Shown: in pieces, positions 1 through 64,000 of the stretch | Layout of the letters: each line of letters begins with the position of its first letter | Numbering within the stretch: the stretch's first letter is position 1 | From: Candidatus Nomurabacteria bacterium | GTDB taxonomy: Bacteria > Patescibacteriota > Saccharimonadia > JAGOAT01 | Length of the DNA: 64,000 bases | Direction: 5' to 3' | NCBI GenBank assembly: GCA_020639315.1 | Contig: JACKGM010000002.1 | Location: 222,321-286,320, forward strand | Program-made: the position numbers and the translations under genes | Notes under the pieces: model-generated | What the model saw: the letters and a program-made list of their open reading frames with translations, nothing else | Told to the model about the DNA's origin: nothing | The model's database searches: none

Positions 1-1
1 A

Positions 2-142
2 TTCAATAAAAAGGTTTTTAAGCTGGCCCCCTTGCATCATCACTTTGAAGCAGTTGGTTGGCCAGAGACCAAGGTGACTATGCGTTTTTGGATTATCGGT
101 GCTATTAGTGCAATGCTGGGAATTATTTTGAGTTTGATCTAA
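2..142 (+). CDS. mraY: MraY (phospho-N-acetylmuramoyl-pentapeptide transferase), C-terminal fragment; gene starts upstream of window
   Basis: Frame 2 reads ...[40 protein letters not shown], the conserved MraY C-terminus (PLHHHFE). It lies directly upstream of ftsW as in dcw clusters. Confidence 0.8.
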
Positions 143-144
143 TC

Positions 145-1260
145 ATGATCCAGTCCACTAACAAATCTCGAATTGTTCGCCATAAACCTGACTACTTGAT
201 TGCCATTCTTGCCTTTGTCTTGACTGCTATCGGACTAGTTGTGATCTATTCGATTGGTTCGAGCATTAGATTCAATTTAACAAATGGTCAAGACCAAGCC
301 AATATCTACTTTAAGCAACAAGTAATAAGTCTCCTGATTGGGCTCACTGGGCTGTTGGTAGCTAGTCAGATTAACTATAAATATTATAAGAAATTTGCAA
401 TCCCTATCCTAATAATCGGGATTATCCTGATCTCACTACTTTTAGTCGAAGGAATCGCCCAAAATGTCAATGGAGCTACCAGATGGCTATCTATAGGACC
501 AGTGAACTTCCAGCCGACTGAATTATTCAAGCTAGCAATTATCATTTACTTGGCCAGGCAGCTTTCCAAAAACCCCGATCAAAAGACTCAAATCACTCTA
601 GTCAGTATTATCCTAGTATTCTTATTAGTCACCTTACTCCAAAGAGATCTAGGAAGTAGTATTATCTTGATTCTAGAGATTCTAAGCATCTACTGGATAA
701 GTGGTGCGAAATTTCGGGAAGTCAGCTTGATCATTGGCGTTTTATTAGCTGGAACAGTCCTAATGATTGCAATTGAACCATTTAGGCTTCGTCGTGTCCT
801 AACTTTTTTAGGAGAAAGTACTGACCCTAGTGGAGCAGGGTACCATATTCAGCAAGCCTTAATAGCCCTTGGTTCTGGCAGTATCACTGGTCGAGGTCTG
901 GGTAATAGCATCCAAATCTTTGGCTACTTGCCAGAAGCCCATACCGATTCAATCTTTGCGGTGATTGGAGAGCAGTTGGGGTTGATCGGTTCACTAGTAA
1001 TTGGGTCGATCTTTATCTTTCTAATCCTTAGGTCTACTAGACTGATCAATAAAGCACCAGATGACTTTGCAAGATTCATGGTGATCGGGATTGTATCCTG
1101 GATTGCTTTTCAGACCCTGATGAATATCGGAGCAATGGTCGGATTGGTTCCTTTGACCGGGATACCTTTGCCCTTTATTAGCTATGGTGGGAGTAACCTG
1201 ATTGTCAACCTGGTGGCAATCGGCATCCTGCTCAATATTTCAAAATATACCAAGGCATGA
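145..1260 (+). CDS. ftsW: SEDS-family cell division protein FtsW
   Basis: Polytopic membrane protein with SEDS motifs (PEAHTDSIFAVIGEQLG, PLPFISYGGSN); dcw context after mraY. Confidence 0.85.
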   Translation: MIQSTNKSRIVRHKPDYLIAILAFVLTAIGLVVIYSIGSSIRFNLTNGQDQANIYFKQQVISLLIGLTGLLVASQINYKYYKKFAIPILIIGIILISLLLVEGIAQNVNGATRWLSIGPVNFQPTELFKLAIIIYLARQLSKNPDQKTQITLVSIILVFLLVTLLQRDLGSSIILILEILSIYWISGAKFREVSLIIGVLLAGTVLMIAIEPFRLRRVLTFLGESTDPSGAGYHIQQALIALGSGSITGRGLGNSIQIFGYLPEAHTDSIFAVIGEQLGLIGSLVIGSIFIFLILRSTRLINKAPDDFARFMVIGIVSWIAFQTLMNIGAMVGLVPLTGIPLPFISYGGSNLIVNLVAIGILLNISKYTKA

Positions 1261-2063
1261 AACGCTACCAAAGAACAGTCAAGCACCAGTCTAGTAACTA
1301 TCGTAAGAATAATATTTCTATTAAAAAAACCCACAAATCCCGCAAAACAGGAATCAACAGATATATAATGATCAGTGTTTCTTGTCTTATAATGATCGGA
1401 TTTGCTTATCAGCTACTCAAGATTAAGCAATTCAAGCTTGAGCAACCAAATCTAGCAATCACCGAAACCGACTTAAATAAACTTATAGACCAAAATTACA
1501 ATTTTATCAACGGCAATATCCTGACTTTTAGCTGCCTTAAGCTTTCTAATCTACTCAATACTAAATATCCCATCTACTCAAATGCGGAATGCAAAAAAGA
1601 CTATAAGAAACAGACCATAACAATAAGCCTAAAAGAGAATCCAACCGAGCTAATCTGGACAAGTGGTGGTCAAAGCTTTGGTCTCGACTCAAATGGAAGA
1701 GCGATTGGTCAAGTCCAAACAAAAACCGAACTTAATAACATAGTTGAGGTATTTGATAAAACCAACTTACCAATCACAACTGGGCAAAAAGTCACCACCG
1801 ATCAATTTATTAGCTTTGTCCAAAAGTTATACCAGGCTGATCAAACCCAAATTGATTTTATCAATTTTGAAAAATACAATATAGAAGAAAGTATCGAAGA
1901 ATTAATCATAGAAACTGACCAAGGCATAGAAATTCGTTTTAATAGCTCACGCAGTGCAGAAGTACAAATAGAAAACTTACTTAAAGTATTGAGGGAACGA
2001 CCAATCACTCAAATCAAGCAATATATTGATCTAAGAATTCCCAATAGAGTATATTACTACTAA
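1257..2063 (+). CDS. FtsQ/DivIB-like cell division protein (assigned by position and topology)
   Basis: 4-nt ATGA overlap with ftsW, basic N-terminus, single TM helix (ISVSCLIMIGFAYQLL), extracytoplasmic domain. No strong motif recognised. Confidence 0.45.
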   Translation: MKRYQRTVKHQSSNYRKNNISIKKTHKSRKTGINRYIMISVSCLIMIGFAYQLLKIKQFKLEQPNLAITETDLNKLIDQNYNFINGNILTFSCLKLSNLLNTKYPIYSNAECKKDYKKQTITISLKENPTELIWTSGGQSFGLDSNGRAIGQVQTKTELNNIVEVFDKTNLPITTGQKVTTDQFISFVQKLYQADQTQIDFINFEKYNIEESIEELIIETDQGIEIRFNSSRSAEVQIENLLKVLRERPITQIKQYIDLRIPNRVYYY

Positions 2064-2085
2064 CCTAACCTAAGATATTGCTTAT

Positions 2086-2161
2086 GTCGCACAATGTATA
2101 TTTTGCGACTAATTAGCAAGTTTTCCACAGGGTAGATACCTTTTTATCATTTGGTATCTAC
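2086..2161. terminator. Two hairpins between convergent genes (GTCGCA..TGCGAC; GTAGATACC-12nt-GGTATCTAC)
   Basis: Inverted repeats read directly at 2086-2109 and 2132-2161 between the ftsQ-like stop and the stop of the 857-aa gene. Confidence 0.4.
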
Positions 2162-2189
2162 TCTTAAGCAAAACTACCTAGACTAAAGC

Positions 2190-4763
2190 TTACCTCCCAG
2201 AATATCTCTTGGGTTCAGGAATTTTGGCTGAATTTGCCCCGATCGATTGGCTAAAGGCATTTTGTCTGTTAATTGTTTTTTGAGCTTGGTTTTGCTTGGA
2301 GTTACCATGCTTCCTTTCGAGCATCCCTTGTAAGGAATTATTCTCCGACCTCACAGTGTTGGCTAGATTAGCCCAATCGAGAATTTTATTCTCTACTTCT
2401 TCTCTTCTACTCGAATACCTTTGTCTTGACAAACTTATTATTTTATTGCTTAAATCAAAACTTGGAGCTGGTACATCCAAAGTCTTCGCACTAAAAGGGA
2501 GGGTTGTCTGACCATCAATACTCATTGCTATATAAATATTTCTGATATCTAGATTGACTAGGTCCTCTTCACTAAAAACTGGTTTAAAGTACTTACTCAG
2601 ATACTCAGCATCATCGGCCCCGACCCTAAAAGTGATCATTGAGCCAACATTGCCAAATACTGCATCTCTGACTTCGTCTCGCATCTGAGAGACATACTGA
2701 TTGGCAACAGTCAGGTTTAGGGCATATTTTCTAGCTTCTGAGAGAATAACTGCAAACGACTCAGTAGCAAAATTTTGGAACTCGTCGACATAGAGATAAA
2801 ATGGTCGCCGATTGGCTGGTAAGGTATCCGCCCGACTCATTGCTGCTAATTGGATCTTAGTAATCATTAAAGCACCCAGAATACTAGCGTTATCTTCACC
2901 AATCAAACCCCTAGAAAGATCTACGATCAAGATCTTGCCTTGATCCATAATCTGACGAATATCAAAGCTGGACTTGGGCTGACCCAGCACATTTCTAATC
3001 AGTGGGTTGGCAGTAAAGGCTCCTACCTTATTTAAGATCGAAGAAGTAGCCTCAGAAGCAAATCTCTGATCCCAGCTCGCAAATTCATTGACCCAAAAGG
3101 CTTTGACTACTGGATCAGTCACATTATCAACCACTTTTTTTCGATACTTACTGTCAGTCAACATCCTGACTATTCCTAGCATCGTTGCGTCAGGATATTC
3201 AAGCAAAGCAAGCAGACAATATCGCAAAATATGCTCGAGTCTTGGACCCCAAGAATCAGCAAATATCTTATGTAATACCCCAATAATCTCTGAGGCTATA
3301 TGGGGTCTGAAGTTCGGATTTGTCACTTCCATAGGATTAAATGCAACTGGATTATCTCGATCGGATGGATTGAAATATACTACATCAGCAAGCCTTTGCT
3401 CAGGAATATAGCTCATCACATCTCTAGCCAGTTCCCCATGAGGGTCAATGATCGCAAAACCTTGATTGTGATAGATGTCAGAGATTGCCAGAAGGGTCAA
3501 AAGATAGGACTTACCAGACCCACTCTTCCCTATCACATAGAGGTGCCTTGCCCGATCAGACCTCTTAATCCCAAATTTTGCATTGTGTTGCCTAAACATT
3601 GTCTGACCGATCAGGCTAATATCAGCTTGATCAGCTTGGCTAACTATCGGCAAGGTTTGAGGCGGTTCAGCTTGCTTACTACCAGTCCAGGCAAGATTTG
3701 GTGTCTCGACCGAAGTATGTGGGAAATGAAAGAGACTAGCTAATTCTTCGGTATTTAGAATAAAACTATACCTAGTATCAAAGACTCGATTTTTAAAATC
3801 TTGATAATACTGCTCTCCTCTTTTGGTAGAACCAGCTCTAAACCCATTGAGCTGGGTGTTAAACTGTTTGAAACTTCCATATACTGCTTGAAGTTTAGCT
3901 TGAGCAAGGGATTGATCTCCGATATAAATTACCCTGATCATCACCTGAAAACCTAGCTTGGTTGCCTTCTCTTCTATCCCAGCGACCTGGCTAGTAGCCA
4001 GACTACTCAGCTTATCTGACTTATGTGACTCTTCAATCGAAACTGGACCAACCAATAAGGCATGAAACAAATCCCTAACCCAAGCCATTAGACCTGCTGG
4101 CAGATTTGCAAAACTACTGATCAAGGGTTTACCTGATCTGACCTTGGCAATCTCTTTTTGACTATCCTTGTGCCAATCATCAGATATTGGTCGTACAATC
4201 ATCTGGATTGCTAGATTTTGATCAGATTCTAAGCTAGATAAGACAGCCGTAATTCCCGATAATGGATCAACCTCAAAATTACTAAAAGTCTTAATCGGCA
4301 AATATTGACTATTTTTTAGCACTATCTCACTACCGATCGCCTTACCCTTCATCCCTTCTAAGTAGTCTGTCTGATGTTTAATTATCTGGACATTTGGATA
4401 CTGCGCATAGATTTGACCCTCGACATAGTTTTCCAATTTTTCAGGACAACGCAGATAAAAATAAATATTTTTAGACCCTACCAACTCGAAACTAAGTGAC
4501 TCCTGAAGTGCCATCCCTGATCTTAGCTCAGTCTTGCTTCTGAGTATCCCATGTAGACTGGCAAACATCTGCTCAGCAGCCAACTCTGATTTGTCGTTCT
4601 CCCTTGGTATAATAATTTGCAATAAAACAGACTTCTGATCCTCGACCAGTCTAATCTGACGGTTCTGGACTATGATCCGCCAAACCAAAAACCCAGCCAA
4701 AGGCAACCAGCCATAATAACGGATTAAAACGGTTAAAAAAAAGTTGAATATACCCTCAATCAT
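2190..4763 (-). CDS. VirD4/TraG/HerA-FtsK-superfamily membrane-anchored ATPase (type IV coupling-protein-like)
   Basis: N-terminal TM helices, Walker A GKSGSGKSYLL, Walker B FYLYVDEFQNF. Size and layout are typical of coupling ATPases. Confidence 0.65.
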   Translation of the reverse strand: MIEGIFNFFLTVLIRYYGWLPLAGFLVWRIIVQNRQIRLVEDQKSVLLQIIIPRENDKSELAAEQMFASLHGILRSKTELRSGMALQESLSFELVGSKNIYFYLRCPEKLENYVEGQIYAQYPNVQIIKHQTDYLEGMKGKAIGSEIVLKNSQYLPIKTFSNFEVDPLSGITAVLSSLESDQNLAIQMIVRPISDDWHKDSQKEIAKVRSGKPLISSFANLPAGLMAWVRDLFHALLVGPVSIEESHKSDKLSSLATSQVAGIEEKATKLGFQVMIRVIYIGDQSLAQAKLQAVYGSFKQFNTQLNGFRAGSTKRGEQYYQDFKNRVFDTRYSFILNTEELASLFHFPHTSVETPNLAWTGSKQAEPPQTLPIVSQADQADISLIGQTMFRQHNAKFGIKRSDRARHLYVIGKSGSGKSYLLTLLAISDIYHNQGFAIIDPHGELARDVMSYIPEQRLADVVYFNPSDRDNPVAFNPMEVTNPNFRPHIASEIIGVLHKIFADSWGPRLEHILRYCLLALLEYPDATMLGIVRMLTDSKYRKKVVDNVTDPVVKAFWVNEFASWDQRFASEATSSILNKVGAFTANPLIRNVLGQPKSSFDIRQIMDQGKILIVDLSRGLIGEDNASILGALMITKIQLAAMSRADTLPANRRPFYLYVDEFQNFATESFAVILSEARKYALNLTVANQYVSQMRDEVRDAVFGNVGSMITFRVGADDAEYLSKYFKPVFSEEDLVNLDIRNIYIAMSIDGQTTLPFSAKTLDVPAPSFDLSNKIISLSRQRYSSRREEVENKILDWANLANTVRSENNSLQGMLERKHGNSKQNQAQKTINRQNAFSQSIGANSAKIPEPKRYSGR

Positions 4764-4798
4764 TAGCCTACTCCTCCTAAAACTGCAAAATCCTTGCC

Positions 4799-5815
4799 CT
4801 AGGCTAGTTGATAATAATCATCGGGTAATCGCTTGAAGTCCTTATTGTTTTGAAGGTTGAGTGAGACAGTAGAAGCTTTAACTTTTCTAACAGCCAATAC
4901 TTGTTTGACAATCTCTGCCTTCTTATGTGGTTTACCGTCAGCCAAGATTTGCCTAATCACATCTGCTACTGTTCCAGATTTGTATCCCCACTCGGCCAAA
5001 GCATAAATACCTCGACCGATCAAAATAAACCGTTTGTCTTTTATCAGCTCATTATGAACAGCCTGAGTAGTGACTGTCTTATTATTGCCAATACCTTGAA
5101 TTCTTTTGGCAATATCTGAAAAATGCAATGGTTTTTGAGCTTTTTTGAGAGCAATATACATCCTATCTCGGATTGACCTTGGGTTGACACTAGGCCAAAT
5201 ATGAAGACCCCAGAGATTGTCTAATTCCCTAATCATCCTTGAGCTACTAGCAAGGTGCTCAATTGTCTTATCATGGTGCTTACCTTCAAGTTCTGACAAC
5301 AACTTTTCGAGCTTAACTGGTTTGTTATAAGTTTTTAAGATCCTGATTAGACTATCATGTAAGTCAATGATATCTTCTGCGCAATAAACTTTTTTGTCCA
5401 ACACTATACATTCGTATAAATCATGCTTATCTATCAGGATAAATTCTGGATTGGTTTCAAGTAAAAACTTAAGATTTTGAATATCTTGCTCATCAAGCTT
5501 CAATCGTTCTAGCAAGGCATCAAATGCGATAAGACCCCCTGTCTCTTGCAACAATGTAATCACTTCTTCTGAGAGTTGATGCCTATGATCATGGAGGGTT
5601 TTTAGTCTCTTGGTTGCTGCTTTTTCTATTTGCCTGACCCGTTCCCTAGTCACCCCAAGCTGCTGCCCAATCTGCTCTAAAGTATGGTTATCATTACCAA
5701 GGATTGCGAATCTTCGAGAAATTATATCCTTGTCTCGATCTTTTTTAAGAATCGAAAGATACTCTTTGACTAAATCTGCTAGGCTACTACTATTGATCGT
5801 ATTTACTTTACTCAT
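4799..5815 (-). CDS. Sigma-70 region-4-like HTH protein with C-terminal HARE-HTH-like domain
   Basis: LEQIGQQLGVTRERVRQIEKAATKRLK matches sigma region 4.2. The C-terminal part (HFSDIAKRI...FILIGRGIYALAEWGY) resembles HARE-HTH (RNAP delta-like). Confidence 0.5.
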   Translation of the reverse strand: MSKVNTINSSSLADLVKEYLSILKKDRDKDIISRRFAILGNDNHTLEQIGQQLGVTRERVRQIEKAATKRLKTLHDHRHQLSEEVITLLQETGGLIAFDALLERLKLDEQDIQNLKFLLETNPEFILIDKHDLYECIVLDKKVYCAEDIIDLHDSLIRILKTYNKPVKLEKLLSELEGKHHDKTIEHLASSSRMIRELDNLWGLHIWPSVNPRSIRDRMYIALKKAQKPLHFSDIAKRIQGIGNNKTVTTQAVHNELIKDKRFILIGRGIYALAEWGYKSGTVADVIRQILADGKPHKKAEIVKQVLAVRKVKASTVSLNLQNNKDFKRLPDDYYQLA

Positions 5816-5869
5816 AATATAATGCTACATCTATATTTTAGACTATTAATCAAAATAAATCAATGTAAT

Positions 5870-7849
5870 TTAGCTATTTTTTATAAGATTTTGCTCCGGA
5901 ATATCTTGCTTTTTCCAAACTGCATACTTACAATCCGGGTAGCGCTCACAACTATAAAATACCTTGCCTCGCTTGGTACGCTTCTCGACCACTTCTCCTT
6001 GCTCACAATCAGGACATTTTGCGACCGCAGTCTTGACCGAACGCTTGTACTTACACTCTGGGAAATTGGAACAGGCGATAAACTGCCCGTAGCGAGATTC
6101 TCTCATCAGGAGCTGACTTTTGCACTCCGGGCACTGTTCATCAAGCTCTTGTTTGGGTGCTTGATAGCGTGGGATATCCTCAAGCTTTTCATTCAGGGTC
6201 TTATGCATAGGGTCATAGGTCATCTCTACTACTTGGTACCAGATTCGCTTACCATCAGCTACTTGATCCAGCTCTGATTCCATATTGGCCGTAAAACTAG
6301 GGTCTACTACAAAATCAAAATTATCAGTCAACAGCTCAGTCACTGGAAAAGCTAACAGGTTGGGCTTTAGTCTACCTTCTTCTTTTTGCGCATAGCGAAG
6401 TAGTAAGGTAGAAATAATACTCGCATAAGTCGAAGGCCGACCGACCCCCAAACTTTCAAGCTCTTTGATCAAGGTAGCTTCACTATATCGAGCAGGCGGC
6501 TTGGTAAACTTCTGTTCCATCTCAAGATTTTTTAGTTCCAAACTATCCTTGATTTGTACTGCTGATAGATCGAGAAACTTTCCCTTGTCGACTTCAAATA
6601 TTGCCTCAAATCCTGGATAAGTCCTAATTCTAGCCTCTGAAACCAACTGATAAGTATTGCCCAATTTGGCCTTCGCTTCAATCAATAGTTTAAACTTTTG
6701 ATACCTGCTGGGCTCCATTCTACTAGCAATCGCTCGATTACGAATTAGGTCATAAAGTTTGACTGCCTTAGCATCAAAACCATCCAAGCTTTCTGGTATA
6801 CGGTTAACATCACTAGCCCTAATCGCCTCGTGAGCCTCTTGAGCACCCTTGGTCTTAGTCTTGAATTGACCTCGTTTTTTATCAAATCTTAGGCCTTGCT
6901 GATCAAGATATTGTTCAATTGCCCTCACAGCATCCTGACTAATGCTCGTACTATCCGTACGCATGTAAGTGATATGTCCAGCTTCGTAAAGTCTCTGAGC
7001 AAGCATCATCGTCTGCTTACTACTCAGTCCAAGTAGTCTGGAGGCGTCTTGTTGTAGTGTGGAGGTCTTATAAGGGGGTAAGGGCTTTTTGGTAGTCTCA
7101 GAAATCTTATTTTCTTTAATACTATACTGACTTTCAAGCAGCTCTTGCTTGGATTGATTGGCCTGTTCGCCATTAGACAAATACTTTTGATCAGGATCAG
7201 TTAACTTTGCCTTCAACCCCTTAATCAATTGATGATCTAGCTCTGCTTCAATCGTCCAATACTCCTCTGGCTTGTGAGCAATGATCTCTTTTTCCCGATC
7301 CACTATTATCTTGAGGGCAACTGATTGAACCCTACCAGCTGACAATCCAGTCCCTACCTTGCGCCAAAGGACTGGTGATAAGCTATACCCTACCAACTTA
7401 TCTAGTACTCTTCTCGCCTGTTGAGCATAGACCAGATCCATATCAATTTGACGCGGGTTTTGCATTGCATTTTTGATTGCCGTAGAAGTAATTTCAGCAA
7501 AAGTAATCCGTTTAATCTTAATCTTATCTCTAGTTTTTTTAGGAATAAGCTCAGCTATATGCCAAGCAATCGCCTCCCCTTCACGATCGAGATCAGTCGC
7601 TAGTACTACTTCCTCGGCGTCTTTTAAAGCCGCCTTGAGCTCTCGAACCTTCTTGGACTTATCTTTGGGTATAATATATTCAGGTTCAAAATGGTTTTCG
7701 ATGTCTATCCCCATCTTATTTTTTGGAAGATCCCTGACATGGCCAAAACTTGCTACTACTTGATACTGATAGTCTAAAATTTTTGTAATTGTTTTGGCCT
7801 TAGCAGGTGACTCGACGACTACGACTTTTTTTGCACTCATAGACTTCAT
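5870..7849 (-). CDS. topA: DNA topoisomerase I
   Basis: Toprim VVVESPAKAKTI, LATDLDREGE, active-site region ITYMRTDS, C-terminal Cys4 zinc ribbons. Start set at the ATG preceded by AAGGGG, so the ORF-track start at 7882 is probably too long. Confidence 0.95.
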   Translation of the reverse strand: MKSMSAKKVVVVESPAKAKTITKILDYQYQVVASFGHVRDLPKNKMGIDIENHFEPEYIIPKDKSKKVRELKAALKDAEEVVLATDLDREGEAIAWHIAELIPKKTRDKIKIKRITFAEITSTAIKNAMQNPRQIDMDLVYAQQARRVLDKLVGYSLSPVLWRKVGTGLSAGRVQSVALKIIVDREKEIIAHKPEEYWTIEAELDHQLIKGLKAKLTDPDQKYLSNGEQANQSKQELLESQYSIKENKISETTKKPLPPYKTSTLQQDASRLLGLSSKQTMMLAQRLYEAGHITYMRTDSTSISQDAVRAIEQYLDQQGLRFDKKRGQFKTKTKGAQEAHEAIRASDVNRIPESLDGFDAKAVKLYDLIRNRAIASRMEPSRYQKFKLLIEAKAKLGNTYQLVSEARIRTYPGFEAIFEVDKGKFLDLSAVQIKDSLELKNLEMEQKFTKPPARYSEATLIKELESLGVGRPSTYASIISTLLLRYAQKEEGRLKPNLLAFPVTELLTDNFDFVVDPSFTANMESELDQVADGKRIWYQVVEMTYDPMHKTLNEKLEDIPRYQAPKQELDEQCPECKSQLLMRESRYGQFIACSNFPECKYKRSVKTAVAKCPDCEQGEVVEKRTKRGKVFYSCERYPDCKYAVWKKQDIPEQNLIKNS

Positions 7850-7863
7850 ACTACCCCTTAGAC

Positions 7864-8718
7864 TCAAACTTGTAAACTCCAAATCCCAGTTTTTGTCTTT
7901 CTTACTAGGCCTTTTAGTTCTAGTCCTACCAGTAACTTTGCCGTATCGCGTGGGTCTAAATCAAGTGACTTTACTATCTTGTCCTGATCTCCGACACCTG
8001 AACTAACTAGTTCTAGTATGGCTTGGCTTAGCTGATCCAATTCTTGCCCAATCAAAAGCTTAGGTTGACCACTAGATAGACCCAACTCTTCCAAGACATC
8101 GTCGACCGAACGAATTAGCGTCGCCCCCTGTCTAATCAGGGTATTAGTGCCCTCTGAAGCTTTACTATTAATAGACCCTGGTACGGCATAGACCGTCTTG
8201 CCTAGATCTAAAGCTGCGTTAACGGTCAAGAAAGTACCACTCTTGACTCCCGCTTCGATTACAATCACCACCTCGGCCAGGGCCGCAATCAAGCGGTTGC
8301 GCATCGGGAAATGCCAAGCCAAAGCTTTCTCATCTGCTGGATACTCTGAGATAAGCCCTCCCCCCTCTTGAAAGATTCTCTGAGCTAAACCTTTATTTGA
8401 ACTTGGATATATCTGGTCAAGCCCAGATCCAAGTACGGCCAAGGTATAGCCTGACAACCCGAGAGCTGCTTTTTGGCTAATCATATCAATCCCGTACGCC
8501 AACCCACTGACCACCCCAAGTCCAGACCGAACCAGACCTTGGGCGATCTGGACTGATACAGCAACTCCATAATGGCTAGGCTTTCTAGTACCAATCATCG
8601 CCACCAGCCTAATATCTTGTCTTAGCCTCCCTTTGAGATAAATTGCTTCTGGAGGATTATAGAGCCGCCTAAATCCTTCTGGATAGAGTGAGTGCGCTTG
8701 TGTCACTCGTTTAATCAT
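7864..8718 (-). CDS. dprA: DNA processing protein DprA/Smf
   Basis: GLAYGIDMISQKAAL, GSGLDQIYP, C-terminal winged-helix-like tail. Confidence 0.9.
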   Translation of the reverse strand: MIKRVTQAHSLYPEGFRRLYNPPEAIYLKGRLRQDIRLVAMIGTRKPSHYGVAVSVQIAQGLVRSGLGVVSGLAYGIDMISQKAALGLSGYTLAVLGSGLDQIYPSSNKGLAQRIFQEGGGLISEYPADEKALAWHFPMRNRLIAALAEVVIVIEAGVKSGTFLTVNAALDLGKTVYAVPGSINSKASEGTNTLIRQGATLIRSVDDVLEELGLSSGQPKLLIGQELDQLSQAILELVSSGVGDQDKIVKSLDLDPRDTAKLLVGLELKGLVRKTKTGIWSLQV

Positions 8719-8770
8719 TACTTGACATCATTATAAACTATCATCAGCCCAAAATCAAAACTTCCCTTTT

Positions 8771-8830
8771 CAAGGGCACCCCTTGCAATTTTATATCTGT
8801 TGACATAGTGATTTTCAAGGGCACCCCTTG
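8771..8830. repeat. Palindrome doublet, family 1 (arm CAAGGGCACCCCTTG x2, 30-nt spacer)
   Basis: Arms at 8771-8785 and 8816-8830, centres 45 bp apart. The same element occurs at 25983-26042 and 50501-50560. Confidence 0.9.
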
Positions 8831-8858
8831 AAAATCACTTATTTAAATACCAAAATAC

Positions 8859-8887
8859 TTGACATTTCAGTGCGAGTGTGTTAGAGT
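8859..8887 (+). promoter_or_regulatory. Near-consensus sigma-70-type promoter (TTGACA-17 nt-TAGAGT) with no downstream + strand CDS
   Basis: TTGACA at 8859-8864, 17-nt spacer, TAGAGT at 8882-8887, read directly. Confidence 0.5.
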
Positions 8888-8889
8888 GT

Positions 8890-9066
8890 ATTACTGTAAT
8901 CTGCTGGTAAGCCCTAGATCTACCCTCCACTAGGATTGCTAGCAGATTTAGCCCTCATGAGCTTTCGCGACTATCTATGATAAGACGAGTCGAAAAACCC
9001 AACCCGGACTTTGGTCTATGAGGTGGGAAAGTTTGTGAGGCGAAATCAGTTAAGAAGTTTATTCTT
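8890..9066 (+). ncRNA. Candidate small structured RNA of unknown class
   Basis: Gene-less segment downstream of the promoter. ~20-bp helix AATCTGCTGGTAAGCCCTAG/CTAGGATTGCTAGCAGATT with G.U-compatible mismatches only on the + strand; further stems CCTCAT/ATGAGG and CGACT/AGTCG; weak hairpin TAAGAA/TTCTTA at the end. Confidence 0.35.
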
Positions 9067-9601
9067 AGTTGATTTTGCCAACCACCCTCTGAACTAAATC
9101 GACTGGATCTGAGTCATAAATATTATTCGTACTATCGTATCCTGCATGGTCAATAATCGCCTCGACATGGTCAATAATCCCCTTACTACCCGACAATATC
9201 CCCAGAGGCTTATGATGACCGACTGCAATAGCAATCTCCTCAAGCGTCCCGATTCGCCCACTAATCGCTATCACCGCATCAGCAGAAAATATCAAAGGCA
9301 AGCTTCTGACAAAATATCCTCCACTGTTAAAACAGACAGCATCGTACTTATCTACCTCATCTCCAAATTTTTCGAGATGAGTTTTGTAGCTGTCCATTGG
9401 GGAAAACCCCATAGCGACTTGGCCACCATGATCCCTAAATCCTTTGAGCACTGCGCTTAAAACTCCCTCACCAATACCAGTCAATAGTACTCCTCCTATC
9501 TTGGCAATCTCCTGACCGACAATTTCAGCCTGTCTTAAAGAAGCAGACTTATCATCTTCGGCCACACTACCTATCACTGCTATTTGATAACTCTTACGCA
9601 T
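9065..9601 (-). CDS. TIGR00725/LOG-like Rossmann-fold protein
   Basis: IAVIGS...LLTGIGEGV...AVIAISGRIGTLEEIAIA pattern typical of the LOG/DprA-related family. Confidence 0.55.
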   Translation of the reverse strand: MRKSYQIAVIGSVAEDDKSASLRQAEIVGQEIAKIGGVLLTGIGEGVLSAVLKGFRDHGGQVAMGFSPMDSYKTHLEKFGDEVDKYDAVCFNSGGYFVRSLPLIFSADAVIAISGRIGTLEEIAIAVGHHKPLGILSGSKGIIDHVEAIIDHAGYDSTNNIYDSDPVDLVQRVVGKIN

Positions 9602-9628
9602 TTTTCTCCTTTTATATTTATTTGGTTG

Positions 9629-11098
9629 CTATTCTTCTAAGGCTTGATTTAATCTAGCAAGCGATTCCTGTCTGCCCAATAATACCATAATATCATAGAT
9701 CCCCATCGCACCCAATTGGCTAGTAAGACTTGCCCTGAGACTCATCATCACAAACTTAGTACTTAACCCACTGGATTTAATAAACCCCTTCACCAAGTTG
9801 ATCAATTCTCCCTTCTCCCAGTCTTGATTGGATTCTAAGACTGCCAAAAGTCTTTCCACTACGACCTCAAAGTCAGCTTTATCTAGGTCAAACCGATCCA
9901 AAACAGTTTGATCAAACTTTGGCCTCCGATATAAGAAATAAATCTTATCAATATACTGCTTGGGGTTGGTAATTTTATCTTTTTCGACAGTCAAGATCCT
10001 TTCTAGATAGGCTATATCGTCGGGGTTACTCAAAAAATTCCGACTAGCTTCCCATTCTGGATCAAAATAATCCTTGATCAGTGGCTTAAATACTTCGACT
10101 AGCTCTTGCATTCCTAACATCCTTAGATGCTGAGTGTTAAACCAATCCAACCTTTCTTGATTATATATCGCTGGGCTAACCTGCAAAGACTTGGGATTAA
10201 AAGCTGCGACCAATTGGCTCAATGAAAATACCTCCTGAGTACTTCCAGGGTTCCAGCCTAGTAACGCTAGGTAATTAACAATTGCATTAGGTAGGTAACC
10301 TTGATGCTTAAGAAGCATCAAATCACTAGCTCCTGAGCGTTTGGAAAGTTTTTTCTTGTCCTCACCCAATACTATAGGTAGATGTAAAAAATTTGGCACA
10401 GCGAAGCCCAATGATTGATAAAGCAACTGATGCTTGGGGGTAGAAGCAATAAACTCCTCTGCCCGAATCACATCACTTACTTGCATCAAATGGTCATCGA
10501 TCACATTTGCAAAGTTGTAGGTCGGGTAACCATCTGACTTGATCAAGATAAAATCTTCTATAGTACTAAGATTAACTGTTTGTTCTCCTCTTATGCTATC
10601 TTTCCAGGTGACCGTATCACCAACTACCTTTGACATCCTAAACCTGATTGGGACATTTGCCCTATTGTCTCCAAGTTGTCTATCAAAATCTTCTCCCCTG
10701 AATACAAAGCTTCTCTTGTCTTGTTTAGCTTTGAGCTTAGCCTCTTCAATTACAGCCTGATTTAGATCGGAATAATATGCTAGACCTTGATCTACAAGCT
10801 CATGGGCAAACCTTTGATAAAGTTTTAATCTTTCAGACTGACGATACGGACCGAATTCTCCCCCGATTTCTGGGCCTTCGTCAGGGGCAATCCCCAACCA
10901 ATCAAAAACTTGACGCATTTGAGCCTCAGCACCACTGACAAATCGTTCTTGATCAGTGTCCTCAAGCCTCCAGACAAACTGTCCAGATTTGGATTTGGCA
11001 AATAAATAGCAAAACAAAGCAGTCCTGATAGAACCCAAATGTAAATACCCGGTCGGGCTAGGCGCAAATCTAGTACGAACCTTACTATTATCACTCAT
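9629..11098 (-). CDS. gltX: Glutamyl-tRNA synthetase
   Basis: HIGH-type motif PSPTGYLHLGSIRTA and KMSKS-type KLSKR. Confidence 0.95.
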   Translation of the reverse strand: MSDNSKVRTRFAPSPTGYLHLGSIRTALFCYLFAKSKSGQFVWRLEDTDQERFVSGAEAQMRQVFDWLGIAPDEGPEIGGEFGPYRQSERLKLYQRFAHELVDQGLAYYSDLNQAVIEEAKLKAKQDKRSFVFRGEDFDRQLGDNRANVPIRFRMSKVVGDTVTWKDSIRGEQTVNLSTIEDFILIKSDGYPTYNFANVIDDHLMQVSDVIRAEEFIASTPKHQLLYQSLGFAVPNFLHLPIVLGEDKKKLSKRSGASDLMLLKHQGYLPNAIVNYLALLGWNPGSTQEVFSLSQLVAAFNPKSLQVSPAIYNQERLDWFNTQHLRMLGMQELVEVFKPLIKDYFDPEWEASRNFLSNPDDIAYLERILTVEKDKITNPKQYIDKIYFLYRRPKFDQTVLDRFDLDKADFEVVVERLLAVLESNQDWEKGELINLVKGFIKSSGLSTKFVMMSLRASLTSQLGAMGIYDIMVLLGRQESLARLNQALEE

Positions 11099-11100
11099 CT

Positions 11101-12759
11101 CTAGATATTGCTTGCTATTTTAATCAATTGATCTTTGGCTAGTTGGTTACTGTCTCCTTCTATCCTATACCAAAGACCGTCATTAATCCAACTGATTTGA
11201 TTGTCTCCATATATATAAAGTGTCTGTCCTCCAGTCCTGAGAGCCTGATAACTATCACTGACACTGCTAATATAATCTTCGATCAGGTCTTGATCTGTCC
11301 ATTGACTAGACTGCTGAGAGATTGCCATTGTCGCTCGGTCGGTTGTATTGACCAAGCTATAGGTTAAACTATTATCTTCGATCTTGATGTCACGACTCAA
11401 TTGCCAACCACTCGGTAGATAACCAGGGACACTAGTAGCAATCCCAGCTCTGGCCCCAGCAATCTTAAGCGCCAAGCTAGGATAATTAACTTGCCATACG
11501 TAGACTAAGATTACAGCAAGCGCCAATGCACTCCCTGCAAGCTTAGCAATCCCCGGACTGGGCAAAGCGACTTTGCGGGCAAAAAAGTTTGAGACTCTAT
11601 TCTTGGTGTCCTGACTAATACTATTGACCTTACCAGATAAATTTGGTTTCAGCTTACTAGACTTCGTCTTGAGTTCAGGCTTAAGTCTATTACCAGCCTG
11701 ACCAACCTTGCTTCCTAAATCACTAGAGGCATTCTTGACCGAATCCCCTAGATTAGCTACTGATCCCTTGAGCTTATTCAAGTAATGCTGACTCTTAGAA
11801 GACTTTTGGGTCTTATTAGCTACTTCCGGCTCAGTAACCTGATTATCAATATTATTCTGCTCATAATATTGCTTATAAGTAGTATTGTCAGTATTCTCGA
11901 GCTGAGCGTAGTGGCTCTGATAATCGTAAACTTGATCTTGATTTGTCGAGCTGTCAACCGAAACACCAGAATAATGTTCTTCGGGATAATAGGCCTGATC
12001 CTGGTTATAATAATAACCCTGAGGATCTTGACTGGGTGAGTATTGTTGCGCGAATTCTTCTATTTGATTTTGGTCCTGACTATAACTACTAGAGTTAAAT
12101 GGACTTAATTCTGGGTGATCCAATCCTTGTGCTTGATTAGGACTAAGTTCAGGGGCAAAACTCTGCTCCATATCGCTTAGCTGATCATCACTTAACACAC
12201 TGTTTGGTCTAGCCTGATTCACTTGCTTAGTTGGCGCTGATTCGGTCAAAATTGGCGAAGAGACTTGCTGATAGTCACTGGGGATTGGATCGAAACGCTT
12301 TGCGTAGTCTGGACTTGATCCCTCAATACCTAACTCTATATTGTCACTAAAACCAGTTTTTGAATCAATTTGACCAACCATAGTCCTGTTAGGGGCTTTT
12401 AAGCTAGCAGTATCTAGTAGGTCTGGGGCTGGTTGACTAGCCGACTGAGTCACTGAACTTATGGCTGGGTTGAGCGGAGTTTCCAGCTGATAATTGGTGA
12501 TTGGAGCGAATGCTGGCTCTGCTATTTGATTGATAGGTTTTACGATCTGACCAGTATCTCTAGTGCTATTATCTGGCAAAGTTTTGGCAACAGAAACAGG
12601 ACTGGTTTTCTCAGTCTCACTAGCTTGGTTTGGGTTGGTCTTAACGCGAGATTTCGAATTGCCAAAAGCCTGACCACATGTAGTACAGTAGTCGCGTCCG
12701 GCGATTTGGATAATCTTACTACCCTGACAATTATCACAATTCATAAGCTTTAATATCAT
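11101..12759 (-). CDS. Hypothetical zinc-ribbon / low-complexity membrane protein
   Basis: N-terminal CDNC...CTTC ribbon, long Q/S/P/N-rich region, one TM helix (LAGSALALAVILVYVW), globular C-terminal domain. Confidence 0.5.
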   Translation of the reverse strand: MILKLMNCDNCQGSKIIQIAGRDYCTTCGQAFGNSKSRVKTNPNQASETEKTSPVSVAKTLPDNSTRDTGQIVKPINQIAEPAFAPITNYQLETPLNPAISSVTQSASQPAPDLLDTASLKAPNRTMVGQIDSKTGFSDNIELGIEGSSPDYAKRFDPIPSDYQQVSSPILTESAPTKQVNQARPNSVLSDDQLSDMEQSFAPELSPNQAQGLDHPELSPFNSSSYSQDQNQIEEFAQQYSPSQDPQGYYYNQDQAYYPEEHYSGVSVDSSTNQDQVYDYQSHYAQLENTDNTTYKQYYEQNNIDNQVTEPEVANKTQKSSKSQHYLNKLKGSVANLGDSVKNASSDLGSKVGQAGNRLKPELKTKSSKLKPNLSGKVNSISQDTKNRVSNFFARKVALPSPGIAKLAGSALALAVILVYVWQVNYPSLALKIAGARAGIATSVPGYLPSGWQLSRDIKIEDNSLTYSLVNTTDRATMAISQQSSQWTDQDLIEDYISSVSDSYQALRTGGQTLYIYGDNQISWINDGLWYRIEGDSNQLAKDQLIKIASNI

Positions 12760-12822
12760 TATATATCAAACTATCAAGATATCCAAAATAAATTTGACTA
12801 ACATATTACACCACATTTCCTG

Positions 12823-12884
12823 TCGCGAACTGTTCGCGATTTTTACTAACTTACCAGATTACGAATGTCGCGAACAGTTCGCGA
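12823..12884. repeat. Palindrome doublet, family 2 (arm TCGCGAAC(T/A)GTTCGCGA x2, 28-nt spacer)
   Basis: Arms at 12823-12839 and 12868-12884, centres 45 bp apart. Confidence 0.9.
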
Positions 12885-12936
12885 TATTTTGATTTTGCGA
12901 AGCTTGTCAATACCTGTAAAACAAACCTACTCAAAA

Positions 12937-13455
12937 TTATGCTGGCTGCTTAGTATTGCCACCACAAGTCTGCTCATTCCAGAAACCTTGATTCTTAAAT
13001 CTGGCCAACTCCTCACTGAGCTTGAAATCAGCTTGATATAAATAGAGCTGATTATCATAAGTATACTCATGAGCATAACCCTGCTCGATCAATTCCTGAT
13101 TGAAGTTCTTGCCATCTAGGTAAACATAAGCAAGTAATCGTTGATACTTATCATAGTGAGCGACATAAGGATCAGACTCTAACGTAATCTGCTTCCCCTC
13201 TAGCTTATTTTTGCTATATTGACTAGCCTCTGTCCCGAAGCATTGCACGACTAGTCTCGGATCCTTAGTCTCAGGAGTATCCACCCCAATAAGCCTCACC
13301 CTCTGTTCTCTACCATTGAGACTAACCTCGATTGTATCCCCATCGATTACCTTTAAAACAGTTACCTGTTGGCTACTCAAACTAGATTGATTTTTAAACC
13401 AAACAAAGCCAATCAAGACCACTAATCCAAGCAAAACTCTAGCTAGTTTCCGCAT
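12937..13455 (-). CDS. Secreted thermonuclease (SNase family)
   Basis: Signal/TM N-terminus, VIDGDTIEV, RVRLIGVDTPE. Confidence 0.85.
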   Translation of the reverse strand: MRKLARVLLGLVVLIGFVWFKNQSSLSSQQVTVLKVIDGDTIEVSLNGREQRVRLIGVDTPETKDPRLVVQCFGTEASQYSKNKLEGKQITLESDPYVAHYDKYQRLLAYVYLDGKNFNQELIEQGYAHEYTYDNQLYLYQADFKLSEELARFKNQGFWNEQTCGGNTKQPA

Positions 13456-14554
13456 AGGTCTTCTCCAATTGTTTTTTACGCTGATAGATATTATTGACTA
13501 TTCCGAGTAGTATTAGGCTAAGGATCAGGCTCGAACCCCCAAGCGATACTAATGGTAGAGGCAACCCTGTGACTGGCGCAAGCCCAAGATTCATTCCGAT
13601 ATTGATAATACTATGAAAGAACCAAAGCCCTGCTATGCCTAGGAGCAAGAAGGTAGCAGTCCGCTCTCTAGAGTAATTTGCAAGCCAAATAATTCTAGTC
13701 ACAATCCAGAGCTCCATTATCAGTACTACCATTGCCCCGACAAAGCCAAGCTTCTCACCAATCACGGAGTAGATAAAATCTGTATGTTGACTAGGCAAAA
13801 AATTAAGCTGAGACTGACTACCAGCATTGATCCCTTGCCCACTTAATCCACCACTTCCAATTGCAATCCTAGCTTGACGGACATTATAGCCTATCCCCTG
13901 AGGGTCACTATCTGGATTCACAAATACCTCAATCCGATGCTGCTGATACTCCCCGAGGTATGGATAGACTGCTGGGACCAAGACTATCCCGATTATCATT
14001 AATCCAAGCAGTATCTTTTTTGGAAATTTCGAGCTTGCTAGCATAATGATATAGATGATCAGGGTTGCTAAGGTAGTACCGAGATCTGGCTGGATAAGAA
14101 CTAGTATCAAGATTGGCAAGCTAATTAGGCCTGACTTGATAATGAAGCTAAACCTTCGACTATTCTGATAATTATTTGCAAAGTAGACTCCCAAAGAAAG
14201 TATTATCGCCAACTTAGCAAACTCCGATGGCTGGATTTGAATTGGTCCCAAGTCTAGCCACCGCCTTGCCCCAAAAACTGTAGTACCAACCACTTCTACT
14301 AAGACCAGTAGGATTAAAGTTAGAATATAAAAAGGCTTATGATACCTTGTGACCAGTCGATAATCAAACCTCTGTAAAAGTACTACAAACACTATCCCGA
14401 TCATAAGGTATATAATCTGCTTAATAACATCACCGACCCCAATTGTCGAGCCAGCCAAGGCTGAAGCCATCAGTACACTAATACTAATTAGTACCAATAC
14501 TGCAGCCGGCAAAACAATCAGCCAATCGAACTTAAAGTTTCTAAGAAGTCTCAT
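13439..14554 (-). CDS. rodA: SEDS-family protein RodA (second SEDS paralog in window)
   Basis: PSQHTDFIYSVIGEKLG, PLPLVSLGGSS. Confidence 0.8.
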   Translation of the reverse strand: MRLLRNFKFDWLIVLPAAVLVLISISVLMASALAGSTIGVGDVIKQIIYLMIGIVFVVLLQRFDYRLVTRYHKPFYILTLILLVLVEVVGTTVFGARRWLDLGPIQIQPSEFAKLAIILSLGVYFANNYQNSRRFSFIIKSGLISLPILILVLIQPDLGTTLATLIIYIIMLASSKFPKKILLGLMIIGIVLVPAVYPYLGEYQQHRIEVFVNPDSDPQGIGYNVRQARIAIGSGGLSGQGINAGSQSQLNFLPSQHTDFIYSVIGEKLGFVGAMVVLIMELWIVTRIIWLANYSRERTATFLLLGIAGLWFFHSIINIGMNLGLAPVTGLPLPLVSLGGSSLILSLILLGIVNNIYQRKKQLEKTYAETS

Positions 14555-15299
14555 TTAAACTACTGCCAGTTATATCCCAAATACCATCTTTTCTCTTTGT
14601 AGCAATCTTTAGGCACTCATTCTTGCACCGCTCTATATCTTTGCATTTATTATCTAACAACCTTGGTAGAATAAAATCTTGATAATGTTTAGATTCCAAG
14701 TTTGGCAATATGTAATTCAGTCCCAATCTTTTATTTTCACTATATTCAGAAAGAAAAAAAATACAGTCTTGACATTTGGATAATTGTTGAAAATCATATT
14801 TACTATACAATCCATGATCTTTTTCTTTGGTATTGGCATTATCAATGGTCCAATGGGGACTACTATTACGAAAAATACCATCTTTGACGTTAAATACTAT
14901 AATCTTGACTGTATTTTCGGGTTTCAATTCCAAAAGCTCTATTGTAGATTTAATCTGTTTATTTGCAATTTTAATTCCTTTTCCTATTTTATCAGCATAA
15001 TTTGCATACTGAATATGGACACCCTCGCAAAAATCATTATTGACCATCCTCTTATTAGTCTTAATTCTTTGATCCTTTTTACTTAGATTCTGAAAGTCAG
15101 ATGTATCAACTAGGTTTTCAACCTCTTTTTTTTCTACAATAATTAATAGCTCAATCTTCGCTTCTTCTTCTTGATGGATATAGTCAGCCACTTTGCTACC
15201 CTTATTGCTTCTTAATTTCTTATATTCACCTTCATCCAGAGAGTCAAAACTTACAGCTAAGAGTTCCTCAAGTAGACCTTGATACATATCCCTAATCAT
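14541..15299 (-). CDS. Hypothetical protein in AT-rich island
   Basis: Intact 252-aa ORF abutting the upstream ORF and overlapping the rodA start. No family recognised. A D...ELLIIVEKK stretch is only weakly PD-(D/E)xK-like. Confidence 0.45.
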   Translation of the reverse strand: MIRDMYQGLLEELLAVSFDSLDEGEYKKLRSNKGSKVADYIHQEEEAKIELLIIVEKKEVENLVDTSDFQNLSKKDQRIKTNKRMVNNDFCEGVHIQYANYADKIGKGIKIANKQIKSTIELLELKPENTVKIIVFNVKDGIFRNSSPHWTIDNANTKEKDHGLYSKYDFQQLSKCQDCIFFLSEYSENKRLGLNYILPNLESKHYQDFILPRLLDNKCKDIERCKNECLKIATKRKDGIWDITGSSLNETS

Positions 15300-15557
15300 T
15301 CAACAATTTACTCCAAAATCTAAAGTTAAATATTCTTCACTAATACAATTGTAATTTAAGTGTTCTTGGCTATTGTCCCTGTAGACTTTATCGACGCCAA
15401 CCATATCTTGACAGCATCTCCCACCATTAGATATGTCATTCATGGTTAATATGTGGCATAGATTGTTCTTTGTCTTACTGATTAAAAAGGATTGTTGAAC
15501 TTCTTCTACTCTAATCTTTTGTAACTTCATTTGATGCCTCAATATATACCATTTCAC
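15300..15557 (-). CDS. Small hypothetical protein
   Basis: 85-aa ORF wedged between the KilA-N gene and the 252-aa ORF; no homology recognised. Confidence 0.3.
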   Translation of the reverse strand: MKWYILRHQMKLQKIRVEEVQQSFLISKTKNNLCHILTMNDISNGGRCCQDMVGVDKVYRDNSQEHLNYNCISEEYLTLDFGVNC

Positions 15558-16386
15558 TCTTCTTCTTTAGTGACTTGATTGGATTCATACTATGTAACGA
15601 CTTCATTTGGGTTATGACCATATCTCTAAGCTCCTGAAACCTGTCTTGTTTATTAATATTCTTTTTTATGAGTACGGCATTATAGCTTTCCAAATTCGAT
15701 AAAATTGTCAGCTCATTAATACTAGCCATGTCTCTAATATTGAGGCCTTGTTTTGCCTTATCTTTATTTTTCATACGCCAGTCTTTGGCAGTGACCCCAA
15801 ATAGAACTAAATTTATCAGATCTGCCTCATCTGAGTATACAAAATCCTTCTTCCATCTTAATCCCTGCATTAGATGCTCTTTCACGGCATCCGTATGTAT
15901 CTTATAATTTGATTTGGTGATTATTCGCTTAACATCCCACTCAACATTATAAGAGTTTGCTTCAATTTCCTTTAGTCTCTGGTACTCCTTAATCAAATAG
16001 AGTTTAAAGGCAGGGTTTATCCAGGTACCAAATTCAAAAGCAATATCCTTATGAGCGTATGTACCCCCATATCTACCAGTTTGTGCTAATAAACCGACAG
16101 CATTAGTCCTCTCCCCCCATTCGCTTACGCTAACCTTAAACCTTCTCACTCCTGCCTGATTAATAATTATGGCGAATTCGCCATAATTAAAACCTGGATT
16201 ATGAATTTGTTCCCAGATACCTAAAAACTCTAGAGTATTCTTATTCCTAAGCCAATCAGCAACAAAAAAATCTCCATCTTTCGACTTGATCATATCCGTT
16301 AAGCTTAAGTAATCTTCCTCTCCAACCCGTTTTAACGCGACTACTTGGCCTTTTACTACTAATTCTCTAACCTTATTTAATACCAC
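15511..16386 (-). CDS. KilA-N domain DNA-binding protein
   Basis: DYLSLTDM...DWLRNKNTLEFLGIWE...GRYGGTYAHKDIAFEFGTWINPAFKLYLIKEYQRLKE is the classic KilA-N pattern. Confidence 0.8.
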   Translation of the reverse strand: MVLNKVRELVVKGQVVALKRVGEEDYLSLTDMIKSKDGDFFVADWLRNKNTLEFLGIWEQIHNPGFNYGEFAIIINQAGVRRFKVSVSEWGERTNAVGLLAQTGRYGGTYAHKDIAFEFGTWINPAFKLYLIKEYQRLKEIEANSYNVEWDVKRIITKSNYKIHTDAVKEHLMQGLRWKKDFVYSDEADLINLVLFGVTAKDWRMKNKDKAKQGLNIRDMASINELTILSNLESYNAVLIKKNINKQDRFQELRDMVITQMKSLHSMNPIKSLKKKSEMVYIEASNEVTKD

Positions 16387-16586
16387 CTAGCTACCCTGCC
16401 TGTCCTTTCTTATATACTAACTTATGGCCCACCAAGACCCGTTGATCTTTTGAGTGTATTAGTACCTTTCTTATCAATATATACTGCTTAGTCTCGCTAC
16501 TATTTTTAGTAAGTCTATCCTCTTTTTGAAAGTTATCTAGCATAGTTACATTTTAACTCATACCAAATCTCAGACCAAATATAGTG

Positions 16587-19472
16587 CTATATTCTGATCT
16601 TAATTTTTACCATCTGACCTATGATATCAAACTGGTTATCGGGTCTGTCCAATTCCGCTAGGTCTATCTGGTCGGCTAATACTTCAGTCGCTATCACCTC
16701 TTCAAATTCTTTGATTGCAGCCTCCAGGACTCCCGACTCAGTATCTACTATCAGCTTGATTCTGTCTGTCACTTCCAGATCCAGTTTTTTGCGGGTAGAC
16801 TGGATTTGACGAATCAAATCCCTGATCATCCCCTCTGCCCTTAATTGTTCCGTAATCTCTAAATCGACCAAGATATCCTCGTCTAGCTGATCTGAGGTAA
16901 TCACTTTTTTGACATTAAGTTCATCTGCTAAGATATCAACTAATTCTGTACTAAAGTCCAAGTCAGTTTTGATTGTCACCTTAGCCAATGGCTGTCTAAC
17001 CTTGATGCCCGCCTTTGCCCTCTGAGCCAATCCCTCCGTAACTAGCTCCCTAAGCTTGGTCATCTGATCCAACACTTGTCGATCGGCCGACACTACTTCG
17101 GGCCAATCTGTCAAATGTACCGATTCTAATTTACCCCCAACTCCTTCCATCAATTCCCCGTACAAATACTCACTGACAAAAGGTGCCCAAGGTGCTAATA
17201 GCTTGGCGATCTCGACTAATACATAGTGCAGGGTCTGATAAGCTTCTTGCTTGTCAGTATCATCATCTGACTTCCAGAATCTTTTACGAGACCTTCTAAT
17301 ATACCAGTTTGACAAATCGTCGATCAGCTTAGTTATTGGAGAGGTAGCATTAAAAAATTGATAGCCATCCATCGCTTGCACTATTTCCTGATTGGTCTGA
17401 TCTAGCCTAGCAATAATCCAGTTGTCAAGTGGACTAATCAAACCCTCAGGTCGTCGAAGCTCAGTCGGATTGTACTGATCAATTTCTGCATACAGTGTCA
17501 GAAAGCTAGCCGAAGCATAAAATGTCATCATCACATTACGCTTAATAGTCGCCAGGTCTTTCTCGATAAATTTGATAGATTGACCATTGGTAGCTGCTGA
17601 ACTTAGCAAATAAAACCTCAGACTATCAGCACCGAATTGATTGATGACCTTTTCAGGGTCATTATAGTTCTTGAGCTTTTTAGATAATTTCTTACCATCA
17701 CTAGCCAAAACTAAACCATTGACCACTACGTTCTCAAAGGCAGGACGATCATAAAGGATTGCAGAAAGTACATGCAGGGTATAAAACCAACCTCTTGTCT
17801 GATCCTGACCCTCAGCAATAAACCTAGCTGGGAAGCTTTTCTCAAACAACTCCTTATTTTCAAATGGATAATGGATAGCAGCATAAGGCATAGATCCTGA
17901 TTCAAACCAACAGTCAAAGACTTCGTCGACCCTAGTAGCTACTGCTCCAGATGGGGTCCTGAGCTTGATCTGATCAATCCCAGGACGGTGCAAATCCAAA
18001 TCCCCAATTGGCTCGATCGATAGCTCTTTAAGTTGCTCAAGACTTGATACAACAATCATCTCTCCCGACTCTTCAGATCTCCAGATTGGGATTGGAGACC
18101 CCCAGTATCTATTCCGAGAAATTGCCCAATCTCTAGCCCCAGCCAACCAATTACCGAATCTACCCTCCTTGAAGTGTTCGGGTATCCAACGGATATCCTG
18201 ATTGGAACGAACCAATTTCTCTCGCAATTTTGACACTTCTATATACCAGGTATCTATCACATAATAAATTAGAGGGCTATCACAGCGCCAACAGAAAGGA
18301 TAAGTATGCCTAATCTGTTTCGATTCAAACACTAGGTCACGACTTTCCAGCTCCTCAATCACTAGCTTGTCAGCATCCTTGACAAACACTCCCGCAAAGT
18401 CTGTATAATCAGCCATCATTCCGTGCTGATCGACCGATATCAGGACTGGCAAATCATACTCCTTGGCAAGCGCATTATCATCCTCACCAAATGCTGGCGC
18501 AATATGGACTAGACCACTCCCCTCTTCCATCGAAACAAAATCACCAGGATAAAGCCTGTAGACTCTCTTCAGTTGCTCCGAGTCAAGCTGACCAATTGCA
18601 GAATAAAGTGGCTGATACTCTTCTCCAATCAAATCCTGCCCCAGATATTGATCTACCACTTTATACTCTCGCTTACCCAATAACTCCAACCTTGCTTCAG
18701 CCAGGATCAAAAGTTGATCACCAAGCTTGACCTTGAAGTAAGTTTGGCTAGGGGAAATTGCGATTGCTAGATTACCGGGTAGGGTCCAGGGAGTAGTAGT
18801 CCAAACTAAGAAGTAAGTATTCTCTTGATTCTTCAAAGCAAACTTGACTACTAGGCTAGGGTCTTTAACATTTTCCTTGTAGCCCTGATTGAGCTCAAAA
18901 TTGGATAATGGAGTAGCACAACGTGGACAATAGCCTGTCGGTCTTTGCCCTTGATAAACAAGACCTTGCTTGTAAGCTTCACTAAATACCCACCAAACAC
19001 TCTCTATATAGTTGTCATCTAAAGTAGCATAATAATCCTCACTATCTGCCCATCTTCCTAGCCTAGTAAAGAGTCTCTCCCATTGATCCTTATACTTGAA
19101 AACACTTTCTCGACAAGCCTGATTGAACTTAGCAATTCCTATTCTCTCTTCAATGTCTCGCTTGTTCTTAACCCCGAGCTCTTTTTCGATCTTGGTTTCG
19201 ACTGGCAACCCATGACAATCCCAGCCAAGTCTTCTCGGTACATAATGACCTCGCATTGTTTCATACCTGCCAAATGCATCCTTGATCGCAGTCACCAGAT
19301 TGTGACCAAAATGAGGCAACCCATTAGCGAAAGGTGGGCCATCGTAAAAGCTATAGACCTCTCCCTCCTTGGTCTTGTCTAGACTTTTTTCAAAGATCTG
19401 ATTATCTTGCCAAAATTTTATTATTTGATCTTCTAATTTCTCAGGCTGGTAATTGGGAATTTTCTTCATCAT
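16587..19472 (-). CDS. ileS: Isoleucyl-tRNA synthetase
   Basis: PFANGLPHFGH (HIGH), KKLSKK (KMSKS), CP1 editing domain length. Confidence 0.97.
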   Translation of the reverse strand: MMKKIPNYQPEKLEDQIIKFWQDNQIFEKSLDKTKEGEVYSFYDGPPFANGLPHFGHNLVTAIKDAFGRYETMRGHYVPRRLGWDCHGLPVETKIEKELGVKNKRDIEERIGIAKFNQACRESVFKYKDQWERLFTRLGRWADSEDYYATLDDNYIESVWWVFSEAYKQGLVYQGQRPTGYCPRCATPLSNFELNQGYKENVKDPSLVVKFALKNQENTYFLVWTTTPWTLPGNLAIAISPSQTYFKVKLGDQLLILAEARLELLGKREYKVVDQYLGQDLIGEEYQPLYSAIGQLDSEQLKRVYRLYPGDFVSMEEGSGLVHIAPAFGEDDNALAKEYDLPVLISVDQHGMMADYTDFAGVFVKDADKLVIEELESRDLVFESKQIRHTYPFCWRCDSPLIYYVIDTWYIEVSKLREKLVRSNQDIRWIPEHFKEGRFGNWLAGARDWAISRNRYWGSPIPIWRSEESGEMIVVSSLEQLKELSIEPIGDLDLHRPGIDQIKLRTPSGAVATRVDEVFDCWFESGSMPYAAIHYPFENKELFEKSFPARFIAEGQDQTRGWFYTLHVLSAILYDRPAFENVVVNGLVLASDGKKLSKKLKNYNDPEKVINQFGADSLRFYLLSSAATNGQSIKFIEKDLATIKRNVMMTFYASASFLTLYAEIDQYNPTELRRPEGLISPLDNWIIARLDQTNQEIVQAMDGYQFFNATSPITKLIDDLSNWYIRRSRKRFWKSDDDTDKQEAYQTLHYVLVEIAKLLAPWAPFVSEYLYGELMEGVGGKLESVHLTDWPEVVSADRQVLDQMTKLRELVTEGLAQRAKAGIKVRQPLAKVTIKTDLDFSTELVDILADELNVKKVITSDQLDEDILVDLEITEQLRAEGMIRDLIRQIQSTRKKLDLEVTDRIKLIVDTESGVLEAAIKEFEEVIATEVLADQIDLAELDRPDNQFDIIGQMVKIKIRI

Positions 19473-19543
19473 TCTATCTTACCTCAAACTCTTATGAACT
19501 ACAAAAATCAATAGTCAAAGTGGTTATCAATACTTTACCTATT

Positions 19544-20491
19544 TCAAGTACTAATAATGCCCCGCTTAAGATACAACTCCCTTAGGGTATTAAAAATAGC
19601 CCTTACATTATTACCATAGATAGGGCAACCAAAATGTATATCTCTGATATCCTCACCATCCCTATTAATAAAGCATGTTTGACTAGTTGGTATCATGATC
19701 CTATTACCTTCAATACCATATGTTCTATACTCAAGATCAGCGTCCTCATTGGGCAAAACACCAAAGTAAGGTATTCTCTCAGACGCAAAGAAAAATTTTT
19801 GATCAAATCTGATCTTATTAAAAGGAAAGCCACTAGTTTCTATGTCTATTCTAGCTAATACAAAGCAATCCTTGCAAGTATTTATATATCCCTGAGTATG
19901 TTTTGGGCAATGCCCCTTTACAGATAAAGCGAAGGCTAGATCTGGGTCTAGTCTATTTTCAAGCCTAGACCAATCTACCGCAAAGCTTGATACATCACGC
20001 CAAAATATTTCTGGTTTAATAATCGGTTTATAGGACTTCAGCATTTCATCTGCCAACAGAATAATTGCAGATACCGTATATACCCCGCCTATAGCTACTG
20101 GGACTATATGTTCTTCCCAGAACCTAGTAAAGTCTCCCGAGAAGTCTCTGTCAATACTGAGATCTAACTCCTTTAAAGTTTCAACCTGACCAACTATTAC
20201 GGGATCTGAAAATATATTAGCATCTATCTCAAGTAAATAGTTACCAAATAATTCAACTATATCATCAGGGTCTGTTATCTGATCACTATTACCAGCAAAT
20301 ATACTAGCCATAGCATCCTTGAAAGATTGATGACCAGTGAGTAGAATAGTAATCATCAATTCATGGTATTTTCTTTTACGATCTACTGGATATGAGAAAT
20401 GTTCTGGGGATAATAATATCCTCAAAGCTTTTTTAGAGGCTATGTCAAGAACCCCTCCTGCTAGGCTTGTTTCCAACACATCCCGCCCCAC
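19544..20491 (-). CDS. Hypothetical protein (GTG start), Cys/His-containing
   Basis: 315-aa AT-rich ORF; GHCPKH..C..C and HFGC clusters; no family recognised. Confidence 0.45.
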   Translation of the reverse strand: MGRDVLETSLAGGVLDIASKKALRILLSPEHFSYPVDRKRKYHELMITILLTGHQSFKDAMASIFAGNSDQITDPDDIVELFGNYLLEIDANIFSDPVIVGQVETLKELDLSIDRDFSGDFTRFWEEHIVPVAIGGVYTVSAIILLADEMLKSYKPIIKPEIFWRDVSSFAVDWSRLENRLDPDLAFALSVKGHCPKHTQGYINTCKDCFVLARIDIETSGFPFNKIRFDQKFFFASERIPYFGVLPNEDADLEYRTYGIEGNRIMIPTSQTCFINRDGEDIRDIHFGCPIYGNNVRAIFNTLRELYLKRGIIST

Positions 20492-20619
20492 CTGACTATC
20501 AAAAGAGTTAATATCTTAATTATACAATAATACATTAAATTCTACAATTCTATAATCGGGTATCTATTCACCACCCCGAGTAAATAAGCCTAGTCTCTAG
20601 TTGCCACTCTACACTATCG

Positions 20620-20820
20620 TCAGTGAGTTAGCTTAAGAGCAAAACACAATTCCTCCAGTCTTTGCCCTTGATCAGGATCATTGATCTCTAATACTTGTTT
20701 ACAATCCAGATTTTCGAGCAGACTTAAAATAATTGGTTGGGTTTCGGTACTAACAATGATTGATTTGTCTTGACCATCTCTCGTCTGATAATTAATCTTG
20801 ATCGGGCTTTTTGGGTTCAT
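20620..20820 (-). CDS. Small hypothetical protein
   Basis: AAGGAAG RBS 4 nt before the ATG at 20820, immediately after a terminator hairpin. The ORF-track start at 20838 would lie inside the hairpin. Confidence 0.4.
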   Translation of the reverse strand: MNPKSPIKINYQTRDGQDKSIIVSTETQPIILSLLENLDCKQVLEINDPDQGQRLEELCFALKLTH

Positions 20821-20836
20821 TTTCTTCCTTTCAAAC

Positions 20837-20864
20837 AAAAACCCCGCCAGTCTGGCGGGGTTTT
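20837..20864. terminator. Bidirectional rho-independent terminator
   Basis: AAAA-CCCCGCCAG-T-CTGGCGGGG-TTTT, with T/A runs on both sides. Confidence 0.75.
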
Positions 20865-21011
20865 GCTTATTGATCTAATTTTATTTGCTTCTAGACAACA
20901 AACTCCCGCCGTTTACCAATCACGGCTTTAAGAATTATCGCTAGAATCACTTGTCGCATATAGCTATTTTAGTCCCTTAGATTGGACTAGTCAAGACTGG
21001 TTAATTGATTT

Positions 21012-21173
21012 ATAGCAAGATCAAAACAAAACCGGACAATTTGAGCTGTACTATAGAGAACTAGAAAGGTAGTTATTCTTAAGAGCCATATTCATAGATA
21101 TGGTGAGTAAGAAAACTAGCTTTATAGACTCTAGAGTTGGGTCAAAAGTCTGGTTTTGGTTTTAACTTGCTAT
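21012..21173. mobile_element. MITE-like element, short copy 1 (~162 bp)
   Basis: Near-identical to 28959-29122. Imperfect ~30-bp terminal inverted repeats: ATAGCAAGATCAAAACAAAACCGGACAATTTG / CAAAAGTCTGGTTTTGGTTTTAACTTGCTAT. Confidence 0.75.
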
Positions 21174-21649
21174 ATATCAGCTGACCCTTGGTGTGTTCTT
21201 ACAAAAACCTGGTCTATTCCAGCGCCTAGACGGTATCTTGCTGGGAAAAGCCCAGTTGTCTCAGAAGTCTTGTCATTAAATACCTGAGTAAACAATGCCT
21301 CTGAGTCTTTTTCGTCTATCAATATAGCACTTAGCCCAGCTTGATCTTTCTTCTTAGTCTTGAAATTAATTATTATCTCTTCTGATGAAAATCGCAGCCC
21401 TGTTATAACTAAATCATTAGCAGCATCTTTCTGATGGACTACTCCATAGAGAAAACTCAGTAGCTCCTGCTCTGTCCAGAATACACCATACCATATATCA
21501 TCTTCTTCTTTGCCAAAACTACTTACCAAGGAGTCATAAACAAATCCTTCATTTACCCCCCCCTGTGCAAATAATCCCCCGATGAACTTCTCTACTCTCT
21601 GGTCTTTATATTCACCATATTCACCTGTTTCTAACTCCAATCCGCTCAT
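21170..21649 (-). CDS. Hypothetical protein
   Basis: 159-aa ORF; its stop codon lies inside the MITE terminus. Confidence 0.45.
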   Translation of the reverse strand: MSGLELETGEYGEYKDQRVEKFIGGLFAQGGVNEGFVYDSLVSSFGKEEDDIWYGVFWTEQELLSFLYGVVHQKDAANDLVITGLRFSSEEIIINFKTKKKDQAGLSAILIDEKDSEALFTQVFNDKTSETTGLFPARYRLGAGIDQVFVRTHQGSADI

Positions 21650-21734
21650 ACTATCTCCCAGTTAATTACCCCGATTATACCATATACTACAATATATAGC
21701 AAATGTAACTCCAGTGACCACATCCTTCTTCTGC

Positions 21735-22418
21735 TCAATGTATAGCCACGACCATCCCAATCCTCTCACCCCTTTCTCGGGCCTTGACTTCAAAATATGT
21801 CTCTATCTTAGACCCTTGAGGCAAAGCTTGCTGACTCACTTGATCAATATCTACTACCCTCTGGATAATCTCCCATCCCAAACTTGCCTCGAATTGTTCC
21901 AAGCTATACTGATATAGCTCTGAGCTATCAGTCTTGAGTATCACCTCTCCCCCTGGCTTTAAAATGTTTCGATAAATATCTAAAAATCCCGGGTGGGTCA
22001 GGCGATGCTTGGCATTTCTTTGCTTTGGTTGGGGATCAGGAAATGTTAGCCAGATCTGATCAAGTGTGCTCGGAGCAAAATACTCTTTTAGCTCTTGCCC
22101 ATTACCCCTGACTAGTATCAAATTGGTGATCTGCTCTTCAAGTATTTTCTGGCCAGCCCGCCAAAGTCTTTCCCCCTGAATATCCAAAGCAACATATAGT
22201 CTTTGATGATTAAGCTTAGCTAGACCAATACTAAGATCCGCACTACCACAACCCAGCTCCAATACTACCCCTGCTTGTTCCCTATCTAAAATCAACTTCT
22301 GTAGCCCAACTATCCGATCAACTCGATCCTGATTTGACCTATATCTACTCTTGCTCAAATCATGATAAAAAGGATAACAATCCACTTCTGCAAACCGAAC
22401 TAGTTTTTTCCGAGCCAA
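21735..22418 (-). CDS. trmB: tRNA (guanine-N7)-methyltransferase
   Basis: LELGCGSADL SAM motif; WLTFPDPQPKQRNAKHRL. Confidence 0.9.
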   Translation of the reverse strand: MARKKLVRFAEVDCYPFYHDLSKSRYRSNQDRVDRIVGLQKLILDREQAGVVLELGCGSADLSIGLAKLNHQRLYVALDIQGERLWRAGQKILEEQITNLILVRGNGQELKEYFAPSTLDQIWLTFPDPQPKQRNAKHRLTHPGFLDIYRNILKPGGEVILKTDSSELYQYSLEQFEASLGWEIIQRVVDIDQVSQQALPQGSKIETYFEVKARERGERIGMVVAIH

Positions 22419-22420
22419 TT

Positions 22421-24187
22421 CTATTGAGGGTTAGAAATAATTGGGTTATCCCACTCAGGATGTCTGTACAGCGGTTGGTTCAGCAATTTCTGATCAATAT
22501 GATGAGCAATCAACCCCATGCTTCTAGCCCAAATAAAAAATCCATTGAATAAATCTGCCTGAATATAACTCTGAATACCTTGCTGATCAATCCCAATATC
22601 CTGCATAATATCGAGCAAACAAACTGCCAAAGCTCCATCGACATTGAGAACCAAGTTGTCTTTTTTGCGCAGAGTAATATTTTCCACCTCCAAAGCAAAA
22701 TCCAAATGGGGACTATGATCCAGGTTGGACTTCAGGAAATCAATTAATCGTTTGGTCCTCAGATCAGGATTAGTTCTAGAATACTTAAGATGCCCTATCC
22801 CTGGTATCAATACCTTGTCTTGCTTCATCTTACTGACAAATTCCTCCGGACTCAGACCTTGGCTAACCGCGATTGAGAAGTAGGTTGCAGCACCAGTGAT
22901 TGCACCCCCAAACCTCGGCCCAATGGTTAGCAGTCCACTGGCAAGCGAGCTTGCCAAATCCTTGCCAGCTCTGGCAGTCACAATTGTATTATGGGCCCCA
23001 CTGACCAGAGGACCATGATCAATAATCAGCTTGATAGCTAGCTCGATCCAGTCAGCTTGCCACTGCTTGACTGGTCTTTGCAGCCAAAGGTCTGCGATAA
23101 TCTCTCCAAATCCTTGCTTGCTACCAGCTTGGTAATCATAATCAACAGTCGAAATAATACTTGGTGTATAACGCAAGTCTCCGGCCACTATCGCCTGATT
23201 GAATTCTTGATAATAGTGATTAATTGAGCGGGTATTATCCAAAACGCCCTGATCCCTAATCGCCTTAGCTAAATCTTGATACTTTCTGACCACCAAGACC
23301 CCTGCCTCCTCTAGTCTGGCCAACTTATAATCTGGCATCTCTTGCTCTTGATTGGCCTTAGCCCCAGCGTGACCAAACTGGATCTCCCGATTGAGACCCC
23401 TAGACCCGGAGCCAATAATATGACAAATCACTACCTTGTCAGTTGGATTGTCTTTTAGATACTTTGCTACCTGATTCTCCTGAATTCCCCCAATTTCCCC
23501 CAAGATAACTATTAGCCTAATCCGAGGATTATCAATCATCCTAGCCAAGTGATCGACTAGCCTACTTGCTGGGTAGCGGTCTCCGCCGACCGCTATTGCC
23601 TCAGTAACCCCATCACTATTCTTGTCAATCATTGTCATTAGCTCGTTGAGCATCCCTCCCGACTTTGAGATTAATCCTACACTCCCAGGCTGATCCAGTC
23701 TCGTTCTTAAGACATTATCAATCGTGCCTCCCGCATGACTGATCTTAAATTTGCCAGCGATCAAAGCTCCTACACTCGCAGGTCCGATGATGGTTACTTC
23801 CCTTTCCGTGGCAAGTTTTGCAATCTTTCTAGCCTCTCTCTCACTCACCCCTTCAGCCAAAATTGCCATTAACTTCAAGTATTTATTTTTTAGCATTTCT
23901 AGTGTTGCCTGATAAGCAGAGCGTGAAGATGCCATATTGACACCAATCCTAGCTTTTAGACCCGATTCAATTGCCTGATCAACCGACCTAAAAGTCGGCA
24001 ACAGGATATCAAGTTTTCCCCACTTATAGACTTGCTTGGTACCACCAAAAGGATCAATTACTGCAACAATGCTTGGTTGTTGCTTTTTGACCAAATTGTC
24101 ATAGTCTAGCATTGTCTGGATTGCTTGCTTGTGCTGACCATAGACTATTACTTGATCCTGATAATCAAACTGAAATGGCTTACTCAT
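22421..24187 (-). CDS. aclA: ATP-citrate lyase alpha-like subunit (CoA-binding/ligase + citrate-synthase-like domain)
   Basis: EIQFGHAGAKANQEQE (phospho-His loop as in ACLY) and DHGPLVSGAHNTIVTARAGKDLASSLASGLLTIGPRFGG. Confidence 0.8.
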   Translation of the reverse strand: MSKPFQFDYQDQVIVYGQHKQAIQTMLDYDNLVKKQQPSIVAVIDPFGGTKQVYKWGKLDILLPTFRSVDQAIESGLKARIGVNMASSRSAYQATLEMLKNKYLKLMAILAEGVSEREARKIAKLATEREVTIIGPASVGALIAGKFKISHAGGTIDNVLRTRLDQPGSVGLISKSGGMLNELMTMIDKNSDGVTEAIAVGGDRYPASRLVDHLARMIDNPRIRLIVILGEIGGIQENQVAKYLKDNPTDKVVICHIIGSGSRGLNREIQFGHAGAKANQEQEMPDYKLARLEEAGVLVVRKYQDLAKAIRDQGVLDNTRSINHYYQEFNQAIVAGDLRYTPSIISTVDYDYQAGSKQGFGEIIADLWLQRPVKQWQADWIELAIKLIIDHGPLVSGAHNTIVTARAGKDLASSLASGLLTIGPRFGGAITGAATYFSIAVSQGLSPEEFVSKMKQDKVLIPGIGHLKYSRTNPDLRTKRLIDFLKSNLDHSPHLDFALEVENITLRKKDNLVLNVDGALAVCLLDIMQDIGIDQQGIQSYIQADLFNGFFIWARSMGLIAHHIDQKLLNQPLYRHPEWDNPIISNPQ

Positions 24188-25322
24188 TCAATAAATACTC
24201 CTCAAAGGTATCTGGTATCTCTACCTCTAGCCCATAAACATAGTTGCTAATTCCCGCATCATCAAGAAATTGCTTGATTTTTTTTAGCCCAATCTGGTCA
24301 TTGGGTCCTCCTCTACGAACAATCACGGTAATGCCTTGATCGACTAGCTCTCTTTTCAACTGCTCCAACGCCTGAATTATGCCTGTAAAAGTCTTGGCTA
24401 CATCAGTGAAGTTTGCATTCCCTCCTGCGACCAACAAAATTTTAGCTTTAGCCTTACTCTCAAGCATTGCTTGAGCCACTAGCTTTGCGTATTGATAAGT
24501 TTCTTCTACACCAGGATTACCACTATACTCTCCGTAAAATCCAATCTGGTTAATACCAAACTTATCTGAAATCAAATCAAAATAAACAATACTCGCTCCG
24601 CCTCCTGCAATCATCGGCCAGACCCGACCATCTGGGTTTAAACTAGTATACTTGAGCGAAGCTCCACTCATATGATCTAGCTGACTAATTGCCTGTTCGA
24701 TTGGACTAGTGGCATTGTGATTCTCGTACAGATAGTTATCCCCCGCTTCAGAATCCAAGCGAACCTTAAAATCCAATGGCACTAAGCCTAGATCAGTTAC
24801 CGCCAATGGGTTGATTTCCAAGAAAGCCAACCCCTTATCTATAAAAAATCGGTAATAATCTTTAATTTCGTGATAATACTGATGCTCCTTCAGACTTTCC
24901 AGCTCCTGATCATCCAGATCTACTTGATACTGCTCGAGCTGATCCCAATTGTTCTCGATCTCTATCCCACCTTGCCTACTAAATCGTATTAGATCATACC
25001 CAGCCATAGTTTCAAAAGATAAATAATATTCCTGATCATGCTTGACTAGTGGCTGAATAATGAACCTATCCGCCATCGAACCAAGATTGTCAGTAATAAA
25101 TCTATTAGCTTCCTCTGGGTTAACACCCACCTTGATCATTCCTTTTTTCATTCTACCAGAGACAAGTGTATCTGCCTTGACCACGTATTGTGCTTGATTA
25201 TCCAAAGCTTTAAGCATTGACAAGTCATCACTACTACTGACCACAACCGAATGATTGCTTGACCTGGTAAATTTTGCATACAATTCTCTAGTTTGCGATT
25301 CTGTGATTTTAATTTGTGCCAT
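24180..25322 (-). CDS. aclB: ATP-citrate lyase beta-like (ATP-grasp) subunit
   Basis: N-terminus MAQIKITESQTRELYAKF... parallels the ACLY N-terminal ATP-grasp region. 8-nt overlap with aclA. Confidence 0.75.
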   Translation of the reverse strand: MAQIKITESQTRELYAKFTRSSNHSVVVSSSDDLSMLKALDNQAQYVVKADTLVSGRMKKGMIKVGVNPEEANRFITDNLGSMADRFIIQPLVKHDQEYYLSFETMAGYDLIRFSRQGGIEIENNWDQLEQYQVDLDDQELESLKEHQYYHEIKDYYRFFIDKGLAFLEINPLAVTDLGLVPLDFKVRLDSEAGDNYLYENHNATSPIEQAISQLDHMSGASLKYTSLNPDGRVWPMIAGGGASIVYFDLISDKFGINQIGFYGEYSGNPGVEETYQYAKLVAQAMLESKAKAKILLVAGGNANFTDVAKTFTGIIQALEQLKRELVDQGITVIVRRGGPNDQIGLKKIKQFLDDAGISNYVYGLEVEIPDTFEEYLLNE

Positions 25323-25323
25323 T

Positions 25324-25944
25324 TTAGTCCTGCCAAGAGACTTGATATCGATCGGGGTGAGCCAGTAAATCCCTTAGCTCATCTAGTCTATCTGTCAACA
25401 TATAGGACTCAAGTAGTCTTGGTGGGTAGATAAATTGTTCCTCACGAATCATCTGGATAATCTCTTCCAGGCTATAATCCTGAACGGTCAAGCTCTCTCC
25501 GGGCTCTAACTGAGGTTCAACCCATTTGACTTCGACTCTTGCTACTACCTGATGAAAGAACCATTCCAATGCCCCCATCCGATAAGTCATCACATGATAA
25601 TAATCTTTCATAATTAGGCCTGCTTCTTCCATTAGTTCACGTTTGGCAGCATCAACAATCGATTCACCCTTCTCTCTTGTGCCAGACATTATTACCTTGC
25701 CAGCTGTACCCCAATGGGGTTGTTCTTCATTGGCTATCAAAATCTTTCCGTTGTCTAAGACTGGAATGATGCTAACGGTATCTGGCCGCTGGATAATAGT
25801 AAAGTCTCGTGAGTTGCCCTGATAATCTACTATTGGAGTTTTGTAAATTTTAAACAGATACTGCTCTGCTACTAGTCTCGATCCTGGCTCTCTACTAAAC
25901 CTTTTAATACTCTTGGGCAACCTGTTGACACTCATTTCTACCAT
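25324..25944 (-). CDS. NUDIX hydrolase
   Basis: Nudix box GTREKGESIVDAAKRELMEEAGL. Confidence 0.85.
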   Translation of the reverse strand: MVEMSVNRLPKSIKRFSREPGSRLVAEQYLFKIYKTPIVDYQGNSRDFTIIQRPDTVSIIPVLDNGKILIANEEQPHWGTAGKVIMSGTREKGESIVDAAKRELMEEAGLIMKDYYHVMTYRMGALEWFFHQVVARVEVKWVEPQLEPGESLTVQDYSLEEIIQMIREEQFIYPPRLLESYMLTDRLDELRDLLAHPDRYQVSWQD

Positions 25945-25982
25945 TATACCATGCCAACCACTCTCCTCAAAAACCCCAGTTT

Positions 25983-26042
25983 CAAGGGCACCCCTTGACC
26001 TTTTTGATCTGTTGACTATTGCCTTTTCAAGGGCACCCCTTG
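25983..26042. repeat. Palindrome doublet, family 1
   Basis: Arms at 25983-25997 and 26028-26042, centres 45 bp apart. Confidence 0.9.
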
Positions 26043-26109
26043 AAAAAACGAGTTTAAAAAAATTAGACTAATAACCCTACTGGGATAAGCCTATTTACTA
26101 AACCTTAAT

Positions 26110-27393
26110 CTAAAGACTTAGGCCGACTTCACCTGTCGGCAATTGGCAAAAGTTTGTACTGGGGTTCATCAAGTCACTAAAGGTATTACTGTTCAAGATC
26201 AGATTTTCGACTGGTCGGTATTTTTGACCGTCAAATAAGATTGCGTGGGGAGCTGGCAAAGAATAATCGCCAGTAATTGCCTGTGCAGTATGGATCCCCA
26301 AGAGTGAAGGAATGATTAGTATCGACTCTTTACTTGACAACAATTCTTGCCATTTGATTAAGCTTGACGGCAAACAATCCCCCAAGCTTTCCAGGTGAGT
26401 TGCTGGATAATGATACTTTTGAGACAATTTCAGATCTAGGATCGGTGTCACCAATCGACCGTCCTTAACCAAATCAAGCTTTTTACCGGTAATCCCACCT
26501 GAGCCAAAATTGTAGCTCCGATAATCATAATCAACCAGCTGATCTATCTTAAGATCAAAGCCCGGATGGGCTACAAGTTTCTTGCCAAAATCTTCAAATC
26601 CAAACCTTGACTGACCAGCCTCTATACTAGTACCAATGAGGTTAGCTAGTAGCAATTGATCTAGTAACTCCTCCCAACATCCTGGCAACAAAACTACCCG
26701 TGAATTCTTGACTGCCGAGTCTTGATGATATAAAGATTTAGCTTGATAACCTTGACTAAGTCTACCGTAATATTCCAATCTCTTAATAGTGCTACTAATA
26801 TCAATCGGCCTTAGTGACCTCTGACTAAACCCTACTCTGCTATCCAGGTCTACCAGGATACTTTCATGACTATAACGATCATGCCAATCAACTCCATCCG
26901 AGTTAACTAGTCTATAACTACTAAAATCAACTTGCCTGAGGCCATAATTCGTCTGGCTAAAACTTTTGGTCAAGCTAGAAATTCTTGCGACCTCCTCTAT
27001 CCTGGTGGCAAAATCCTGCCCCCAGGCTTCTAGCTGTGACTTATCAAACAATTTGACATACTTTTCAAGCTTTGAGCTGGCGAATACGATTGGTGTCTTA
27101 CTGGTATAGGCCAACTGCTTGGCTCTGTTCTCTAGCTCAGTAATATCAGGCAAGTAGCCAAATTCCAGCTTTGCTTGTCTCTGATCGGTCAGTTTGAGCC
27201 TGATCTCTACTCGCATAATCTGACTATGCTTAATCGGATCATAAAGGTCAGCAAAGTAGTCTTGATCAAAACCAACTCTAATCTTGTGATTATTCTCCAA
27301 ATATATTTGATACCCCTCAAACAAGCTAGACTTTTCTAGCTCGGTCTGAAGTTTTTCAAGCTTATATGACAGCAGGTCATTATCAATCATCAC
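26110..27393 (-). CDS. pmbA: PmbA/TldE-like metalloprotease partner
   Basis: TldD/PmbA-family length and C-terminal pattern; 4-nt overlap with tldD. Confidence 0.7.
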   Translation of the reverse strand: MMIDNDLLSYKLEKLQTELEKSSLFEGYQIYLENNHKIRVGFDQDYFADLYDPIKHSQIMRVEIRLKLTDQRQAKLEFGYLPDITELENRAKQLAYTSKTPIVFASSKLEKYVKLFDKSQLEAWGQDFATRIEEVARISSLTKSFSQTNYGLRQVDFSSYRLVNSDGVDWHDRYSHESILVDLDSRVGFSQRSLRPIDISSTIKRLEYYGRLSQGYQAKSLYHQDSAVKNSRVVLLPGCWEELLDQLLLANLIGTSIEAGQSRFGFEDFGKKLVAHPGFDLKIDQLVDYDYRSYNFGSGGITGKKLDLVKDGRLVTPILDLKLSQKYHYPATHLESLGDCLPSSLIKWQELLSSKESILIIPSLLGIHTAQAITGDYSLPAPHAILFDGQKYRPVENLILNSNTFSDLMNPSTNFCQLPTGEVGLSL

Positions 27394-28925
27394 GCTAGAC
27401 TAACCTCTGAATCTTTTCTTAATAGTAAATACTGATGTGAACCTGCATCCACCGGTACTAGTTGACCAGCCTTACCGCAATAGCCACTAGAACTCTTGGT
27501 TTCCAGTTTGCCAAATCCATACTCAACACTCTTGAGCGCACTATCCACCTTGCCCGAAAAGCTCACAGGTTTATAGGCCTTATACCCCTCAGAATTTAAT
27601 AGGTAGACATAGCTAGTACCAAACATAAAGCTTCCCTCTTTGGTCTCAACCTGCCCACCAGGACATCCAAGAATCAAGACAATCTCTTGATAATTTTCAA
27701 ACCAACCCTGATCGAGCAAGAATTCTTGGATCTGACGAGGTTGGTAGCTAGCAAAATCCCCCTTTACTACCCTGCTCTTGTCAAGCTCGATATAGGTGTT
27801 TGACATCCTCGGCACTGCCACTGACTGATAGTCTTGGCTTCTCTCAGCATTAGTGCTTCTTAAGGCTTTAGTTTTACTAGCAGATACTTGATCCCCCAGT
27901 CCATCCTCGATCTTTCCACTGGTAATCAAATTGGCCTTCTTTCTAACATTACCAAATCCACTATACGGGACAAACCCATGCCATTGGTCAGACTGATAAT
28001 CAACCAGATTTAGATAGGGACTAGCAAACTCTGCTCCTACTTTATAATGCCCGGATTGATCACCCAAGATACTGGATCTTTGCAAAACATGATCTAGCTC
28101 AGATGCATGACCAAAGGCCTCATGAGCAAGGGTACCGCTCAGATCAGAGTCTATTAGTAGGTGGTAGCTTCCAGCACTGATCTCCTCTGCTCCAAATTGA
28201 TCGATAAGTAGCCCAATCTCAACCTTAATATTAGCCAAAAACTGCCCAAGTGTATCTAGTAATGCAGAGTAGCTATTTGCCAGATGTTTAAGATAGCCGC
28301 CCAGCTGTTCTCCAGCTTTTGTAAGCGTAACCTGAGTCACCACCCTAGCTCTACCTAATTGGTAGCCAATATCAGTCCCATCGCTCCTGACTATTCTCCA
28401 AGTCTCGACCTCAAGGGTCAGACCTAGACTTTGATGGATTTGAATTTCCTGATTATCATCAATTAACTGCTCAGTTTGCTTCGCAAGTGATGATAGTAGC
28501 CTCTCTGCTTCAGCACTATCTACCAGATCTATTTCTAGCTCGGTATATAGCTGGCCCTGATCCCAAGCCAGCTTCTGATCCTTTGGTTCTTGCTCTAATC
28601 TAGCTAGCTTTGAGCCCAATCTTGAGTTTGGATAACTATCCAGCTTGTCAATCTCTGCTTGCAGTATATCAGCGACCAAACTAAGGTCATTACTGACTAC
28701 AAACCCTAGCTTTTGACCTTTGATAATATAAATACTTACCCCTATCTCGCTACTAGAATCTGCTGAACTTATCTCCTGATTACTATAACGCCACCTTCTC
28801 TCCTCAAGCGACTGAAAACGTATAATTAGATAGCAATTTGTTTGTTTGCCGATATCAAGCAGCTTACGAATCAAACCATCTAGCTGATCGTTGTCTAAAC
28901 TAGTGTTAACTCGTTTTCTAAACAT
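27390..28925 (-). CDS. tldD: TldD-like zinc metalloprotease
   Basis: HEAFGHASELDH (HExxxH) in the TldD context. Confidence 0.85.
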   Translation of the reverse strand: MFRKRVNTSLDNDQLDGLIRKLLDIGKQTNCYLIIRFQSLEERRWRYSNQEISSADSSSEIGVSIYIIKGQKLGFVVSNDLSLVADILQAEIDKLDSYPNSRLGSKLARLEQEPKDQKLAWDQGQLYTELEIDLVDSAEAERLLSSLAKQTEQLIDDNQEIQIHQSLGLTLEVETWRIVRSDGTDIGYQLGRARVVTQVTLTKAGEQLGGYLKHLANSYSALLDTLGQFLANIKVEIGLLIDQFGAEEISAGSYHLLIDSDLSGTLAHEAFGHASELDHVLQRSSILGDQSGHYKVGAEFASPYLNLVDYQSDQWHGFVPYSGFGNVRKKANLITSGKIEDGLGDQVSASKTKALRSTNAERSQDYQSVAVPRMSNTYIELDKSRVVKGDFASYQPRQIQEFLLDQGWFENYQEIVLILGCPGGQVETKEGSFMFGTSYVYLLNSEGYKAYKPVSFSGKVDSALKSVEYGFGKLETKSSSGYCGKAGQLVPVDAGSHQYLLLRKDSEVSLA

Positions 28926-28958
28926 TTACCCATCATAGCGTATAGTATTCTAAAAACA

Positions 28959-29122
28959 TATAGCAAGCTCAAACAAAACCGGACAATTTGAGCTGTACTA
29001 TAGAGAACTATAAAGGTAGTTCTTCTTAAGAGCCATATCCATATAGGTATGGTGAGTAAGAAAACTAGCTTGATAGACCCTAGAGTTGGGTCAAAAGTCT
29101 GGTTTTGTTTTTAACTTGCTAT
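28959..29122. mobile_element. MITE-like element, short copy 2, abutting the 3' end of rnpB
   Basis: Aligns end to end with 21012-21173; ends ...AACTTGCTAT immediately before the rnpB P1 3' strand. Confidence 0.75.
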
Positions 29123-29457
29123 GGGAGGTAGCTGGCTATAAGCCGAATTCTGTCCAACACATTTAGTGTCTGGATAATCATTTATCTTAGCGTCATACCC
29201 TTAGGCCAATTACTTGACCTAGACGGCGAGCAGCCTGGGTCCATTAGACTTGCAGCAGACAGGGTTTACCCCTAGATTATGTCGCCATAATCTACTGTGA
29301 GCTCTTACCTCACTCTTTTCACCCTTACCCGCAATGGGCGGTATTGTCTCTGTGGCACTTTCCCTAGGATTGCTCCTGGTCACAGTTAGTGACTGTCTTT
29401 GCTCTGAGCTGTTCGGACTTTCCTCCGCCAAAGCGGCGATTACCCACCAACTACCAT
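29123..29457 (-). ncRNA. rnpB: RNase P RNA, bacterial type A
   Basis: The minus strand contains GGAGGAAAGUCCGAAC (CR-I), GUGCCACAGAGACAAUACCGCC, GGUAAGGGUGAAAAGAGUGAGGUAAGAGCUCAC, GGUAAACCC and ACAGAAUUCGGCUUAU (CR-V). P1 pairs GGUAGUUGG with CCAGCUACC. Confidence 0.93.
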
Positions 29458-29463
29458 CCTAAA

Positions 29464-30117
29464 TTATAACTCATCGGTTTCGATTTGCTCAAGCAGTCGA
29501 AAGTCCAGCCACTCCTTGCCATATCCTCCCAAATAATAATGTAGTATTGAGTACAAATAATATCTTGGTTCTTTGCCCAGTCTCAATGGATATAATATTA
29601 GCTCTTTTATCACATTTTTTGACCTAGCATTTGTTTCTAATAGCAATTTATCTATGGTAAGTTCTTTTGATACACTAGGCATTGTATACGCAATACAATT
29701 TCTAAATTTTACAACATATTCATCAATGCAGATATCTTTACAGTTCTCAATCATTATCATAATTTTATTCGGTAATATACAAAATCCTAGTATTTTACAT
29801 CTTACTAAATCCTGGTTTTTAATCTTCATATCAGCTATATAATCTTCAAAGATTCCTGTTGCCATTCTGATAGCTTTGATTGCTTGCCAGTAATGGCTTG
29901 GTAACTTGAACAACAACTTACCCTTGGGCTGATCTTTGCATTTTACTTCTAGCAACCAAGAACTTAAAGCCAGTCTTGGCTGATCAATCTGATTAACTGC
30001 CTGGTTCTCTTGCTGAACCATTGACTGGTCAACTACCTGCCTCTTGATCCCTGCCCCTCCCCTTGCTTTTGCCCAATATTTCGTACAATACTTGTATACA
30101 TTTGCAATAGGGTCCAC
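29464..30117 (-). CDS. Decayed RAYT/IS200-like (Y1 HUH) homolog lacking the HUH histidines
   Basis: ILGFCILPNKIMIMI aligns to the family motif (a)yCLMPNHvHLL but with H->K and H->M. The C-terminal ELILYPLRLGKEPRYYLYS parallels YIHLNPVRAGLV..P.DY.WSS. No RYKS-type Tyr motif was seen. Confidence 0.45.
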   Translation of the reverse strand: MDPIANVYKYCTKYWAKARGGAGIKRQVVDQSMVQQENQAVNQIDQPRLALSSWLLEVKCKDQPKGKLLFKLPSHYWQAIKAIRMATGIFEDYIADMKIKNQDLVRCKILGFCILPNKIMIMIENCKDICIDEYVVKFRNCIAYTMPSVSKELTIDKLLLETNARSKNVIKELILYPLRLGKEPRYYLYSILHYYLGGYGKEWLDFRLLEQIETDEL

Positions 30118-30353
30118 TTTTGGCCTCCTTTATTGTTATCTAGAGTTATAATGCATTGGTTCAAGCTGATTTGATCTCTGTATAAAAATTACCAAACCAA
30201 TACATCATAAGCCCAGTTTAATAGTGGCTTGATGATACTACGAGGGCTGTAAGCTAACCCACAATGACTAGCTAATCATCCTGATTGTCCCAGTAAAATT
30301 GATATTTTGCAAGCATGAGCAATTTAAAACTTAACATTACATCATATTTTTTG

Positions 30354-30415
30354 TCGCGAACTGTTCGCGACTTTTGGTGCCTTCCCAGATTAGAAATGTC
30401 GCGAACTGTTCGCGT
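30354..30415. repeat. Palindrome doublet, family 2
   Basis: Arms at 30354-30370 and 30399-30415 (last base T), centres 45 bp apart. Confidence 0.9.
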
Positions 30416-30461
30416 AATTTAGATTTTTACCATCATGTCAAGCCCCTAGACCCAACACCCT

Positions 30462-30615
30462 GACTTACGCAAAACCTCGGATACTCTAGGCTTGCCCCGA
30501 AGATTCAGAAGTTCTTTTATCTAATGGAAGCGATGCCGATGCATCGGTGACAGCATTAAAAAGTAGTTCTGGACTTCGGAGGTGATCCTGAAGACTTAAG
30601 GATTTTGCGTAAGTC
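30462..30615. other. ~154-nt rod-like inverted-repeat structure (candidate ncRNA or MITE)
   Basis: Outer arms GACTTACGCAAAA / TTTTGCGTAAGTC (13 bp, plus CCT/AGG). Nested pairs CCGAAG..TCAGAA / TTCTGG..CTTCGG and TAATG/CATTA. Apical perfect palindrome CCGATGCATCGG. Confidence 0.4.
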
Positions 30616-30631
30616 GAGTTTAACTTTTTAG

Positions 30632-30943
30632 CTAAAGTAATGCTTTTAAAACACTACCCAGTACTTCGAGTGCTAAGATTATCAAGAAGTAAGATAAATC
30701 AATCAAGTTTGATTTGGGGAGGATTTTTCTTACTCTAGTTAGGATTGGGTCGGTCAACTCATAGATGAAAAGCAAGATTGGGTTAGTGGTATTTGGCTTA
30801 TTATAATCACTAGTTCTGGTTAGAATTGAATAGATTAGCCTGACGAAGAATAATCCCTGCAATCCATAGACCACAATATCGATAAATAAGCTCCAATTGA
30901 TCTCCATAGTCTCAAGATTAACACAAGCACTAACCTGTTGCAA
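30632..30943 (-). CDS. yggT: YggT-family membrane protein
   Basis: ~100 aa, 2-3 TM helices, ELTDPILTRVRKILP motif. Confidence 0.7.
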   Translation of the reverse strand: MQQVSACVNLETMEINWSLFIDIVVYGLQGLFFVRLIYSILTRTSDYNKPNTTNPILLFIYELTDPILTRVRKILPKSNLIDLSYFLIILALEVLGSVLKALL

Positions 30944-30991
30944 GCTTTTTGACTTGCATTATATGTCTCTTTGTACTATTGTATAGGTGTT

Positions 30992-32299
30992 ATGTCAGCT
31001 GAAAAACCTAATACTCAAACTCTTGAGACATCAACAGATCTAAACAAAATAATAGCAACTATAAATGCACTTCAAGCCAGTATACAAGATCTTGAGGTTG
31101 AGATATCTAGGCTCCAAGGGCAATATGCGGATACAACCACTAATAGATATAGAGCATATTTCACAGATGCCCCAAAAAACACTTCTACAGATGATGATTT
31201 ACGCCGTGCAGTAGACCATCTAGCCCACCTAAGGCAACAAAAAGCAGACCTTGAGGGGGTAGTAACAAGTTTTAGGTTACTAAGTTTTGTCACGCCAGTG
31301 GAGTCTGCCCCCACAACAACTAACCAACCAACTTATCGCCCAACTATAACTATCCAAGATAATCGGGCAGAGATAGATGTTCGAAATCCTAACTTGGATA
31401 AACCAACTCACAATAAGCGCGCCCAGGATACTGGTATTAACCATAACGAGATCAAGGTTCCTTCAATGCAAGAGGTCGGATTACTTAGCGCAACCGAAGA
31501 AAACTTACCACGAATTGTTGAGCTACATAGGCTACTATCGTATATTGACACAATGTCAATTAAAGCTAGGCTCGACATACCTATAGAAATTCTAGTCCTA
31601 CACGGCAAAATAAATCAACTAATTTCAGAGGCTATAAGAAAAGATCTACTTACTGGCTTTCAGGTTAAAACCCTACTAACATCTACAGAACTAGATGCTA
31701 TGATGCTACCCAAAGAATCTAAGACCACCTTCCATTGTGCAGCTATCTTTATAGACTTTGCAAACCTTAAAAAGGTTAATGATACCGTAGGTCATGGGGC
31801 TACTGATGCAATACTATTTAAAGCTATTTTTGCAGTCCTCCTTGATAATATTAGAGAAACTGACGCTATCATACGCTGGGGAGGAGATGAATTTGTGATT
31901 TTTGTTACTTCTGAAGATAATCCTGGTCTAGATTTCGAATCATTTCTAAAGATGGTCACTGAAAAAGTTGGGTTAATATCAAAAACAGATGTAAAAGAAG
32001 CTAATTACACTAACGAAGTAGGGGAAACTATAACAACTACTTTAAACGCAGGCTTTACAATCGGTGTCGCTGCTATACCCGCCGATCAACAAAGACAGTT
32101 CCTAGAAGATCATCAGCAAAAGCCTTCAATGGCTCTAGTAGAGGTAGCAGATTATGCTATGTATCAAGGTAAGGATAATAATACAAGACAAGCTCCACCT
32201 ACCTCAACAAGAGCTACTAAAGACTTTCATGATCACCCATCATATTCAGGAACATCATATTCAGGAAATGGAATCCATTGCCTAGTCTATAACCCCTAG
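30992..32299 (+). CDS. GGDEF-domain diguanylate cyclase with coiled-coil/low-complexity N-terminal region
   Basis: RWGGDEFVIF active-site motif, upstream DFANLKKVNDTVGHGATD. Start moved to the first ATG (the ORF track begins at a TTG at 30971). Confidence 0.85.
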   Translation: MSAEKPNTQTLETSTDLNKIIATINALQASIQDLEVEISRLQGQYADTTTNRYRAYFTDAPKNTSTDDDLRRAVDHLAHLRQQKADLEGVVTSFRLLSFVTPVESAPTTTNQPTYRPTITIQDNRAEIDVRNPNLDKPTHNKRAQDTGINHNEIKVPSMQEVGLLSATEENLPRIVELHRLLSYIDTMSIKARLDIPIEILVLHGKINQLISEAIRKDLLTGFQVKTLLTSTELDAMMLPKESKTTFHCAAIFIDFANLKKVNDTVGHGATDAILFKAIFAVLLDNIRETDAIIRWGGDEFVIFVTSEDNPGLDFESFLKMVTEKVGLISKTDVKEANYTNEVGETITTTLNAGFTIGVAAIPADQQRQFLEDHQQKPSMALVEVADYAMYQGKDNNTRQAPPTSTRATKDFHDHPSYSGTSYSGNGIHCLVYNP

Positions 32300-35200
32300 C
32301 TACACCCGCTAGTCTGCCCACACTGCTCACAGACGGCGCAAGTCCCAGTCTTGGTCATTGGAATCCCACAGTTTGAACAGAGTGGAGACTCATCGATTGG
32401 CCCTTTGTAAGCAGTAGACTTCTTTAGCTGAGGCTCGACTTCTTGCTTGGTCTCTGTATTCTCAGGCTCAACTTCAGACTTTGACTGCTCGATCTTAGTA
32501 TCAGCCAAGTCTGGGATCAACTGCCCTTGACCAGGTGCGACTCCAGCTAGATCAGCCTCTTTCTCCGCATTAGTCTTGATTCCCAAGCTATGTCTTTTAT
32601 CCGCCGGCAAGAAATTGACTGCCAGCTCTCTAGCAATCAAATCCATCACCGAACTGACAAAAGTGAAATTATCAGAGTTAGCAAAGCCCTTGGGTTCAAA
32701 TTCCATATTGACAAACTTTGAGACAAAAGCATCAAGCGGCACTCCATGCTGAAGACCCATCGACATCGCGATTGCTAGAGCGTCAACAAAGCCTGAAAAA
32801 GTTGAACCCTGCTTCCCTCCCCCGATAAATATCTCACCTGGGGTGCCATCAGGATACATTCCGACGGTTACATAGACCTTGAAGCCATTAACCTTTAGGG
32901 CAAATGTTTTAGAATCTCGTGTACTTGGTAACTTAACTCGGTTGGTAACTGGAGCATGTCGAGCAACCTGAGCTGTGTCCTTCTGGGTTGGTTGATTACC
33001 ATCTGACTTTTCTTTCTTCGAACTACTCATAGGTTGGGTAGCTTTGGAGTTATTGCGGTAGATAGCTACAGCCTTGAGTCCCAACCTCCAAGCATCAAAA
33101 TGTGCCTTTTCGACATCTTCCACAGTTGCTACTTCTGGCATATTAACAGTCTTGGAAATTGCACCAGAAAGAAATGGTTGGACAGCAGCCATCATCGCCT
33201 CGTGTGCATAGATCGAGAGATACCTACCACCAATTGCTTCCTGAAAAGCAGTATCAAATACCAAATAATCTGTCTCCTTGACTGCAGGCGCACCGACAAT
33301 CGAACTATTATCTTCGACATAGGCAATGATATCTCCTATCTGAGTTGCAGTATAGCCTAATCTTCTGAGAGCCCTCTCTACAGTCTGATTGACTATAATC
33401 ATCTCGTCCCCCGATACTTTTTGCTTATTTTTCTTAAGAGCGAGATCTGGTTCGACACCAGTAGTATCATTGTCCATCATAAACCCACTTGTACCCATAG
33501 GGGCCAATACTGACATATGAGCGTTGCTATAGCCATAAATCTCACCCAACTCTACTGCTTGACCCCAGGCCTGCTTGGCCTGCTCCCAAGCTTTGGCCAA
33601 ATGTGGATCCTCGGCTACCGGCAAACCAGCTCCTACTATTTCATTGTAGAAGATATCTATATGATTATCTGGACCAAATTTAATACTATTTGCCTGAGCC
33701 TGAGCACTAGGTTCAGCCCCGATTGCATCGGCATAATCTCGGTGAAGTTTAGCGACTTTCATATGGGCTAATTTATTCTCAGGGTCTTCAAAACCTGGTC
33801 TCCCCATCTCTGGATCTCCAGGATAGCTCCCCCAGACTCGAGCAATCGTACTAGATGTCTGATAAATCTGAGCCTGCATCTGAGCAGTAATCACAGCTGC
33901 CCACGCTCGACCTTCCATACTATCGTAGCCATACCCACTAGCCATCAACATTGCTCCGAGATTAGTATAGCCTTGGCCGATCTGTAAAAATCCCCTTGCC
34001 ACCCTAGCAATATTTTCAGTCGGGTAATCTCCATATTTTGCCATAATAGTTTGAGCGATGGCCACTACCTCTACTGCCCCGACAAAACCCTCCTGGTCCC
34101 AAGACCCATCTTGGTTAAGAAACTTAAGTAGATTGGTTGCTGCAAGATTACAAGGTGAGTTATCAAGGTGCATATACTCACTACAAGGATTAGACCCATT
34201 GATCCTTCCGGCAGCTGGAGTAGTATGCCAGAAATTCACCGTAGTATCAAACTGCAACCCAGGATCTGCACATTCCCAAGCTGCTTTGGCAATCTTAGCC
34301 CACAAATCAGTTGCTTGATAGCTAGGAGTCTCTTTCCAGATTAGATTTGGCTTTCTAGCTTTGGTCTTCCAGATACCATCTTCGAGCAAAGTCTCCATGA
34401 ATTGATTACTAATCCTGACAGAATTATTAGCATTTTGAAACTGGATATGATATCCATCTCGGTTGTCGGCTACCGATACTCGAAATCCATTCTGAGCCAA
34501 GGTTCTCGCTACTTCTTCAGCTTTGACTTTGAGCTGGATAAAACCTTCGCTACCATCAGCCTGTTCGTAGATATCTGGATGATCGATGTCAAGTACGACC
34601 ATCTTGGCTGCTCGTCTAGTCCTACCACCAGATGCCATCGTACCAGCACTGGCATCGGCCGCTCGCATATATGAGCAAGGACCTGAAGCCTTACCTCCCT
34701 TGGTGATTCCCTCATAGCTAGATCGAATTTTTGACAAATTAACTCCAGCACCAGATCCACCCTTGAATACTGTCCCTTCTTCACGATACCAATTAAGAAT
34801 TGAAGCCATATTGTCTTCTACTTCTAGGATAAAGCAAGCACTTGACTGCTGGGGGGTCCCTTCGACCCCAATATTGTACCAGACAGGAGAATTAAAATTG
34901 ACCTGCTGGGTAACGATCAGATATTTGAGATCAGCGGCAAAATTTTCAGCTGACGCCTGATCAGCAAACAGAGGCTTGACCTTGGCATAGTCAGGCAGCT
35001 CAAATTTATCACCATTATAATCAGTCTCCCGCCCCTTAAGACCCCATTTGACAATAGTATCCACCACCCGATCAATTGATTCGAGTACGCTAGTCTCTCG
35101 CTCTGGGGTGTCTAATCTTCCCCTGAGGTAGTGCTGAGCAAAAATACTTAAGGCATTATCACTCCAAGAGGCAGGCACTTCTATCCCCCTCTGCTCAAAC

Positions 35201-35334
35201 ACCACCTCTTTAGTCATAAAATTCTTCAGTACTACATCCCTGACTTCGGTCTCAATCTCTGCATATGGATCCAGAGAAGGCGAAAACTTTCTATGATAAA
35301 CTAGACCCTCTGAATTAGTTGTTGTAGCACTCAT
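32296..35334 (-). CDS. nrdJ: Class II (adenosylcobalamin-dependent) ribonucleotide reductase
   Basis: GSNPCSEYMHLDNSPCNLAATNL active-site region, ~1000 aa, C-terminal CSNC...CAVCEQC zinc ribbon. Confidence 0.9.
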   Translation of the reverse strand: MSATTTNSEGLVYHRKFSPSLDPYAEIETEVRDVVLKNFMTKEVVFEQRGIEVPASWSDNALSIFAQHYLRGRLDTPERETSVLESIDRVVDTIVKWGLKGRETDYNGDKFELPDYAKVKPLFADQASAENFAADLKYLIVTQQVNFNSPVWYNIGVEGTPQQSSACFILEVEDNMASILNWYREEGTVFKGGSGAGVNLSKIRSSYEGITKGGKASGPCSYMRAADASAGTMASGGRTRRAAKMVVLDIDHPDIYEQADGSEGFIQLKVKAEEVARTLAQNGFRVSVADNRDGYHIQFQNANNSVRISNQFMETLLEDGIWKTKARKPNLIWKETPSYQATDLWAKIAKAAWECADPGLQFDTTVNFWHTTPAAGRINGSNPCSEYMHLDNSPCNLAATNLLKFLNQDGSWDQEGFVGAVEVVAIAQTIMAKYGDYPTENIARVARGFLQIGQGYTNLGAMLMASGYGYDSMEGRAWAAVITAQMQAQIYQTSSTIARVWGSYPGDPEMGRPGFEDPENKLAHMKVAKLHRDYADAIGAEPSAQAQANSIKFGPDNHIDIFYNEIVGAGLPVAEDPHLAKAWEQAKQAWGQAVELGEIYGYSNAHMSVLAPMGTSGFMMDNDTTGVEPDLALKKNKQKVSGDEMIIVNQTVERALRRLGYTATQIGDIIAYVEDNSSIVGAPAVKETDYLVFDTAFQEAIGGRYLSIYAHEAMMAAVQPFLSGAISKTVNMPEVATVEDVEKAHFDAWRLGLKAVAIYRNNSKATQPMSSSKKEKSDGNQPTQKDTAQVARHAPVTNRVKLPSTRDSKTFALKVNGFKVYVTVGMYPDGTPGEIFIGGGKQGSTFSGFVDALAIAMSMGLQHGVPLDAFVSKFVNMEFEPKGFANSDNFTFVSSVMDLIARELAVNFLPADKRHSLGIKTNAEKEADLAGVAPGQGQLIPDLADTKIEQSKSEVEPENTETKQEVEPQLKKSTAYKGPIDESPLCSNCGIPMTKTGTCAVCEQCGQTSGCS

Positions 35335-35549
35335 CTCACTCCCTCCTCTTGTTATACTTTTATTATAATTGCACAGTAAACGAATTGATGTTTTTGCTCC
35401 TAAACCCGTAAGGTTAGATAAAAAAACTCAAGCTATAGCTAAACCCGCCTCGACAGATAAAGCAATTTCAAACCAAGACCAAGACACTGATAGTTGACCC
35501 TCCCAAACAAGACTGGCTAATACAGTAAACCTATTGCTATGCCAATAGT

Positions 35550-36005
35550 CTACTGTTTGCGACGAATCTTACGAAGCTCCTGAGCAAAGCTTTCAATATC
35601 ATCAAACCTTCGATAGACACTGGCAAATCTGATATAAGCGACTTGATCCAAGCCGAGCAAGCCTTTCATCACTTCTTCTCCTACTTGAGAAGAGGGGACT
35701 TCTGCCTCACCCATCGACTTCAGACTCTGCTCAATCTGATTGATCAACGACTCAATCTTGCTCTGAGCTACCGGTCGTTTTTCCAATGCCCGGTATAGTC
35801 CAGCTGCTAACTTGTGTCTAGAGAAAGCTTGCCGATTGCCATCTTTTTTAATGATTACTAGCTGAGCCGACTCTACCCTCTCATAAGTCGTAAATCTCTG
35901 CTGACAATCATTACACTCTCGCCTGCGTCGGATCACTGACCCCCCTTCCAAATCACGGGATTCTATCACTCTACTAGCTGAGGTTTGACAATGTAAACAA
36001 TTCAT
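35550..36005 (-). CDS. nrdR: Transcriptional repressor NrdR
   Basis: MNCLHCQ...CNDCQQRFTTYE zinc ribbon plus ATP-cone. Confidence 0.95.
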   Translation of the reverse strand: MNCLHCQTSASRVIESRDLEGGSVIRRRRECNDCQQRFTTYERVESAQLVIIKKDGNRQAFSRHKLAAGLYRALEKRPVAQSKIESLINQIEQSLKSMGEAEVPSSQVGEEVMKGLLGLDQVAYIRFASVYRRFDDIESFAQELRKIRRKQ

Positions 36006-36022
36006 CTTTTGCGTGTTATGTG

Positions 36023-36081
36023 CGCTCTATATATAGCGTAGCCTGTATTTACTATAGCACTAGCCTGACTAAGCATGTCAA
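36023..36081 (-). promoter_or_regulatory. Putative nrdR promoter with two NrdR-box-like AT-core palindromes
   Basis: Minus strand has TTGACA (36076-36081), 19 nt, then TATAGT (36051-36056). Boxes are CGCTCTATATATAGCG (36023-36038) and GTATTTACTATAGCAC (36045-36060). Spacing and box matches are imperfect. Confidence 0.3.
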
Positions 36082-36120
36082 GCCAGTTTACGAAAAAAGT
36101 TTTTAAAATCCTGTGGATAA

Positions 36121-36571
36121 TACATCCTCCGAATCCTCCTTGAGAAGGTTACGGGATCCAGTATCTATAGCATTGTCATCTTGCAAATACCAGAGGGTTT
36201 ACGGGGGATCCAGTATTCCAGCATTTGCATTGTCATCCTCCGAATTATCCTTAAGAGAATTACGGGGGATCCAGTATCTCGCATTGTCCTGACTCCTAAT
36301 ACAAATACTGGATCTCCGGTATTTCCCCAAGGGGAAATCCGAAGATGACAAGAGGGGATGGATCTCCCATAAACCCCTGCCGGATTTTGGAAGATGACGC
36401 GAAGAGGGGGCGGAAATTTGGGTTGATGACAGAGGGAGCATTGTCATCCTCCGAAACCCACCCCTCTCCTGTCATCCTCCGAAGTTCGGAGAACTTACGG
36501 GGGATCCAGTATTCCCGCATTTGCATTGTCATTCTCCGAATTCTCATGGAGAATTACGGGGGATCCAGTAT
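36121..36571. repeat. Hairpin-unit cluster 1 (class A units +, class B/C units -, plus half units)
   Basis: Units at 36121-36164, 36175-36216, 36231-36277, 36470-36512 and 36527-36571 (+), and at 36305-36350 and 36358-36398 (-). Half modules at 36399-36437 and 36442-36469. Confidence 0.9.
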
Positions 36572-36596
36572 CTCGCATTACCATGGGTCTAATTCA

Positions 36597-36721
36597 ATGA
36601 TTTTTATTGCGTGTTGGCAAAGCACGGCAAAGGATAACAGCCATATACTGCGCAGTGATTTATAAATTTGAGATAAAAAGGGTAGTTTTTACGCCATGAA
36701 ATTATATGGCAACAGGGTTAT
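36597..36721. repeat. ~125-nt conserved element, copy 1 (one terminal repeat only), directly downstream of ftsZ stop
   Basis: Shares ATGATTTTTATT..., AAA(A/G)CACG(A/G)CAAAG(C/G)ATAACAG, CTGCG(A/C)AGTG and the terminal TTATATGGCAACAGGGTTAT with 38715-38840. Confidence 0.6.
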
Positions 36722-36737
36722 CGAAGGAACAAGTCTA

Positions 36738-38225
36738 CTAAAGTTTCTCTTTAACAAAATCTGGCATATCAGAATCCGTACCATCAGAGGAGCTTAACTT
36801 AGAATTAAGACCTGATTTATTACTAGAGTTTCTCAAATAGGCAGGCTTATCAAACTCATCATCTTCAAAACTAGGGGTTTGAATACTAACAGTCTCTACC
36901 CTCTCTTCAACAATGTCAAATCCTGAACCCAAACCGGAACCATAGTCCATCTGGTCGGATTCCTGATTCTGCCTAGGCTCTTCTGGGTCTGATTTATGGC
37001 GCCTCAGTAGTCTACCCCCTAGACCAGTTTTACTTGACTGAGAACTAAGCTCTAACTCAGCACCAGACCCCAAGTCAGCATCAACCATTGCACTGATATC
37101 CTCACTTTGGGCACGGCGAATTTCAGCAACTTGATCATTTCTGCTTGACACCACATTACTACTATAGCTAGCGCTGGATTGAGCCTTGATGGTTGTATTG
37201 TAGCTAGAAGAACTACTACTATTACCAAAACCAAAGCTATTACTACCACCAACACTAGATCTGAGTGGCCTAGGCAAATCAAATCCAGTCGCTACTAAGG
37301 TCACTCGGATTTCACCAGTCATATTTTCATCCAAAACAGTACCCCAAATAATATTGGCCTCTGGGTCTACTTCATCATGGATTAGCTTAGCGGCCTCTTC
37401 GATCTCCTGCATACCAAGATCTCTACCCCCAGTGAAGTTAATCAGTACTCCCCTAGCACCATTGATCGAAACATCCAGTAGTGGAGAATCCATCGCTTGT
37501 CTGACTGCTAGGATTGCCCGATTGTCCCCAGATGCCTGACCGATACCCATTAGGGCTGAACCTGCATGCTCCATAATAGACTTGACATCAGCAAAATCTA
37601 GATTGACCAAGCCATTGATCGTAATCAGGTCTGATATACCCTGAATACCTTGATGCAAAATCTCATCTACAGTTGAAAATGCATCAATCAAAGAAGTCTT
37701 ATGGTCTATAATCTGAGAAATCTTATCATTGGGAATGATGATCAAGGTATCTACCTTGTCCCGAATCTCCTCGATCGCTCCCTCGGCAATCCTCCTTCTT
37801 CGATCCCCTTCAAAGCTAAAAGGCTTGGTCACTATACCGACTACCAGTGCTCCTACCTCTTTAGCAACCTTGGCAATAGTCGGGGCAGCACCAGAACCAG
37901 TACCACCACCAAATCCAGCAGTCAGAAACACCATCTCTGCGCCTTGTAATGCTTCCCTGATTTGTTCTTCATTTTCCTCGGCTGCCTGGCGACCGACATC
38001 AGGATTAGCTCCAGCCCCTAGCCCCTTGGTAGTATTCTTACCAATATGAAATTTATGAGCAGATTTTGAATAGTGCAAAGCTTGGGCATCGGTGTTAATT
38101 ACTATAAACTCTACCCCTTTAAGCTTAGATTGAATCATCCGATTGACTGCATTGCCCCCACCTCCGCCAATGCCTACTACTTTGATTCGAGCAAAAGTCT
38201 CGATTGCTGGCAAAATTTCTGCCAT
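36738..38225 (-). CDS. ftsZ: Cell division GTPase FtsZ (long disordered C-terminal linker)
   Basis: [13 protein letters not shown] and [12 protein letters not shown] tubulin signature. Confidence 0.97.
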
Positions 38226-38444
38226 TATTCCCTCCTATGATGTTATAAATTGCTAATGGTATTTTTATTTGGTTAGACTCCCGACCAATCAATTTGTATT
38301 GAACAGTAGTTATAAATACTAGTCTAAGCTAGTTGTTCAACAAATGCAAGTTTTTTATACACAAGTTTTTACTAACTTGATAAAGAGTACATATATTATT
38401 CATATCCTTCACTCTGATGTCAGCACAGGACTTTCGCACTTCCT

Positions 38445-38670
38445 TGTCATCCTCAAAAAATCTATGAGAGTTCAATTCAAATACTGAATATCCCATAATT
38501 TCTTACAGAAATTTGGAAGATGACGGTGCAATGCCATTAACTTAAGACTTTGTAAGTTTTATTCAATGTACAAGTCAAGCATTAGTAGAACTCCAAAAGG
38601 TACTGATCTCTCCTTAAGTTAACGGTATTGAGATGACACGGGGGGCGGAAATTTGGGCTATTGACAGAGG
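38445..38670. repeat. Hairpin-unit cluster 2, distal part
   Basis: 5' half unit at 38445; class C unit (-) at 38481-38525; degenerate unit (-) at 38600-38638; GGCGGAAATTTGGG module at 38639-38670. Confidence 0.8.
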
Positions 38671-38676
38671 AGGAAT

Positions 38677-38839
38677 TAACCCTGTTGCCATATAAACTTG
38701 CGAGGTCAAAGCTGATGATTTTTATTCCAGAATACCAAAACACGACAAAGCATAACAGGAGTTACGCTGCGAAGTGTTTTGCTAGTCTGGGGCAAAAATG
38801 GCAGTTTTGAAGCCGTGAGGTTATATGGCAACAGGGTTA
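38677..38839. mobile_element. ~163-bp element with perfect 19-bp terminal inverted repeats (MITE-like), copy 2 of the 125-nt element
   Basis: TAACCCTGTTGCCATATAA (38677-38695) and TTATATGGCAACAGGGTTA (38821-38839). The interior is homologous to 36597-36701. Confidence 0.65.
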
Positions 38840-38840
38840 T

Positions 38841-38993
38841 TGTCATCCTCCGAAACCCGAAGGGTTTACGGGGGATCCAGTATTCGGCATTGCGCATTGT
38901 CATCCTCCGAAGTTCGGAGAACTTACGGGGGATCCAGTATTTCAGTATTTGTCAAATCAAAAATCAAGGGAATTTACAAAAAAAAACCAGTAT
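38841..38993. repeat. Hairpin-unit cluster 2, ftsA-proximal part
   Basis: Class A units (+) at 38841-38883 and 38898-38940, with a degenerate TGTCA...CCAGTAT remnant to ~38993. It ends 2 nt before the ftsA stop codon. Confidence 0.85.
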
Positions 38994-38995
38994 CT

Positions 38996-40216
38996 CTACC
39001 TAATAAGAGACTTAAACAACCCAGAGGCCTTATCGATCAAAGATCCGATTACTGAATTGACCCCGCCCTGATGGTAATCCTCAATCTCTACCCCTCGAAG
39101 CATCACACCGATCCCAGATGACATCGATGGCTCATTTACCTGCTCAACTATCCCAACAATATTCTCTGGTCCAGATATCTTGACTGGTAGTTTCAAACAT
39201 TCGCGGGCTAACTCCTCTATCCCATAAAGCTTTGCCCCACCACCAGTAAGGATTGCCCCTCCAGCAAGCTGGGTATTCATTCTAGCTAACCTGATCTCTT
39301 CAGCGACCAGGCCAAATATTTCCTCTACCCGTGAGCTCACTACATCTATCACTAGCTGTCTTTCTATCCTCCTATCTAGTCCGTAATTGGCTAGATCTAT
39401 CTCACTAGCTGGGTTATTAACAATATCTTTATAGTCTAGCTTGAGCTTCTCGGCAATCTCAAGGTTGACCTGCAGAGCATGGACGAGGTCTCGACTGATA
39501 TTAAGTGAACCAGCTGGGATTACCCTAGTCCAAACCGGTTGACCCTCACTATATATCACCAGCCCAGTCGTCTCAGCACCAAAGTCCAGGACGATTATCC
39601 CTCGCTCTCTTTGTTGTTTATTACTCACCGCTTCAGCACTAGCTAGGATACTAGGCTGATAATCCAGTACTCGTATTTCTAACCTAGACAATACATTATC
39701 AATCTGTCTAATTGTCGGGCTCCCAGCAATTAGTACATGCATACTACTCTCTAGCTTGATACCATTCATCCCTAGTGGGTCAATTATCCCTCCCTGACCA
39801 TCGATCAAGTAAGCTTGGGGTATAATGTCTAATATTTGCTGGTTTGGATTAAGCCTCATTGCTGCCGCTGCTTTATGCAACCTATCAATATCCTCTGCCT
39901 TAATAATCCTATCGTCACTGACGATCGCCACAGTAGCCTCAGTATTAACACTAGTAATCGCTGAACCATTCACCCCAACTACCGCCTGACTAATAGTAAT
40001 CCCAGACATCCTTTCAGCCTCTTCAATTGCTGCACTTAATGCAGAAATAGTTTCTTCAGGATCAACAATCACCCCCTTACGCACTCCAGATACTGGACTA
40101 ACACCCAGACCAATCACGCTAGGCATCGAGGAAATCTCCTGGATCAACCCCACTACACAGCAAACTTTGCTACTGCCAAAATCAATCCCGACTATAATCT
40201 TTTCTTTCTGCTTCAT
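38996..40216 (-). CDS. ftsA: Cell division protein FtsA
   Basis: Actin-fold motifs IVGIDFGSSKV and VLDFGAETTG...GGGAKL. Confidence 0.93.
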   Translation of the reverse strand: MKQKEKIIVGIDFGSSKVCCVVGLIQEISSMPSVIGLGVSPVSGVRKGVIVDPEETISALSAAIEEAERMSGITISQAVVGVNGSAITSVNTEATVAIVSDDRIIKAEDIDRLHKAAAAMRLNPNQQILDIIPQAYLIDGQGGIIDPLGMNGIKLESSMHVLIAGSPTIRQIDNVLSRLEIRVLDYQPSILASAEAVSNKQQRERGIIVLDFGAETTGLVIYSEGQPVWTRVIPAGSLNISRDLVHALQVNLEIAEKLKLDYKDIVNNPASEIDLANYGLDRRIERQLVIDVVSSRVEEIFGLVAEEIRLARMNTQLAGGAILTGGGAKLYGIEELARECLKLPVKISGPENIVGIVEQVNEPSMSSGIGVMLRGVEIEDYHQGGVNSVIGSLIDKASGLFKSLIR

Positions 40217-40265
40217 TGATTATATTATAGCATACCCAAACTCTCCCCTTGCAAGCCTCCCCTAA

Positions 40266-40325
40266 CGGGGTCTGACCCCGAAACTGAACCATTTAACAGA
40301 TATAAAATAACGGGGTCTGACCCCG
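40266..40325. repeat. Palindrome doublet, family 3 (arm CGGGGTCTGACCCCG x2, 30-nt spacer)
   Basis: Arms at 40266-40280 and 40311-40325, centres 45 bp apart. The reverse-complemented spacer shares ATTTTATATCTGTT with the family-1 spacer at the same offset. Confidence 0.9.
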
Positions 40326-40366
40326 AAACTAATTTTTCTAAACAAGATTTACTGCAAGGTATAAGA

Positions 40367-41146
40367 CTAAACCTGGTAAGATCTAGTGATAAATTCACAA
40401 CCGTCTTCTGTTATTAGAATCGTATCTTCATAATGGGCTGACAGTGACTGATCAGCCGTGATATAGGTCCAGCCATCTTTTGCTAGATAATTATCCTTAG
40501 TACCAAGACTAGCAATCGGTTCAATTGCAACTACAGCTCCAGCTGGAAGCTTGACCTCTGGTAAGCTGAGGTCTAGATAGTTTGGAATAGTCGGGTTCTC
40601 ATGCACCTGATAACCCACTCCATGCCCCGTGAGATTCTTAGCCGGATACAGCTTATATTTCCTTAAAATTTTACTTATTTCCAAAGATATCTGGTGGTTG
40701 CTTATGCCTGGCTTCAGAAACTCACTCATCCTTACTAAAGCTGCCCTTGTCCCTGTCATTAGCCTTACGATATCTGAACTCAAATCTTTTTTTGTAGTAT
40801 CGACGACTATCGTAGTCGCCCCATCTACTATCATGCCATTGAAGGCGACTCCTAGATCTAGCTTGAGGATATCACCGGAGTGAACAATTTTATTACCCGG
40901 TATTCCGTGAACTAATTCTTGGTTGACTGATAAGCAAACTGCCCCTTGAAATCCTTGATACCCTAGGAAGGGACAAGTTCCACCGAGATCAGCAATCATT
41001 TCTCGTGCTACCCTATCTATCTTCTTAGTCGTGATACCTGGTTCTGTCAAATCTACTAGTTTTGTTAAAACTTCTTTATGAATCCTGCCGGCTTGTCTTA
41101 ACCACTCTACTTCTTGACTTGACTTGATGAGTCCTCTACGCGCCAT
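40367..41146 (-). CDS. map: Methionine aminopeptidase type I
   Basis: VCLSVNQELVHGIPG, DLGVAFNGMIVD, HGVGYQVHE, AIEP...YED metal ligand pattern. Start trimmed to MARRGLIKS. Confidence 0.9.
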   Translation of the reverse strand: MARRGLIKSSQEVEWLRQAGRIHKEVLTKLVDLTEPGITTKKIDRVAREMIADLGGTCPFLGYQGFQGAVCLSVNQELVHGIPGNKIVHSGDILKLDLGVAFNGMIVDGATTIVVDTTKKDLSSDIVRLMTGTRAALVRMSEFLKPGISNHQISLEISKILRKYKLYPAKNLTGHGVGYQVHENPTIPNYLDLSLPEVKLPAGAVVAIEPIASLGTKDNYLAKDGWTYITADQSLSAHYEDTILITEDGCEFITRSYQV

Positions 41147-41726
41147 CAATATGACCTTGCTCCCTAAGATAGAGAGTAATATCTTGATAAATATCTGTAA
41201 TCGAACGCTCTCCATTGATGATCAAGATATCCGCATCGACTTCAGTCTGAGCCTTATTTACAACATCCCTAGTAACCTCATGATAGAGCTTCAAGCGATA
41301 TTCTACAACTTCTCTTTTATCATCTGATCTACCGCGATTCTGATCTACTAAACGATTAATGACTTCTGAGTCACTGACCTCCAGGAGGATTATTGCCAAG
41401 TCTACTCGCGATTCCAAGTCTCCAAGCAACTTCAGAAGTAAACTAAACTGTTCTATTGTCCTGGGATAACCGTTGTAGATAATGCTCTTATTGCTGGTAT
41501 TACGGATTTTATCTTCTGCTAATTTATTTGCTAGGTCAGCTGTTTTATGGAGATTTCCTGTATCTAAGGTTTTGGCAAGCTCAGAGTCACTTTTAGCAAG
41601 CACCCGAAGCATTTTACCGGTAGATAGCTCTATCAACTCTGGGTTAGCTTCAAGAAGCAAACCAACCTGTGTATCCTTACCAGACCCAGGTGGTCCAAAG
41701 ATGATTATATGTCTATTGTTGCTCAC
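41136..41726 (-). CDS. adk: Adenylate kinase
   Basis: P-loop GPPGSGKDTQ and NGYPRT motif. Confidence 0.9.
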   Translation of the reverse strand: MSNNRHIIIFGPPGSGKDTQVGLLLEANPELIELSTGKMLRVLAKSDSELAKTLDTGNLHKTADLANKLAEDKIRNTSNKSIIYNGYPRTIEQFSLLLKLLGDLESRVDLAIILLEVSDSEVINRLVDQNRGRSDDKREVVEYRLKLYHEVTRDVVNKAQTEVDADILIINGERSITDIYQDITLYLREQGHIDGA

Positions 41727-42231
41727 TTTCCTCCTTGTCTTTAAAAAATTTTCTCGTATTTAGTCCCAAAAATCCCATGTACTGATCTTGGACTAGACTC
41801 ATTTTTTGCTCAGAGTCTCTATCCTGATGATCGTATCCCATCAAATGTAACAATCCGTGTACCATCAAGAGGTGCAATTCAGCATTAAGCCCCAGTCCGT
41901 ATTGGCTGGCTTGACTTTCTAGGATTGGCAAGCAAATCATAATATCCCCTAAATAAATCTCCTCTAGTTCTTCTTTGGCAAATCGATCAACCCAATCCAG
42001 ATCTTCCTGATAAGCAAAAGATAAGACATCAGTAGGATAATCATTCCCACTATATCGTTGGTTGTAATCTTTCGAGGTACTAGAATCTACTACCCTGAGA
42101 CCGACCCTAATTGTAATACTAGGATCAGCAGACTCAAATAGCTTGGGTAGCTCCAGCTGAATCAAGTTTGCTTCAAGAGTAGGGATATCTAACTCTGTAT
42201 CTAGCTCTTGAAAATAATCTATCTTAAGCAC
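41713..42231 (-). CDS. ybeY: rRNA maturation endoribonuclease YbeY
   Basis: HGLLHLMGYDH metal-binding motif. Confidence 0.9.
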   Translation of the reverse strand: MLKIDYFQELDTELDIPTLEANLIQLELPKLFESADPSITIRVGLRVVDSSTSKDYNQRYSGNDYPTDVLSFAYQEDLDWVDRFAKEELEEIYLGDIMICLPILESQASQYGLGLNAELHLLMVHGLLHLMGYDHQDRDSEQKMSLVQDQYMGFLGLNTRKFFKDKEESEQQ

Positions 42232-42235
42232 AAGC

Positions 42236-42700
42236 CTAACTAAGCCTAGATCGCACTACTGCACTAACCTCAGCCCCATTGGCCCTACCTCCGACTTCTG
42301 TCATCACCTTTGCCATTACCTGACCTAGCTCCTTCTGGGTAAACGAGGCAAATTGACCAATAACTCTATCCACCACTTGCTCCAGCTCATCTCTCCCCAT
42401 TTGATCAGGCAGGTAAGCCTCAATAATCCCTAATTCTTGTCTCTCTTGATCTGCTTGATCATCACGGTTTGCTTTCTGGTACAAGGAGATAGCATCCAGT
42501 CTTTTTTTTGCTTCTTTTCTTAATACCTTTATCTGATCTTGGCTAGACAAATCACCAGCATCAATCTGATAATATTTCATAGCCGAATCAAGCATCCTCA
42601 AAACAGACACCTTAATCTCATCCCTTGCCTTCATCGCCACCACTAGATCAGCTTTGATCTTAGCCAGCAAATCATTATCCTGGACGGGATTATTGCTCAT
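42236..42700 (-). CDS. yqeY: GatB/YqeY domain protein
   Basis: Typical ~150-aa YqeY pattern (DLVVAMKARD..., EIIEAYLP). Confidence 0.8.
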   Translation of the reverse strand: MSNNPVQDNDLLAKIKADLVVAMKARDEIKVSVLRMLDSAMKYYQIDAGDLSSQDQIKVLRKEAKKRLDAISLYQKANRDDQADQERQELGIIEAYLPDQMGRDELEQVVDRVIGQFASFTQKELGQVMAKVMTEVGGRANGAEVSAVVRSRLS

Positions 42701-42709
42701 TCTTACCTT

Positions 42710-42940
42710 TTATTTAATAGGAACTCGACTATTGAGACCAAGAATCGATTCTGACTTGCGCCTACGACCATTCTCTCTGATAATCGCTGCCTTACGCCTG
42801 GCAGACTTAGAGATCTGTTTTTCATAAAAACGTCTAGATTTGACATTTGCCATCAAGCCAGACTGTAATACTCTACGATTGAACCTTCTGAGTATAAACT
42901 CAACTGGTTCCTTGGGGTTTTTCCTTGTAACTTTAATCAT
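42710..42940 (-). CDS. rpsU: 30S ribosomal protein S21
   Basis: Small basic protein with FILRRFNRRV...RRFYEK...ARRK. Confidence 0.88.
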   Translation of the reverse strand: MIKVTRKNPKEPVEFILRRFNRRVLQSGLMANVKSRRFYEKQISKSARRKAAIIRENGRRRKSESILGLNSRVPIK

Positions 42941-43136
42941 ACCTTATCTATTATACCCGTTTAAAATAAAACTACAACCCTCACCTGACCCACCCTCACT
43001 CCTTAGACTCCCCCTTAGACTTGACTTGAGCTATAGCCCAGTAAGTAGGCATAGTGACTTGACATCCCCAATAATCCGAGTATAATAGGTTAAGTCACTT
43101 TGAGGTGGCAAGTTCATTAAATCTAGGAGCAATTAT

Positions 43137-43781
43137 TTGCTAAATATCATTATATCTTTAGCAGTATTGTTAAGTTCAGTACCGATAAACCTCAAAAACG
43201 AAACTAAAAAAATCGACAATAACCCAATAATAGATAATTACGAACTCAGGATTGACCTTCCTGATTTGGAATTAGTCCACAAAAACACTGATTTTTATAA
43301 TCAGGTTATTGTCCCGTATCAAGAAGAGCAAGCTAAAAAGGCCGAGGAAGCCAGAATCAAAGCTGAAAAAGAAGCTAAACTGAAAGCTGAAGCTGAAGCC
43401 GAAGCGGCTAGACAAGCAGAAGCTGAAGCGGCTCGCATTGCGGCCGAAGCTGAAGCAGCTAGACAAGCAGCCCAGATAGTTGCCCAGCCAGCTGTACCGG
43501 TCGGTGATCCTCAAGTATTAGCCAAGCAGATGTCTGACGCAATGTTTGGTGAAGGCCATTGGTTTGCACTTCAAGCACTGGTGGCCCGAGAAAGTGGCTG
43601 GAATCAATATGCTTCCAATCCCTATTCAGGTGCTTGTGGTCTGTTCCAAGCTTTACCTTGTTCCAAAATGGGGGGGATGGAGCTAGTCAATCAGCTCAAC
43701 TGGGGACTCAACTACATAGCTTCTAGGTATGGTAATCCAAGCAATGCCTTGGCTTTCCATAATGCCTACGGCTGGTATTAG
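43137..43781 (+). CDS. Secreted lysozyme-like / lytic transglycosylase-like protein with A/E/K-rich coiled coil
   Basis: Signal-like N-terminus, (EAEAARQA) repeats, C-terminal ARESGWNQYASNPYSGACGLFQALP. Confidence 0.55.
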   Translation: MLNIIISLAVLLSSVPINLKNETKKIDNNPIIDNYELRIDLPDLELVHKNTDFYNQVIVPYQEEQAKKAEEARIKAEKEAKLKAEAEAEAARQAEAEAARIAAEAEAARQAAQIVAQPAVPVGDPQVLAKQMSDAMFGEGHWFALQALVARESGWNQYASNPYSGACGLFQALPCSKMGGMELVNQLNWGLNYIASRYGNPSNALAFHNAYGWY

Positions 43782-43807
43782 TAGTCCCTATAAGCTAAAA
43801 TATAGCT

Positions 43808-44215
43808 ATGTTTAGTAAGCCTAATAGCTACTACCGCTACCACCCTGACTCAGACCAAGAAGCAGATTACTTTCGAGATATCCGCTTGAATAATCTCGAT
43901 CGGTTATTTGATCTAGCCAAGCAAATTGCTCAGAATAATCAGTCCCTAGCTACCATAGATGATACAATAGAGACTGACCCTGAGCAGATTGCCAATCAAT
44001 TCTTGGTCGATATTGCCAAACTGACACAAGAATTCGCCGATGATCCCGATAGTATTGACCTTCCCACCAGACAAGAACTCTCGTCAGACCCGATCTTGAT
44101 TCTTGAAGTCTTACTAAAAAGCCCCAGAAGGATTGACCTATTTTCAGACCAGATTCAGTCCAATCCAGAGCTTGCCTTCGCTCTCAAATCTGATCCTAGA
44201 ATCAAATCAGATTAA
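43808..44215 (+). CDS. Hypothetical acidic protein
   Basis: 135-aa ORF; no motif recognised. Confidence 0.4.
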   Translation: MFSKPNSYYRYHPDSDQEADYFRDIRLNNLDRLFDLAKQIAQNNQSLATIDDTIETDPEQIANQFLVDIAKLTQEFADDPDSIDLPTRQELSSDPILILEVLLKSPRRIDLFSDQIQSNPELAFALKSDPRIKSD

Positions 44216-45914
44216 AGTCCAAGATTCTCAAATCAAGCGTTACTCGACCATTGAATCTATTTTCTTGCATCTGATATACTACCAGATAATCCCTGAGTGG
44301 GATTAAACTAGACTGAGTATCATTAAAAGCAATCGCCTTAAACACTTTTTTCTCAATCGGGTCAGTCCAGACCGTCTGAGAGTGTTGCTTGTTATTACCG
44401 ACCAATCTTTGACTGGCAAGTCTTAACCTTGTGACAAACTTTGGCTCAGAGTTTTTAGCCCCAAAAGGGGCTAAGGCCCGAAGCGAGTGGTAATTCTCCA
44501 GGCTCAACTGGTGAGCTGGGATTTCCAGATCAATTACTAGCTTTGAGACCAAATCTTGAGAGTAATCTTGAGCGTACAGGTTAATCTCATTTCTAAATTC
44601 TGCTAGATACTGCGAGCTAAGACTAAGTCCAGCCGCAAAAGCATGACCACCCTTCCTCGGCAAAGCGTCTATCCCTTTCTCCTTGAGTCTAGAATCCACC
44701 TCTCTAATCGCTTCAATGATATTAAAATTACCAACACTTCGGGCTGACCCGACCATCAACTCCCCTGATTGCTCAAGAATCAGACTAGGCTTACCAAGCT
44801 CTTCACTAACCCTACTCGCTACAATCCCGACTACAGACTTAGACCACCCAGGATCTGCTACTACAATCACCGAGTCATCGGGATACTGCATTGCCCGAGC
44901 TAATGCCTGGTCAAATATGGTGTCACAAAGACCTCTCCTTTGGTAATTCAAATTATTCAGCTCGGTTGCAATCTGTTCAGCCTGATCAATGGTATTTGAC
45001 TCAATTAGCTTAAGGCTCAAGTCTGCATGTTCCAGCCTGCCTGCAGCATTAATTCTTGGCCCAAGACCAAAGCCAATCATTGCTTCATCAATCTGCCCAA
45101 GCTCCTGACTATCTCCTATACTTGATTTGGATACCAAAGCCTTCAAGCCTAATCTCCGAGTCTTGTTTAATACCCTCAATCCATACTGGACTAAGATTCG
45201 ATTTTGATCGACCAAAGGTACGATATCACAAACCGTCCCAATCGCTACCAGATCAAGATACCACTTCTCTATCCCCGGCTTCCAGCCCAATTGCTTGGAT
45301 TCTGGTCTTAGATACCAGTCTTGATCATAAATTAGAGCTAAACCGAGCAGATAGGCAACCCCTACACCTGCCAGATACTGAAAATGATAATCACTCTTGA
45401 TCAAAGGATCAATCACCGCGATCGCCTGATCTGGAAGTCTATCCGGCAAGGCGTGATGATCAGTGATAATAAAATCAATCTGGCTCGAATACTTCCTAAC
45501 CTCCGCCTCAGCCGTAATCCCACAATCAACCGAGATCAAAAGCTGATTGTCTGACTCGATCAGTCCCTCGATTGCTTCCGAGTTAAGGCCATACCCCTCC
45601 TGGTGTCTATCGGGTATATAGCTTGAGACATCTGCCCCCAAATCCCTTAATAAGCCCGTTAATACTGCTGTAGCAGTGACACCATCGACATCATAATCTC
45701 CATACACCACGATCTTTTGATCTCGCTTGATTGCCTGCCATATCCTCAAGACTGCCTTATTCATACCTGACAAAAAATTTGGATTGACCAAATCCTGGTA
45801 GCTCGGGTCCAAGTCAGTATCCTCATAACCCCTTTGCTCTAATATCTGACCAAGCAAGGACTTACCCTCAAGGTACTGCCCGATAAGTTGCCAGCTATCC
45901 TTAAACCCCTCCAA
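44202..45914 (-). CDS. recJ: Single-stranded-DNA-specific exonuclease RecJ
   Basis: DHH family motifs DYDVDGVTA and ITDHH; DHHA1-type GGHAFAAG. Confidence 0.92.
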   Translation of the reverse strand: MEGFKDSWQLIGQYLEGKSLLGQILEQRGYEDTDLDPSYQDLVNPNFLSGMNKAVLRIWQAIKRDQKIVVYGDYDVDGVTATAVLTGLLRDLGADVSSYIPDRHQEGYGLNSEAIEGLIESDNQLLISVDCGITAEAEVRKYSSQIDFIITDHHALPDRLPDQAIAVIDPLIKSDYHFQYLAGVGVAYLLGLALIYDQDWYLRPESKQLGWKPGIEKWYLDLVAIGTVCDIVPLVDQNRILVQYGLRVLNKTRRLGLKALVSKSSIGDSQELGQIDEAMIGFGLGPRINAAGRLEHADLSLKLIESNTIDQAEQIATELNNLNYQRRGLCDTIFDQALARAMQYPDDSVIVVADPGWSKSVVGIVASRVSEELGKPSLILEQSGELMVGSARSVGNFNIIEAIREVDSRLKEKGIDALPRKGGHAFAAGLSLSSQYLAEFRNEINLYAQDYSQDLVSKLVIDLEIPAHQLSLENYHSLRALAPFGAKNSEPKFVTRLRLASQRLVGNNKQHSQTVWTDPIEKKVFKAIAFNDTQSSLIPLRDYLVVYQMQENRFNGRVTLDLRILDFNLI

Positions 45915-45927
45915 GACCAGCCCCTGA

Positions 45928-46215
45928 TTAGGCCAATCTTTGGCTTCTGGATACTGCGTCGAGCTTCAAGACCAAGCTTTGCAATTCTCGAAAAGCAGGA
46001 AATTTTTTATCAGCCGTATAGACTTTGGTATTCTTACGATCTTTGGACTTAAGATAGCCGATTTCACTTAGCTTAATTAGTTCTCTTTGAACATTACCCG
46101 GATCTTCATGAATAGTTTTGGCAATCCCCCTGACATGCATTTCATAATCTGGATGCTTAGAAAACAAAGTGACTAACTTTCTCCTGGTCTTAGAGGTGAT
46201 AAAATAATTTAGCAT
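45928..46215 (-). CDS. Winged-helix transcriptional regulator (ArsR/MarR-like)
   Basis: 95 aa; HVRGIAKTIHEDPGNVQRELIKLSEIGYL HTH-wing pattern. Confidence 0.55.
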   Translation of the reverse strand: MLNYFITSKTRRKLVTLFSKHPDYEMHVRGIAKTIHEDPGNVQRELIKLSEIGYLKSKDRKNTKVYTADKKFPAFRELQSLVLKLDAVSRSQRLA

Positions 46216-46258
46216 AATATAAACATTTTACAACGATATCCAAATAAACTCAAGCGGA

Positions 46259-47140
46259 TTATTTGATTCTATTTTGCTTAAACTTCTGCCAAGTCACTAG
46301 TAGAGGCGAAGCAATAAAGATCGAAGAATAAGTCCCAGCAGTAATCCCGATAAGTAGTGCCAAAACAAAGTTTTTGATCGAATCCCCGCCAAATATCCAG
46401 AGGGCAGCCAAAGTGATTAGAACTGTTACTGAAGTATTCATCGATCTTGCCATCGTCTCTACTACACTAGTGTTAACAGCAGTCGGATAATCGGCCTCGA
46501 GCTTACCAAGATTCTCTCTGACCCGATCAAATACCACGATAGTATCATGGACAGAAAACCCAATCACAGTTAGAACTGCTGTGATAAACAGACTATCCAC
46601 TTCAATCCCAAAAAAGTAGCCAAAGACACTAAAACTACCAAATAAGATCAAGGCATCATGAAGCATTGCAATCACTGCAATGACTCCAAAGCTCAAGGGG
46701 TCTACCTCACTTGGTAGATTCCTGAAGGCAAAAGCAATATAGAGCATAATCGCAATCGAAGCAATCACTAGAGCCTTGACTGCATTGATAGTAATCTCAG
46801 AGCTAATCGAAGGACCAATCGAATTGTAACTTTCTTCCTTGCCTCCATCAGCTTCCAGTTCAGTTTTTAGACTTTCACGAACTTCTTCTGGATTGTCTTG
46901 AGCATCATAGCGAATTAAGAGATTTGATTCTCCGCTCGTCGTCACCACATAGCTACCCAAATCCTTTTGATTAGCAATCTCCTCAAGCCTTTCTTGGCTG
47001 ACCCCCGATACTTCCAGCTCTTGTCCGCCCTTGAAATCTAGACCTAGCTTCAAACCATGGGTCAGAATAAAAATCGTCATCGGTACTATCAAAATTAGGG
47101 AAATTATATACCAAAGTTTCCTCTTACCAATTATATTCAT
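46259..47140 (-). CDS. secF: Protein translocase subunit SecF
   Basis: 6-TM SecF pattern, GFSVHDTIVVFDRVRE. Confidence 0.92.
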   Translation of the reverse strand: MNIIGKRKLWYIISLILIVPMTIFILTHGLKLGLDFKGGQELEVSGVSQERLEEIANQKDLGSYVVTTSGESNLLIRYDAQDNPEEVRESLKTELEADGGKEESYNSIGPSISSEITINAVKALVIASIAIMLYIAFAFRNLPSEVDPLSFGVIAVIAMLHDALILFGSFSVFGYFFGIEVDSLFITAVLTVIGFSVHDTIVVFDRVRENLGKLEADYPTAVNTSVVETMARSMNTSVTVLITLAALWIFGGDSIKNFVLALLIGITAGTYSSIFIASPLLVTWQKFKQNRIK

Positions 47141-48492
47141 TTTTTCTCCTTCCAGAAACCAAGTCTACTTGGTTTGGCAATCCGACTCTTGACTAAGGCC
47201 ATCATCAAGTTTCTCGAGATCGTAATAGCTGTAAACATTGATGTCAAAATCCCAATAGCCAGTACCAAGGCAAACCCCTTGATCACCGTTGTACCAAACT
47301 GATAAAGGATAAAACAAGTGATAAGAGAAGAAATATTTGAGTCTCTAATACTGCTCCAAGCCCGTTTAAACCCAGCTTTCAGACTATCCTCCAAATCCTC
47401 ACCTTCCTGGTATTCTTCTTTCATTCTTTCAAAGATCAAGATATTAGCATCCACTGCCATCCCAATACTTAAGATAAAAGCTGCTATCCCAGCCAGAGTC
47501 ATTACGATTGGAAAACCTGTCTGACTACTAATCTTAAAGATCGCAATATTGAGTAGAGTATAGATGATAAGAGCAGTTACTGCCACGACCCCTGACAATC
47601 GATAGTAGCCAATCATAAATATAGCCAACCCGATTAGCCCAATCACTCCCGCCATCAAGCTCTTGGCAATCGAAACCGATCCAAGACTTGCCCCAATACT
47701 CCTCTGGGCAACCAGCTCAATCGGTACAGGCAGTGAACCTGCACGCAAGAGTAAGGCAGTTTCTTGAGCATCTTTGGCATCGGCAAATCCAGTCATCACC
47801 CCACTACCATTGGTAATCGGACTACTGACCTGACCATTGAAAAGAGTACGGTTGTCCAGAGTGATTGCCAGCCTGGTACCATTTCTATTAATTCTAGTAG
47901 TTAACTCCCTAAAAGTATCTACTGCATCGTTCTTCATCGTAAACTCGACTACTATCCCTCCACCTTGTCCACCGTTTGGGTTAATCCCAACCCTAGCGTT
48001 GGCTAAGTCTTTTCCGGTTAATCCAGTCTCTATTCTCTGGGGGGTTAGATTGGCTGGATCCTGAAGCTCTTCTTCGCTCAGACTAGTCAAATCAACACTA
48101 CTGGTTTCTTCATAAAACACTAGCTCAGCAGTCTGCCCGATAATTCCGACTGCCTCCTCTTCATTTTGTACCCCCGGGAGCTGGACAACGATCTGATCTG
48201 CACCAGAAGTCTGGACGATCACCTCGCTAGTACCAGTCGGATTAATCCTTCGATTGATTACATCGATTACCCCATCAATTGCAGCCTTCTTGTCCTCATC
48301 AGCGACATCAGCCAAATCCGCTTTATAGGTCAGATAAAGACCGCCCTGCAAGTCCAATCCTTGGCGCACTTTGAGCTGGCCATCATCTACTCCTGGAATC
48401 TTAGAGAGAATCAAATCCTCTCTAGGCAAAACAATGACTACCAGCGCGATCACTAGCGCCAAGATTAAGTATAAGTTCCTCCGAAGTTTCAT
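47137..48492 (-). CDS. secD: Protein translocase subunit SecD
   Basis: LGLDLQGG, periplasmic domain, GMAVDANILIFERMKEE. 4-nt overlap with secF. Confidence 0.92.
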   Translation of the reverse strand: MKLRRNLYLILALVIALVVIVLPREDLILSKIPGVDDGQLKVRQGLDLQGGLYLTYKADLADVADEDKKAAIDGVIDVINRRINPTGTSEVIVQTSGADQIVVQLPGVQNEEEAVGIIGQTAELVFYEETSSVDLTSLSEEELQDPANLTPQRIETGLTGKDLANARVGINPNGGQGGGIVVEFTMKNDAVDTFRELTTRINRNGTRLAITLDNRTLFNGQVSSPITNGSGVMTGFADAKDAQETALLLRAGSLPVPIELVAQRSIGASLGSVSIAKSLMAGVIGLIGLAIFMIGYYRLSGVVAVTALIIYTLLNIAIFKISSQTGFPIVMTLAGIAAFILSIGMAVDANILIFERMKEEYQEGEDLEDSLKAGFKRAWSSIRDSNISSLITCFILYQFGTTVIKGFALVLAIGILTSMFTAITISRNLMMALVKSRIAKPSRLGFWKEKK

Positions 48493-48516
48493 CTTGATAT
48501 ATAATACCTATATATT

Positions 48517-50448
48517 ATGAATTTTGCAAAAAATCTTTATTTTTACTCTATAGCAGTCACTCAAAACCCTTATATCAACCCCTTCCTTCACACCTACTCA
48601 TCTCCCGACCCCGAACTCAATTCGGGGCAGTTAGTAATAGTGCCTTTTGGCAAAAAATCCAGCCCAGGAGTAGTCTATCAAAAGCTACCCTCCCCCGATC
48701 TTAGCAAGCCAATCAAGCAAATTATCCAAGACCTGGATTATCGAATCCCGGACTACTATCTAGACTGGCTAGAGTGGATTTCAGCTTATTATCAAACCCC
48801 AGCCAAACAGATCTGGTCGAGCTTCTTAATCGGCGGTTTAGACAAACCCAGCCGAGCCAAAATCGATACTTGGCTTAGTATCAACCCCAGTCCTCTAGAT
48901 CCGAGAAGTCTCAACCCTGATCAAGCGCAAGTCTTTGACCAAATCAACCAATCGGATCAACCATTTCACCTGATAAATGGCATCACTGGCTCTGGTAAGA
49001 CTGAGGTTTATATCAAGCTAGCCAAGCAAGCCTTGACTCAGCAAAAATCAGCTCTCTTGCTCGTACCAGAGATCAACCTAACTAGGCAACTCATCTCTAG
49101 GATTACCCCTTACTTTGACAAGTGTTTGATCTACCACTCTCGCTTGACTCCGGCTCAAAGACGAGGCTACTATCAATATTTATTCTCAAACCAGAACCCA
49201 GTCTTAATCCTTGGTACTCGTTCTGCCCTTTTGACTCCTATCCCCAAACTCGGGCTCATTGTGATTGATGAAGAACATGACCCAAGCTACAAGCAGACTT
49301 CTCACCCAAAGTACCAGACCAAAGTAATTGCTGCGAAACTAACTAGATTGACAAAAGGCAAACTAGTCCTAGGGAGTGCTACACCGGCGATTGATACCAG
49401 CTTCTTAGTTGATAATAATAAAATTATCCCTCACCTCTTGACCAAAAGAGCAACCAACCTGCCTATGCCAGAAATCACCCTCATAGATCTAGGCCAATCC
49501 AAGCAAAATATCTCCCCAGAGCTCACCCAAGCGATTGCTACCCAATTAAAAGCCGACAAGCAAAGCCTCCTCTTTATCAACAGCAGAGGGACTGCTCGTT
49601 CCCAGATCTGCGAGAAGTGTCATCAGACCGTAGTCTGCCCCAATTGTGGACTAAGCCTTAGCTTTCACCAAGACAGCTTTAGCTTGCATTGTCACTATTG
49701 TGAATTTCAGATTAGCCCCAATCGCCCCTGTCAATTCTGTAGTTCTGGTAAGTACCGTCTAGTTGGGTTCGGGACCAAGCAGATCGAATCTGAGATTGCT
49801 ACCCGTTTTCCCCAAGCGAAGATTCTAAGACTAGACCGAGACAATACCAAGCAAAACTCCTTAGAAGATCTAGTTGACCAGCTCAATCAGGCAGACATCA
49901 TCATCGGTACTCAGATGGTTGCCAAAGGCTGGGACCTACCAAGACTTAGTCTAGTCGGTGTTTTGCTAGCAGATCAGCTCTGGCAGATACCGGAATATAC
50001 TAGTAATGAACGAGCTTACAACCTACTCGTCCAGGTGATTGGTCGATCCGGAAGACATCACCAGCCAGGCAAAGTCTACATCCAGACCTATTATCCCGAT
50101 CACCCCTTACTTAGAGATGTAATCAATCATGATTATCAAAATCTTTTGACTTCCGAGCTTGCCTTACGCCAGCGTTTCCGCTATCCACCTTATTATTATC
50201 TACTAAAGATCAACTTTAAAGCTCGCCAAGCCAAAACTGCCTGGCAACACGCCATCAATACCAGAAATCAATTACTTAAAAATCCCAAATTGATCACTAG
50301 TGAAGTCCTAACCCTCAAGCGTCAAGAGAATCGTCTAATCCAATACCAGCTACTGATCCGTGCTCACTCCCGTTCAGAACTACTCAAGCTAATCCCTACT
50401 TTGCCAAGCTCGAGCAACTTTGAACTTGACCCAATCTCCCTACTCTAG
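48517..50448 (+). CDS. priA: Primosomal protein N' (PriA helicase)
   Basis: GITGSGKTEVY, VIDEEHD, Cys-rich zinc insertion CEKC...CPNC...CHYC...CQFC. Confidence 0.92.
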   Translation: MNFAKNLYFYSIAVTQNPYINPFLHTYSSPDPELNSGQLVIVPFGKKSSPGVVYQKLPSPDLSKPIKQIIQDLDYRIPDYYLDWLEWISAYYQTPAKQIWSSFLIGGLDKPSRAKIDTWLSINPSPLDPRSLNPDQAQVFDQINQSDQPFHLINGITGSGKTEVYIKLAKQALTQQKSALLLVPEINLTRQLISRITPYFDKCLIYHSRLTPAQRRGYYQYLFSNQNPVLILGTRSALLTPIPKLGLIVIDEEHDPSYKQTSHPKYQTKVIAAKLTRLTKGKLVLGSATPAIDTSFLVDNNKIIPHLLTKRATNLPMPEITLIDLGQSKQNISPELTQAIATQLKADKQSLLFINSRGTARSQICEKCHQTVVCPNCGLSLSFHQDSFSLHCHYCEFQISPNRPCQFCSSGKYRLVGFGTKQIESEIATRFPQAKILRLDRDNTKQNSLEDLVDQLNQADIIIGTQMVAKGWDLPRLSLVGVLLADQLWQIPEYTSNERAYNLLVQVIGRSGRHHQPGKVYIQTYYPDHPLLRDVINHDYQNLLTSELALRQRFRYPPYYYLLKINFKARQAKTAWQHAINTRNQLLKNPKLITSEVLTLKRQENRLIQYQLLIRAHSRSELLKLIPTLPSSSNFELDPISLL

Positions 50449-50500
50449 GCTTCACCCCTCTCATTCCACGCCACTCCCCCTCACCCAAAAATCCCAATTT

Positions 50501-50560
50501 CAAGGGCACCCCTTGCGATTTTATACCTGTAAAGCACCCTCTTTTCAAGGGCACCCCTTG
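50501..50560. repeat. Palindrome doublet, family 1
   Basis: Arms at 50501-50515 and 50546-50560, centres 45 bp apart. Confidence 0.9.
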
Positions 50561-50622
50561 CAAAAAAGGTTATGGCAAAATAGGGGTGATTTTGGGCAGG
50601 AGTTCGGTTATACTAAGTAGGT

Positions 50623-51150
50623 ATGATCAAATCACTTGTGACAATCAATAACCCTCGAATCAGACTTCAATCTATGCCTGTTGATCAGATTGACCAATCA
50701 GTCAAGCAAGTAGTCCAAGATATGATTGATACTGCCCTTGATTGGGAACAGTCCCGCAAAGGAGAGACCGCAGTCGCCCTTGCGGCAATCCAGATCAATG
50801 TACCCCTCAGGATCCTTATCATGCGTAAAGACCCAGAGCAACCATCCAGTAAGGAGTTTTTGGTAATCATAAACCCCATAATTTCAGAGCAAAGTGAATC
50901 AACCCTCTATCAGCATGAGGGTTGTCTGAGCGTCCCAGACCGTTATGCCAAGCTGGATCGTCCAAAATCACTTGTAGTCACAGGGCTTAGCCTGGACGGC
51001 AAAAAGATCAAAAAGCGTCTTAGGGGGTTCACTGCTAGGGTCATCCGACATGAGGTTGATCATATGGATGGCAAACTCTTCGTCGACTATCTTGATGATA
51101 CCGACAAAAAGTACCGAATCGTCGATGGTGAACTTCAAGATGACAAATAG
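50623..51150 (+). CDS. def: Peptide deformylase
   Basis: EGCLSVP and HEVDHMDG motifs. Confidence 0.95.
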   Translation: MIKSLVTINNPRIRLQSMPVDQIDQSVKQVVQDMIDTALDWEQSRKGETAVALAAIQINVPLRILIMRKDPEQPSSKEFLVIINPIISEQSESTLYQHEGCLSVPDRYAKLDRPKSLVVTGLSLDGKKIKKRLRGFTARVIRHEVDHMDGKLFVDYLDDTDKKYRIVDGELQDDK

Positions 51151-52075
51151 TATTATTAGTGATAAACCAAATATCATTTTCTTTGGCACGGGATCATTTA
51201 GCCTATTAATACTCCAAGATCTGATCAGCTATACTAATATCTTAGCCTTCGTCTGCCAACCAGGCGACCAACCTGTCCGGAGCTTTTGCACCAACTATCA
51301 GATCCCTGAGCTTGCTTATCAGGAAGTTACTGACCCAAGCTTTATCAATAAATACTTAGAGGATAATAGTATCGAGCTTGGGATTGTCGCCGATTATGGC
51401 AGAATTCTCCCAAGCAGTCTGATTGATGCCTTCAAGCTAGGCCTTATCAATGTCCATGTTTCGCTATTGCCCAAATATCGTGGTGGGTCACCGATTGAGT
51501 ATCAATTGCTCAATCGTGAACAAAAAGTCGGCACTAGCCTAATGCTAATCGCACCCGAGCTAGATACTGGTGCAATCCTGGCTCAAGCTATTTACCCAGG
51601 CAACCCTCTGACCCTCGACAACCCAACCGCTCACCAAGAATTTGCCACCCTCAGCAATCAGTTGCTTCGCTCAACCTTACCTAAATACCTATCTGGTACA
51701 GTCAAGGCCAAAGCTCAAGATCACACCAAGGCTAGCTATGGCAGACTGCTTGGTAAATCAGATGGCAAGATCGACCTGAGTAAATCAGATCTGGAGATTG
51801 AGGCACAGATCCGGGCATTTCTTGGTTGGCCTGGTAGTTGGCTTGACTGGCAAGGCAAGCGGATTATCTTGCTCAGCTCTAGCCTCAGTGATCAATCGCT
51901 TGACCTGAGAACAATCGATGATACATGGCTTATTAGCACTGATCGCAAAAAACTTTTTCTACGCACTAAGACTAAGCCCCTTGAGATTACCACTCTTCAG
52001 GTCGCTGGCAAAAATTCAATGCCTGCTTTGGCCTTTATCAATGGTCATTTAACCAATACCTTAAGGAATTTGTAA
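51140..52075 (+). CDS. fmt: Methionyl-tRNA formyltransferase
   Basis: IIFFGTGSFS, NVHVSLLPKYRGGSPI. Start trimmed to the ATG overlapping the def stop by 11 nt. Confidence 0.9.
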   Translation: MTNSIISDKPNIIFFGTGSFSLLILQDLISYTNILAFVCQPGDQPVRSFCTNYQIPELAYQEVTDPSFINKYLEDNSIELGIVADYGRILPSSLIDAFKLGLINVHVSLLPKYRGGSPIEYQLLNREQKVGTSLMLIAPELDTGAILAQAIYPGNPLTLDNPTAHQEFATLSNQLLRSTLPKYLSGTVKAKAQDHTKASYGRLLGKSDGKIDLSKSDLEIEAQIRAFLGWPGSWLDWQGKRIILLSSSLSDQSLDLRTIDDTWLISTDRKKLFLRTKTKPLEITTLQVAGKNSMPALAFINGHLTNTLRNL

Positions 52076-52822
52076 GACCTCCGTTTTACCATATCTTTCT
52101 ACCTCAACTCGGGGAACAGAAGACTTATCACCCGGTTTCAAAGATTTACCAGCCAACCCTGTAACAACAGTAATAACATTGATCACATTATCTGGCAGAT
52201 CTGGATTATACCGCTTCACAAGACCAATCGGGCTATCTCCCTGCTCGACAGTCACTTCCATCACTCCGGTCAATCTCACCACCAGCTCATCTGCGATCTG
52301 CATATCATCAAATCCTAGCTCTTGAGGATTATCTATCGTGATGCTCAATACTTCACCAACTGACCAAAGTCCATCTGGGTTTTGTTCTGTAAGTCTTCCA
52401 GTGGACAAAAGAACCCGTTCTGCAAAAGCACGATTTGCTTCTTTTATATTTATTTCAGCCTGCCCTGGACTAGAAATTGTATGATCTGGGGTTTCTGGAG
52501 TGTAGATAGCTGTATTAGTATTTTCAGATTCTTCAAATGGGGAGCTATCGCTACATCTTACAAGAGTAGTAGTCCCAATAACACCAATTGCCCCTAATAC
52601 CATAATGACTACTACCCTTTGTCTGCGTTTACTGGGTCTACTATCAGATTGTTCACTACTAGAAACCTCTCTATTCCGATTATTCTTCTTTTTGTTAGTT
52701 CCTTTAGCTCCTCCTCTTTCTTCTTTTCTTGCCTTCCTAGTCTCTCTATCCTTAGAAACTGCATCAAGCAACTGACCAACCAGTGGTAAACAACCCCTAT
52801 TATCCGATGGTCTTCTCTCCAT
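52061..52822 (-). CDS. Hypothetical membrane-anchored protein with basic N-terminus
   Basis: K/R-rich N-terminal region, one TM helix (VVVIMVLGAIGVIGTTTLV), extracytoplasmic domain. Confidence 0.45.
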   Translation of the reverse strand: MERRPSDNRGCLPLVGQLLDAVSKDRETRKARKEERGGAKGTNKKKNNRNREVSSSEQSDSRPSKRRQRVVVIMVLGAIGVIGTTTLVRCSDSSPFEESENTNTAIYTPETPDHTISSPGQAEINIKEANRAFAERVLLSTGRLTEQNPDGLWSVGEVLSITIDNPQELGFDDMQIADELVVRLTGVMEVTVEQGDSPIGLVKRYNPDLPDNVINVITVVTGLAGKSLKPGDKSSVPRVEVERYGKTEVLQIP

Positions 52823-53371
52823 ATCAATAAAATATTTTAAGTTAACTTCTTTACTTATTTATTACCAGTAATCAAATCCATAGCATCCATCCCCAAATCC
52901 AATACTCCACCTGCCACATCACCGGCGGTATCCGCTACACAGGTTGATACAGCCTGACCCCTATCACAAACGACTCCAGTCTTACTACCAACATTTGCGA
53001 CTATACATAATCCTGCATACAACATCAACCCCCCCTAAAAAACCTAGACCTCAAGAATTGTCCCCCTATGTCAACTACCTCTCCAACAACTCCCATATTA
53101 TCTTGTTCACTCATACTACTACCGTACCATCAAATGAGTATCTTGTCAATATTCTTAAGGAACTTTTTCATATTCATACCCTTAATTATTCTCTAACTTC
53201 TATCGATCCTACAGCACCTAGGTGATCACCCTCATACCCATAACACTGTTTCACACCAAGAGCAATCAATAGCACCCATCCAGCTACTACCCCCCACCTT
53301 AGCCATCTCCTTTCCGGCCTATTTTTCTCATGTTCCGAATTCATAAGCTCTCAAACCAATGCCAATCCAGG

Positions 53372-54013
53372 CTACCTCTTGAGATCGAGCAACTTGTCAG
53401 CCTGTTCTTTATTCTTATAAATCAAAGCCGAGATCAAGATAGCAGGTATTATTACCTTGACAAAGTCCTCTATCCCAGTCTGGGGTAAAGCTCCATGTTC
53501 TCCGGGCTGAACATCCTTGGAGTTGTTAGTATTGGTATAAGCCCCATCCCCATTGAGATCCCCCTCACTATCATTAGCACTATTGTCTTGATCCCCAGCT
53601 ACCGTCCCGGCAGAATCACTGGAGTTTGTGTCCTCTGTACCCTGGGTAGTCGAAGCTACTTGATCATCTGAGCTTGAGTCGTCCTGCCCATCACTGATCT
53701 GATCCTGACCACTAGAAGTATCTTGATCACCACTATTATCACCAGAACCTTGATCCTCAGATGAATCATCTGTATTGAGAACGCTATCAGTAGGGTCACT
53801 CACCACTGCTTGGTCTGTCCCATCTGGACTGACCTCGCCAGTGATTGCTACCCGCTCTTCTTCTTGCTTACGCCTTTGACTTTCTCCCCAGACAAAACTC
53901 CCCCAGAGCAAAAGTGCCACTGCTAGGACTCCAGCAATCATCCTCACCATATAGCGATTGATTGGCCTAAATAAATAGTTGCTAATTCTTCCCATGGCTT
54001 TCACCCCTTTCAT
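53372..54013 (-). CDS. LPXTG-anchored acidic S/D-rich surface protein
   Basis: N-terminal TM/signal. C-terminal LPQTG, then a hydrophobic stretch and a KNKEQADK tail (sortase sorting signal). Confidence 0.7.
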   Translation of the reverse strand: MKGVKAMGRISNYLFRPINRYMVRMIAGVLAVALLLWGSFVWGESQRRKQEEERVAITGEVSPDGTDQAVVSDPTDSVLNTDDSSEDQGSGDNSGDQDTSSGQDQISDGQDDSSSDDQVASTTQGTEDTNSSDSAGTVAGDQDNSANDSEGDLNGDGAYTNTNNSKDVQPGEHGALPQTGIEDFVKVIIPAILISALIYKNKEQADKLLDLKR

Positions 54014-54116
54014 TAAAATAAAACAAATTTTATACTCACCCTAACACCCTAATTATATCACTTACCTAATATTATACAACTCAACCCCCAAACCCTCTCC
54101 AAACCGATCGCGTCAA

Positions 54117-54178
54117 TCGCGAACTGTTCGCGATTTTTAGCACCTTTCCAGATTAGAGATGTCGCGAACTGTTCGCGA
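54117..54178. repeat. Palindrome doublet, family 2 (upstream flank of RAYT-like gene)
   Basis: Arms at 54117-54133 and 54162-54178, centres 45 bp apart. Confidence 0.9.
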
Positions 54179-54295
54179 AATTTATTAAATATTTATACAT
54201 AACACGATACTTATGCTTGCAAATAACCCCAAAACAGTTAAGATATGACTAACTTCGTTATCTTTATAGTCCACTACTAAAATGGTTTAAATCTC

Positions 54296-54850
54296 ATGTC
54301 CGCCAGAAACACCTACAGATACAAGGTCGATAATACATTTTTGCATATATACTCTCGTGCCAATAATAAAGTTCCAGTATTTATCAATCAGAAATACTTT
54401 GATAAATTCTTAGATATCTTACTATTTTTACTTACGACTGATGACAATTTAGCCGACTCCCTTAGGTTATTTAGTAGACCTAGAAAACCATGTCAAAACT
54501 TTTCCAAAAATATCAACCTCGTGTCTTTCTGCATAATGAACAATCACTATCACCTTATAATCTATATTAAAGATAGTGATAAGTTACCAAAATTCATGCA
54601 TTTGTTTCACAGAAAACTTACACAAATTATCAACTCTGATCAAAATAAAGTTGGTCATCTGATGCAAAGTAGGTACAAATCTAGACCAATATTATCAGAA
54701 GTAGACTTGCTAAATGTATCTGCCTATATTCAACTAAACCCAAATGAAATTCATCCACAAGATAGCAACTACTACCTCAGATACCCCTTCTCTTCGCTCA
54801 ATTCAACTCATATGATTTCTAAAGTAGTCAGTACTAATATGATTTTTTAG
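54296..54850 (+). CDS. IS200/RAYT-like Y1 HUH transposase (REP-associated tyrosine transposase-like)
   Basis: FCIMNNHYHLIIY (HUH), GHLMQSRYKS (catalytic Tyr context), AYIQLNPNE...YYLRYPFSS tail. AT-rich gene flanked by family-2 doublets on both sides. Confidence 0.7.
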   Translation: MSARNTYRYKVDNTFLHIYSRANNKVPVFINQKYFDKFLDILLFLLTTDDNLADSLRLFSRPRKPCQNFSKNINLVSFCIMNNHYHLIIYIKDSDKLPKFMHLFHRKLTQIINSDQNKVGHLMQSRYKSRPILSEVDLLNVSAYIQLNPNEIHPQDSNYYLRYPFSSLNSTHMISKVVSTNMIF

Positions 54851-54992
54851 GTACACCAGTATTTCAAAGCAACAATATCTTGAATATCTTAATGCCAAAT
54901 CCAAGGATTTTGCAGAATATCAAATTATCAAAAAATCCCTATAGTAAATGATGGAAATTATCAAAATACAATATATTATGCAATATTTTTTG

Positions 54993-55054
54993 TCGCGAAC
55001 TGTTCGCGATTTTTAGCACCTTACCAGATTAGAGATGTCGCGAACTGTTCGCGA
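54993..55054. repeat. Palindrome doublet, family 2 (downstream flank of RAYT-like gene; overlaps 3' end of nadD)
   Basis: Arms at 54993-55009 and 55038-55054, centres 45 bp apart. The nadD stop codon (55029-55031) lies in the spacer. Confidence 0.9.
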
Positions 55055-55634
55055 AAAGTTGATTTTTGGTGATGTAGTCAAGGACTGGCTGGCTGAGTCC
55101 TTGGGGAGCTTGGCGATTGGCTAATTGTTGGCGGATTTGGGTGGCTGAAGTCAAATCATCTATCATTGCGACCTCTTGATATCTCAGACTAGGAATGGAT
55201 CGAAGTTTTGCCTGGATTTGTTTTGACTGATGATGATAACCTGCTCGCTTAATCCAGACGAAACCTACTCGATGTTCGAGTAGATAATCTAGCCCCTGCC
55301 ACTGATCGAGATTGGTAATCCCGTCACTACCCAAAACAATATCGACCTTAAGACCCTTGCCATAGATCTCAAACAAATCCTCCACTACCTGATAATCTAT
55401 TACTCTGGCTTCTGACTGAAAGTCATACTTATCGAGCACCGCTTGTCTATTGCCCAATCCCAATCTCAGCATTGCTTTACGATCGTCAAAACCAACTAAA
55501 CCTGCCAAGTTCCTCCGATTCTCGAGCAAGATTATTACCTCATCATAGTCCCTTGATGATAGATAGTCTACTACTGCGAGATGCCCCTGATGAACGGGGT
55601 TAAAACTTCCTGAGTACAAGGCTAGCTGGTTCAA
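55029..55634 (-). CDS. nadD: Nicotinate-nucleotide adenylyltransferase
   Basis: YSGSFNPVHQGHL motif. The last 8 codons (FANSSRHL*) are encoded by the repeat. Confidence 0.85.
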   Translation of the reverse strand: MNQLALYSGSFNPVHQGHLAVVDYLSSRDYDEVIILLENRRNLAGLVGFDDRKAMLRLGLGNRQAVLDKYDFQSEARVIDYQVVEDLFEIYGKGLKVDIVLGSDGITNLDQWQGLDYLLEHRVGFVWIKRAGYHHQSKQIQAKLRSIPSLRYQEVAMIDDLTSATQIRQQLANRQAPQGLSQPVLDYITKNQLFANSSRHL

Positions 55635-56062
55635 GCTTGATCCTGCTCTCTCAAGCTAATCAAATAGTCTCTAAGTATCAGGGTGGCACTATAGCTGTGT
55701 AGTAAATCTTTTTGCCTTGGGATTGGAAGCCTTTGCTCTCGTTTGGTCAATAGTTGTTTGGCATCAATACTAGTGGCAAACTCGTCTTGCAAGACAATCT
55801 CGACATGGGGCAACTCCTCCAATAATCTCTGATAAACAGCCATCACTTCCCTCGTCTGTTCAGTCTCTTGCCCATCAGCCCCGGTCGGCAAACCAAGTAT
55901 GATCATATCTGGAGCTAGTGACCCAAGGTATCTTGTTAACTCTATAGCATCGATCGTCCGATCAGGCCTGACTTGATCTTGACCAGACAATTTGATCGCA
56001 ACCCCACAATGCCGTCTACCGTAATCGACCCCAACTAATAGCTTTTCTCGAATCTTACCCAT
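55631..56062 (-). CDS. ruvX: YqgF/RuvX putative pre-16S rRNA nuclease / Holliday junction resolvase-like
   Basis: LVGVDYGRRHCGVA N-terminus and GLP...DG..TE pattern. Confidence 0.85.
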   Translation of the reverse strand: MGKIREKLLVGVDYGRRHCGVAIKLSGQDQVRPDRTIDAIELTRYLGSLAPDMIILGLPTGADGQETEQTREVMAVYQRLLEELPHVEIVLQDEFATSIDAKQLLTKREQRLPIPRQKDLLHSYSATLILRDYLISLREQDQA

Positions 56063-56195
56063 TGTCTTATATTACTAGAAAGATTACCTTGACACCAGAC
56101 AGTAATAAAGTTAACATCAAACATATAAATAAAAATTTATAAATAAATTTGTTCTATTTACTAAACCAGTCAATAAAATTACTAAGGGAGTTAAT

Positions 56196-56411
56196 ATGCA
56201 AAGTAGCGAAGAGAGTAAAGCGGATGGAACTAAAATTGGTAGCACAAAAGAAACCTTAGAGAGTCTAATTCCAGATGCCTTGAGAAACAATTTCTTAACA
56301 AGAGTAATTAGAGGAGCACTAGCCCCTCTTGGTAAACTTGCTAACCATGTCCTTACTAGTCCAAATCCCGAACTAAACAATAGAAAACCTAAAAATCAAG
56401 ATACAAATTAG
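56196..56411 (+). CDS. Small hypothetical protein
   Basis: GGGAG RBS 5-6 nt before the ATG, followed by a 15-bp inverted repeat. Preferred over the antisense ORF 56117-56380. Confidence 0.4.
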   Translation: MQSSEESKADGTKIGSTKETLESLIPDALRNNFLTRVIRGALAPLGKLANHVLTSPNPELNNRKPKNQDTN

Positions 56412-56418
56412 CCCAGAA

Positions 56419-56472
56419 CTGGAAGCCCCTCAGGGAATTTCAAGTATTTTTAGTTTTCTGAGGGGCTTCCAG
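56419..56472. other. 15-bp perfect inverted repeat with 24-nt loop (possible terminator/regulatory hairpin)
   Basis: CTGGAAGCCCCTCAG ... CTGAGGGGCTTCCAG. Confidence 0.45.
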
Positions 56473-56576
56473 CCGAAAGTCTAACGATAAGTAGAAGGGA
56501 CACGACATGCGATCTTGACAACCGTCGCAGAATTTATCCCTCAGAGTACACCCTGGCACATCGTGCTAGAGGGTAC

Positions 56577-57134
56577 TTACCCACCTATATTTCGTATTTG
56601 TAGCCCCACCCCCCAATACCCCCCAATCCTCTCGACCCCAATCACCTCCCAATCATCCATCAAATCCTCTCGACTAACCTCCTCAGGTACCACAAAAAGC
56701 ACTACTGATCTTTGTCCTACCTGTTGACCAAGACTACTTAGTACCATGATTGCCAGATCTCGCCTAAGAAATCCATAGTACAATGTCCCCTCTCGCCATT
56801 GGTTTGGCAAATCTAGACTTCTCAAATCCTGACCGATACTATTCTGACCCCTGAGCTTTGCAGCCACCCTCAGCAACCAAAACTTCTCTATCCCCAAGAC
56901 CTGATAAAACCCACCTTGTTTTTTAATATACCTAAGCACCCGCCCATTGCCAGACCCAAGGTCAACAAACCGCCTCACTTTCATATTATTCAGTTCCGAT
57001 GATACTAGATCCAATGCTTGGTCAAGCTGCTCTGGCTTAAGATACACCTCCTCAGCCCCCGCCAGCCGAGATCTTTCTGCCAAATAAAACCGTCCCAAAA
57101 TAACACCCAATATCAAGACCAGAAGTACAACCAA
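56577..57134 (-). CDS. SAM-dependent methyltransferase (membrane-anchored)
   Basis: Motif I VDLGSGNGRVL; N-terminal TM helix. Confidence 0.6.
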   Translation of the reverse strand: MVVLLVLILGVILGRFYLAERSRLAGAEEVYLKPEQLDQALDLVSSELNNMKVRRFVDLGSGNGRVLRYIKKQGGFYQVLGIEKFWLLRVAAKLRGQNSIGQDLRSLDLPNQWREGTLYYGFLRRDLAIMVLSSLGQQVGQRSVVLFVVPEEVSREDLMDDWEVIGVERIGGYWGVGLQIRNIGG

Positions 57135-57154
57135 GCCAATACTAAAAGCTAGCC

Positions 57155-58591
57155 CTAGCGTACCCAGACCTGTGTCCCCACGCTAGCCCAATTGTAAATG
57201 AAGGCAGCAGTATCATCAGGCAAATTGACACAACCATGTGAACCACCATAATAATAATCCGGACCACCAAATTGAGTCCTCCACTCAGCATCATGGAGTC
57301 CAATCCCCCCATCAAAAGGCATCCAGTAATCTACAGGTACATCATAGCTCCAGCCATATGGGGCACCACTGAGTCTAGTATTGGTAGTCTTATAGTAGAT
57401 CCTAAACAATCCTCGATTGGTTGGGAATCCTGCCCCAGTAGCCCCACTAGTTACTGCTGAGTCATAGATCATATTACCGTTCTCATAGACCCAGAGATGT
57501 TGTTGGTCCAAACTTACCTCAATAAATGTCCCAGACTCTATCCCTGCTATCTGGTTATACACTACCTGAAATGGTACTTCCACCAGATATGCATTGGCGA
57601 TTATATTGCTCTGCCCCTCAGACAGCTGCCCATAAATCTTATCTACCAAACTAAGCTGATCAATACTCTGACCATTTTGACCTTCGCTAATCACATTGGT
57701 CACACCACCTGCAGCGGTAACCTGCTTGTTTTGGACGGGTATATCTACCTGACTCGCTACCGAGGCCACCCAATCAGCCACCGCCTGATGGTTGATTTCA
57801 AAACCGACCGATTCGAGCTCGGCTTGATAATCGTCTAGCCCAGGGTTAATAGGAGTAATCCAACCCGCCTTACTTACCTGATCGGCTACAAATACCCTCC
57901 CCCCAGACTCGATATCCACCTTTCCAGCTATCAATTCATTGATTTTATTTTTAGTAGTAATCAAATCTTTACTACGGACCTTGGCTTCGGTCGTCACCGG
58001 ATCGACCTCTACTACTATTGATTGCTTGCCGCTATTAAGAGCAGATACTATCTCTCGCTTCAAAACAGACAAATCTATCAGCTTACCTGGCAAATCTTCT
58101 ACCACAACAGCCTGCCCCCCTTCCATCGCTATCTGGGCATTTTGAGGCTTCTCAGCACTCTCAGCTATAACCTGATCCGTGACCTTGTCAAATTTATCTT
58201 GATCAAAATAATAGCTAAAGTTAAACTCAGACTCAGCATTATCTAGCATCACATTTGAGATATTGAGCAAAGCAAACTGAGTATGGCGACCATATTGGTA
58301 GGCAAGATCCAGGCTTGTTTCTAGATCAATAGATGCGCCCAAATCTTCCATACCAAGCTGATACTCTTTATCTCCCAGCTTTAGGGTTAATTCGATCTGG
58401 TCACTATCAAGATCCAGCTTATCTCTAGCTTCAGCCATGCTTATCCCGCCTAGTTGGTATCCGCCAAGGCTGACCCCAGGTAAAAACTTACCTTCTAGGT
58501 AAAATTGTAAGCCAGTATTGATAAGCAAGACAAATACCCCTATTGATAGTAGGGTGATTCCAATTTTCTTATGTTTTTTTAAGGCCTCCAC
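57155..58591 (-). CDS. L,D-transpeptidase (YkuD domain) with N-terminal anchor
   Basis: C-terminal GIGLHDA...GGSHGCVNLP catalytic motif. Confidence 0.8.
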   Translation of the reverse strand: MEALKKHKKIGITLLSIGVFVLLINTGLQFYLEGKFLPGVSLGGYQLGGISMAEARDKLDLDSDQIELTLKLGDKEYQLGMEDLGASIDLETSLDLAYQYGRHTQFALLNISNVMLDNAESEFNFSYYFDQDKFDKVTDQVIAESAEKPQNAQIAMEGGQAVVVEDLPGKLIDLSVLKREIVSALNSGKQSIVVEVDPVTTEAKVRSKDLITTKNKINELIAGKVDIESGGRVFVADQVSKAGWITPINPGLDDYQAELESVGFEINHQAVADWVASVASQVDIPVQNKQVTAAGGVTNVISEGQNGQSIDQLSLVDKIYGQLSEGQSNIIANAYLVEVPFQVVYNQIAGIESGTFIEVSLDQQHLWVYENGNMIYDSAVTSGATGAGFPTNRGLFRIYYKTTNTRLSGAPYGWSYDVPVDYWMPFDGGIGLHDAEWRTQFGGPDYYYGGSHGCVNLPDDTAAFIYNWASVGTQVWVR

Positions 58592-58595
58592 TTGT

Positions 58596-60929
58596 CTATT
58601 CTATCTTAACACGAAATTGCTCCCAAATGGAAGTGCCAATTTTATCAATATATTGATCGATTATCTCTCTATCTGGTTGTGCGCTTGCATCCAGATAAAC
58701 CCTCAGAGTCAGAGCGCGACTATCTTGATGGTAGTAATCTCCCAGGTAGCGAACGTCCACTACAAAATCTAGCTTCTCAATCGCTAGCTTGATCTGTGCA
58801 AACTCCAAGCTATCGCCATAGATGCGCAAGGTCAAGTCTCGTTTGGTCAGCTGGTAGGGATATGGGCTATAGTATTTCTGGTCCCTTTCAAGGCTTTGAA
58901 AATAATACCCCAAATCAAGCTCCAAGATACTAATCTCCTGATCTTTGACCCCAAGTTTTTCGAGTCTTGATTGCGAGATCTGACCAATATAGCCTACAGT
59001 TTGATTTTTGGCTGACTGATCAACTACCTTAGCTGCTCGGTTGGGTTGATACCCTTCAATATTTTTAGTCAACAAGCTCAGGCTGGTATTAGCAACCAAC
59101 CGCTCAAGCTCCTCTCTTGCTCGGACCAAAGAATTCTGGCCGCTAAATCCGATCGCCAGCTTACTGCTCTGGATCAACCCTTCCTGACCTTTTACAAAGG
59201 CATTACCAATCTCAAAAATCCCTAGCTCTTGATTGTCAAGATCGGGCCTAATCATCTGAGTAAGGTTGATCAAGATTCCTGGCAGTAAATCTGCCCTGAA
59301 ATATTTATGAGTGATTGAGACTGGATTTACTACTACTAGGTGTTCTGTCGCGTCCGCTTGACTCAACTCTAAGTCCAGTTGGCTGACCAAGGTATAGTTC
59401 AATACTTCGATTAGACCCCTAGCTACCAATTCTTTTCTTAACCCCAGTGAATCGATTAGCAACTGACTTGAGGGGTTGGCTGGATAATTGACTATCCGAT
59501 CATACTTGATCGGTATTTGATCCAAGCCGACTAGCTTGATTACTTCCTCTGCCAAGCCTGCTTGATCCTCCAGATCAGTCCTCCACCAAGGGATTTCCAG
59601 CTGACCCTTGGATTTGAGATAATTTAGCCCTAGTTTTTCTAATCCAGGTTTGATTTGGGCAAATTCTACCTCGACTCCTAGTAACCTACTTACTTTGGTT
59701 AAGTCAAATTTTAGACTTCCAGCTCGCCAATCAATTTCCCGATCAAACTCGATCGAAGAAATCAACTCTGCCTGAGCCAAATCTTTAAATATTTGAATAG
59801 ATCTAGCTAATGCCAGCTCGCTAATCAACTCTGCTGGCAAACCTTTCTCAAAATGGGTTGAAGCATCCGACCTGAGACCGTGTCGAAAACTCTGTCTACG
59901 AATGGTAGCAGGATTCCAGCTAACCATTTCGAGTAAAATCTGAGTAGTATCTTGATCAACTGCACTTGATAGCCCTCCCATCACGCCGGCAAGTGAGATT
60001 GGACCTGACTGATCAGCCAATATCAGATCCTGATCCCCAAGCTCTAGCTGACTATTATCCAGAGTAATCAGTACCTCTCCAGGTTTGGCAAACCTGATCT
60101 CTACCTGCCCTTGAAGCTTTTGATAATCAAAACAGTGTGATGGTTGCCCGGTCTCAATCATAATAAAGTTTGAGATATCGACTGCAAGATTGATTGACCT
60201 AATTCCGCTAGCTAGCAAGCTCTCGATCAGCCAATCTGGAGATTTGATACTTGGATCAATCTCCAGGACAACCCCTGCTACTAGTTCTGCCTGATTATCT
60301 ACCTCCAGCCTAATCAGGTTAGACTTGATTGTTGGATTGATTTGAGCTATCTCTGGCAACTTCAATCTAGCTTCGGTATGAACCGATACCTCTCGAGCTA
60401 ACCCAATTATGCTGAAATAATCCCAGCGATTTGAGGGTAAACTAAGGTCAAAAATCACCATTTCTTCAAGAATGCTTGAAATAGGTTGACCAAGTATCAG
60501 ATTATCCCCAGTCAGCTCCATAATCTTTGAGCTTTCTTTGGCTAGTCCTAGCTCATCTGCTCCACAAATCATACCATTAGACTGATGACCGAAGATTTTA
60601 CGTTTGGCAATCTTGAAACCTCCCGGAAGCTCTGTACCGGCCTGAGCAAAAGCTACCCTGATCCCGGCTCGAGCATTAGCAGCACCACATACTACATCAA
60701 TTAGTTCTGAAGAATCCGAATCGATCTTGAGTCGACAAACTTGCAATTTATCCGAGCCATCTATCGGACTAGCCTCCACGATTTCGGCTACGACTACCTT
60801 GACATCAAGCTCTTCAGCTACAATAATTTCCTCCACTTCTACCTCGGTTTTGGCAAAAGCCTGTTCGAGCTGACTAGTTGTCAGCTTTTTGTCCAAATAC
60901 TGGTTGATTTGTGCCAGTGAGACTCTCAT
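58596..60929 (-). CDS. pheT: Phenylalanyl-tRNA synthetase beta subunit
   Basis: tRNA-binding N-terminal domain, B3/4 and B5 domains. 4-nt overlap with pheS. Confidence 0.95.
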   Translation of the reverse strand: MRVSLAQINQYLDKKLTTSQLEQAFAKTEVEVEEIIVAEELDVKVVVAEIVEASPIDGSDKLQVCRLKIDSDSSELIDVVCGAANARAGIRVAFAQAGTELPGGFKIAKRKIFGHQSNGMICGADELGLAKESSKIMELTGDNLILGQPISSILEEMVIFDLSLPSNRWDYFSIIGLAREVSVHTEARLKLPEIAQINPTIKSNLIRLEVDNQAELVAGVVLEIDPSIKSPDWLIESLLASGIRSINLAVDISNFIMIETGQPSHCFDYQKLQGQVEIRFAKPGEVLITLDNSQLELGDQDLILADQSGPISLAGVMGGLSSAVDQDTTQILLEMVSWNPATIRRQSFRHGLRSDASTHFEKGLPAELISELALARSIQIFKDLAQAELISSIEFDREIDWRAGSLKFDLTKVSRLLGVEVEFAQIKPGLEKLGLNYLKSKGQLEIPWWRTDLEDQAGLAEEVIKLVGLDQIPIKYDRIVNYPANPSSQLLIDSLGLRKELVARGLIEVLNYTLVSQLDLELSQADATEHLVVVNPVSITHKYFRADLLPGILINLTQMIRPDLDNQELGIFEIGNAFVKGQEGLIQSSKLAIGFSGQNSLVRAREELERLVANTSLSLLTKNIEGYQPNRAAKVVDQSAKNQTVGYIGQISQSRLEKLGVKDQEISILELDLGYYFQSLERDQKYYSPYPYQLTKRDLTLRIYGDSLEFAQIKLAIEKLDFVVDVRYLGDYYHQDSRALTLRVYLDASAQPDREIIDQYIDKIGTSIWEQFRVKIE

Positions 60930-61951
60930 CGGACAAACCTCTGAGTAAGAAATCGATAATCTGGTCTCCAGAAGTAGCGAACATCTTCCACTCCGTATTT
61001 GACCGCCGCAATTCGATCTAGACCAAACCCAAAAGCAAATCCTTGATATATATCTGGATCAATACCCTGATTTTCAAGAATCTTTGGATGGACCATTCCT
61101 CCTCCAGCTAGTTCCAACCATTGACCTTGATACTTTACATCAATCTCGACCGAAGGTTCGGTAAAAGGAAAGAAACTCGGTCTTAGCCTAGTCTCAATCT
61201 GATCGTCTAATAGCTCCATTAGGATTGACTGAATCGCTCCCCTGAGATCAGCCATACTGACTCCCCGGTCTACGACCAAACCTTCTAGCTGATAAAAATT
61301 CCAGAGATGGGTACTGTCCTCATCCTCATTTCGATATACTTTACCCGGCACCAAAACTTTGATTGGCAATTGATTATTCTCTAGATACCTAATCTGAACA
61401 GGTGAAGTATGGGTCCTAGCAAGCATTTGCTTACCCTCATGATATTGATCGAGGTAAAAAGTATCCCAACCGTCCCTGGCTGGATGGTCTTCATCCATAT
61501 TAAGAGCGGTAAAATTGTACCAATCAGTCTCTACTTCAGGGCCATCAGTTACTCGGTAGCCGAGCTTGCCAGCAAGCTCAGTAATTTCTAATAAAATATT
61601 AGAGATAGGGTGAAGTCTAGCTTTGGGTTGGTTGGACTTGCCTAGAGGTGCTGATAGATCTAACCTACCCCAATCAGTGGTCTGACTTGCCAGTTCTTTT
61701 TCTCGATCTGCTGCCAACCTAATCATCTGATCTTTTATCTGATTAATCTTTTGACCGTAACTCTTGCGCTCCTCAAGGCTAGCATTACCAAGTCCCCGGA
61801 GAGCTTGGTTGATTTCACTCTTTTTACCCAAATACTCTCTTCTTAGCTCGGCTAGACCCTCTAGACTTGTTTGTTTTTTGAGTTGATACTCAAATTGATC
61901 TAGGATTTGTTCTAGATTTTCTAATCTGATTGATTGATTCCAATTTGCCAT
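60926..61951 (-). CDS. pheS: Phenylalanyl-tRNA synthetase alpha subunit
   Basis: FPFTEPSVEIDV and GFAFGFGLDRIA class II motifs. Confidence 0.96.
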   Translation of the reverse strand: MANWNQSIRLENLEQILDQFEYQLKKQTSLEGLAELRREYLGKKSEINQALRGLGNASLEERKSYGQKINQIKDQMIRLAADREKELASQTTDWGRLDLSAPLGKSNQPKARLHPISNILLEITELAGKLGYRVTDGPEVETDWYNFTALNMDEDHPARDGWDTFYLDQYHEGKQMLARTHTSPVQIRYLENNQLPIKVLVPGKVYRNEDEDSTHLWNFYQLEGLVVDRGVSMADLRGAIQSILMELLDDQIETRLRPSFFPFTEPSVEIDVKYQGQWLELAGGGMVHPKILENQGIDPDIYQGFAFGFGLDRIAAVKYGVEDVRYFWRPDYRFLTQRFVR

Positions 61952-61963
61952 ATCTTTACTAAA

Positions 61964-62410
61964 CTAATCTATTTTTTTAATATTTCTCGCGCCTGATCGC
62001 AAGTTCCTGATTAATTCTACTACAATTATGGTCAGTATCAAAAGAACCCCATCCCGATAATCAATAATCCTGAGACTACGAACTGCCAAGATAAATACTA
62101 TGACGGCAGATACTATCAGGCTTCTGATCAACTGCAGTCTAATGCCTGGCCAATCAGGTGACTTCTTGAGCTCCAGTTTGGACAAGCCGGTAAAAACTCT
62201 TCTTTGTCTGATCAACAATTGCAAGCTTGTCATAGCTAAGATTAGCAGACCAAACCAAAGCATTATACCAATCGGGCCGATTGACTCTGGTGTGCTTACA
62301 AAAATTAAGCCCAAAACTAATCCCCAGCTAATCAGATTGATGAGTACTATAATTACTCTCAGCCTTGAAATGTCAGTTCGACTCATCAAGATCTCTGTCT
62401 TAGTTTTCAT
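61964..62410 (-). CDS. Hypothetical 4-TM membrane protein
   Basis: 148-aa ORF with four hydrophobic helices. Preferred over antisense ORF 62100-62756, which runs into repeats. Confidence 0.5.
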   Translation of the reverse strand: MKTKTEILMSRTDISRLRVIIVLINLISWGLVLGLIFVSTPESIGPIGIMLWFGLLILAMTSLQLLIRQRRVFTGLSKLELKKSPDWPGIRLQLIRSLIVSAVIVFILAVRSLRIIDYRDGVLLILTIIVVELIRNLRSGARNIKKID

Positions 62411-62527
62411 CGTCTTATCTTACCACAAAACCCCGCCCAATAGAATTAAATCTAAACGAACCTTACCGGCCAAATCAACCCTCTTTTTCTTTCTTTGGGC
62501 TTGCGTTATGGCAGTTTACAATACAAA

Positions 62528-62963
62528 ATACTGGATCCCCCGTAAGTTCTCCGAACTTCGGAAGATGACAGAAGAGGGACAGGTTTCGGAGGATGACAGG
62601 AGTTGGTCACCAAACCAAATTTCCGCTCTCTCCGCGTGTCATCTTCCAAAATCCCTTACTCCTCGCGTGTCATCTTCGGATTTCCCTTTAGGGAAATACC
62701 GGAGATCCAGTATCTGGATTGGATTCCAAAAATGCGAAATGCTGGATCCCCCGTAAGTTCTCCGAACTTCGGAGGATGACAATCCCCTTCCCGTGTCATC
62801 TTCGGATTTCCCCTTGGGGGAATACCGGAGATCCAGTATCTGGATTGGATTCCAGAAATGCGAAATGCTAGATCCCCCGTAAGTTCTCCGAACTTCGGAG
62901 GATGACAATGCCCTTTTGTGTCATCTTCCAAATTTCCGTAGGAAATTATGGGAGATCCAGTAT
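62528..62963. repeat. Hairpin-unit cluster 3 (class A units -, class B/C units +; 125-126 bp higher-order period)
   Basis: Units at 62528-62570(-), 62668-62713(+), 62739-62781(-), 62794-62839(+), 62865-62907(-) and 62919-62963(+). Half modules at 62571-62598, 62608-62636 and 62637-62667. Confidence 0.9.
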
Positions 62964-63270
62964 TTGAACCACAAATTTTAATAACCTGAACACAATATTT
63001 ATTTTTGATTTTTTGTGACTATAAATGAGTACCAAATTAGCTACAATATTAACTATTGGCTAGAGTAAAATATTTACTCAGCCTTCAGCCAAACACCTAG
63101 CAAACAATTTTGGTATGAATAATAATTGATTTCCCTAGCTAAAACGCTAGAGAGACTAGCTGTACTAGTTTTTACTATGGATTTTTGACACCGACTTAGT
63201 CCGCAATCATATGCCAATGTATCCATTCAGATTATTATTTTTTTTAACTTACTTACTCCCTAAATATAGG

Positions 63271-63847
63271 ATACCCAAAACCAAACCGGACAATTTGGGA
63301 CTACTAATAAAGAGTTGGAAAGTTAGTTCATTTTATGAACCTTACTTATCTATTTAAGCCAAAATATTAAAATACCGCTATGTCGCAAAATATTATTTAC
63401 TATTACCTTTACCCCCAAGTATTCTCTTCTCTTTTGCCATCCTCCGAGTAGCTAGCTCTGTTTATTGTCATCCTCCGAAACCTGTCCCTTCTTTCTACCG
63501 CCCTCCGAAGTTCGGAGAACTTACGGGGGATCCAGTATTCCCGCATTTGCATTGTCATCCTCCGAAACCCGAAGGGTTTACGTGGGATCCAGTATTTTGC
63601 ATTCCTGAGGCTCAACTCAAATACTGGATCTCCCATAATTTCCTACGGAAATTTGGAAGATGACTAGAGGAGAGTATTGTCATCCTCCGAAGTTTGGAGA
63701 ACTTACGGGGGATCCAGTATTTTGTATCTGGAGTCATCAACAAAAGACAAGTTGGTTTTAGGTTAAGATTAGTATCCATAGTATACCCAAAACAAAACCA
63801 GCATTAGTAGTCCCAAATTGTCTGGTTTTGGTTTGGACATGCTATAG
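63271..63847. mobile_element. Long member of the MITE family (~577 bp) enclosing hairpin-unit cluster 4
   Basis: Left arm CCCAAAACCAAACCGGACAATTTGGGACTACTA (63274-63306) and right arm TAGTAGTCCCAAATTGTCTGGTTTTGGTTTGG (63805-63836). The left ~75 nt align with the short MITE left half, and the element ends ...ACATGCTAT. Confidence 0.6.
63434..63720. repeat. Hairpin-unit cluster 4
   Basis: Class A units (+) at ~63499-63538, 63553-63595 and 63678-63720. Class C unit (-) at 63621-63665. Half modules at 63434 and 63466. Confidence 0.85.
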
Positions 63848-63991
63848 ATATAATATTGAGTTTTATTCTACACTATTGCTCTAAATCTTTAACCTTATTG
63901 CAGGCAATGCCAGAAACTTTTGCAAATGTAAACTAAATCAGCTATGATATTGACATAAGGGGTTCTGATCAATTTAAAGGAGAAAACCTAT

Positions 63992-64000
63992 ATGCAAAAC
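63992..64000 (+). CDS. Possible start of a CDS running off the window
   Basis: AAAGGAG 9 nt upstream of the ATG at 63992; only 3 codons visible. Confidence 0.25.

Follow-up and report, generated by a model that had tools for sequence, protein, structure and literature searches.

The 64-kb window (the whole stretch of DNA that was analysed) contains eight palindromic doublets, which fall into three arm families and are all spaced at 45 bp from centre to centre. These doublets are probably the cis-acting repeats of a REP/REPIN-RAYT-like system in Saccharibacteria, with family 2 belonging to a Y1/HUH transposase gene in the window and families 1 and 3 presumably having enzymes of their own. On the best reading, the system is of a known kind in a new lineage, and its new features are the direct hairpin doublets, the lack of a GTAG head and the strictly fixed geometry.

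The start-to-start distance of the two arms was 45 in 8/8 doublets. An unbiased scan of the whole window for direct repeats (10 nt or longer, offsets 16-150) returned eight at offset 45, all of them the doublet loci, compared to about one per offset elsewhere. A detector that tolerates mismatches, set to find pairs of palindromic 15-mers with at least 13/15 identities at distances of 25-90 bp, recovered the same eight doublets and no others, again all at 45, and no doublets were obtained in 40 windows simulated with a second-order Markov model. The exact spacing claimed in the original prediction therefore held in these independent scans, and its eight loci, their arms and their spacers (30, 28 and 30 nt in families 1, 2 and 3) were likewise recovered. 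The arms are identical in six doublets and differ by one base in the two others, as had been noted for 12823 (F2a, at the central base) and 30354 (F2b, at the last base). None of the 16 arms in the window is a singleton when up to three mismatches are allowed, and the sole extra match (at position 166) is at chance level. The covariance model of the unit detected no ninth copy in the window, and 3.3 kb beyond the window, covered by short contigs of the same organism, contained no new unit. With the two complete copies of a relative (see below), the spacing is 45 nt in 10/10 complete copies (64 kb plus about 32 kb covered). The unit is the doublet and not the palindrome on its own. Two further peaks of the offset scan, at 57 and 126, correspond to a separate repeat family. 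Two short-read contigs end within doublets (L094 inside F1a and L091 inside F2d), which is weakly suggestive of a high copy number.

The three copies of family 1 are all on the minus strand. F1a (8771..8830; arms 8771-8785 and 8816-8830, CAAGGGCACCCCTTG; linker 30 nt) lies between a SLOG-family gene (9065-9601, minus) and DprA (7864-8718, minus), and its covariance score was 80.7 bits on the minus strand versus 35.5 on the plus strand. F1b (25983..26042; arms 25983-25997 and 26028-26042) is located between a PmbA/TldD-like gene (26110-27393, minus) and a NUDIX gene (25324-25944, minus), and is identical in independent metagenome contigs (L001-L003 and L008). F1c (50501..50560; arms 50501-50515 and 50546-50560) is found between PriA (48517-50448, plus) and peptide deformylase (50623-51150, plus); its chromosomal orientation is that of F1a and F1b, though the genes at this locus are on the other strand. 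The single copy of family 3 (40266..40325, plus; arms 40266-40280 and 40311-40325, CGGGGTCTGACCCCG; linker 30 nt) is situated between an M24 peptidase gene (40367-41215, minus) and FtsA (38996-40216, minus).

Family 2 has four copies, all on the plus strand. F2a (12823..12884; arms 12823-12839 and 12868-12884, TCGCGAAC[T/A]GTTCGCGA; linker 28 nt), which with its conserved flanks extends over about 12803-12914, lies between an SNase gene (12937-13455, minus) and an unknown 552-aa gene (11101-12759, minus). F2b (30354..30415; arms 30354-30370 and 30399-30415; unit about 30334-30445) is found between YggT (30632-30943, minus) and an unknown 217-aa gene (29464-30117, minus). F2c (54117..54178; arms 54117-54133 and 54162-54178) and F2d (54993..55054; arms 54993-55009 and 55038-55054; unit about 54973-55084) bracket the Y1 gene, F2c being located 117 nt upstream of it and F2d 142 nt downstream of its stop. 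These two have the same polarity (both 80-98 bits on the plus strand in the covariance model, with 97.7 bits for F2d), and 27 of the 28 linker positions are the same in both. All elements had been described as intergenic between co-directional genes, and this applies to six loci; F2c lies between divergent genes, and F2d, between convergent genes, overlaps the last 26 nt (stop codon included) of a cytidylyltransferase-like gene (55029-55634, minus), whose TAA stop falls in the conserved linker of F2d.

The conserved unit is oriented and larger than the doublet (about 95-110 nt), and in all three families it reads: hairpin, N15, CAGAT, N8, hairpin, about N6, GATTTTTG. The CAGAT core does not depend on the family, since it occurs 15 nt past the first arm window and 8 nt ahead of the second throughout, and the flank motif GATTTTTG is likewise common to the families. 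Two stem positions are also invariant across families (C..G......C..G). The three arm sequences, which the original prediction took to be unrelated, thus share stem positions and have homologous linkers and flanks. Within a family the arms are 98-100% identical and the linkers 57-80%; stem pairing is 99.2%, with 8/12 pairs compensated. No Rfam family matched the doublets. By the asymmetry of their loops and flanks, the two arms of a doublet are direct repeats, and the orientation of the unit is uniform per family (3/3 copies in family 1, 4/4 in family 2) whatever the gene direction. The GC skew is uniform across the window. Such a uniform orientation fits strand-specific single-stranded-DNA biology. 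As single strands, the units of families 2 and 3 are predicted to form a single long hairpin of arm 1 with arm 2 (-17 to -21 kcal/mol, z -4 to -6), as the inverted REPs of a REPIN do by definition; despite their direct arms they can do so because each arm is a perfect palindrome, and family 1 folds into two small hairpins. With the units read in their common orientation, the hairpin foot has no GT(A/G)G or CGTC head; what precedes the arms on the 5' side is TG in family 2, TAA in family 3 and T-runs or variable bases in family 1. The linkers of F3 and F1a share AACAGATATAAAAT, read in opposite orientations of the window. An invertible switch, which this match might suggest, was rejected, because the flank motif turns with the linker and the whole unit is therefore inserted in opposite orientation.

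The gene between F2c and F2d (54296..54850, plus) encodes a Y1/HUH (RAYT-like) transposase of 184 aa (Pfam PF01797, E 7e-8). The HUH motif is NHYHLI, followed by the putative catalytic Tyr in GHLMQSRYKS and by YIQLNP. NHYHLI and the Tyr of SRY(127)K are invariant or nearly so in alignments of 21 and 35 sequences, and both HUH and Tyr coincide in alignment with the catalytic residues of ISDra2 TnpA. A stop codon and a frameshift have removed the C-terminal tail of about 31 aa, and the enzyme may thus be impaired in this genome. A full-length orthologue (P0004) has 215 aa. The only NCBIfam match at E<=1 was NF047646, the REP-associated tyrosine transposase (42.7 bits versus a cutoff of 80). An AF2 model of the protein (pLDDT 87) was compared with solved structures by Foldseek, and the best match was the RAYT-REP hairpin complex 4ER8_A (E 2.8e-6, TMq 0.57, rmsd 4.2 A); the IS200, IS608 and ISDra2 TnpA structures gave E 5e-4 or worse (TMq 0.42-0.47). 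The sequence profile alone was equivocal (2XM3, E 0.019; 4ER8, E 0.096). RAYTs are distinguished by an invariant N-terminal Thr and by NP(L/V)(R/K)xG near the catalytic Tyr (Nunvar 2010). The Thr is absent here, the family consensus at that place being YHxYNRG, and so is NP(L/V)(R/K)xG, the consensus being YIHLNPxE and the window sequence YIQLNPNEIH, with NP alone in common. A tblastn search revealed no second Y1 gene in the window. The protein family has at least 7984 members (profile search); among the matches listed, most clusters of the family occur on one contig only, and among 120 family members listed we identified no same-genome paralogue that could be assigned to families 1 or 3.

A relative with about 70% protein identity (PmbA 70%, Y1 72%) allowed us to compare the fate of the families since the two lineages split. 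Its Y1 gene is syntenic and is likewise flanked on both sides by co-oriented family-2 doublets. All four F2 loci are occupied in the relative (the orthologues of F2a and F2d are incomplete at the locus ends), and every F2 arm there reads TCGCGGAC.GTCCGCGA versus TCGCGAAC.GTTCGCGA here, i.e., a change from GAAC/GTTC to GGAC/GTCC that is compensated in both half-sites, in both arms and at all loci. The F2a orthologue (about 21202-21278 in L005) is cut by the locus end and has GGAC/GTCC arms; the arm windows of the F2b orthologue in the same locus start at 7126 and 7171, 45 bp apart, also with altered arms; the F2c orthologue (L009/L010) has d=45 and GGAC/GTCC arms; and the F2d orthologue is partial, at the end of L009/L010. 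It had been proposed that the arms co-evolve as a pair at a fixed spacing, and the relative agrees with this, since the 45 bp are kept with altered arms and the pairing covaries (99%). The F2 copies are old and positionally conserved, and not recently mobile. The position of F2b may owe something to host regulatory constraint, because its orthologue sits within a longer promoter-proximal conserved block of about 190 nt.

Family 1 behaves differently, and its copies have been gained or lost since the split from the nearest available relative. Both F1 sites that could be compared are empty there, as the original prediction had suggested looking for: at F1b the intergenic region is 92 nt in L005 versus 165 nt here, and at F1c it is 76 nt in L009 versus 174 nt here. 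The element ends and the target motif that such sites were expected to reveal were not definable in this one relative, because its flanks are too diverged, and for the same reason the empty F1 sites could equally be deletions.

Homologous Y1 genes are bracketed by genome-specific perfect palindromes in about 20 loci of Saccharibacteria/Patescibacteria, mostly as single hairpins. Some of these palindromes resemble family 1 (L050, L023) and others family 3 (L089, L015, L040), and in one locus (L045) a doublet follows the Y1 gene, its linker opening with the CAGGTATAAAAT core seen here. No 45-nt doublet was found beside the Y1 genes in 80 more distant loci, single hairpins being the rule, and the covariance model detected no further full units outside this lineage in 1.3 Mb of CPR loci. 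One pair with d=45 (L034) was discarded as an independent example, because its arms are mismatched and the sequence in which it lies is probably coding, and it is attributed to chance. Exact-pattern scans found no F2 doublet with a variable gap in the GTDB species genomes and no F1 doublet in IMG/VR; the only F2 pattern match in the JGI metagenomes was a spurious tandem TTCGCGAAC array beside ndh genes (L004).

REP sequences and their transposases offer the closest comparison. In P. fluorescens SBW25 there are three REP groups (GI-GIII), each with its own RAYT and mostly arranged as doublets at preferred spacings (PMC3116915), and RAYTs are single-copy genes that are vertically inherited and co-evolve with their REPs (PMC2817692, PMC5581495). 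As in the REPIN-RAYT systems of SBW25, Stenotrophomonas and E. coli (PMC3116915, PMC2817692, 4ER8), the elements described here are short, GC-rich extragenic palindromes that are repeated; the doublet with a preferred spacing is the unit, and several families of one architecture occur in one genome. The Y1/HUH gene is flanked by its own repeats, is single-copy within the window, is syntenic and co-evolves with the repeat, and both its nearest solved structure and its sole NCBIfam match are RAYTs. The co-evolution is seen in the F2 arms, which changed alongside a diverged Y1 orthologue, and in the genome-specific hairpins that flank Y1 genes in other CPR bacteria. There are also differences. 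The arms here are perfect palindromes in direct orientation, whereas REPIN arms are inverted; the GT(A/G)G or CGTC head is lacking; the spacing of exactly 45 nt and the linker core common to the families are peculiar to the present elements; the doublets that flank the gene share one orientation; and the Y1 protein, without the RAYT Thr and NP(L/V)(R/K)xG, scores below the cutoff of the RAYT model. The host is a CPR bacterium, and these typically have very small genomes. REP/REPIN copy numbers often exceed 100 per genome, compared to eight units in 64 kb here. In the literature searched, no paper links RAYT, REPIN or IS200 with Saccharibacteria. The E. coli BIMEs, which some rayt genes abut (PMC2817692), resemble the doublets in having palindromes at defined distances joined by conserved linkers; the REPs of a BIME, however, alternate in orientation and form longer arrays, whereas the present elements consist of exactly two direct copies and form no arrays.

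By analogy with the TnpA proteins of IS608 and ISDra2 and with E. coli TnpA-REP, both hairpins of a unit would extrude when the DNA is single-stranded, and a dimeric HUH/Y1 enzyme such as the 54296-54850 product would bind them, one per subunit. The spacing would then be fixed because both hairpins are bound at once, and the conserved motifs of the linker or flank would be candidate cleavage or guide sites; on this view the units would be cleaved and moved by the enzyme. The Y1 gene in the window would have family 2 as its cognate set, with the repeats vertically inherited together with the gene and co-evolving with the enzyme. The association of repeat and Y1 gene was seen for family 2 only; for families 1 and 3 we infer a link to a transposase from their shared architecture, so that they would be sister families, presumably depending on paralogous Y1 enzymes whose genes lie outside the window.

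The original prediction had named an IS200/IS605- or REPIN-type element as one possibility. The comparison upheld this in so far as a RAYT-like Y1 gene lies between F2 doublets here and in the relative, the arms changed with the Y1 orthologue and CPR Y1 genes are bracketed by hairpins; the arms are direct, not inverted. It had further been supposed that the two arms are the left and right ends of an element, and this did not survive, because the Y1 gene has a complete doublet on either side, and the doublet is thus not simply the left plus the right end of a gene-carrying element. Nevertheless, an ordinary selfish IS200/IS605 insertion sequence with miniature (PATE/MITE-like) derivatives, instead of a domesticated RAYT, is the best of the alternatives, albeit an unlikely one. 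The doublet would then represent an RE-LE junction or, in an element without cargo, the subterminal hairpins of LE and RE, and would be mobilised in trans by an active TnpA. The Y1_Tnp fold, with its HUH and Tyr, is shared with the IS200, IS608 and ISDra2 TnpA proteins; these recognise subterminal hairpins and not terminal inverted repeats, and two similar hairpins lie in direct orientation on one strand, like LE and RE in IS608. In IS608 the distance from hairpin to cleavage site is 19 nt at LE and 10 nt at RE, the sum of which is close to the 28-30-nt linker found here. Most other CPR loci have a single hairpin on each side of the Y1 gene, and the F1 sites differ between the relatives. The Y1 gene, however, is single in the window and syntenic over a deep divergence, which is atypical of an active IS; the positions of all four F2 loci are conserved; the gene has complete doublets on both sides instead of single hairpins; no target tetra- or pentanucleotide and no element ends could be defined; most Y1 family clusters are found on one contig only (among the matches listed); and RAYTs ranked above TnpA-IS200 in both Foldseek and NCBIfam.

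The two-site operator, the other possibility originally raised, fits poorly, and we regard it as quite improbable. On this account two cooperating transcription factor dimers would bind double-stranded DNA 45 bp apart, and the families would be three regulons. Perfect palindromes with a centre of 1-3 nt are typical of dimeric repressor sites, a start codon follows 6/8 doublets at a distance of 38-237 nt (several of these doublets being next to TATAAT-like boxes), and family 2 is conserved promoter-proximally with a concerted change of its arms, as if the specificity of a regulator had shifted. Against this, F2d is located between convergent 3' ends and overlaps a stop codon, the distance to the start codon varies over the whole range of 38-237 nt, and the orientation to the downstream gene differs between copies. 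With 45 bp, or about 4.3 helical turns, between them, the two sites would be on different faces of the helix. Separate regulators do not explain why the linker core and flank motif should be common to three regulons, the F1 sites upstream of the conserved housekeeping genes NUDIX and Def are absent in the relative, and an operator model leaves no role for the fact that hairpins consistently accompany Y1 genes in CPR bacteria.

Action at the level of RNA or transcription is very improbable. The copies would be intrinsic terminators, mRNA-stabilising 3' hairpins or portable promoters, i.e., convergent or duplicated modules. The first arms of F2b and F1b, on the plus strand, score as a terminator-like hairpin followed by a T-run, F1c comes after the PriA stop and is followed by CGATTTTAT, and the family-1 linker contains, by eye, a plausible sigma-70 promoter (TTGAAA-17-TATAAA) toward DprA and NUDIX. 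E. coli REPs are reported to influence mRNA 3' ends (10.64898/2026.03.23.713779). The minus-strand genes that flank most copies, however, have no T-runs after the hairpins on the transcribed strand, the promoter-like reading applies to family 1 only, Rfam gave no match, structure alone would account neither for identical arms throughout a family nor for their concerted change across loci, and such effects could be secondary to a REPIN-like element.

Several other candidates were tried and rejected. A plasmid or phage origin, suggested by a T4SS-coupling-like protein and aaRS genes, is contradicted by the protein homologues, which indicate a Saccharibacteria chromosome, and the collections matched the RNase P RNA only. 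A split F2 promoter (TTGACA upstream, TAATAT downstream) was dismissed, as the hexamers are about 96 nt apart at a variable distance and are part of the unit flanks. The motif ATGCTTGCAAA, shared near F2b and F2c, has two occurrences versus 1.9 expected and probably marks ordinary promoters. The defining sequence features of integron attC sites, N4-type hairpin promoters and NrdR-type boxes were not seen in the units.

Returning to the REP/REPIN-RAYT-like system, a further and more tentative idea is that the hairpin doublets and the single-copy Y1 enzyme form a domesticated host system and not a parasite, which we consider possible but rather doubtful. This idea rests on the retention of family 2 at promoter-proximal and gene-end positions, with arms re-tuned together with the enzyme. 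Over the same evolutionary distance, neutral intergenic DNA can no longer be aligned.

What is known of REP/REPIN-RAYT systems comes almost exclusively from Proteobacteria, and their cellular role is an open question in the field. The present case appears to extend REPIN-like systems to the candidate phyla radiation, and its features are unusually clean: the hairpins are perfect, the 45-nt geometry is invariant, three families have a linker core in common, and the comparison of orthologous loci shows enzyme and repeat shifting their specificity together. Because Y1 genes bracketed by hairpins occur in many Patescibacteria, the phenomenon may be general in the group. The unit of about 100 nt is a compact and testable substrate for the question of how a Y1/HUH dimer reads two hairpins, and the coexistence of a conserved and a variable family in one genome is a natural experiment on whether such repeats are parasites or domesticated. 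If they are domesticated, this would represent sequence-specific recognition of single-stranded DNA hairpins with a cellular role, e.g., in control coupled to transcription or replication, or in organising the chromosome. Such recognition might then be common among Patescibacteria (at least 7984 homologous Y1 proteins), and the enzyme dimer would set the 45-nt geometry.

The positions, arms and spacers of all eight doublets in the original prediction were confirmed when the window was re-examined. Family 1 is found at 8771, 25983 and 50501 (arm CAAGGGCACCCCTTG, 30-nt linker), family 2 at 12823, 30354, 54117 and 54993 (arm TCGCGAACTGTTCGCGA, 28-nt linker), and family 3 only at 40266 (arm CGGGGTCTGACCCCG, 30-nt linker); the start-to-start distance of the arms is 45 nt in 8/8 doublets. 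When direct repeats of ≥10 nt were counted across the window at offsets of 16-150, eight occurred at offset 45, all of them the known doublets, with about one at each other offset (a different repeat family accounts for the peaks at 57 and 126). A mismatch-tolerant detector of palindromic 15-mers recurring 25-90 nt away found precisely the eight doublets, all at 45, and doublets were present in 0 of 40 simulated windows. That the eight-doublet pattern is no selection effect is shown by these three unbiased tests (repeat scan, palindrome detector, simulation). No lone arms were detected in the window with up to 3 mismatches allowed. The proposed intergenic location between co-directional genes does not hold throughout: the neighbouring genes are divergent at 54117 and convergent at 54993, and the latter doublet overlaps the last 26 nt and the stop codon of a cytidylyltransferase-like gene, which is a real gene.

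Each doublet forms just the core of a longer unit that has a direction. Orienting the copies by their linker, which places family 1 on the minus strand and the other two families on the plus strand, brings all of them into one common register: a 17-nt arm window, N15, CAGAT, N8, a second arm window, about six bases, and GATTTTTG. The linker consensus of 10 copies is ...t.......Tt..CAGaT.a.A.AT., and a covariance model scored all copies at 71-98 bits in the common orientation versus 25-48 bits reversed. The conserved portion is ~95 nt in family 1; in family 2, whose copies additionally have 20 nt of left flank and ~30 nt of right flank in common, the unit reaches ~110 nt. Within families the arms are 98-100% identical and the linkers just 57-80%. 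Across families, pairing is kept in 99.2% of the cells of both stems; 8 of the 12 stem pairs are compensated on both sides, one-sided intermediates are absent, and two stem positions are invariant. Judged from the asymmetry of loops and flanks, the arms of a doublet are direct repeats. The arms being perfect palindromes, units of families 2 and 3 favour one long arm-to-arm hairpin in predicted single-stranded DNA folds, and family 1 units favour two small hairpins.

The window has a G+C content of 41.8%, with most genes on the minus strand, and contains housekeeping genes (GluRS, IleRS, PheRS, class II RNR, FtsA/FtsZ, PriA, Def, topoisomerase, RNase P RNA); it had no match in plasmid and phage collections. 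One flanking protein shares 100% identity with a protein of Candidatus Saccharibacteria encoded on a 371-kb contig. GC skew is negative throughout, so the window represents a single replichore. An 857-aa protein (2190-4763, minus strand) with TrwB/TraG-like type IV coupling-protein domains has a topoisomerase and a sigma-70 region-4 protein as neighbours; Patescibacteria are already known to carry components of type IV secretion. Several genes downstream of doublets, read by eye, have a TATAAT box 7-12 nt before the ATG (FtsA, start 40216, TATAAT-ataatca-ATG; NUDIX, ~25930; DprA, 8718), a short spacing that would fit transcripts with little or no leader. A second, unrelated repeat family (36123-36573, 38839-38941, 62520-62966, 63494-63727) has a unit of ~50-57 nt, ATTGTCATCCTCCGAA-[small hairpin]-TTACGGGGGATCCAGTAT, with a variable stem in which changes compensate each other (GTTCGGAGAAC and ACCCGAAGGGT are examples); it occurs in both orientations, partly in tandem (126-nt period), and had no match in Rfam.

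The doublets were compared with a relative (GCA_017983775.1 and related contigs) that is syntenic over ~32 kb, with 70% identity in PmbA and 72% in the Y1 transposase. Its Y1 gene occupies the syntenic position with a doublet of 45-nt spacing on either side, and 4/4 family-2 loci are occupied. All arms of the relative read TCGCGGAC.GTCCGCGA versus TCGCGAAC.GTTCGCGA in the window, a change that is compensated inside each palindrome and common to both arms and all loci. This suggests a trans-acting reader shared by them all, or else homogenisation, rather than selection for structure alone. The doublet at 30354 lies inside a ~190-nt conserved promoter-proximal block, so host constraint may contribute to keeping it in place. 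At the two comparable family-1 sites (25983 and 50501) the doublet is absent from the relative, whose intergenic regions there are ~75-100 nt shorter.

Some further observations were made at these loci. Downstream of the 30354 doublet, a stretch of ~40 nt (GCTCATGCTTGCAAAATATCAATTTTACTGGGACAATCAGG; 30265-30316, minus strand; ~7240-7290 of the relative's contig L005) shows stronger conservation between the two genomes than does the doublet, and could serve the 217-aa gene that follows as a promoter (TTGCAA-17-GACAAT) or leader element; the 11-mer ATGCTTGCAAA recurs at 54213, upstream of the Y1 gene, although chance alone would account for two occurrences. Directly downstream of the 217-aa gene is a class A bacterial RNase P RNA (29123-29455, minus strand, 206.9 bits), and this order is identical in the relative. 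Short-read contigs from this organism and from the relative end inside doublets, ~12 nt past one arm (L094 at window position 8797, L091 at 55027, and L009/L010), as expected if the arms are multi-copy genome-wide or hard to sequence through.

The Y1 gene (54296-54850, plus strand; Pfam Y1_Tnp), the only one in the window, is flanked by family-2 doublets 117 nt upstream and 142 nt downstream. The sole NCBIfam match of its protein is the REP-associated tyrosine transposase (RAYT) model, under the curated cutoff. In alignments, the HUH motif and conserved Tyr fall on the catalytic residues in ISDra2 TnpA. The top structural match of the confident AlphaFold model (pLDDT 87) is 4ER8, the hairpin complex of E. 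coli RAYT with REP (E 2.8e-6), the matches to IS200, IS608 and ISDra2 TnpA being ~100-fold weaker. A selfish IS200/IS605 element of the usual kind, accompanied by miniature derivatives, is less well supported than a REPIN/RAYT-like system. Compared with its relatives (region 54296-54950) the gene is ~31 codons shorter at the 3' end; past its TAG stop, LEYLNAKSKDFAEYQIIKKSL can still be read in a shifted frame and corresponds to the orthologue C-terminus, so the tail was lost via a stop codon and frameshift.

With 5540 representatives at E≤1e-3, and at least 7984 proteins in a profile search at E≤1e-12 (mainly from Patescibacteria, most on a single contig each), the Y1 family is a very large one. 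Around 20 of the 30 Saccharibacteria/Patescibacteria loci inspected had the same perfect palindrome up- and downstream of the Y1 gene, the palindrome being different in every genome (family-1-like in L050 and L023, family-3-like in L089, L015 and L040). At locus L045 a doublet follows the Y1 gene at 41 nt centre to centre, and its linker starts with CAGGTATAAAAT, the core also of families 1 and 3. The full 45-nt unit was not detected at the distant Y1 loci examined, so the doublet geometry seems lineage-specific. No additional copies turned up when GTDB genomes, JGI metagenomes and IMG/VR were scanned for the exact patterns; a family-2 match in metagenome contig OOFS01000827.1 (L004, 1700-1940) was coincidental, being an unrelated dense TTCGCGAAC-type palindrome array, positioned upstream of ndhA/ndhI-like genes.

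The doublets and the Y1 gene are best supported as a REPIN/RAYT-like system; a two-site operator on double-stranded DNA is less well supported, as is a terminator or promoter module. The REPIN/RAYT-like system is non-canonical: its units lack the GT(A/G)G head, the orientation is direct rather than inverted, for the two arms within a doublet as well as for the doublets on either side of the Y1 gene, and the Y1 protein lacks RAYT-specific motifs and scores under the RAYT model cutoff. A close precedent is P. fluorescens, in which three REP groups, found mainly as doublets, each have their own RAYT (PMC3116915); RAYTs occur in single copy, pass vertically from parent to offspring and evolve together with their REPs (PMC2817692, PMC5581495). 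The literature searched held no paper connecting RAYT, REPIN or IS200 to Saccharibacteria. We infer binding, cleavage and mobility of the units, which would be hairpin-pair repeat elements that a dimeric Y1/HUH enzyme recognises in single-stranded form. Family 2 would comprise the cognate repeats of the Y1 gene in the window, and families 1 and 3 would be sister families served by enzymes that, if present at all, would be encoded elsewhere in the genome.

Follow-up and report, generated by a model that had tools for sequence, protein, structure and literature searches.

Several described systems provide points of comparison for the repeats analyzed here. REPs, known from Enterobacteria and Pseudomonas, have a conserved tetranucleotide of the GTAG type on the 5' side of their hairpin, and those of E. 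coli have a described mRNA-stabilizing role. In NIME, dRS3 hairpins (consensus ATTCCC-N8-GGGAAT) are separated by RS elements (PMC1797815). GIY-YIG Ssn nucleases cleave NTS/SRM hairpins, with the signature GTCAT…ATCCAG, in their ssDNA form (Chenal et al. 2025, PMC11893778). For SsnA, the critical nucleotides are GTC before the stem and C after it—the latter being the most critical for binding—while extensions at the loop position are tolerated (PMC11893778). In Neisseria, incoming DNA is integrated less when a gene lies in an NTS-gene-NTS layout, because SsnA cuts the ssDNA hairpins, and hairpins clustered on both sides of genes have been described for Neisseria, Rhizorhabdus, and Wolbachia (PMC11893778). 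In this report, we focused on the spacers around ftsZ in a 64,000-nt stretch of DNA from a Saccharibacterium (hereafter the window). Our main reading, to which we give a probability of about 0.7, is that these spacers are NIME/BIME-like mosaic arrays of mobile or amplifiable non-coding repeats lodged in permissive inter-operon gaps, in this lineage only.

The genes ftsA, ftsZ, nrdR, and nrdJ all lie on the minus strand (Table 1), and the two spacers flanking ftsZ have the ~730-770 nt that an earlier sequence-only reading of this DNA had given them. The tight gene packing against which that reading set them is only broadly true. The gaps between ORFs of 110 aa or more number 50, with a median of 26.5 nt; 30 of them do not exceed 100 nt, but nine are longer than 300 nt, seven of them besides the ftsZ-flanking pair, which ranks second and third in size. 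Of the 20 hairpin units in the window, 10 fall in these two spacers, along with several 5' half-units and an element present twice. No tRNA or tmRNA was found. A search of the whole window against Rfam at gathering thresholds returned RNase P (29123-29455) as its sole match, and searching the spacers at E values up to 5 returned only chance-level matches.

Table 1. Features of the ftsZ locus and of related repeat blocks (positions of the window)
Feature	Positions	Strand	Remarks
nrdJ	32296-35334	minus	
nrdR	35550-36005	minus	
nrdR-ftsZ spacer	36006-36737		732 nt; 83% repeat DNA
nrdR promoter-like region and leader	36006-36083	minus	TTGACA (36081-36076), 19-nt spacer, extended -10 TGcTATAGT (to 36051)
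First block	36117-36575		
Class A unit	36119-36164	plus	degenerate
Class A unit	36172-36218	plus	5' arm degenerate
Class A unit	36229-36279	plus	
Class B unit	36303-36351	minus (sense)	96-98% identity to 62668-62713 and 62794-62839
Class C unit	36357-36401	minus (sense)	degenerate
5' half-unit ("class D")	36404-36440	minus	back to back with the next
5' half-unit	36440-36468	plus	
Class A units	36468-36514, 36525-36573	plus	57-nt period
Older MITE copy	36586-36722	plus	left end truncated; right inverted end intact (36702-36720)
ftsZ	36738-38225	minus	
ftsZ-ftsA spacer	38226-38995		770 nt; 65% repeat DNA
ftsZ leader and promoter-like region	38226-38423	minus	homologous to L003 884-1084; TTGCAT (38349-38344), 17 nt, TAGACT (38326-38321)
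Second block	38443-38942		
Half-unit	38443-38472	plus	degenerate
Class C unit	38479-38526	minus	degenerate
Unclassified 102-nt insert	38529-38630		18-nt inverted arms, 89% complementary
5' half-unit ("class D")	38639-38677	minus	84% identity to homologous 36404-36440
Intact 163-nt MITE-like element	38677-38839	plus	perfect 19-bp inverted ends (TAACCCTGTTGCCATATAA)
Class A units	38839-38885, 38896-38942	plus	57-nt period
ftsA	38996-40216	minus	
RAYT-like Y1 transposase ORF	54296-54850		Pfam PF01797, E = 7e-8; NCBIfam REP_Tyr_transpos, 42.7 bits
Third block	62526-62965		same families as ftsZ spacers; A minus (62526, 62737, 62863), B plus (62667, 62793), C plus (62918), three half-units; 126-nt tandem duplication (62663-62914)
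Fourth block	63434-63722		two half-units; A plus (63494, 63551, 63676), C minus (63619); nested in split copy of a second MITE family (ends ~63268 and ~63850)

The sequence itself can be trusted. Three contigs from other samples, independently assembled, are 100% identical to the window over the parts that they cover. The one sign of an assembly artefact, in which repeats would have been collapsed or chimerically joined around ftsZ, is that two short-read contigs (L001 and L002) break within the repeats. However, both match the window at 100% up to their break points, which fall at repeat boundaries, and a contig from a separate ENA sample (L025) reads through the entire nrdR-ftsZ array with the same sequence. 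This agreement effectively refutes an artefact, to which we attach next to no credence. A practical corollary is that the arrays break short-read assemblies exactly at ftsZ. The nrdR-ftsZ spacer of another sample was also the single match in a protein search with the concatenated spurious ORFs of the repeats.

The hairpin unit (~46 nt) has a strand-asymmetric design, in which TGTC is followed by an 8-bp basal stem, a bulged A, an apical stem of 5-8 bp with free sequence, and a CCAGTAT tail. All 24 aligned units have a T·G wobble in the basal stem, and the bulged A does not vary among them. Three co-varying subfamilies (A, B, and C) can be distinguished, with stems ATCCTCCG/CGGGGGAT, ATCTTCGG/CCGGAGAT, and ATCTTCCA/TGGGAGAT, together with 5' half-units. 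Hairpin arrays in the spacers, proposed from the first inspection of the DNA, are amply confirmed by counts far above chance: the core TTACGGGGGATCCAGTAT has 17 matches with at most three mismatches (0.04 expected), and the 5' arm has 22 (2.0 expected). True units are confined to the four non-coding blocks listed in Table 1. In the alignment of the 24 units, 10 of 15 pairs change on both sides, and 93.6% of cells are paired, against 79.9% in shuffles. All units adopt the same fold as ssDNA. A CRISPR array, in which unique spacers of ~25-50 nt would part identical repeats, was ruled out because the units belong to three subfamilies, point either way, and either adjoin other repeats or are separated by 10-15 nt.

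By signature, the closest known match to these units is the NTS/SRM hairpin class (PMC11893778), nearer than the enterobacterial REP; the earlier comparison with REPs is apt as an analogy. The TGTCAT directly before the palindrome agrees with the SRM 5' flank HGTCWY, and ATCCAG just past the stem agrees with the 3' flank RNCYNB (ATCYRG) and its conserved C. TGTCAT is near-invariant, its G, T, C, A, and T each being conserved at 90% or more in the alignment, the orienting ATCCAG flank is found in nearly all units, and the positions critical for SsnA—GTC before the stem and C just after—are near-invariant. Further likenesses are the many copies and their grouping into intergenic arrays that flank genes on either side. 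There are also clear differences. The 0-5-nt loop of NTS/SRM is replaced by the bulged A and the apical stem, giving a loop of 15-19 nt, so the strict SRM pattern (loop of 0-5 nt) had no match in the window (0.19 in shuffles), whereas allowing 0-30 nt recovered 13 units (1.03 in shuffles). The invariant T·G wobble, the extended CCAGTAT tail, and the 5' half-units are further departures, the units come from a Saccharibacterium and not from Pseudomonadati, and neither a motif scan nor tblastn detected in the 64-kb window a GIY-YIG or ssn gene, the latter being a single-domain gene of the cd10448 type that the motif typically flanks. As the flanks agree with every specified position of the SRM signature, we read the units as a putative long-stem SRM-like variant whose partner enzyme would be encoded outside the window. 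The published SRM pattern misses this long-stem form, and the units would extend the Ssn/NTS hairpin class.

How far this form is distributed was addressed by scanning 185,579 species genomes. None contained the exact A/B/C family, and only single units of the same design turned up, in unrelated phyla (21 matches, with ~10 expected by chance). These units share an ATCCTCG/CGGGGAT stem with the T·G and the CCAGTAT tail, and 6 of the 21 loci have canonical SRMs within ~600 nt. In L005, the unit adjoins a GIY-YIG gene, and this ORF beside SRMs, which served as a positive control, was the only one detected when all fetched loci were searched for GIY-YIG. A metagenome scan with the class A core matched seven contigs, with true units only in L029 and L031. 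A bolder proposal is that A/B/C represent an undescribed long-stem branch of Ssn-type hairpins extending from Proteobacteria to CPR, cut as ssDNA by a nuclease encoded elsewhere and acting, in this naturally competent Saccharibacterium, as a barrier or patterning device for recombination at ftsZ in the NTS-gene-NTS style; we consider this unlikely.

The arrays are mosaics, and the order of their parts shows how they are put together. The extra "class D" module recognized in the sequence-only reading is actually an inverted 5' half-unit. The two half-units at 36404-36468 form the center of an inverted full-half/half-full composite (36357-36514), which recurs inverted at 62527-62654 (36442-36513 is 93% identical to 62598-62527, and 36382-36430 is 86% identical to 62654-62606). 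Likewise, 38443-38526, with its half-unit and class C unit, shares 90-92% identity with C units elsewhere (63612-63664 and 62920-62968). Unit orientation is mixed within each array. Two insertions interrupt the second block: the 102-nt insert separates the class C unit from its half-unit and had no further copy in the window or any fetched locus, and the intact 163-nt element sits between a 5' half-unit and the next class A unit. In being short palindromic hairpins among other repeat families and opportunistic insertions, flanking genes with a dynamic content, the arrays resemble NIME. The similarity is limited to architecture, as the units do not have the dRS3 consensus; furthermore, the spacers between hairpins are often only ~10-15 nt here, and the arrays flank a housekeeping gene of cell division in place of a surface antigen.

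The 163-nt element is MITE-like in that it is short, non-coding, and discretely bounded, with perfect terminal inverted repeats (19 of 19 nt match) and near-identical copies elsewhere. The shared element that had been put at ~125 nt is real and present twice, but 137 nt are shared and the full length is 163 nt; the two copies (36586-36722 and 38704-38841) are ~78% identical. The first lies 15-16 nt from the ftsZ stop, in line with the ~16 nt reported, and the second does lie 155 nt from the ftsA stop, with two class A units in between, contrary to the earlier placement of the element between hairpin array and stop. Three copies have been seen in all, the third in L031 (814-976), which is 97.5% identical to 38677-38839 over exactly 163 nt in a different genomic context. 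No parent insertion sequence with matching ends was found. Both in the window and in L031, the flanks would fit duplication of a TA target, which is indistinguishable from the TA of the inverted end. Scans of viral contigs gave nothing relevant. The element is not treated as an RNA gene because the fold shared by its two copies is weak (-12 to -17 kcal/mol, with two to four compensated pairs between the two sequences).

Another candidate partner is encoded in the window itself, where the only ssDNA-hairpin enzyme found is a RAYT-like Y1 transposase (Table 1). A/B/C could then be the REPs of this transposase, in a classical REP/RAYT/BIME system. Like REPs, which measure 20-40 nt or more, the units are extragenic imperfect palindromes with co-varying stems in mosaics, their inverted doublets recall the composites of REP/BIME/REPIN, which are likewise presumed to be recognized as ssDNA hairpins, and TGTC precedes both hairpin families. 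However, the resident RAYT has its own REP family: the ORF is flanked on both sides by TCGCGAACNGTTCGCGA hairpin doublets, a family different from A/B/C. In the relative considered below, whose syntenic RAYT shares 72% identity, the flanking hairpin is the compensated variant TCGCGGACNGTCCGCGA, so it is the TCGCGAACNGTTCGCGA family, not A/B/C, that co-evolves with RAYT. Moreover, the 5' flank of the units is TGTC, without the GTAG-type motif of described REPs. This transposase was consequently rejected as the partner of A/B/C, and a REP/RAYT origin of the units is very improbable. A small CPR genome can thus be home to three or more repeat systems, here SRM-like hairpin mosaics, two MITE families, and a RAYT accompanied by a co-evolving REP of its own, and no paper combining RAYT or REPIN with CPR was found in the literature searched.

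Comparison with a relative places the arrays precisely. Their presence or absence was judged against one close relative, L003, the closest available, in which FtsZ is 80% identical and the order ftsA-ftsZ-nrdR-nrdJ is kept; its spacers measure 342 and 122 nt and contain no hairpin units. The ftsZ promoter-like core (38320-38363) is 93% identical to L003 924-967, and the nrdR upstream region is 93% identical to L003 2581-2651, with homology ending at 36083. Homology resumes exactly at the promoter-like sequences downstream of each array, and therefore the arrays lie between transcription units, outside the conserved leader. A promoter scan gave a second consensus match, CTGACA-17-AATAAT, at 38423-38395. 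An AT-rich imperfect palindrome (CGCTATATATAGAGCG) downstream of the nrdR promoter-like -10 resembles an NrdR box and may be one, and TTGACA-19-TGcTATAGT is presumably a promoter. Since the arrays, which follow the ftsA and ftsZ stops, are upstream of the conserved promoter-like sequences of ftsZ and nrdR, these two genes most likely keep their own control. In other Saccharibacteria, the corresponding gaps are 171-690 and 8-15 nt, and the ftsA-distal part of the gap is wholly different between L037 and L038, which encode identical FtsZ.

The sequence-only reading had raised two possibilities, that the arrays modulate ftsA:ftsZ expression through mRNA stability, attenuation, or processing, or that the region is a permissive landing site for repeats. 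The former would make the units cis-regulatory RNA hairpins with REP-like 3'-end protection, read-through blocking, or processing, tuning ftsA:ftsZ:nrdR. The arrays do start 16-55 nt past the ftsZ and ftsA stop codons, the hairpins are stable either way round (-8.8 to -10.5 kcal/mol as DNA), and the arrays coincide with an uncoupling of ftsZ and nrdR, which at 8-15 nt spacing in more distant relatives are presumably co-transcribed. However, that uncoupling predates the arrays because L003 has its own nrdR promoter-like sequence and an array-free gap of 122 nt. It is a decayed MITE, not a hairpin, that comes first after the ftsZ stop, and neither spacer has a terminator-like site on the transcribed minus strand, which rules out an intrinsic terminator (a GC-rich stem followed by a U tract), or any Rfam match. 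As had been noted, a read-through transcript from ftsA and ftsZ would carry class A, which is on the plus strand, as antisense and class C, which like B is on the minus strand, as sense. In antisense class A, a C·A mismatch takes the place of the invariant T·G, and it is therefore the untranscribed strand that is conserved. The mixed orientation of units and their recurrence in the unrelated non-coding region at 62.4-63.8 kb do not favor regulation either, and the comparison with related genomes that had been recommended, with gene order unchanged in array-free L003, speaks largely against it. Regulation thus finds no support and strikes us as an unlikely explanation. A landing site fits the evidence, including the units at 62.4-63.8 kb, the MITE nested in an array, and the difference between L037 and L038 despite identical FtsZ.

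In the favored reading of the arrays as accumulated repeats, repeats would have gathered on either side of ftsZ, in the two gaps that separate transcription units. The likely target of selection is the folded single strand of the unit, most likely ssDNA, which may be recognized by a protein. We propose this because mismatch, bulge, and single-stranded flanks are conserved, as opposed to the freely varying apical stem, and the model is recognition of REPs by RAYT transposases and of NTS/SRM hairpins by Ssn nucleases. The T·G wobble, invariant on one strand, would be consistent with strand-specific cleavage of the ssDNA form by a cognate nuclease. Growth would have occurred in two ways, through duplication of composites (inverted full-half/half-full blocks and A-A doublets of 57 nt) and through the 163-nt MITE inserting into the arrays. 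If the arrays influence expression at all, for instance by protecting 3' ends or by insulation, this would be incidental. The sequences show the anatomy of the arrays, the covariation, their absence from the relative, the conserved promoter-like sequences, and the identity of the MITE; from these we infer that recognition takes place at the ssDNA level, what type of enzyme is the partner, and that the arrays are neutral. The large gaps around ftsZ would then be recent repeat pile-ups beside intact promoter-like sequences and not an ancestral division control region.

Neutrality would be incorrect if paired arrays were kept as an NTS-like guard against recombination or transformation, limiting or patterning allelic replacement of ftsZ. 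Several observations agree with this: unit flanks match NTS/SRM at the positions of SsnA binding and cleavage, a key gene has clustered hairpins on each side, as in Neisseria, Rhizorhabdus, and Wolbachia, the strand asymmetry fits ssDNA action, and Saccharibacteria are naturally competent (PMC10633639). However, the window encodes no ssn homologue within its 64 kb, the relative does without arrays, and units occur in both orientations within each array. Furthermore, bracketing by two of ~4 blocks among ~20 gaps longer than 120 nt has, by our own rough estimate, a chance probability of 0.1-0.3. A guard function is therefore improbable in our view. If a cognate nuclease exists, the units are well-defined substrates for it, with implications for the way in which competent epibionts with reduced genomes police the DNA that they take up.

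Within the window, the 163-nt MITE is confined to the two ftsZ-flanking blocks. Two of the four blocks thus flank one essential gene and share a MITE absent elsewhere in the window, an arrangement that could reflect selection rather than local spread.

We read the two spacers around ftsZ, with a probability of about 0.7, as NIME/BIME-like mosaics in which SRM-like hairpins and a MITE would have inserted and multiplied in gaps that separate transcription units and would tolerate them, with ftsZ and nrdR driven by conserved promoter-like sequences of their own. The host is a Saccharibacteria-type CPR bacterium (Saccharibacteria are the nearest named relatives of its FtsZ in a protein search); nearly all genes in the window lie on the minus strand, GC skew is negative throughout, and the gene order at the locus is ybeY-adk-map-ftsA-ftsZ-nrdR-nrdJ. 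The sequence-only reading had described two repeat-filled spacers of ~730-770 nt in an otherwise tightly packed genome. Size and repeat content both held (see the table), whereas the packing proved less uniform: the 50 gaps separating ORFs of ≥110 aa have a median length of 26.5 nt, and 30 do not exceed 100 nt, but seven gaps other than these spacers, which rank second and third in size, exceed 300 nt. The bracketing of ftsZ is by itself not significant, since chance adjacency is roughly estimated at 0.1-0.3 from about four blocks and about 20 gaps >120 nt. Three assemblies made from other samples match the window at every base in the stretches they share with it; two of their contigs end at repeat boundaries, and the third spans the whole nrdR-ftsZ array. 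The identity of independent assemblies and the breaks at repeats indicate that the spacer sequence is real and the repeats multi-copy.

Features of the window and gap sizes at the ftsA-ftsZ-nrdR locus
Feature	Position	Details
nrdR-ftsZ spacer	36006-36737	repeats at 36117-36722, 83% of spacer
ftsZ-ftsA spacer	38226-38995	repeats at 38443-38942, 65% of spacer
Hairpin block 1	36117-36575	7 full units
Hairpin block 2	38443-38942	3 full units
Hairpin block 3	62526-62965	6 full units
Hairpin block 4	63434-63722	4 full units
163-nt MITE	38677-38839	perfect 19-bp inverted ends
Older MITE copy	36586-36722	~78% identical, left end lost
RAYT-like ORF	54296-54850 (+)	GC 0.32
TCGCGAACNGTTCGCGA doublets flanking RAYT-like ORF	54099-54204; 54975-55080	
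Further TCGCGAACNGTTCGCGA-family doublets	12805-12910; 30336-30441	
Second MITE-like family	21024-21177; 28971-29126; ~63268-63350/63790-63850	~150 nt; last copy split
Third repeat family	8756-8851; 25968-26063; 50486-50581	~96 nt
Window locus		ftsA-ftsZ 770 nt; ftsZ-nrdR 732 nt; 10 A/B/C units in both gaps together
L003, closest available relative (9.6 kb, FtsZ 80% identical)		ftsA-ftsZ 342 nt; ftsZ-nrdR 122 nt; no A/B/C units
L033, more distant Saccharibacterium		ftsA-ftsZ 171 nt; ftsZ-nrdR 15 nt; no A/B/C units
L035, more distant Saccharibacterium		ftsA-ftsZ 257 nt; ftsZ-nrdR 9 nt; no A/B/C units
L037, more distant Saccharibacterium		ftsA-ftsZ 354 nt; ftsZ-nrdR 11 nt; no A/B/C units
L038, FtsZ protein same as L037		ftsA-ftsZ 690 nt; ftsZ-nrdR 8 nt; no A/B/C units

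The window holds 20 full hairpin units in four non-coding blocks, with 17 matches to the hairpin core (0.04 expected) and 22 to the 5' arm (2.0 expected). Each unit starts with (T)TGTC and an 8-bp basal stem, continues through a variable apical hairpin and a bulged A into the 3' basal arm, and closes with CCAGTAT; the three subfamilies, with basal stems ATCCTCCG/CGGGGGAT (A), ATCTTCGG/CCGGAGAT (B) and ATCTTCCA/TGGGAGAT (C), have the same predicted fold as ssDNA. When the 20 units were aligned with three from the metagenome contig L029 and one from another, L031, 93.6% of cells paired, versus 79.9% after shuffling and at most 57% with partners slid, and in 10 of 15 stem pairs both partners vary. 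All 24 units have the T·G pair at stem position 5, and the bulged A never changes. Because the T·G wobble turns into a C·A mismatch on the opposite strand, selection probably favours a single strand of the folded unit. The idea that the arrays control expression at the ftsZ locus is without support and clashes with the strand on which hairpin structure is conserved; neither spacer holds a terminator-like site on the transcribed strand, and we consider such a role improbable. About nine 5' half-units occur as well, in which TGTCATC and the 5' arm are followed by a C-rich tail. The extra module listed by the sequence-only reading proved to be such a half-unit, inverted. In L029 (1340-1500), five tandem half-units of 28-29 nt (TGTCATCCTCCGAAACCCGTCCCTTGTCT, sense strand) adjoin full A and C units, and half-units therefore count as a separate repeat type.

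Within the blocks, class A units form A-A doublets with a period of 57 nt, and an inverted full-half/half-full composite is intact at 36357-36514 and, as an inverted copy, at 62527-62654; in the ftsZ-ftsA spacer it is broken by two insertions. The ~125-nt element first noticed in both spacers does exist in two copies, but its real extent is 163 nt and it is a MITE. The full-length copy is 97.5% identical, with exactly equal boundaries, to one in L031 that lies in another context, where both the adjoining gene and the adjoining repeat differ. In the ftsZ-ftsA spacer it separates a half-unit precisely from the following A unit, two modules that directly adjoin in the nrdR-ftsZ spacer, and it is thus a nested insertion, whose flanks fit a TA duplication, short of proof. 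We did not take the element for an RNA gene, given the weak shared fold of its copies; an Rfam search of the spacers gave no match for it. The MITE and C-half composite shared by the ftsZ-flanking arrays suggest local spread or gene conversion between them. A 126-nt tandem duplication at 62663-62914 (94% identical, each copy comprising one class B and one inverted class A unit) demonstrates array growth through local duplication. A 102-nt insert at 38529-38630, with 18-nt inverted arms and AGATGAC at both flanks, could represent a further small mobile element; neither the window nor the retrieved loci yielded a second copy.

Comparison of the locus in relatives, the check proposed at the outset, showed that L003 keeps the window's order (ftsA-ftsZ-nrdR-nrdJ) and has none of the units. 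Homology between the two restarts at 38403-38423 and 36083, in each case a short distance upstream of a conserved promoter-like sequence: TTGCAT-17-TAGACT for ftsZ, whose core is 93% identical to L003, and TTGACA-19-TGcTATAGT followed by a NrdR-box-like palindrome for nrdR, a stretch also 93% identical. From sequence, we infer that the latter pair would function as a promoter and NrdR box. Either the arrays would have arisen after the split from L003, or L003 would have lost them. In the ftsA-ftsZ gaps of L037 (9647-10000) and L038 (9311-10000), the 211 nt nearest ftsZ are 100% identical, and the ftsA-distal parts, 143 nt versus 479 nt, are unrelated. Since these loci differ despite identical FtsZ, this gap is hypervariable between strains of other Saccharibacteria, and the stretch from the ftsA stop to the promoter-like sequence of ftsZ thus recurrently takes insertions and deletions in the phylum. 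While nrdR has its own promoter-like sequence and palindrome in the window lineage and L003, in the four more distant loci it starts 8-15 nt past ftsZ and is not followed by nrdJ, which indicates that the ftsZ-nrdR linkage has been rewired.

A pattern scan of one genome per species (185,579 species) found the exact A/B/C family in none of them. Single units built on the same plan (from GTCATCCTCG through a variable hairpin and an A to TCGGGGATCCAGTAT, with the T·G wobble kept) matched at 21 loci, against an estimated ~10 expected by chance, in Rhodomicrobium, Legionellales, Neisseriaceae, Brevundimonas, Gracilibacteria, Berkelbacteria and other Patescibacteria; those with a clear hairpin resemble the window units in fold, and 6/21 loci have canonical short hairpins such as CGTCATTCCCGCGCAGGCGGGAATCCAG within ~600 nt. 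A literature search on CGTCATTCCCGCGCAGGCGGGAATCCAG led to Chenal et al. 2025 (PMC11893778), in which the Neisseria NTS, encompassing dRS3, the hairpin of NIME arrays (PMC1797815), is generalised as the Ssn-related motif (SRM). SsnA, a small GIY-YIG nuclease, binds and cleaves NTS only as ssDNA and only in one orientation, and tolerates extensions at the loop (PMC11893778). The window units keep the bases critical for SsnA, GTC before the stem (cleavage) and C after it (binding) (PMC11893778), but the strict published SRM pattern has 0 matches in the window; with the loop widened, 13 units match at every specified position versus 1.0 in shuffled sequence. Hairpin mosaics surrounding genes are known already, as REP/BIME, NIME and NTS/SRM, and what is new is the long-stem form with its T·G wobble and bulged A, which the published SRM pattern misses, and its presence in a CPR genome alongside MITEs and a RAYT/REP pair. 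In Neisseria, NTS are clustered near genes, and an NTS-gene-NTS arrangement reduces transformation (PMC11893778). That the arrays limit recombination at the locus in a similar way is an attractive idea given the natural competence of Saccharibacteria (PMC10633639), but we find it unlikely, and it would depend on a nuclease; the 64-kb window encodes no GIY-YIG protein. As a positive control, a locus from the species scan has a GIY-YIG ORF (Pfam E = 2e-15) 65 nt from an SRM. In a Patescibacteria MAG (L022, 5273-5381), a long ORF (4897-5808) contains two SRM-like units and seems to continue across them without a frame break, which recalls Rickettsia palindromic elements.

The RAYT-like ORF encodes a Y1 (IS200-type) transposase that carries an HYH motif and the tyrosine motif GHLMQSRYKS (Pfam PF01797, E = 7e-8; NCBIfam REP_Tyr_transpos, 42.7 bits, below the cutoff of 80) in a low-GC stretch, and with its flanking TCGCGAACNGTTCGCGA doublets it is a resident REP/RAYT pair. 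We rejected it as the partner of A/B/C, as a different hairpin flanks the gene. The lineage is thereby shown to maintain ssDNA-hairpin machinery; our literature search found no paper joining RAYT or REPIN with CPR terms. The syntenic RAYT gene of a relative is 72% identical and flanked by a compensated variant, TCGCGGACNGTCCGCGA, also found in L003 (7733-7894) in synteny with the window copy at 30336, so this REP-like family is older than the species split, unlike the A/B/C arrays. The second MITE-like family has inverted ends AAAACCAAAACCRGAC...GTCTGGTTTTGGTTTT; one copy lies directly against the RNase P RNA gene (29123-29455), another is split by ~440 nt holding the fourth hairpin block, and a related end adjoins the 163-nt MITE in L031. 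Repeats of the third family, which may be terminators or another REP type, each consist of two copies of the hairpin CAAGGGCACCCCTTG and sit in intergenic gaps of 166-346 nt.

What the first reader, a model, noticed from the sequence alone, without database searches (positions are those of the whole stretch)
36121..36571. Hairpin-unit repeat family with compensatory stem changes, a conserved T.G wobble and a bulged A (about 20 units in four clusters)
Each unit reads 5'-TGTCA | P1a (7 nt) | P2a (6-8 nt) | loop (3-4 nt) | P2b | A | P1b (7 nt) | TCCAGTAT-3'. P1 comes in three classes that all stay complementary: A TCCTCCG/CGGGGGA, B TCTTCGG/CCGGAGA, C TCTTCCA/TGGGAGA. In every class the 4th pair is T.G, and an unpaired A precedes P1b. 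P2 changes completely between copies yet always pairs: AAGTTC-GGA-GAACTT, AAACCC-GAA-GGGTTT, AATTCTC-ATG-GAGAATT, ATTTCCC-TTTA-GGGAAAT, AATTTCC-GTA-GGAAATT. One copy has AAGTTT/GAACTT, which is another wobble on the same strand. Structure is therefore conserved while sequence varies. That is the signature of selection on a folded RNA or single-stranded DNA, not on a protein. I do not recognise this unit as any described repeat or ncRNA family, but I could not search any database.
Basis: seen in the sequence. Interest (0 to 1): 0.85.

Follow-up and report, generated by a model that had tools for sequence, protein, structure and literature searches.

The report
Known hairpin DNA repeats, long-loop form
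The repeats are real and their stems do co-vary, but they belong to an already described family of hairpin DNA repeats (CGTC/TGTC-tagged REPs, also called Neisseria NTS or Ssn-related motifs) that a small nuclease cuts as single-stranded DNA; here they occur in a Saccharibacteria genome in a long form with a second helix in place of the loop.

Summary
The window holds 16 full units, 3 degenerate ones and about 6 half-units, in four intergenic clusters. Nine of 14 stem pairs show compensatory changes. The T.G pair and the bulged A are invariant.

The unit is not a new class. Its 5' tag TGTC, its 8-bp basal palindrome starting A-T then T-A, and its 3' tail CCAG match the CGTC/TGTC-tagged REP superfamily (Di Nocera 2013). 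That superfamily includes Neisseria dRS3/NTS and the Ssn-related motifs (SRM) of Chenal 2025. SRMs are bound and cut only as single-stranded DNA, on one strand, by small GIY-YIG nucleases called Ssn.

The published SRM pattern finds 0 units. With only its loop length relaxed, it finds 13. So these are SRMs whose 4-5 nt loop is replaced by a variable second helix.

The same scaffold occurs in Alphaproteobacteria, Legionellales, Phycisphaerae and several Patescibacteria lineages. In two of those loci it lies next to GIY-YIG genes.

Two relatives (80-84% protein identity) lack the clusters at the same intergenic sites, so the clusters are lineage-specific gains.

The window has no Ssn gene. Its RAYT-like gene is flanked by a different palindrome family.

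Verdict: a new member, in long-loop form, of a known kind. Interest is moderate to low.

The parts
36121..36164 (+). Degenerate unit. The tag has decayed to TACA and P1b has lost two G.
   Evidence: Alignment row w36121deg.
36174..36216 (+). Degenerate unit. P1a reads TCTTGCA and no longer pairs fully.
   Evidence: Alignment row w36174deg.
36231..36277 (+). Full unit, P1 class A (TCCTCCG/CGGGGGA), with a long P2.
36305..36350 (-). Full unit, P1 class B (TCTTCGG/CCGGAGA), P2 ATTTCCC/GGGAAAT. It forms a tail-to-tail dimer with the unit at 36231.
   Evidence: inverted repeat I2.
36355..36399 (-). Full unit, P1 class C (TCTTCCA/TGGGAGA), with the canonical CGTCA tag and a decayed tail.
36400..36441 (-). 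Half-unit (TGTCATCAACCCAAATTTCCG) plus a CCCCCTCTTCG spacer, lying 5' of the unit at 36355.
   Evidence: Read from the sequence; repeat family D7.
36442..36469 (+). Half-unit (TGTCATCCTCCGAAACC) plus a CACCCCTCTCC spacer, lying 5' of the unit at 36470.
36470..36512 (+). Full unit, class A, P2 AAGTTC-GGA-GAACTT.
   Evidence: The DNA fold gives -9.4 kcal/mol, z -3.2.
36527..36571 (+). Full unit, class A variant TTCTCCG, P2 AATTCTC-ATG-GAGAATT.
38445..38470 (+). Half-unit (TGTCATCCTCAAAAAATC...).
   Evidence: repeat family D2.
38481..38525 (-). Degenerate class C unit with a CGTCA tag.
38621..38677 (-). Degenerate composite of a half-unit and spacer (TGTCAATAGCCCAAATTTCCG CCCCCCG TGTCATCTC).
   Evidence: Repeat family D7; sequence.
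38841..38883 (+). Full unit, class A, P2 AAACCC-GAA-GGGTTT.
38898..38940 (+). Full unit, class A, P2 AAGTTC-GGA-GAACTT.
62528..62570 (-). Full unit, P1 TCTTCCG/CGGGGGA (two T.G pairs).
62571..62598 (-). Half-unit (TGTCATCCTCCGAAACC) plus a TGTCCCTCTTC spacer, lying 5' of the unit at 62528.
   Evidence: nested hit 62528-62598.
62637..62667 (+). Half-unit plus spacer, lying 5' of the unit at 62668.
62668..62713 (+). Full unit, class B. It is the first unit of a 126-nt tandem period made of one forward class B unit and one reverse class A unit.
62739..62781 (-). Full unit, class A.
62794..62839 (+). Full unit, class B.
62865..62907 (-). Full unit, class A (tail TCTAGCAT).
62919..62963 (+). Full unit, class C, P2 AATTTCC-GTA-GGAAATT.
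63435..63465 (+). Half-unit with a decayed tag (TGCCATCCTCCGAG...).
63466..63538 (+). Composite: a half-unit (TGTCATCCTCCGAAACC), a spacer, and a unit whose 5' tag has decayed (TACCGCCCTCCG-AAGTTC...).
63553..63595 (+). Full unit, class A, with one broken P1 pair (CGTGGGA).
63621..63665 (-). Full unit, class C (tag AGTCA).
63678..63720 (+). Full unit, class A, P2 AAGTTT/GAACTT (extra T.G wobble).

Best explanation
The units are long-loop members of the CGTC/TGTC-tagged REP superfamily. That superfamily includes Neisseria dRS3/NTS and the 'Ssn-related motifs' (SRM).

Proposed mechanism:
1. When the DNA is single-stranded (replication, or uptake and recombination of transforming DNA), the top strand of each unit folds.
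2. The fold has an 8-bp basal helix (A-T, T-A, then six variable pairs including the T.G), a bulged A, and a 6-7 bp distal helix.
3. The recognition module is the basal helix together with the unpaired 5' tag TGTC and the 3' tail CCAG. A small single-domain GIY-YIG nuclease of the Ssn family binds the palindrome and the C just 3' of it, and cuts the single strand just upstream of the palindrome.
4. The distal helix P2 sits where the canonical 4-5 nt loop is. The enzyme does not read that position, so P2 is free to change as long as the hairpin still forms. That produces the compensatory pattern.
5. The T.G pair (C.A on the other strand) and the asymmetric flanks make only one strand a substrate.

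The units multiply as whole P1+P2 subfamilies and pile up in clusters in intergenic DNA.

Shown here: the sequence and structure match to the family, the covariation, the lineage-specific gain, and the absence of an Ssn gene in the window.

Inferred: that an Ssn nuclease encoded elsewhere in this Saccharibacteria genome acts on the units, and that the consequence is control of ssDNA recombination and/or selfish spread.
For: Match to the family:
- Tag, palindrome and tail match the published descriptions. NTS is CGTCATTCCCGCGMAVGCGGGAATCYRG. 'CGTC is changed to TGTC in many repeats'; stems start with A-T and T-A; the tail is CCA.
- The published SRM pattern gives 0 hits in the window.

Continuity with canonical forms:
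- L002 (Phycisphaerae) carries a canonical NTS (CGTCATTCCCGCGCAGGCGGGAATCCAG) and TGTCATCCCCGCGCAGGCGGGGATCCAGTAT. Together with a third SRM they flank a 94-aa GIY-YIG gene.
- L050 (Saccharibacteria) has a long-form unit 44 nt from a GIY-YIG gene.
- Short-loop and long-loop forms with the same flanks occur side by side in many phyla.

Structure:
- Covariation in the window and across taxa.
- Top-strand DNA hairpins fold at -8.3 to -10.4 kcal/mol, z -2.8 to -4.3 (a fifth unit, 36527, is weaker: -6.8 kcal/mol, z -1.9). They are about 1.5 kcal/mol more stable than the bottom strand.

Published enzymology:
- SsnA acts on ssDNA only and on one strand only.
- The C after the palindrome is crucial for binding, and the 3 nt upstream of the palindrome for cutting.
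- The loop is dispensable and can be extended by complementary sequence.
- In the window the corresponding positions G2, T3, C4 and C41 are at least 90% conserved.

Dynamics:
- P2 types never occur outside the scaffold, and each is tied to one P1 class.
- Relatives lack the clusters at three orthologous intergenic regions.
Against: - No GIY-YIG/Ssn homolog is encoded in the 64-kb window. A motif regex, tblastn and an HMM built from 122 small GIY-YIG proteins run on the six-frame translation (best E = 4) all found nothing. I could not scan the rest of the genome.
- The strict published SRM pattern is not met, because of loop length.
- Three of the small GIY-YIG genes fetched from Patescibacteria and other contigs have no flanking units.
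- The conserved bulged A and the invariant T.G are not explained by any published Ssn data.
- No experiment exists for any Patescibacteria Ssn.
- The cross-taxon P1 set was selected on pairing, so its percentage paired is circular. Only the diversity of pair types is informative.
Confidence: 0.72

Rival explanations
1. REP/REPIN elements mobilised in trans by a RAYT (HUH Y1 transposase), for example the RAYT-like protein at 54296-54850. The enzyme would recognise the ssDNA hairpin and cut in the flanks.
For: - The architecture (hairpin plus asymmetric flanks), the inverted dimers and the clusters resemble REP/BIME/REPIN.
- A Y1_Tnp/RAYT-like ORF is present. Pfam PF01797 gives E 7e-8. The NCBIfam REP_Tyr_transpos model gives 42.7 bits, below its cut-off of 80.
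Against: - The tag is TGTC/CGTC, not GTAG.
- The RAYT-like gene is flanked on both sides by a different palindrome family: doublets of TGTCGCGAACTGTTCGCGA 45 nt apart. That family also occurs at 12824 and 30355. No TGTCA unit lies within 7 kb of the gene.
- Di Nocera et al. found that RAYT genes are never flanked by CGTC units.
- Chenal et al. found that the associated gene is ssn.
Confidence: 0.1
2. The units function as structured RNA, for example as mRNA-stabilising or terminator-like 3' hairpins, or as a small ncRNA. The U.G pair and the bulged A would be RNA features.
For: - A T.G wobble is also stable as U.G in RNA.
- Di Nocera et al. argue that many REPs are transcribed and may act as RNA.
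- The units lie between co-directional genes.
Against: - No Rfam family matches, either at the gathering threshold or at E <= 10.
- Units occur in both orientations within one intergenic region. In clusters 1 and 2, flanked by minus-strand genes, 7 of 10 units are on the + strand and so antisense to the local transcripts.
- No U-tract follows the hairpin.
- SsnA does not bind the RNA version of NTS.
- Multi-copy clustering, half-units and presence/absence between relatives are typical of repetitive DNA elements.
Confidence: 0.1
3. P2 hairpins are independent very small mobile elements, in the manner of the cyanobacterial small dispersed repeats (SDRs), that inserted into the loop of a resident scaffold.
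For: - P2 comes in discrete sequence types inside a constant scaffold.
- Nested or interrupted copies exist.
- The comparison with SDRs (Elhai et al. 2008) is made from memory. That paper was not read here.
Against: - Every occurrence of every P2 type in the window lies inside a unit.
- Each P2 type is linked to a single P1 class. So whole units, not P2 modules, are what is copied.
Confidence: 0.03

Closest known systems
Neisseria NTS/dRS3 and Ssn-related motifs (SRM), substrates of the GIY-YIG ssDNA nuclease SsnA (Chenal et al., Nat Commun 2025, PMC11893778)
   Same: - A 5' (C/T)GTCA tag, a palindrome starting AT..., and a 3' TCYRG tail with a conserved C just after the palindrome.
- Directional and hairpin-forming.
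- Hundreds of copies per genome, intergenic, clustered around genes.
- Found across phyla, and flanking small GIY-YIG genes (seen here in L002 and L050).
   Different: - The loop of 0-5 nt is replaced by a 15-19 nt second helix with a bulged A, so the published search pattern misses every unit.
- The basal helix carries an invariant T.G.
- The host is a Saccharibacteria (Patescibacteria) genome.
- No ssn gene lies in the window.
- No enzymology exists for this form, although SsnA tolerates loop extensions in vitro.
CGTC-tagged REP families CGTC-1 to CGTC-4 (Di Nocera, De Gregorio, Rocco, BMC Genomics 2013, PMC3733652)
   Same: - The tag CGTC is often TGTC.
- Stems of 8-9 bp begin with A-T and T-A, and the tail is CCA.
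- Units form opposite-orientation dimers and sometimes large clusters.
- They are extragenic.
- RAYT genes in the same genomes are not flanked by them.
   Different: - The families are defined with 4-5 nt loops. Longer loops are mentioned only as exceptions (Bradyrhizobium CGTC-1, K. olearia, M. prima).
- Patescibacteria were not among the 5 phyla reported.
GTAG-tagged REP / BIME / REPIN elements with RAYT transposases (E. coli, Pseudomonas)
   Same: Short extragenic imperfect palindromes with an asymmetric tag, arranged as inverted dimers and clusters, and recognised as ssDNA hairpins by a dedicated enzyme.
   Different: The tag differs (GTAG) and so does the enzyme class (HUH Y1 transposase). 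Here the RAYT-like gene has its own, different palindromes.
Subterminal hairpins of IS200/IS605 elements (IS608, ISDra2)
   Same: Strand-specific ssDNA hairpins with bulged or mismatched bases, read together with adjacent single-stranded bases.
   Different: Those hairpins bound a transposase-carrying element and are processed by a Y1 transposase. No such element surrounds the units.

Membership tests
CGTC/TGTC-tagged REP superfamily (Di Nocera 2013) | Unpaired 5' tag CGTC (often TGTC or CCTC). | tested here: met
   The tag is TGTC in 14 of 16 full units, CGTC in one (36355) and AGTC in one (63621). G2, T3 and C4 are at least 90% conserved.
CGTC/TGTC-tagged REP superfamily (Di Nocera 2013) | Stem of 8-9 bp whose first two pairs are complementary A/T residues. 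| tested here: met
   The DNA fold pairs A5-T40 and T6-A39. Both pairs are invariant in 34 scaffold types from many taxa.
CGTC/TGTC-tagged REP superfamily (Di Nocera 2013) | Loop of 4-5 nt. | tested here: not met
   The interior is 15-19 nt and forms a second helix plus a bulged A. The paper notes exceptions with other loop lengths.
CGTC/TGTC-tagged REP superfamily (Di Nocera 2013) | Short unpaired 3' tail fitting CCA. | tested here: met
   The tail after the T40 pair is CCAG, with C41, C42 and A43 at least 90% conserved.
CGTC/TGTC-tagged REP superfamily (Di Nocera 2013) | Extragenic, often in opposite-orientation dimers or clusters; RAYT genes are not flanked by them. | tested here: met
   There are four intergenic clusters. 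Inverted dimers are seen. The RAYT-like gene is flanked by another family.
NTS / Ssn-related motif (Chenal 2025) | Match to the SRM search pattern HGTCWYN(0-2)YYVSBRHN(0-5)WNVSBRGN(0-2)RNCYNB. | tested here: not met
   The strict pattern gives 0 matches in the window. The failure is due to loop length only.
NTS / Ssn-related motif (Chenal 2025) | Conserved bases that SsnA needs: the 3 nt upstream of the palindrome and the C right after it. | tested here: met
   GTC upstream of the palindrome and C41 after it are at least 90% conserved in the window and invariant across taxa.
NTS / Ssn-related motif (Chenal 2025) | A small single-domain GIY-YIG (cd10448) ssn gene in the genome, often flanked by the motifs. 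| tested here: inconclusive
   None is present in the 64-kb window, and the rest of the genome could not be searched. In related loci, L002 and L050 have GIY-YIG genes next to units and L004 has one about 4 kb from the nearest unit. CDD family cd10448 itself could not be tested; only Pfam PF01541 was.
NTS / Ssn-related motif (Chenal 2025) | Bound and cut as ssDNA on one strand only; not as dsDNA or RNA. | not testable with these tools
   This needs purified protein and oligonucleotides. Only the strand asymmetry of the fold could be computed.
RAYT-associated GTAG REP / REPIN | GTAG tag at the foot of the hairpin. | tested here: not met
   The tag is TGTC/CGTC.
RAYT-associated GTAG REP / REPIN | The RAYT gene is flanked by its cognate REPs. 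| tested here: not met
   The RAYT-like ORF at 54296-54850 is flanked by TCGCGAAC-T-GTTCGCGA doublets, not by TGTCA units.
Any Rfam RNA family | Covariance-model match. | tested here: not met
   The only match at gathering score in the whole window is RNase P. In 36050-36750 at E <= 10 there are only chance-level hits.

The most novel reading that the evidence does not exclude
The long-form units may be a distinct, cross-phylum subclass of Ssn-related motifs with its own recognition logic or its own Ssn clade. They combine the basal SRM helix with an invariant T.G, a conserved bulged A and a free distal helix.

The same bulged A before the 3' arm is seen in Alphaproteobacteria, Gracilibacteria, Berkelbacteria and other Patescibacteria copies.

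In an episymbiotic Saccharibacterium, these clusters on both sides of ftsZ could gate recombination of imported single-stranded DNA. Alternatively, if the genome truly lacks ssn, a different and unknown enzyme would act on them.
Probability: 0.2. Interest if true: 0.55.

Novelty: new member of a known kind. Interest (0 to 1): 0.33.

Why it matters
- It assigns a striking but unannotated repeat in a Saccharibacteria genome to a family with a known biochemical partner, the site-specific ssDNA nucleases called Ssn.
- It shows that the published SRM search pattern (loop of 5 nt or less) misses a widespread long-loop form. Surveys based on that pattern probably under-count these repeats, notably in Patescibacteria.
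- The natural series of P2 variants, the invariant T.G and the bulged A give ready-made substrates for testing what Ssn enzymes read. That is relevant to their proposed use as programmable ssDNA cutters.
- It is not a new class of element or RNA.

Tried and rejected
- Rfam, whole window at gathering score and cluster 1 at E <= 10: no family.
- Literature search by raw sequence strings: nothing relevant.
- Cyanobacterial origin and SDR elements, my first guess from memory: rejected. The organism is a Saccharibacterium, and P2 modules never occur alone.
- A recurrent neighbouring protein family across loci that carry units: none found by all-against-all BLASTP of flanking ORFs. The unit between def and fmt in L001 and L015 is an intergenic coincidence or hot spot.
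- Viral contigs: essentially absent, 1 hit.
- The metagenome scan gave only 21 loci. Two short contigs (L066, L074) carry window-type units.
- Ssn gene in the window: a motif regex, tblastn and a custom HMM were all negative.
- Contexts of three further small GIY-YIG genes (P0016, P0034, P0109): no flanking units.
- Supplementary tables of the Ssn paper are not held, so I could not check whether Patescibacteria were covered.
- PDB sequence search with a locus GIY-YIG protein: only the UPF0213 protein 1zg2, and no Ssn structure.
- I also considered hammerhead or other small ribozymes, group II intron domain VI (bulged A), integron attC sites and oriT nick sites by inspection. None of their conserved cores is present. 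These comparisons were made from memory and are not tool tests.
Full report
**1.

The conserved ends are strongly over-represented in the window. GATCCAGTAT (up to 1 mismatch) occurs 30 times against 4.9 expected, and TGTCATCYTC occurs 31 times against 9.9 expected. No shuffle reaches either count.

A regex finds 14 units. A pairing-aware scan finds 16 full units, plus degenerate copies and half-units. They lie in four clusters: 36121-36571, 38445-38940, 62528-62963 and 63435-63720. All four are intergenic:
- between nrdR and ftsZ;
- between ftsZ and ftsA;
- upstream of a 148-aa ORF next to pheS, which holds two clusters.

Tandem Repeats Finder also sees a 126-nt period made of one forward and one reverse unit.

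| Measure | Observed | Control |
|---|---|---|
| Cells forming a standard pair | 93.2% | 78.3% in shuffles (0/500 reach it) |
| Same, 3' partner slid 1-3 columns | - | 62% or less |
| Pairs with changes on both sides | 9 of 14 | 5.6 in shuffles |

The T.G pair is present in 18 of 18 distinct rows, and the A before P1b is invariant.

With DNA parameters, four of the five top strands folded give the predicted hairpin at -8.3 to -10.4 kcal/mol (z -2.8 to -4.3); the fifth, 36527, is weaker at -6.8 kcal/mol (z -1.9). The A of TGTCA pairs with the T of TCCAGTAT, so the basal helix is 8 bp. The bottom strand is about 1.5 kcal/mol weaker, because the T.G becomes C.A there.

**2. The family reaches far beyond this genome**

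One scan of GTDB representative genomes for TGTCATCYTC-N(18-34)-GATCCAGTAT returned 51 loci. Many are chance matches. About two dozen have the same architecture, and they come from these groups:
- Alphaproteobacteria (L003, L010, L013, L033, L048);
- Legionellales (L018);
- Neisseriaceae (L021);
- Phycisphaerae (L002);
- Gracilibacteria (L025), Berkelbacteria (L045) and Roizmanbacteria (L030);
- Doudnabacteria (six loci), Saccharibacteria (three loci) and other Patescibacteria (L047, L049).

In most of these loci the forward unit is followed 10-30 nt later by an inverted partner. Read in its own sense, that partner is TGTCATTCCCGC-loop-GCGGGAATCCAG.

A general scan of all loci shows short-loop forms (loops such as GAAA, GAAG, GCAG, GTAG) and long-loop forms with the same flanks side by side. 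It gives 113 hits, against 10 in shuffled loci.

**3. Identification**

That short form led to two papers.

*Di Nocera et al. 2013 (PMC3733652)* define CGTC-tagged REPs as follows:
[quoted passage not shown] - loops are 4-5 nt, with exceptions;
- the tail is CCA;
- units form opposite-orientation dimers, and large clusters in Neisseria and Wolbachia;
- Neisseria dRS3 belongs to family CGTC-1.

The authors state that RAYT genes in species carrying CGTC REPs are never flanked by CGTC units.

*Chenal et al. 2025 (PMC11893778)* extend dRS3 to the 28-nt NTS, CGTCATTCCCGCGMAVGCGGGAATCYRG. They generalise it to 'Ssn-related motifs' and report the following:
- The 94-aa GIY-YIG protein SsnA binds and cuts NTS only as ssDNA.
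- It does not act on dsDNA, on RNA or on the reverse strand.
- The C just after the palindrome is critical for binding.
- The three bases upstream of the palindrome are critical for cutting.
- The loop is dispensable and can be extended by complementary sequence.
- ssn genes are flanked by SRMs in 42-71% of cases.

**4. Direct tests of membership**

- The published SRM pattern gives 0 matches in the window.
- In L002 a canonical NTS (3961-3988), the intermediate TGTCATCCCCGCGCAGGCGGGGATCCAGTAT (4124-4154) and a third SRM (3559-3588) flank a 94-aa GIY-YIG gene (PF01541, E 2e-15).
- In the Saccharibacteria locus L050, a long-form unit lies 44 nt from a GIY-YIG gene.
- Across 34 distinct scaffold types, the first two pairs (A-T, T-A) and the flanks GTCA and TC.AG are invariant, while pairs 3-8 co-vary.
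This set was selected on pairing, so only the diversity of pair types counts as evidence.

**5. What replicates, and whether it moves**

Every P2 type occurs only inside a unit, and each is tied to one P1 class. So whole units are the copied entity, in subfamilies.

The organism is a Candidatus Saccharibacteria bacterium. Short-read assemblies of the same organism break at the clusters.

Two relatives lack the units at the orthologous sites:

| Relative | Intergenic region | Relative | Window |
|---|---|---|---|
| PheS 84% identical (L089/L090) | upstream of the 148-aa ORF | 636 bp | about 1580 bp |
| FtsZ 80% identical (L095) | ftsZ-nrdR | 122 bp | 732 bp |
| FtsZ 80% identical (L095) | ftsA-ftsZ | 342 bp | 770 bp |

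- In L089/L090, collinear anchors lie on either side of each cluster, and there is no unit in 13.8 kb.
- In L095 there are no units. Window 36083-36733 stands in place of 41 bp of the relative.

The clusters are therefore lineage-specific gains in conserved, syntenic intergenic DNA.

**6. The partner enzyme**

The window encodes no GIY-YIG/Ssn homolog. I could not search the rest of the genome.

The RAYT-like ORF at 54296-54850 matches Pfam Y1_Tnp at E 7e-8. Its match to the NCBIfam REP_Tyr_transpos model is below that model's cut-off. It is flanked on both sides by doublets of a different palindrome, TGTCGCGAACTGTTCGCGA. That palindrome also occurs at 12824/12869 and 30355/30400. Those doublets, not the TGTCA units, are its likely cognate repeats.

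**7. Mechanism and rivals**

The best explanation is an ssDNA hairpin substrate of an Ssn-type nuclease. The basal helix with its tag and tail is the recognition module, and P2 is an unread, stabilising replacement of the loop. This accounts for four things:
- the compensatory variation;
- the conserved flanks;
- the strand asymmetry;
- both orientations occurring within one cluster.

How copies arise is unknown, both for this family and for the window.

Rivals:
- An RNA role is disfavoured by the mixed orientation, the mostly antisense placement in clusters 1 and 2, the absence of a U-tract, the absence of Rfam hits, and SsnA not binding RNA.
- RAYT mobilisation is disfavoured by the tag and by the RAYT gene's own flanks.
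- Independent P2 mini-elements are rejected.

**8. Unexplained**

- The bulged A recurs in long forms from several phyla.
- The T.G is invariant in this genome.
- A 'half-unit + short spacer + full unit' composite recurs. In the window the spacer resembles CCCCTCTTC, at 36442, 36400-36441(-), 62571(-) and 63466, and also in L066. Similar 5'-half arrays occur in L002, L021, L067, L069 and L073.

**9. Verdict**

It is a member of a described family whose biochemistry was worked out in 2025. The new elements are the long-loop form, its occurrence in Patescibacteria, and the fact that the published search pattern misses it.

Noticed in passing
window 54296-54850 (+), with flanks 54084-54209 and 54960-55085; also 12790-12915 and 30321-30446: A RAYT-like Y1 transposase ORF is flanked on both sides by a second repeat family: two copies of the palindrome TGTCGCGAAC-T-GTTCGCGA 45 nt apart, joined by a conserved spacer (TTTTTAG.ACCTT.CCAGATTAGA.A). 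Two more doublets lie elsewhere in the window. This looks like a classic RAYT gene with its own REP doublets, unrelated to the TGTCA units.
   Followed up: partly
window 38677-38839; partial copy 36586-36721: A MITE-like element of about 163 bp with 38-nt terminal inverted repeats (TAACCCTGTTGCCATATAA...) sits next to cluster 2. A partial copy sits next to cluster 1. There is a weak, sub-threshold Rfam 'skipping-rope' hit at 36663-36737 (20 bits against a gathering score of 36.7). The element is absent from the relative L095.
   Followed up: partly
window 36442-36512, 36355-36441(-), 62528-62598(-), 62637-62713, 63466-63538; L066 1304-1375; L021, L067, L069, L073, L002: A composite recurs in which one or more 5' half-units (tag + P1a + start of P2) and a short spacer precede a full unit. 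It is seen in this genome and in unrelated phyla, so it may be a footprint of how copies are made. No explanation was found.
   Followed up: partly
window 36738-38225 (ftsZ) with clusters at 36121-36571 and 38445-38940: ftsZ is bracketed by unit clusters on both sides. This is the 'NTS-gene-NTS' arrangement that lowered transformation of the enclosed gene in Neisseria. It may be a coincidence.
   Followed up: no
L004, L007, L012, L015, L035, L044 (Doudnabacteria); L009, L011, L050 (Saccharibacteria); L049; L064/L072: A variant, TGTCATCCTCGGGCGAGTC-N(5-6)-GACCCGGGGATCCAGTAT, is conserved almost base for base across several Patescibacteria lineages. Its interior does not form a clean second helix. 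Several copies lie at contig ends.
   Followed up: no
window 29123-29455 (-): Bacterial RNase P RNA class A (Rfam RF00010, 206.9 bits).
   Followed up: no
whole window: GC skew is negative throughout, and almost all long ORFs lie on the minus strand, so the plus strand is probably the lagging strand. Unit orientation (10 plus, 6 minus) shows no clear bias towards either replication strand.
   Followed up: partly
L054, L055, L056/L093, L092, L094: Short-read assemblies of the same organism (GCA_020428505.1 and Logan contigs) end at or just outside the unit clusters. The repeats therefore break assemblies and are probably numerous genome-wide.
   Followed up: partly
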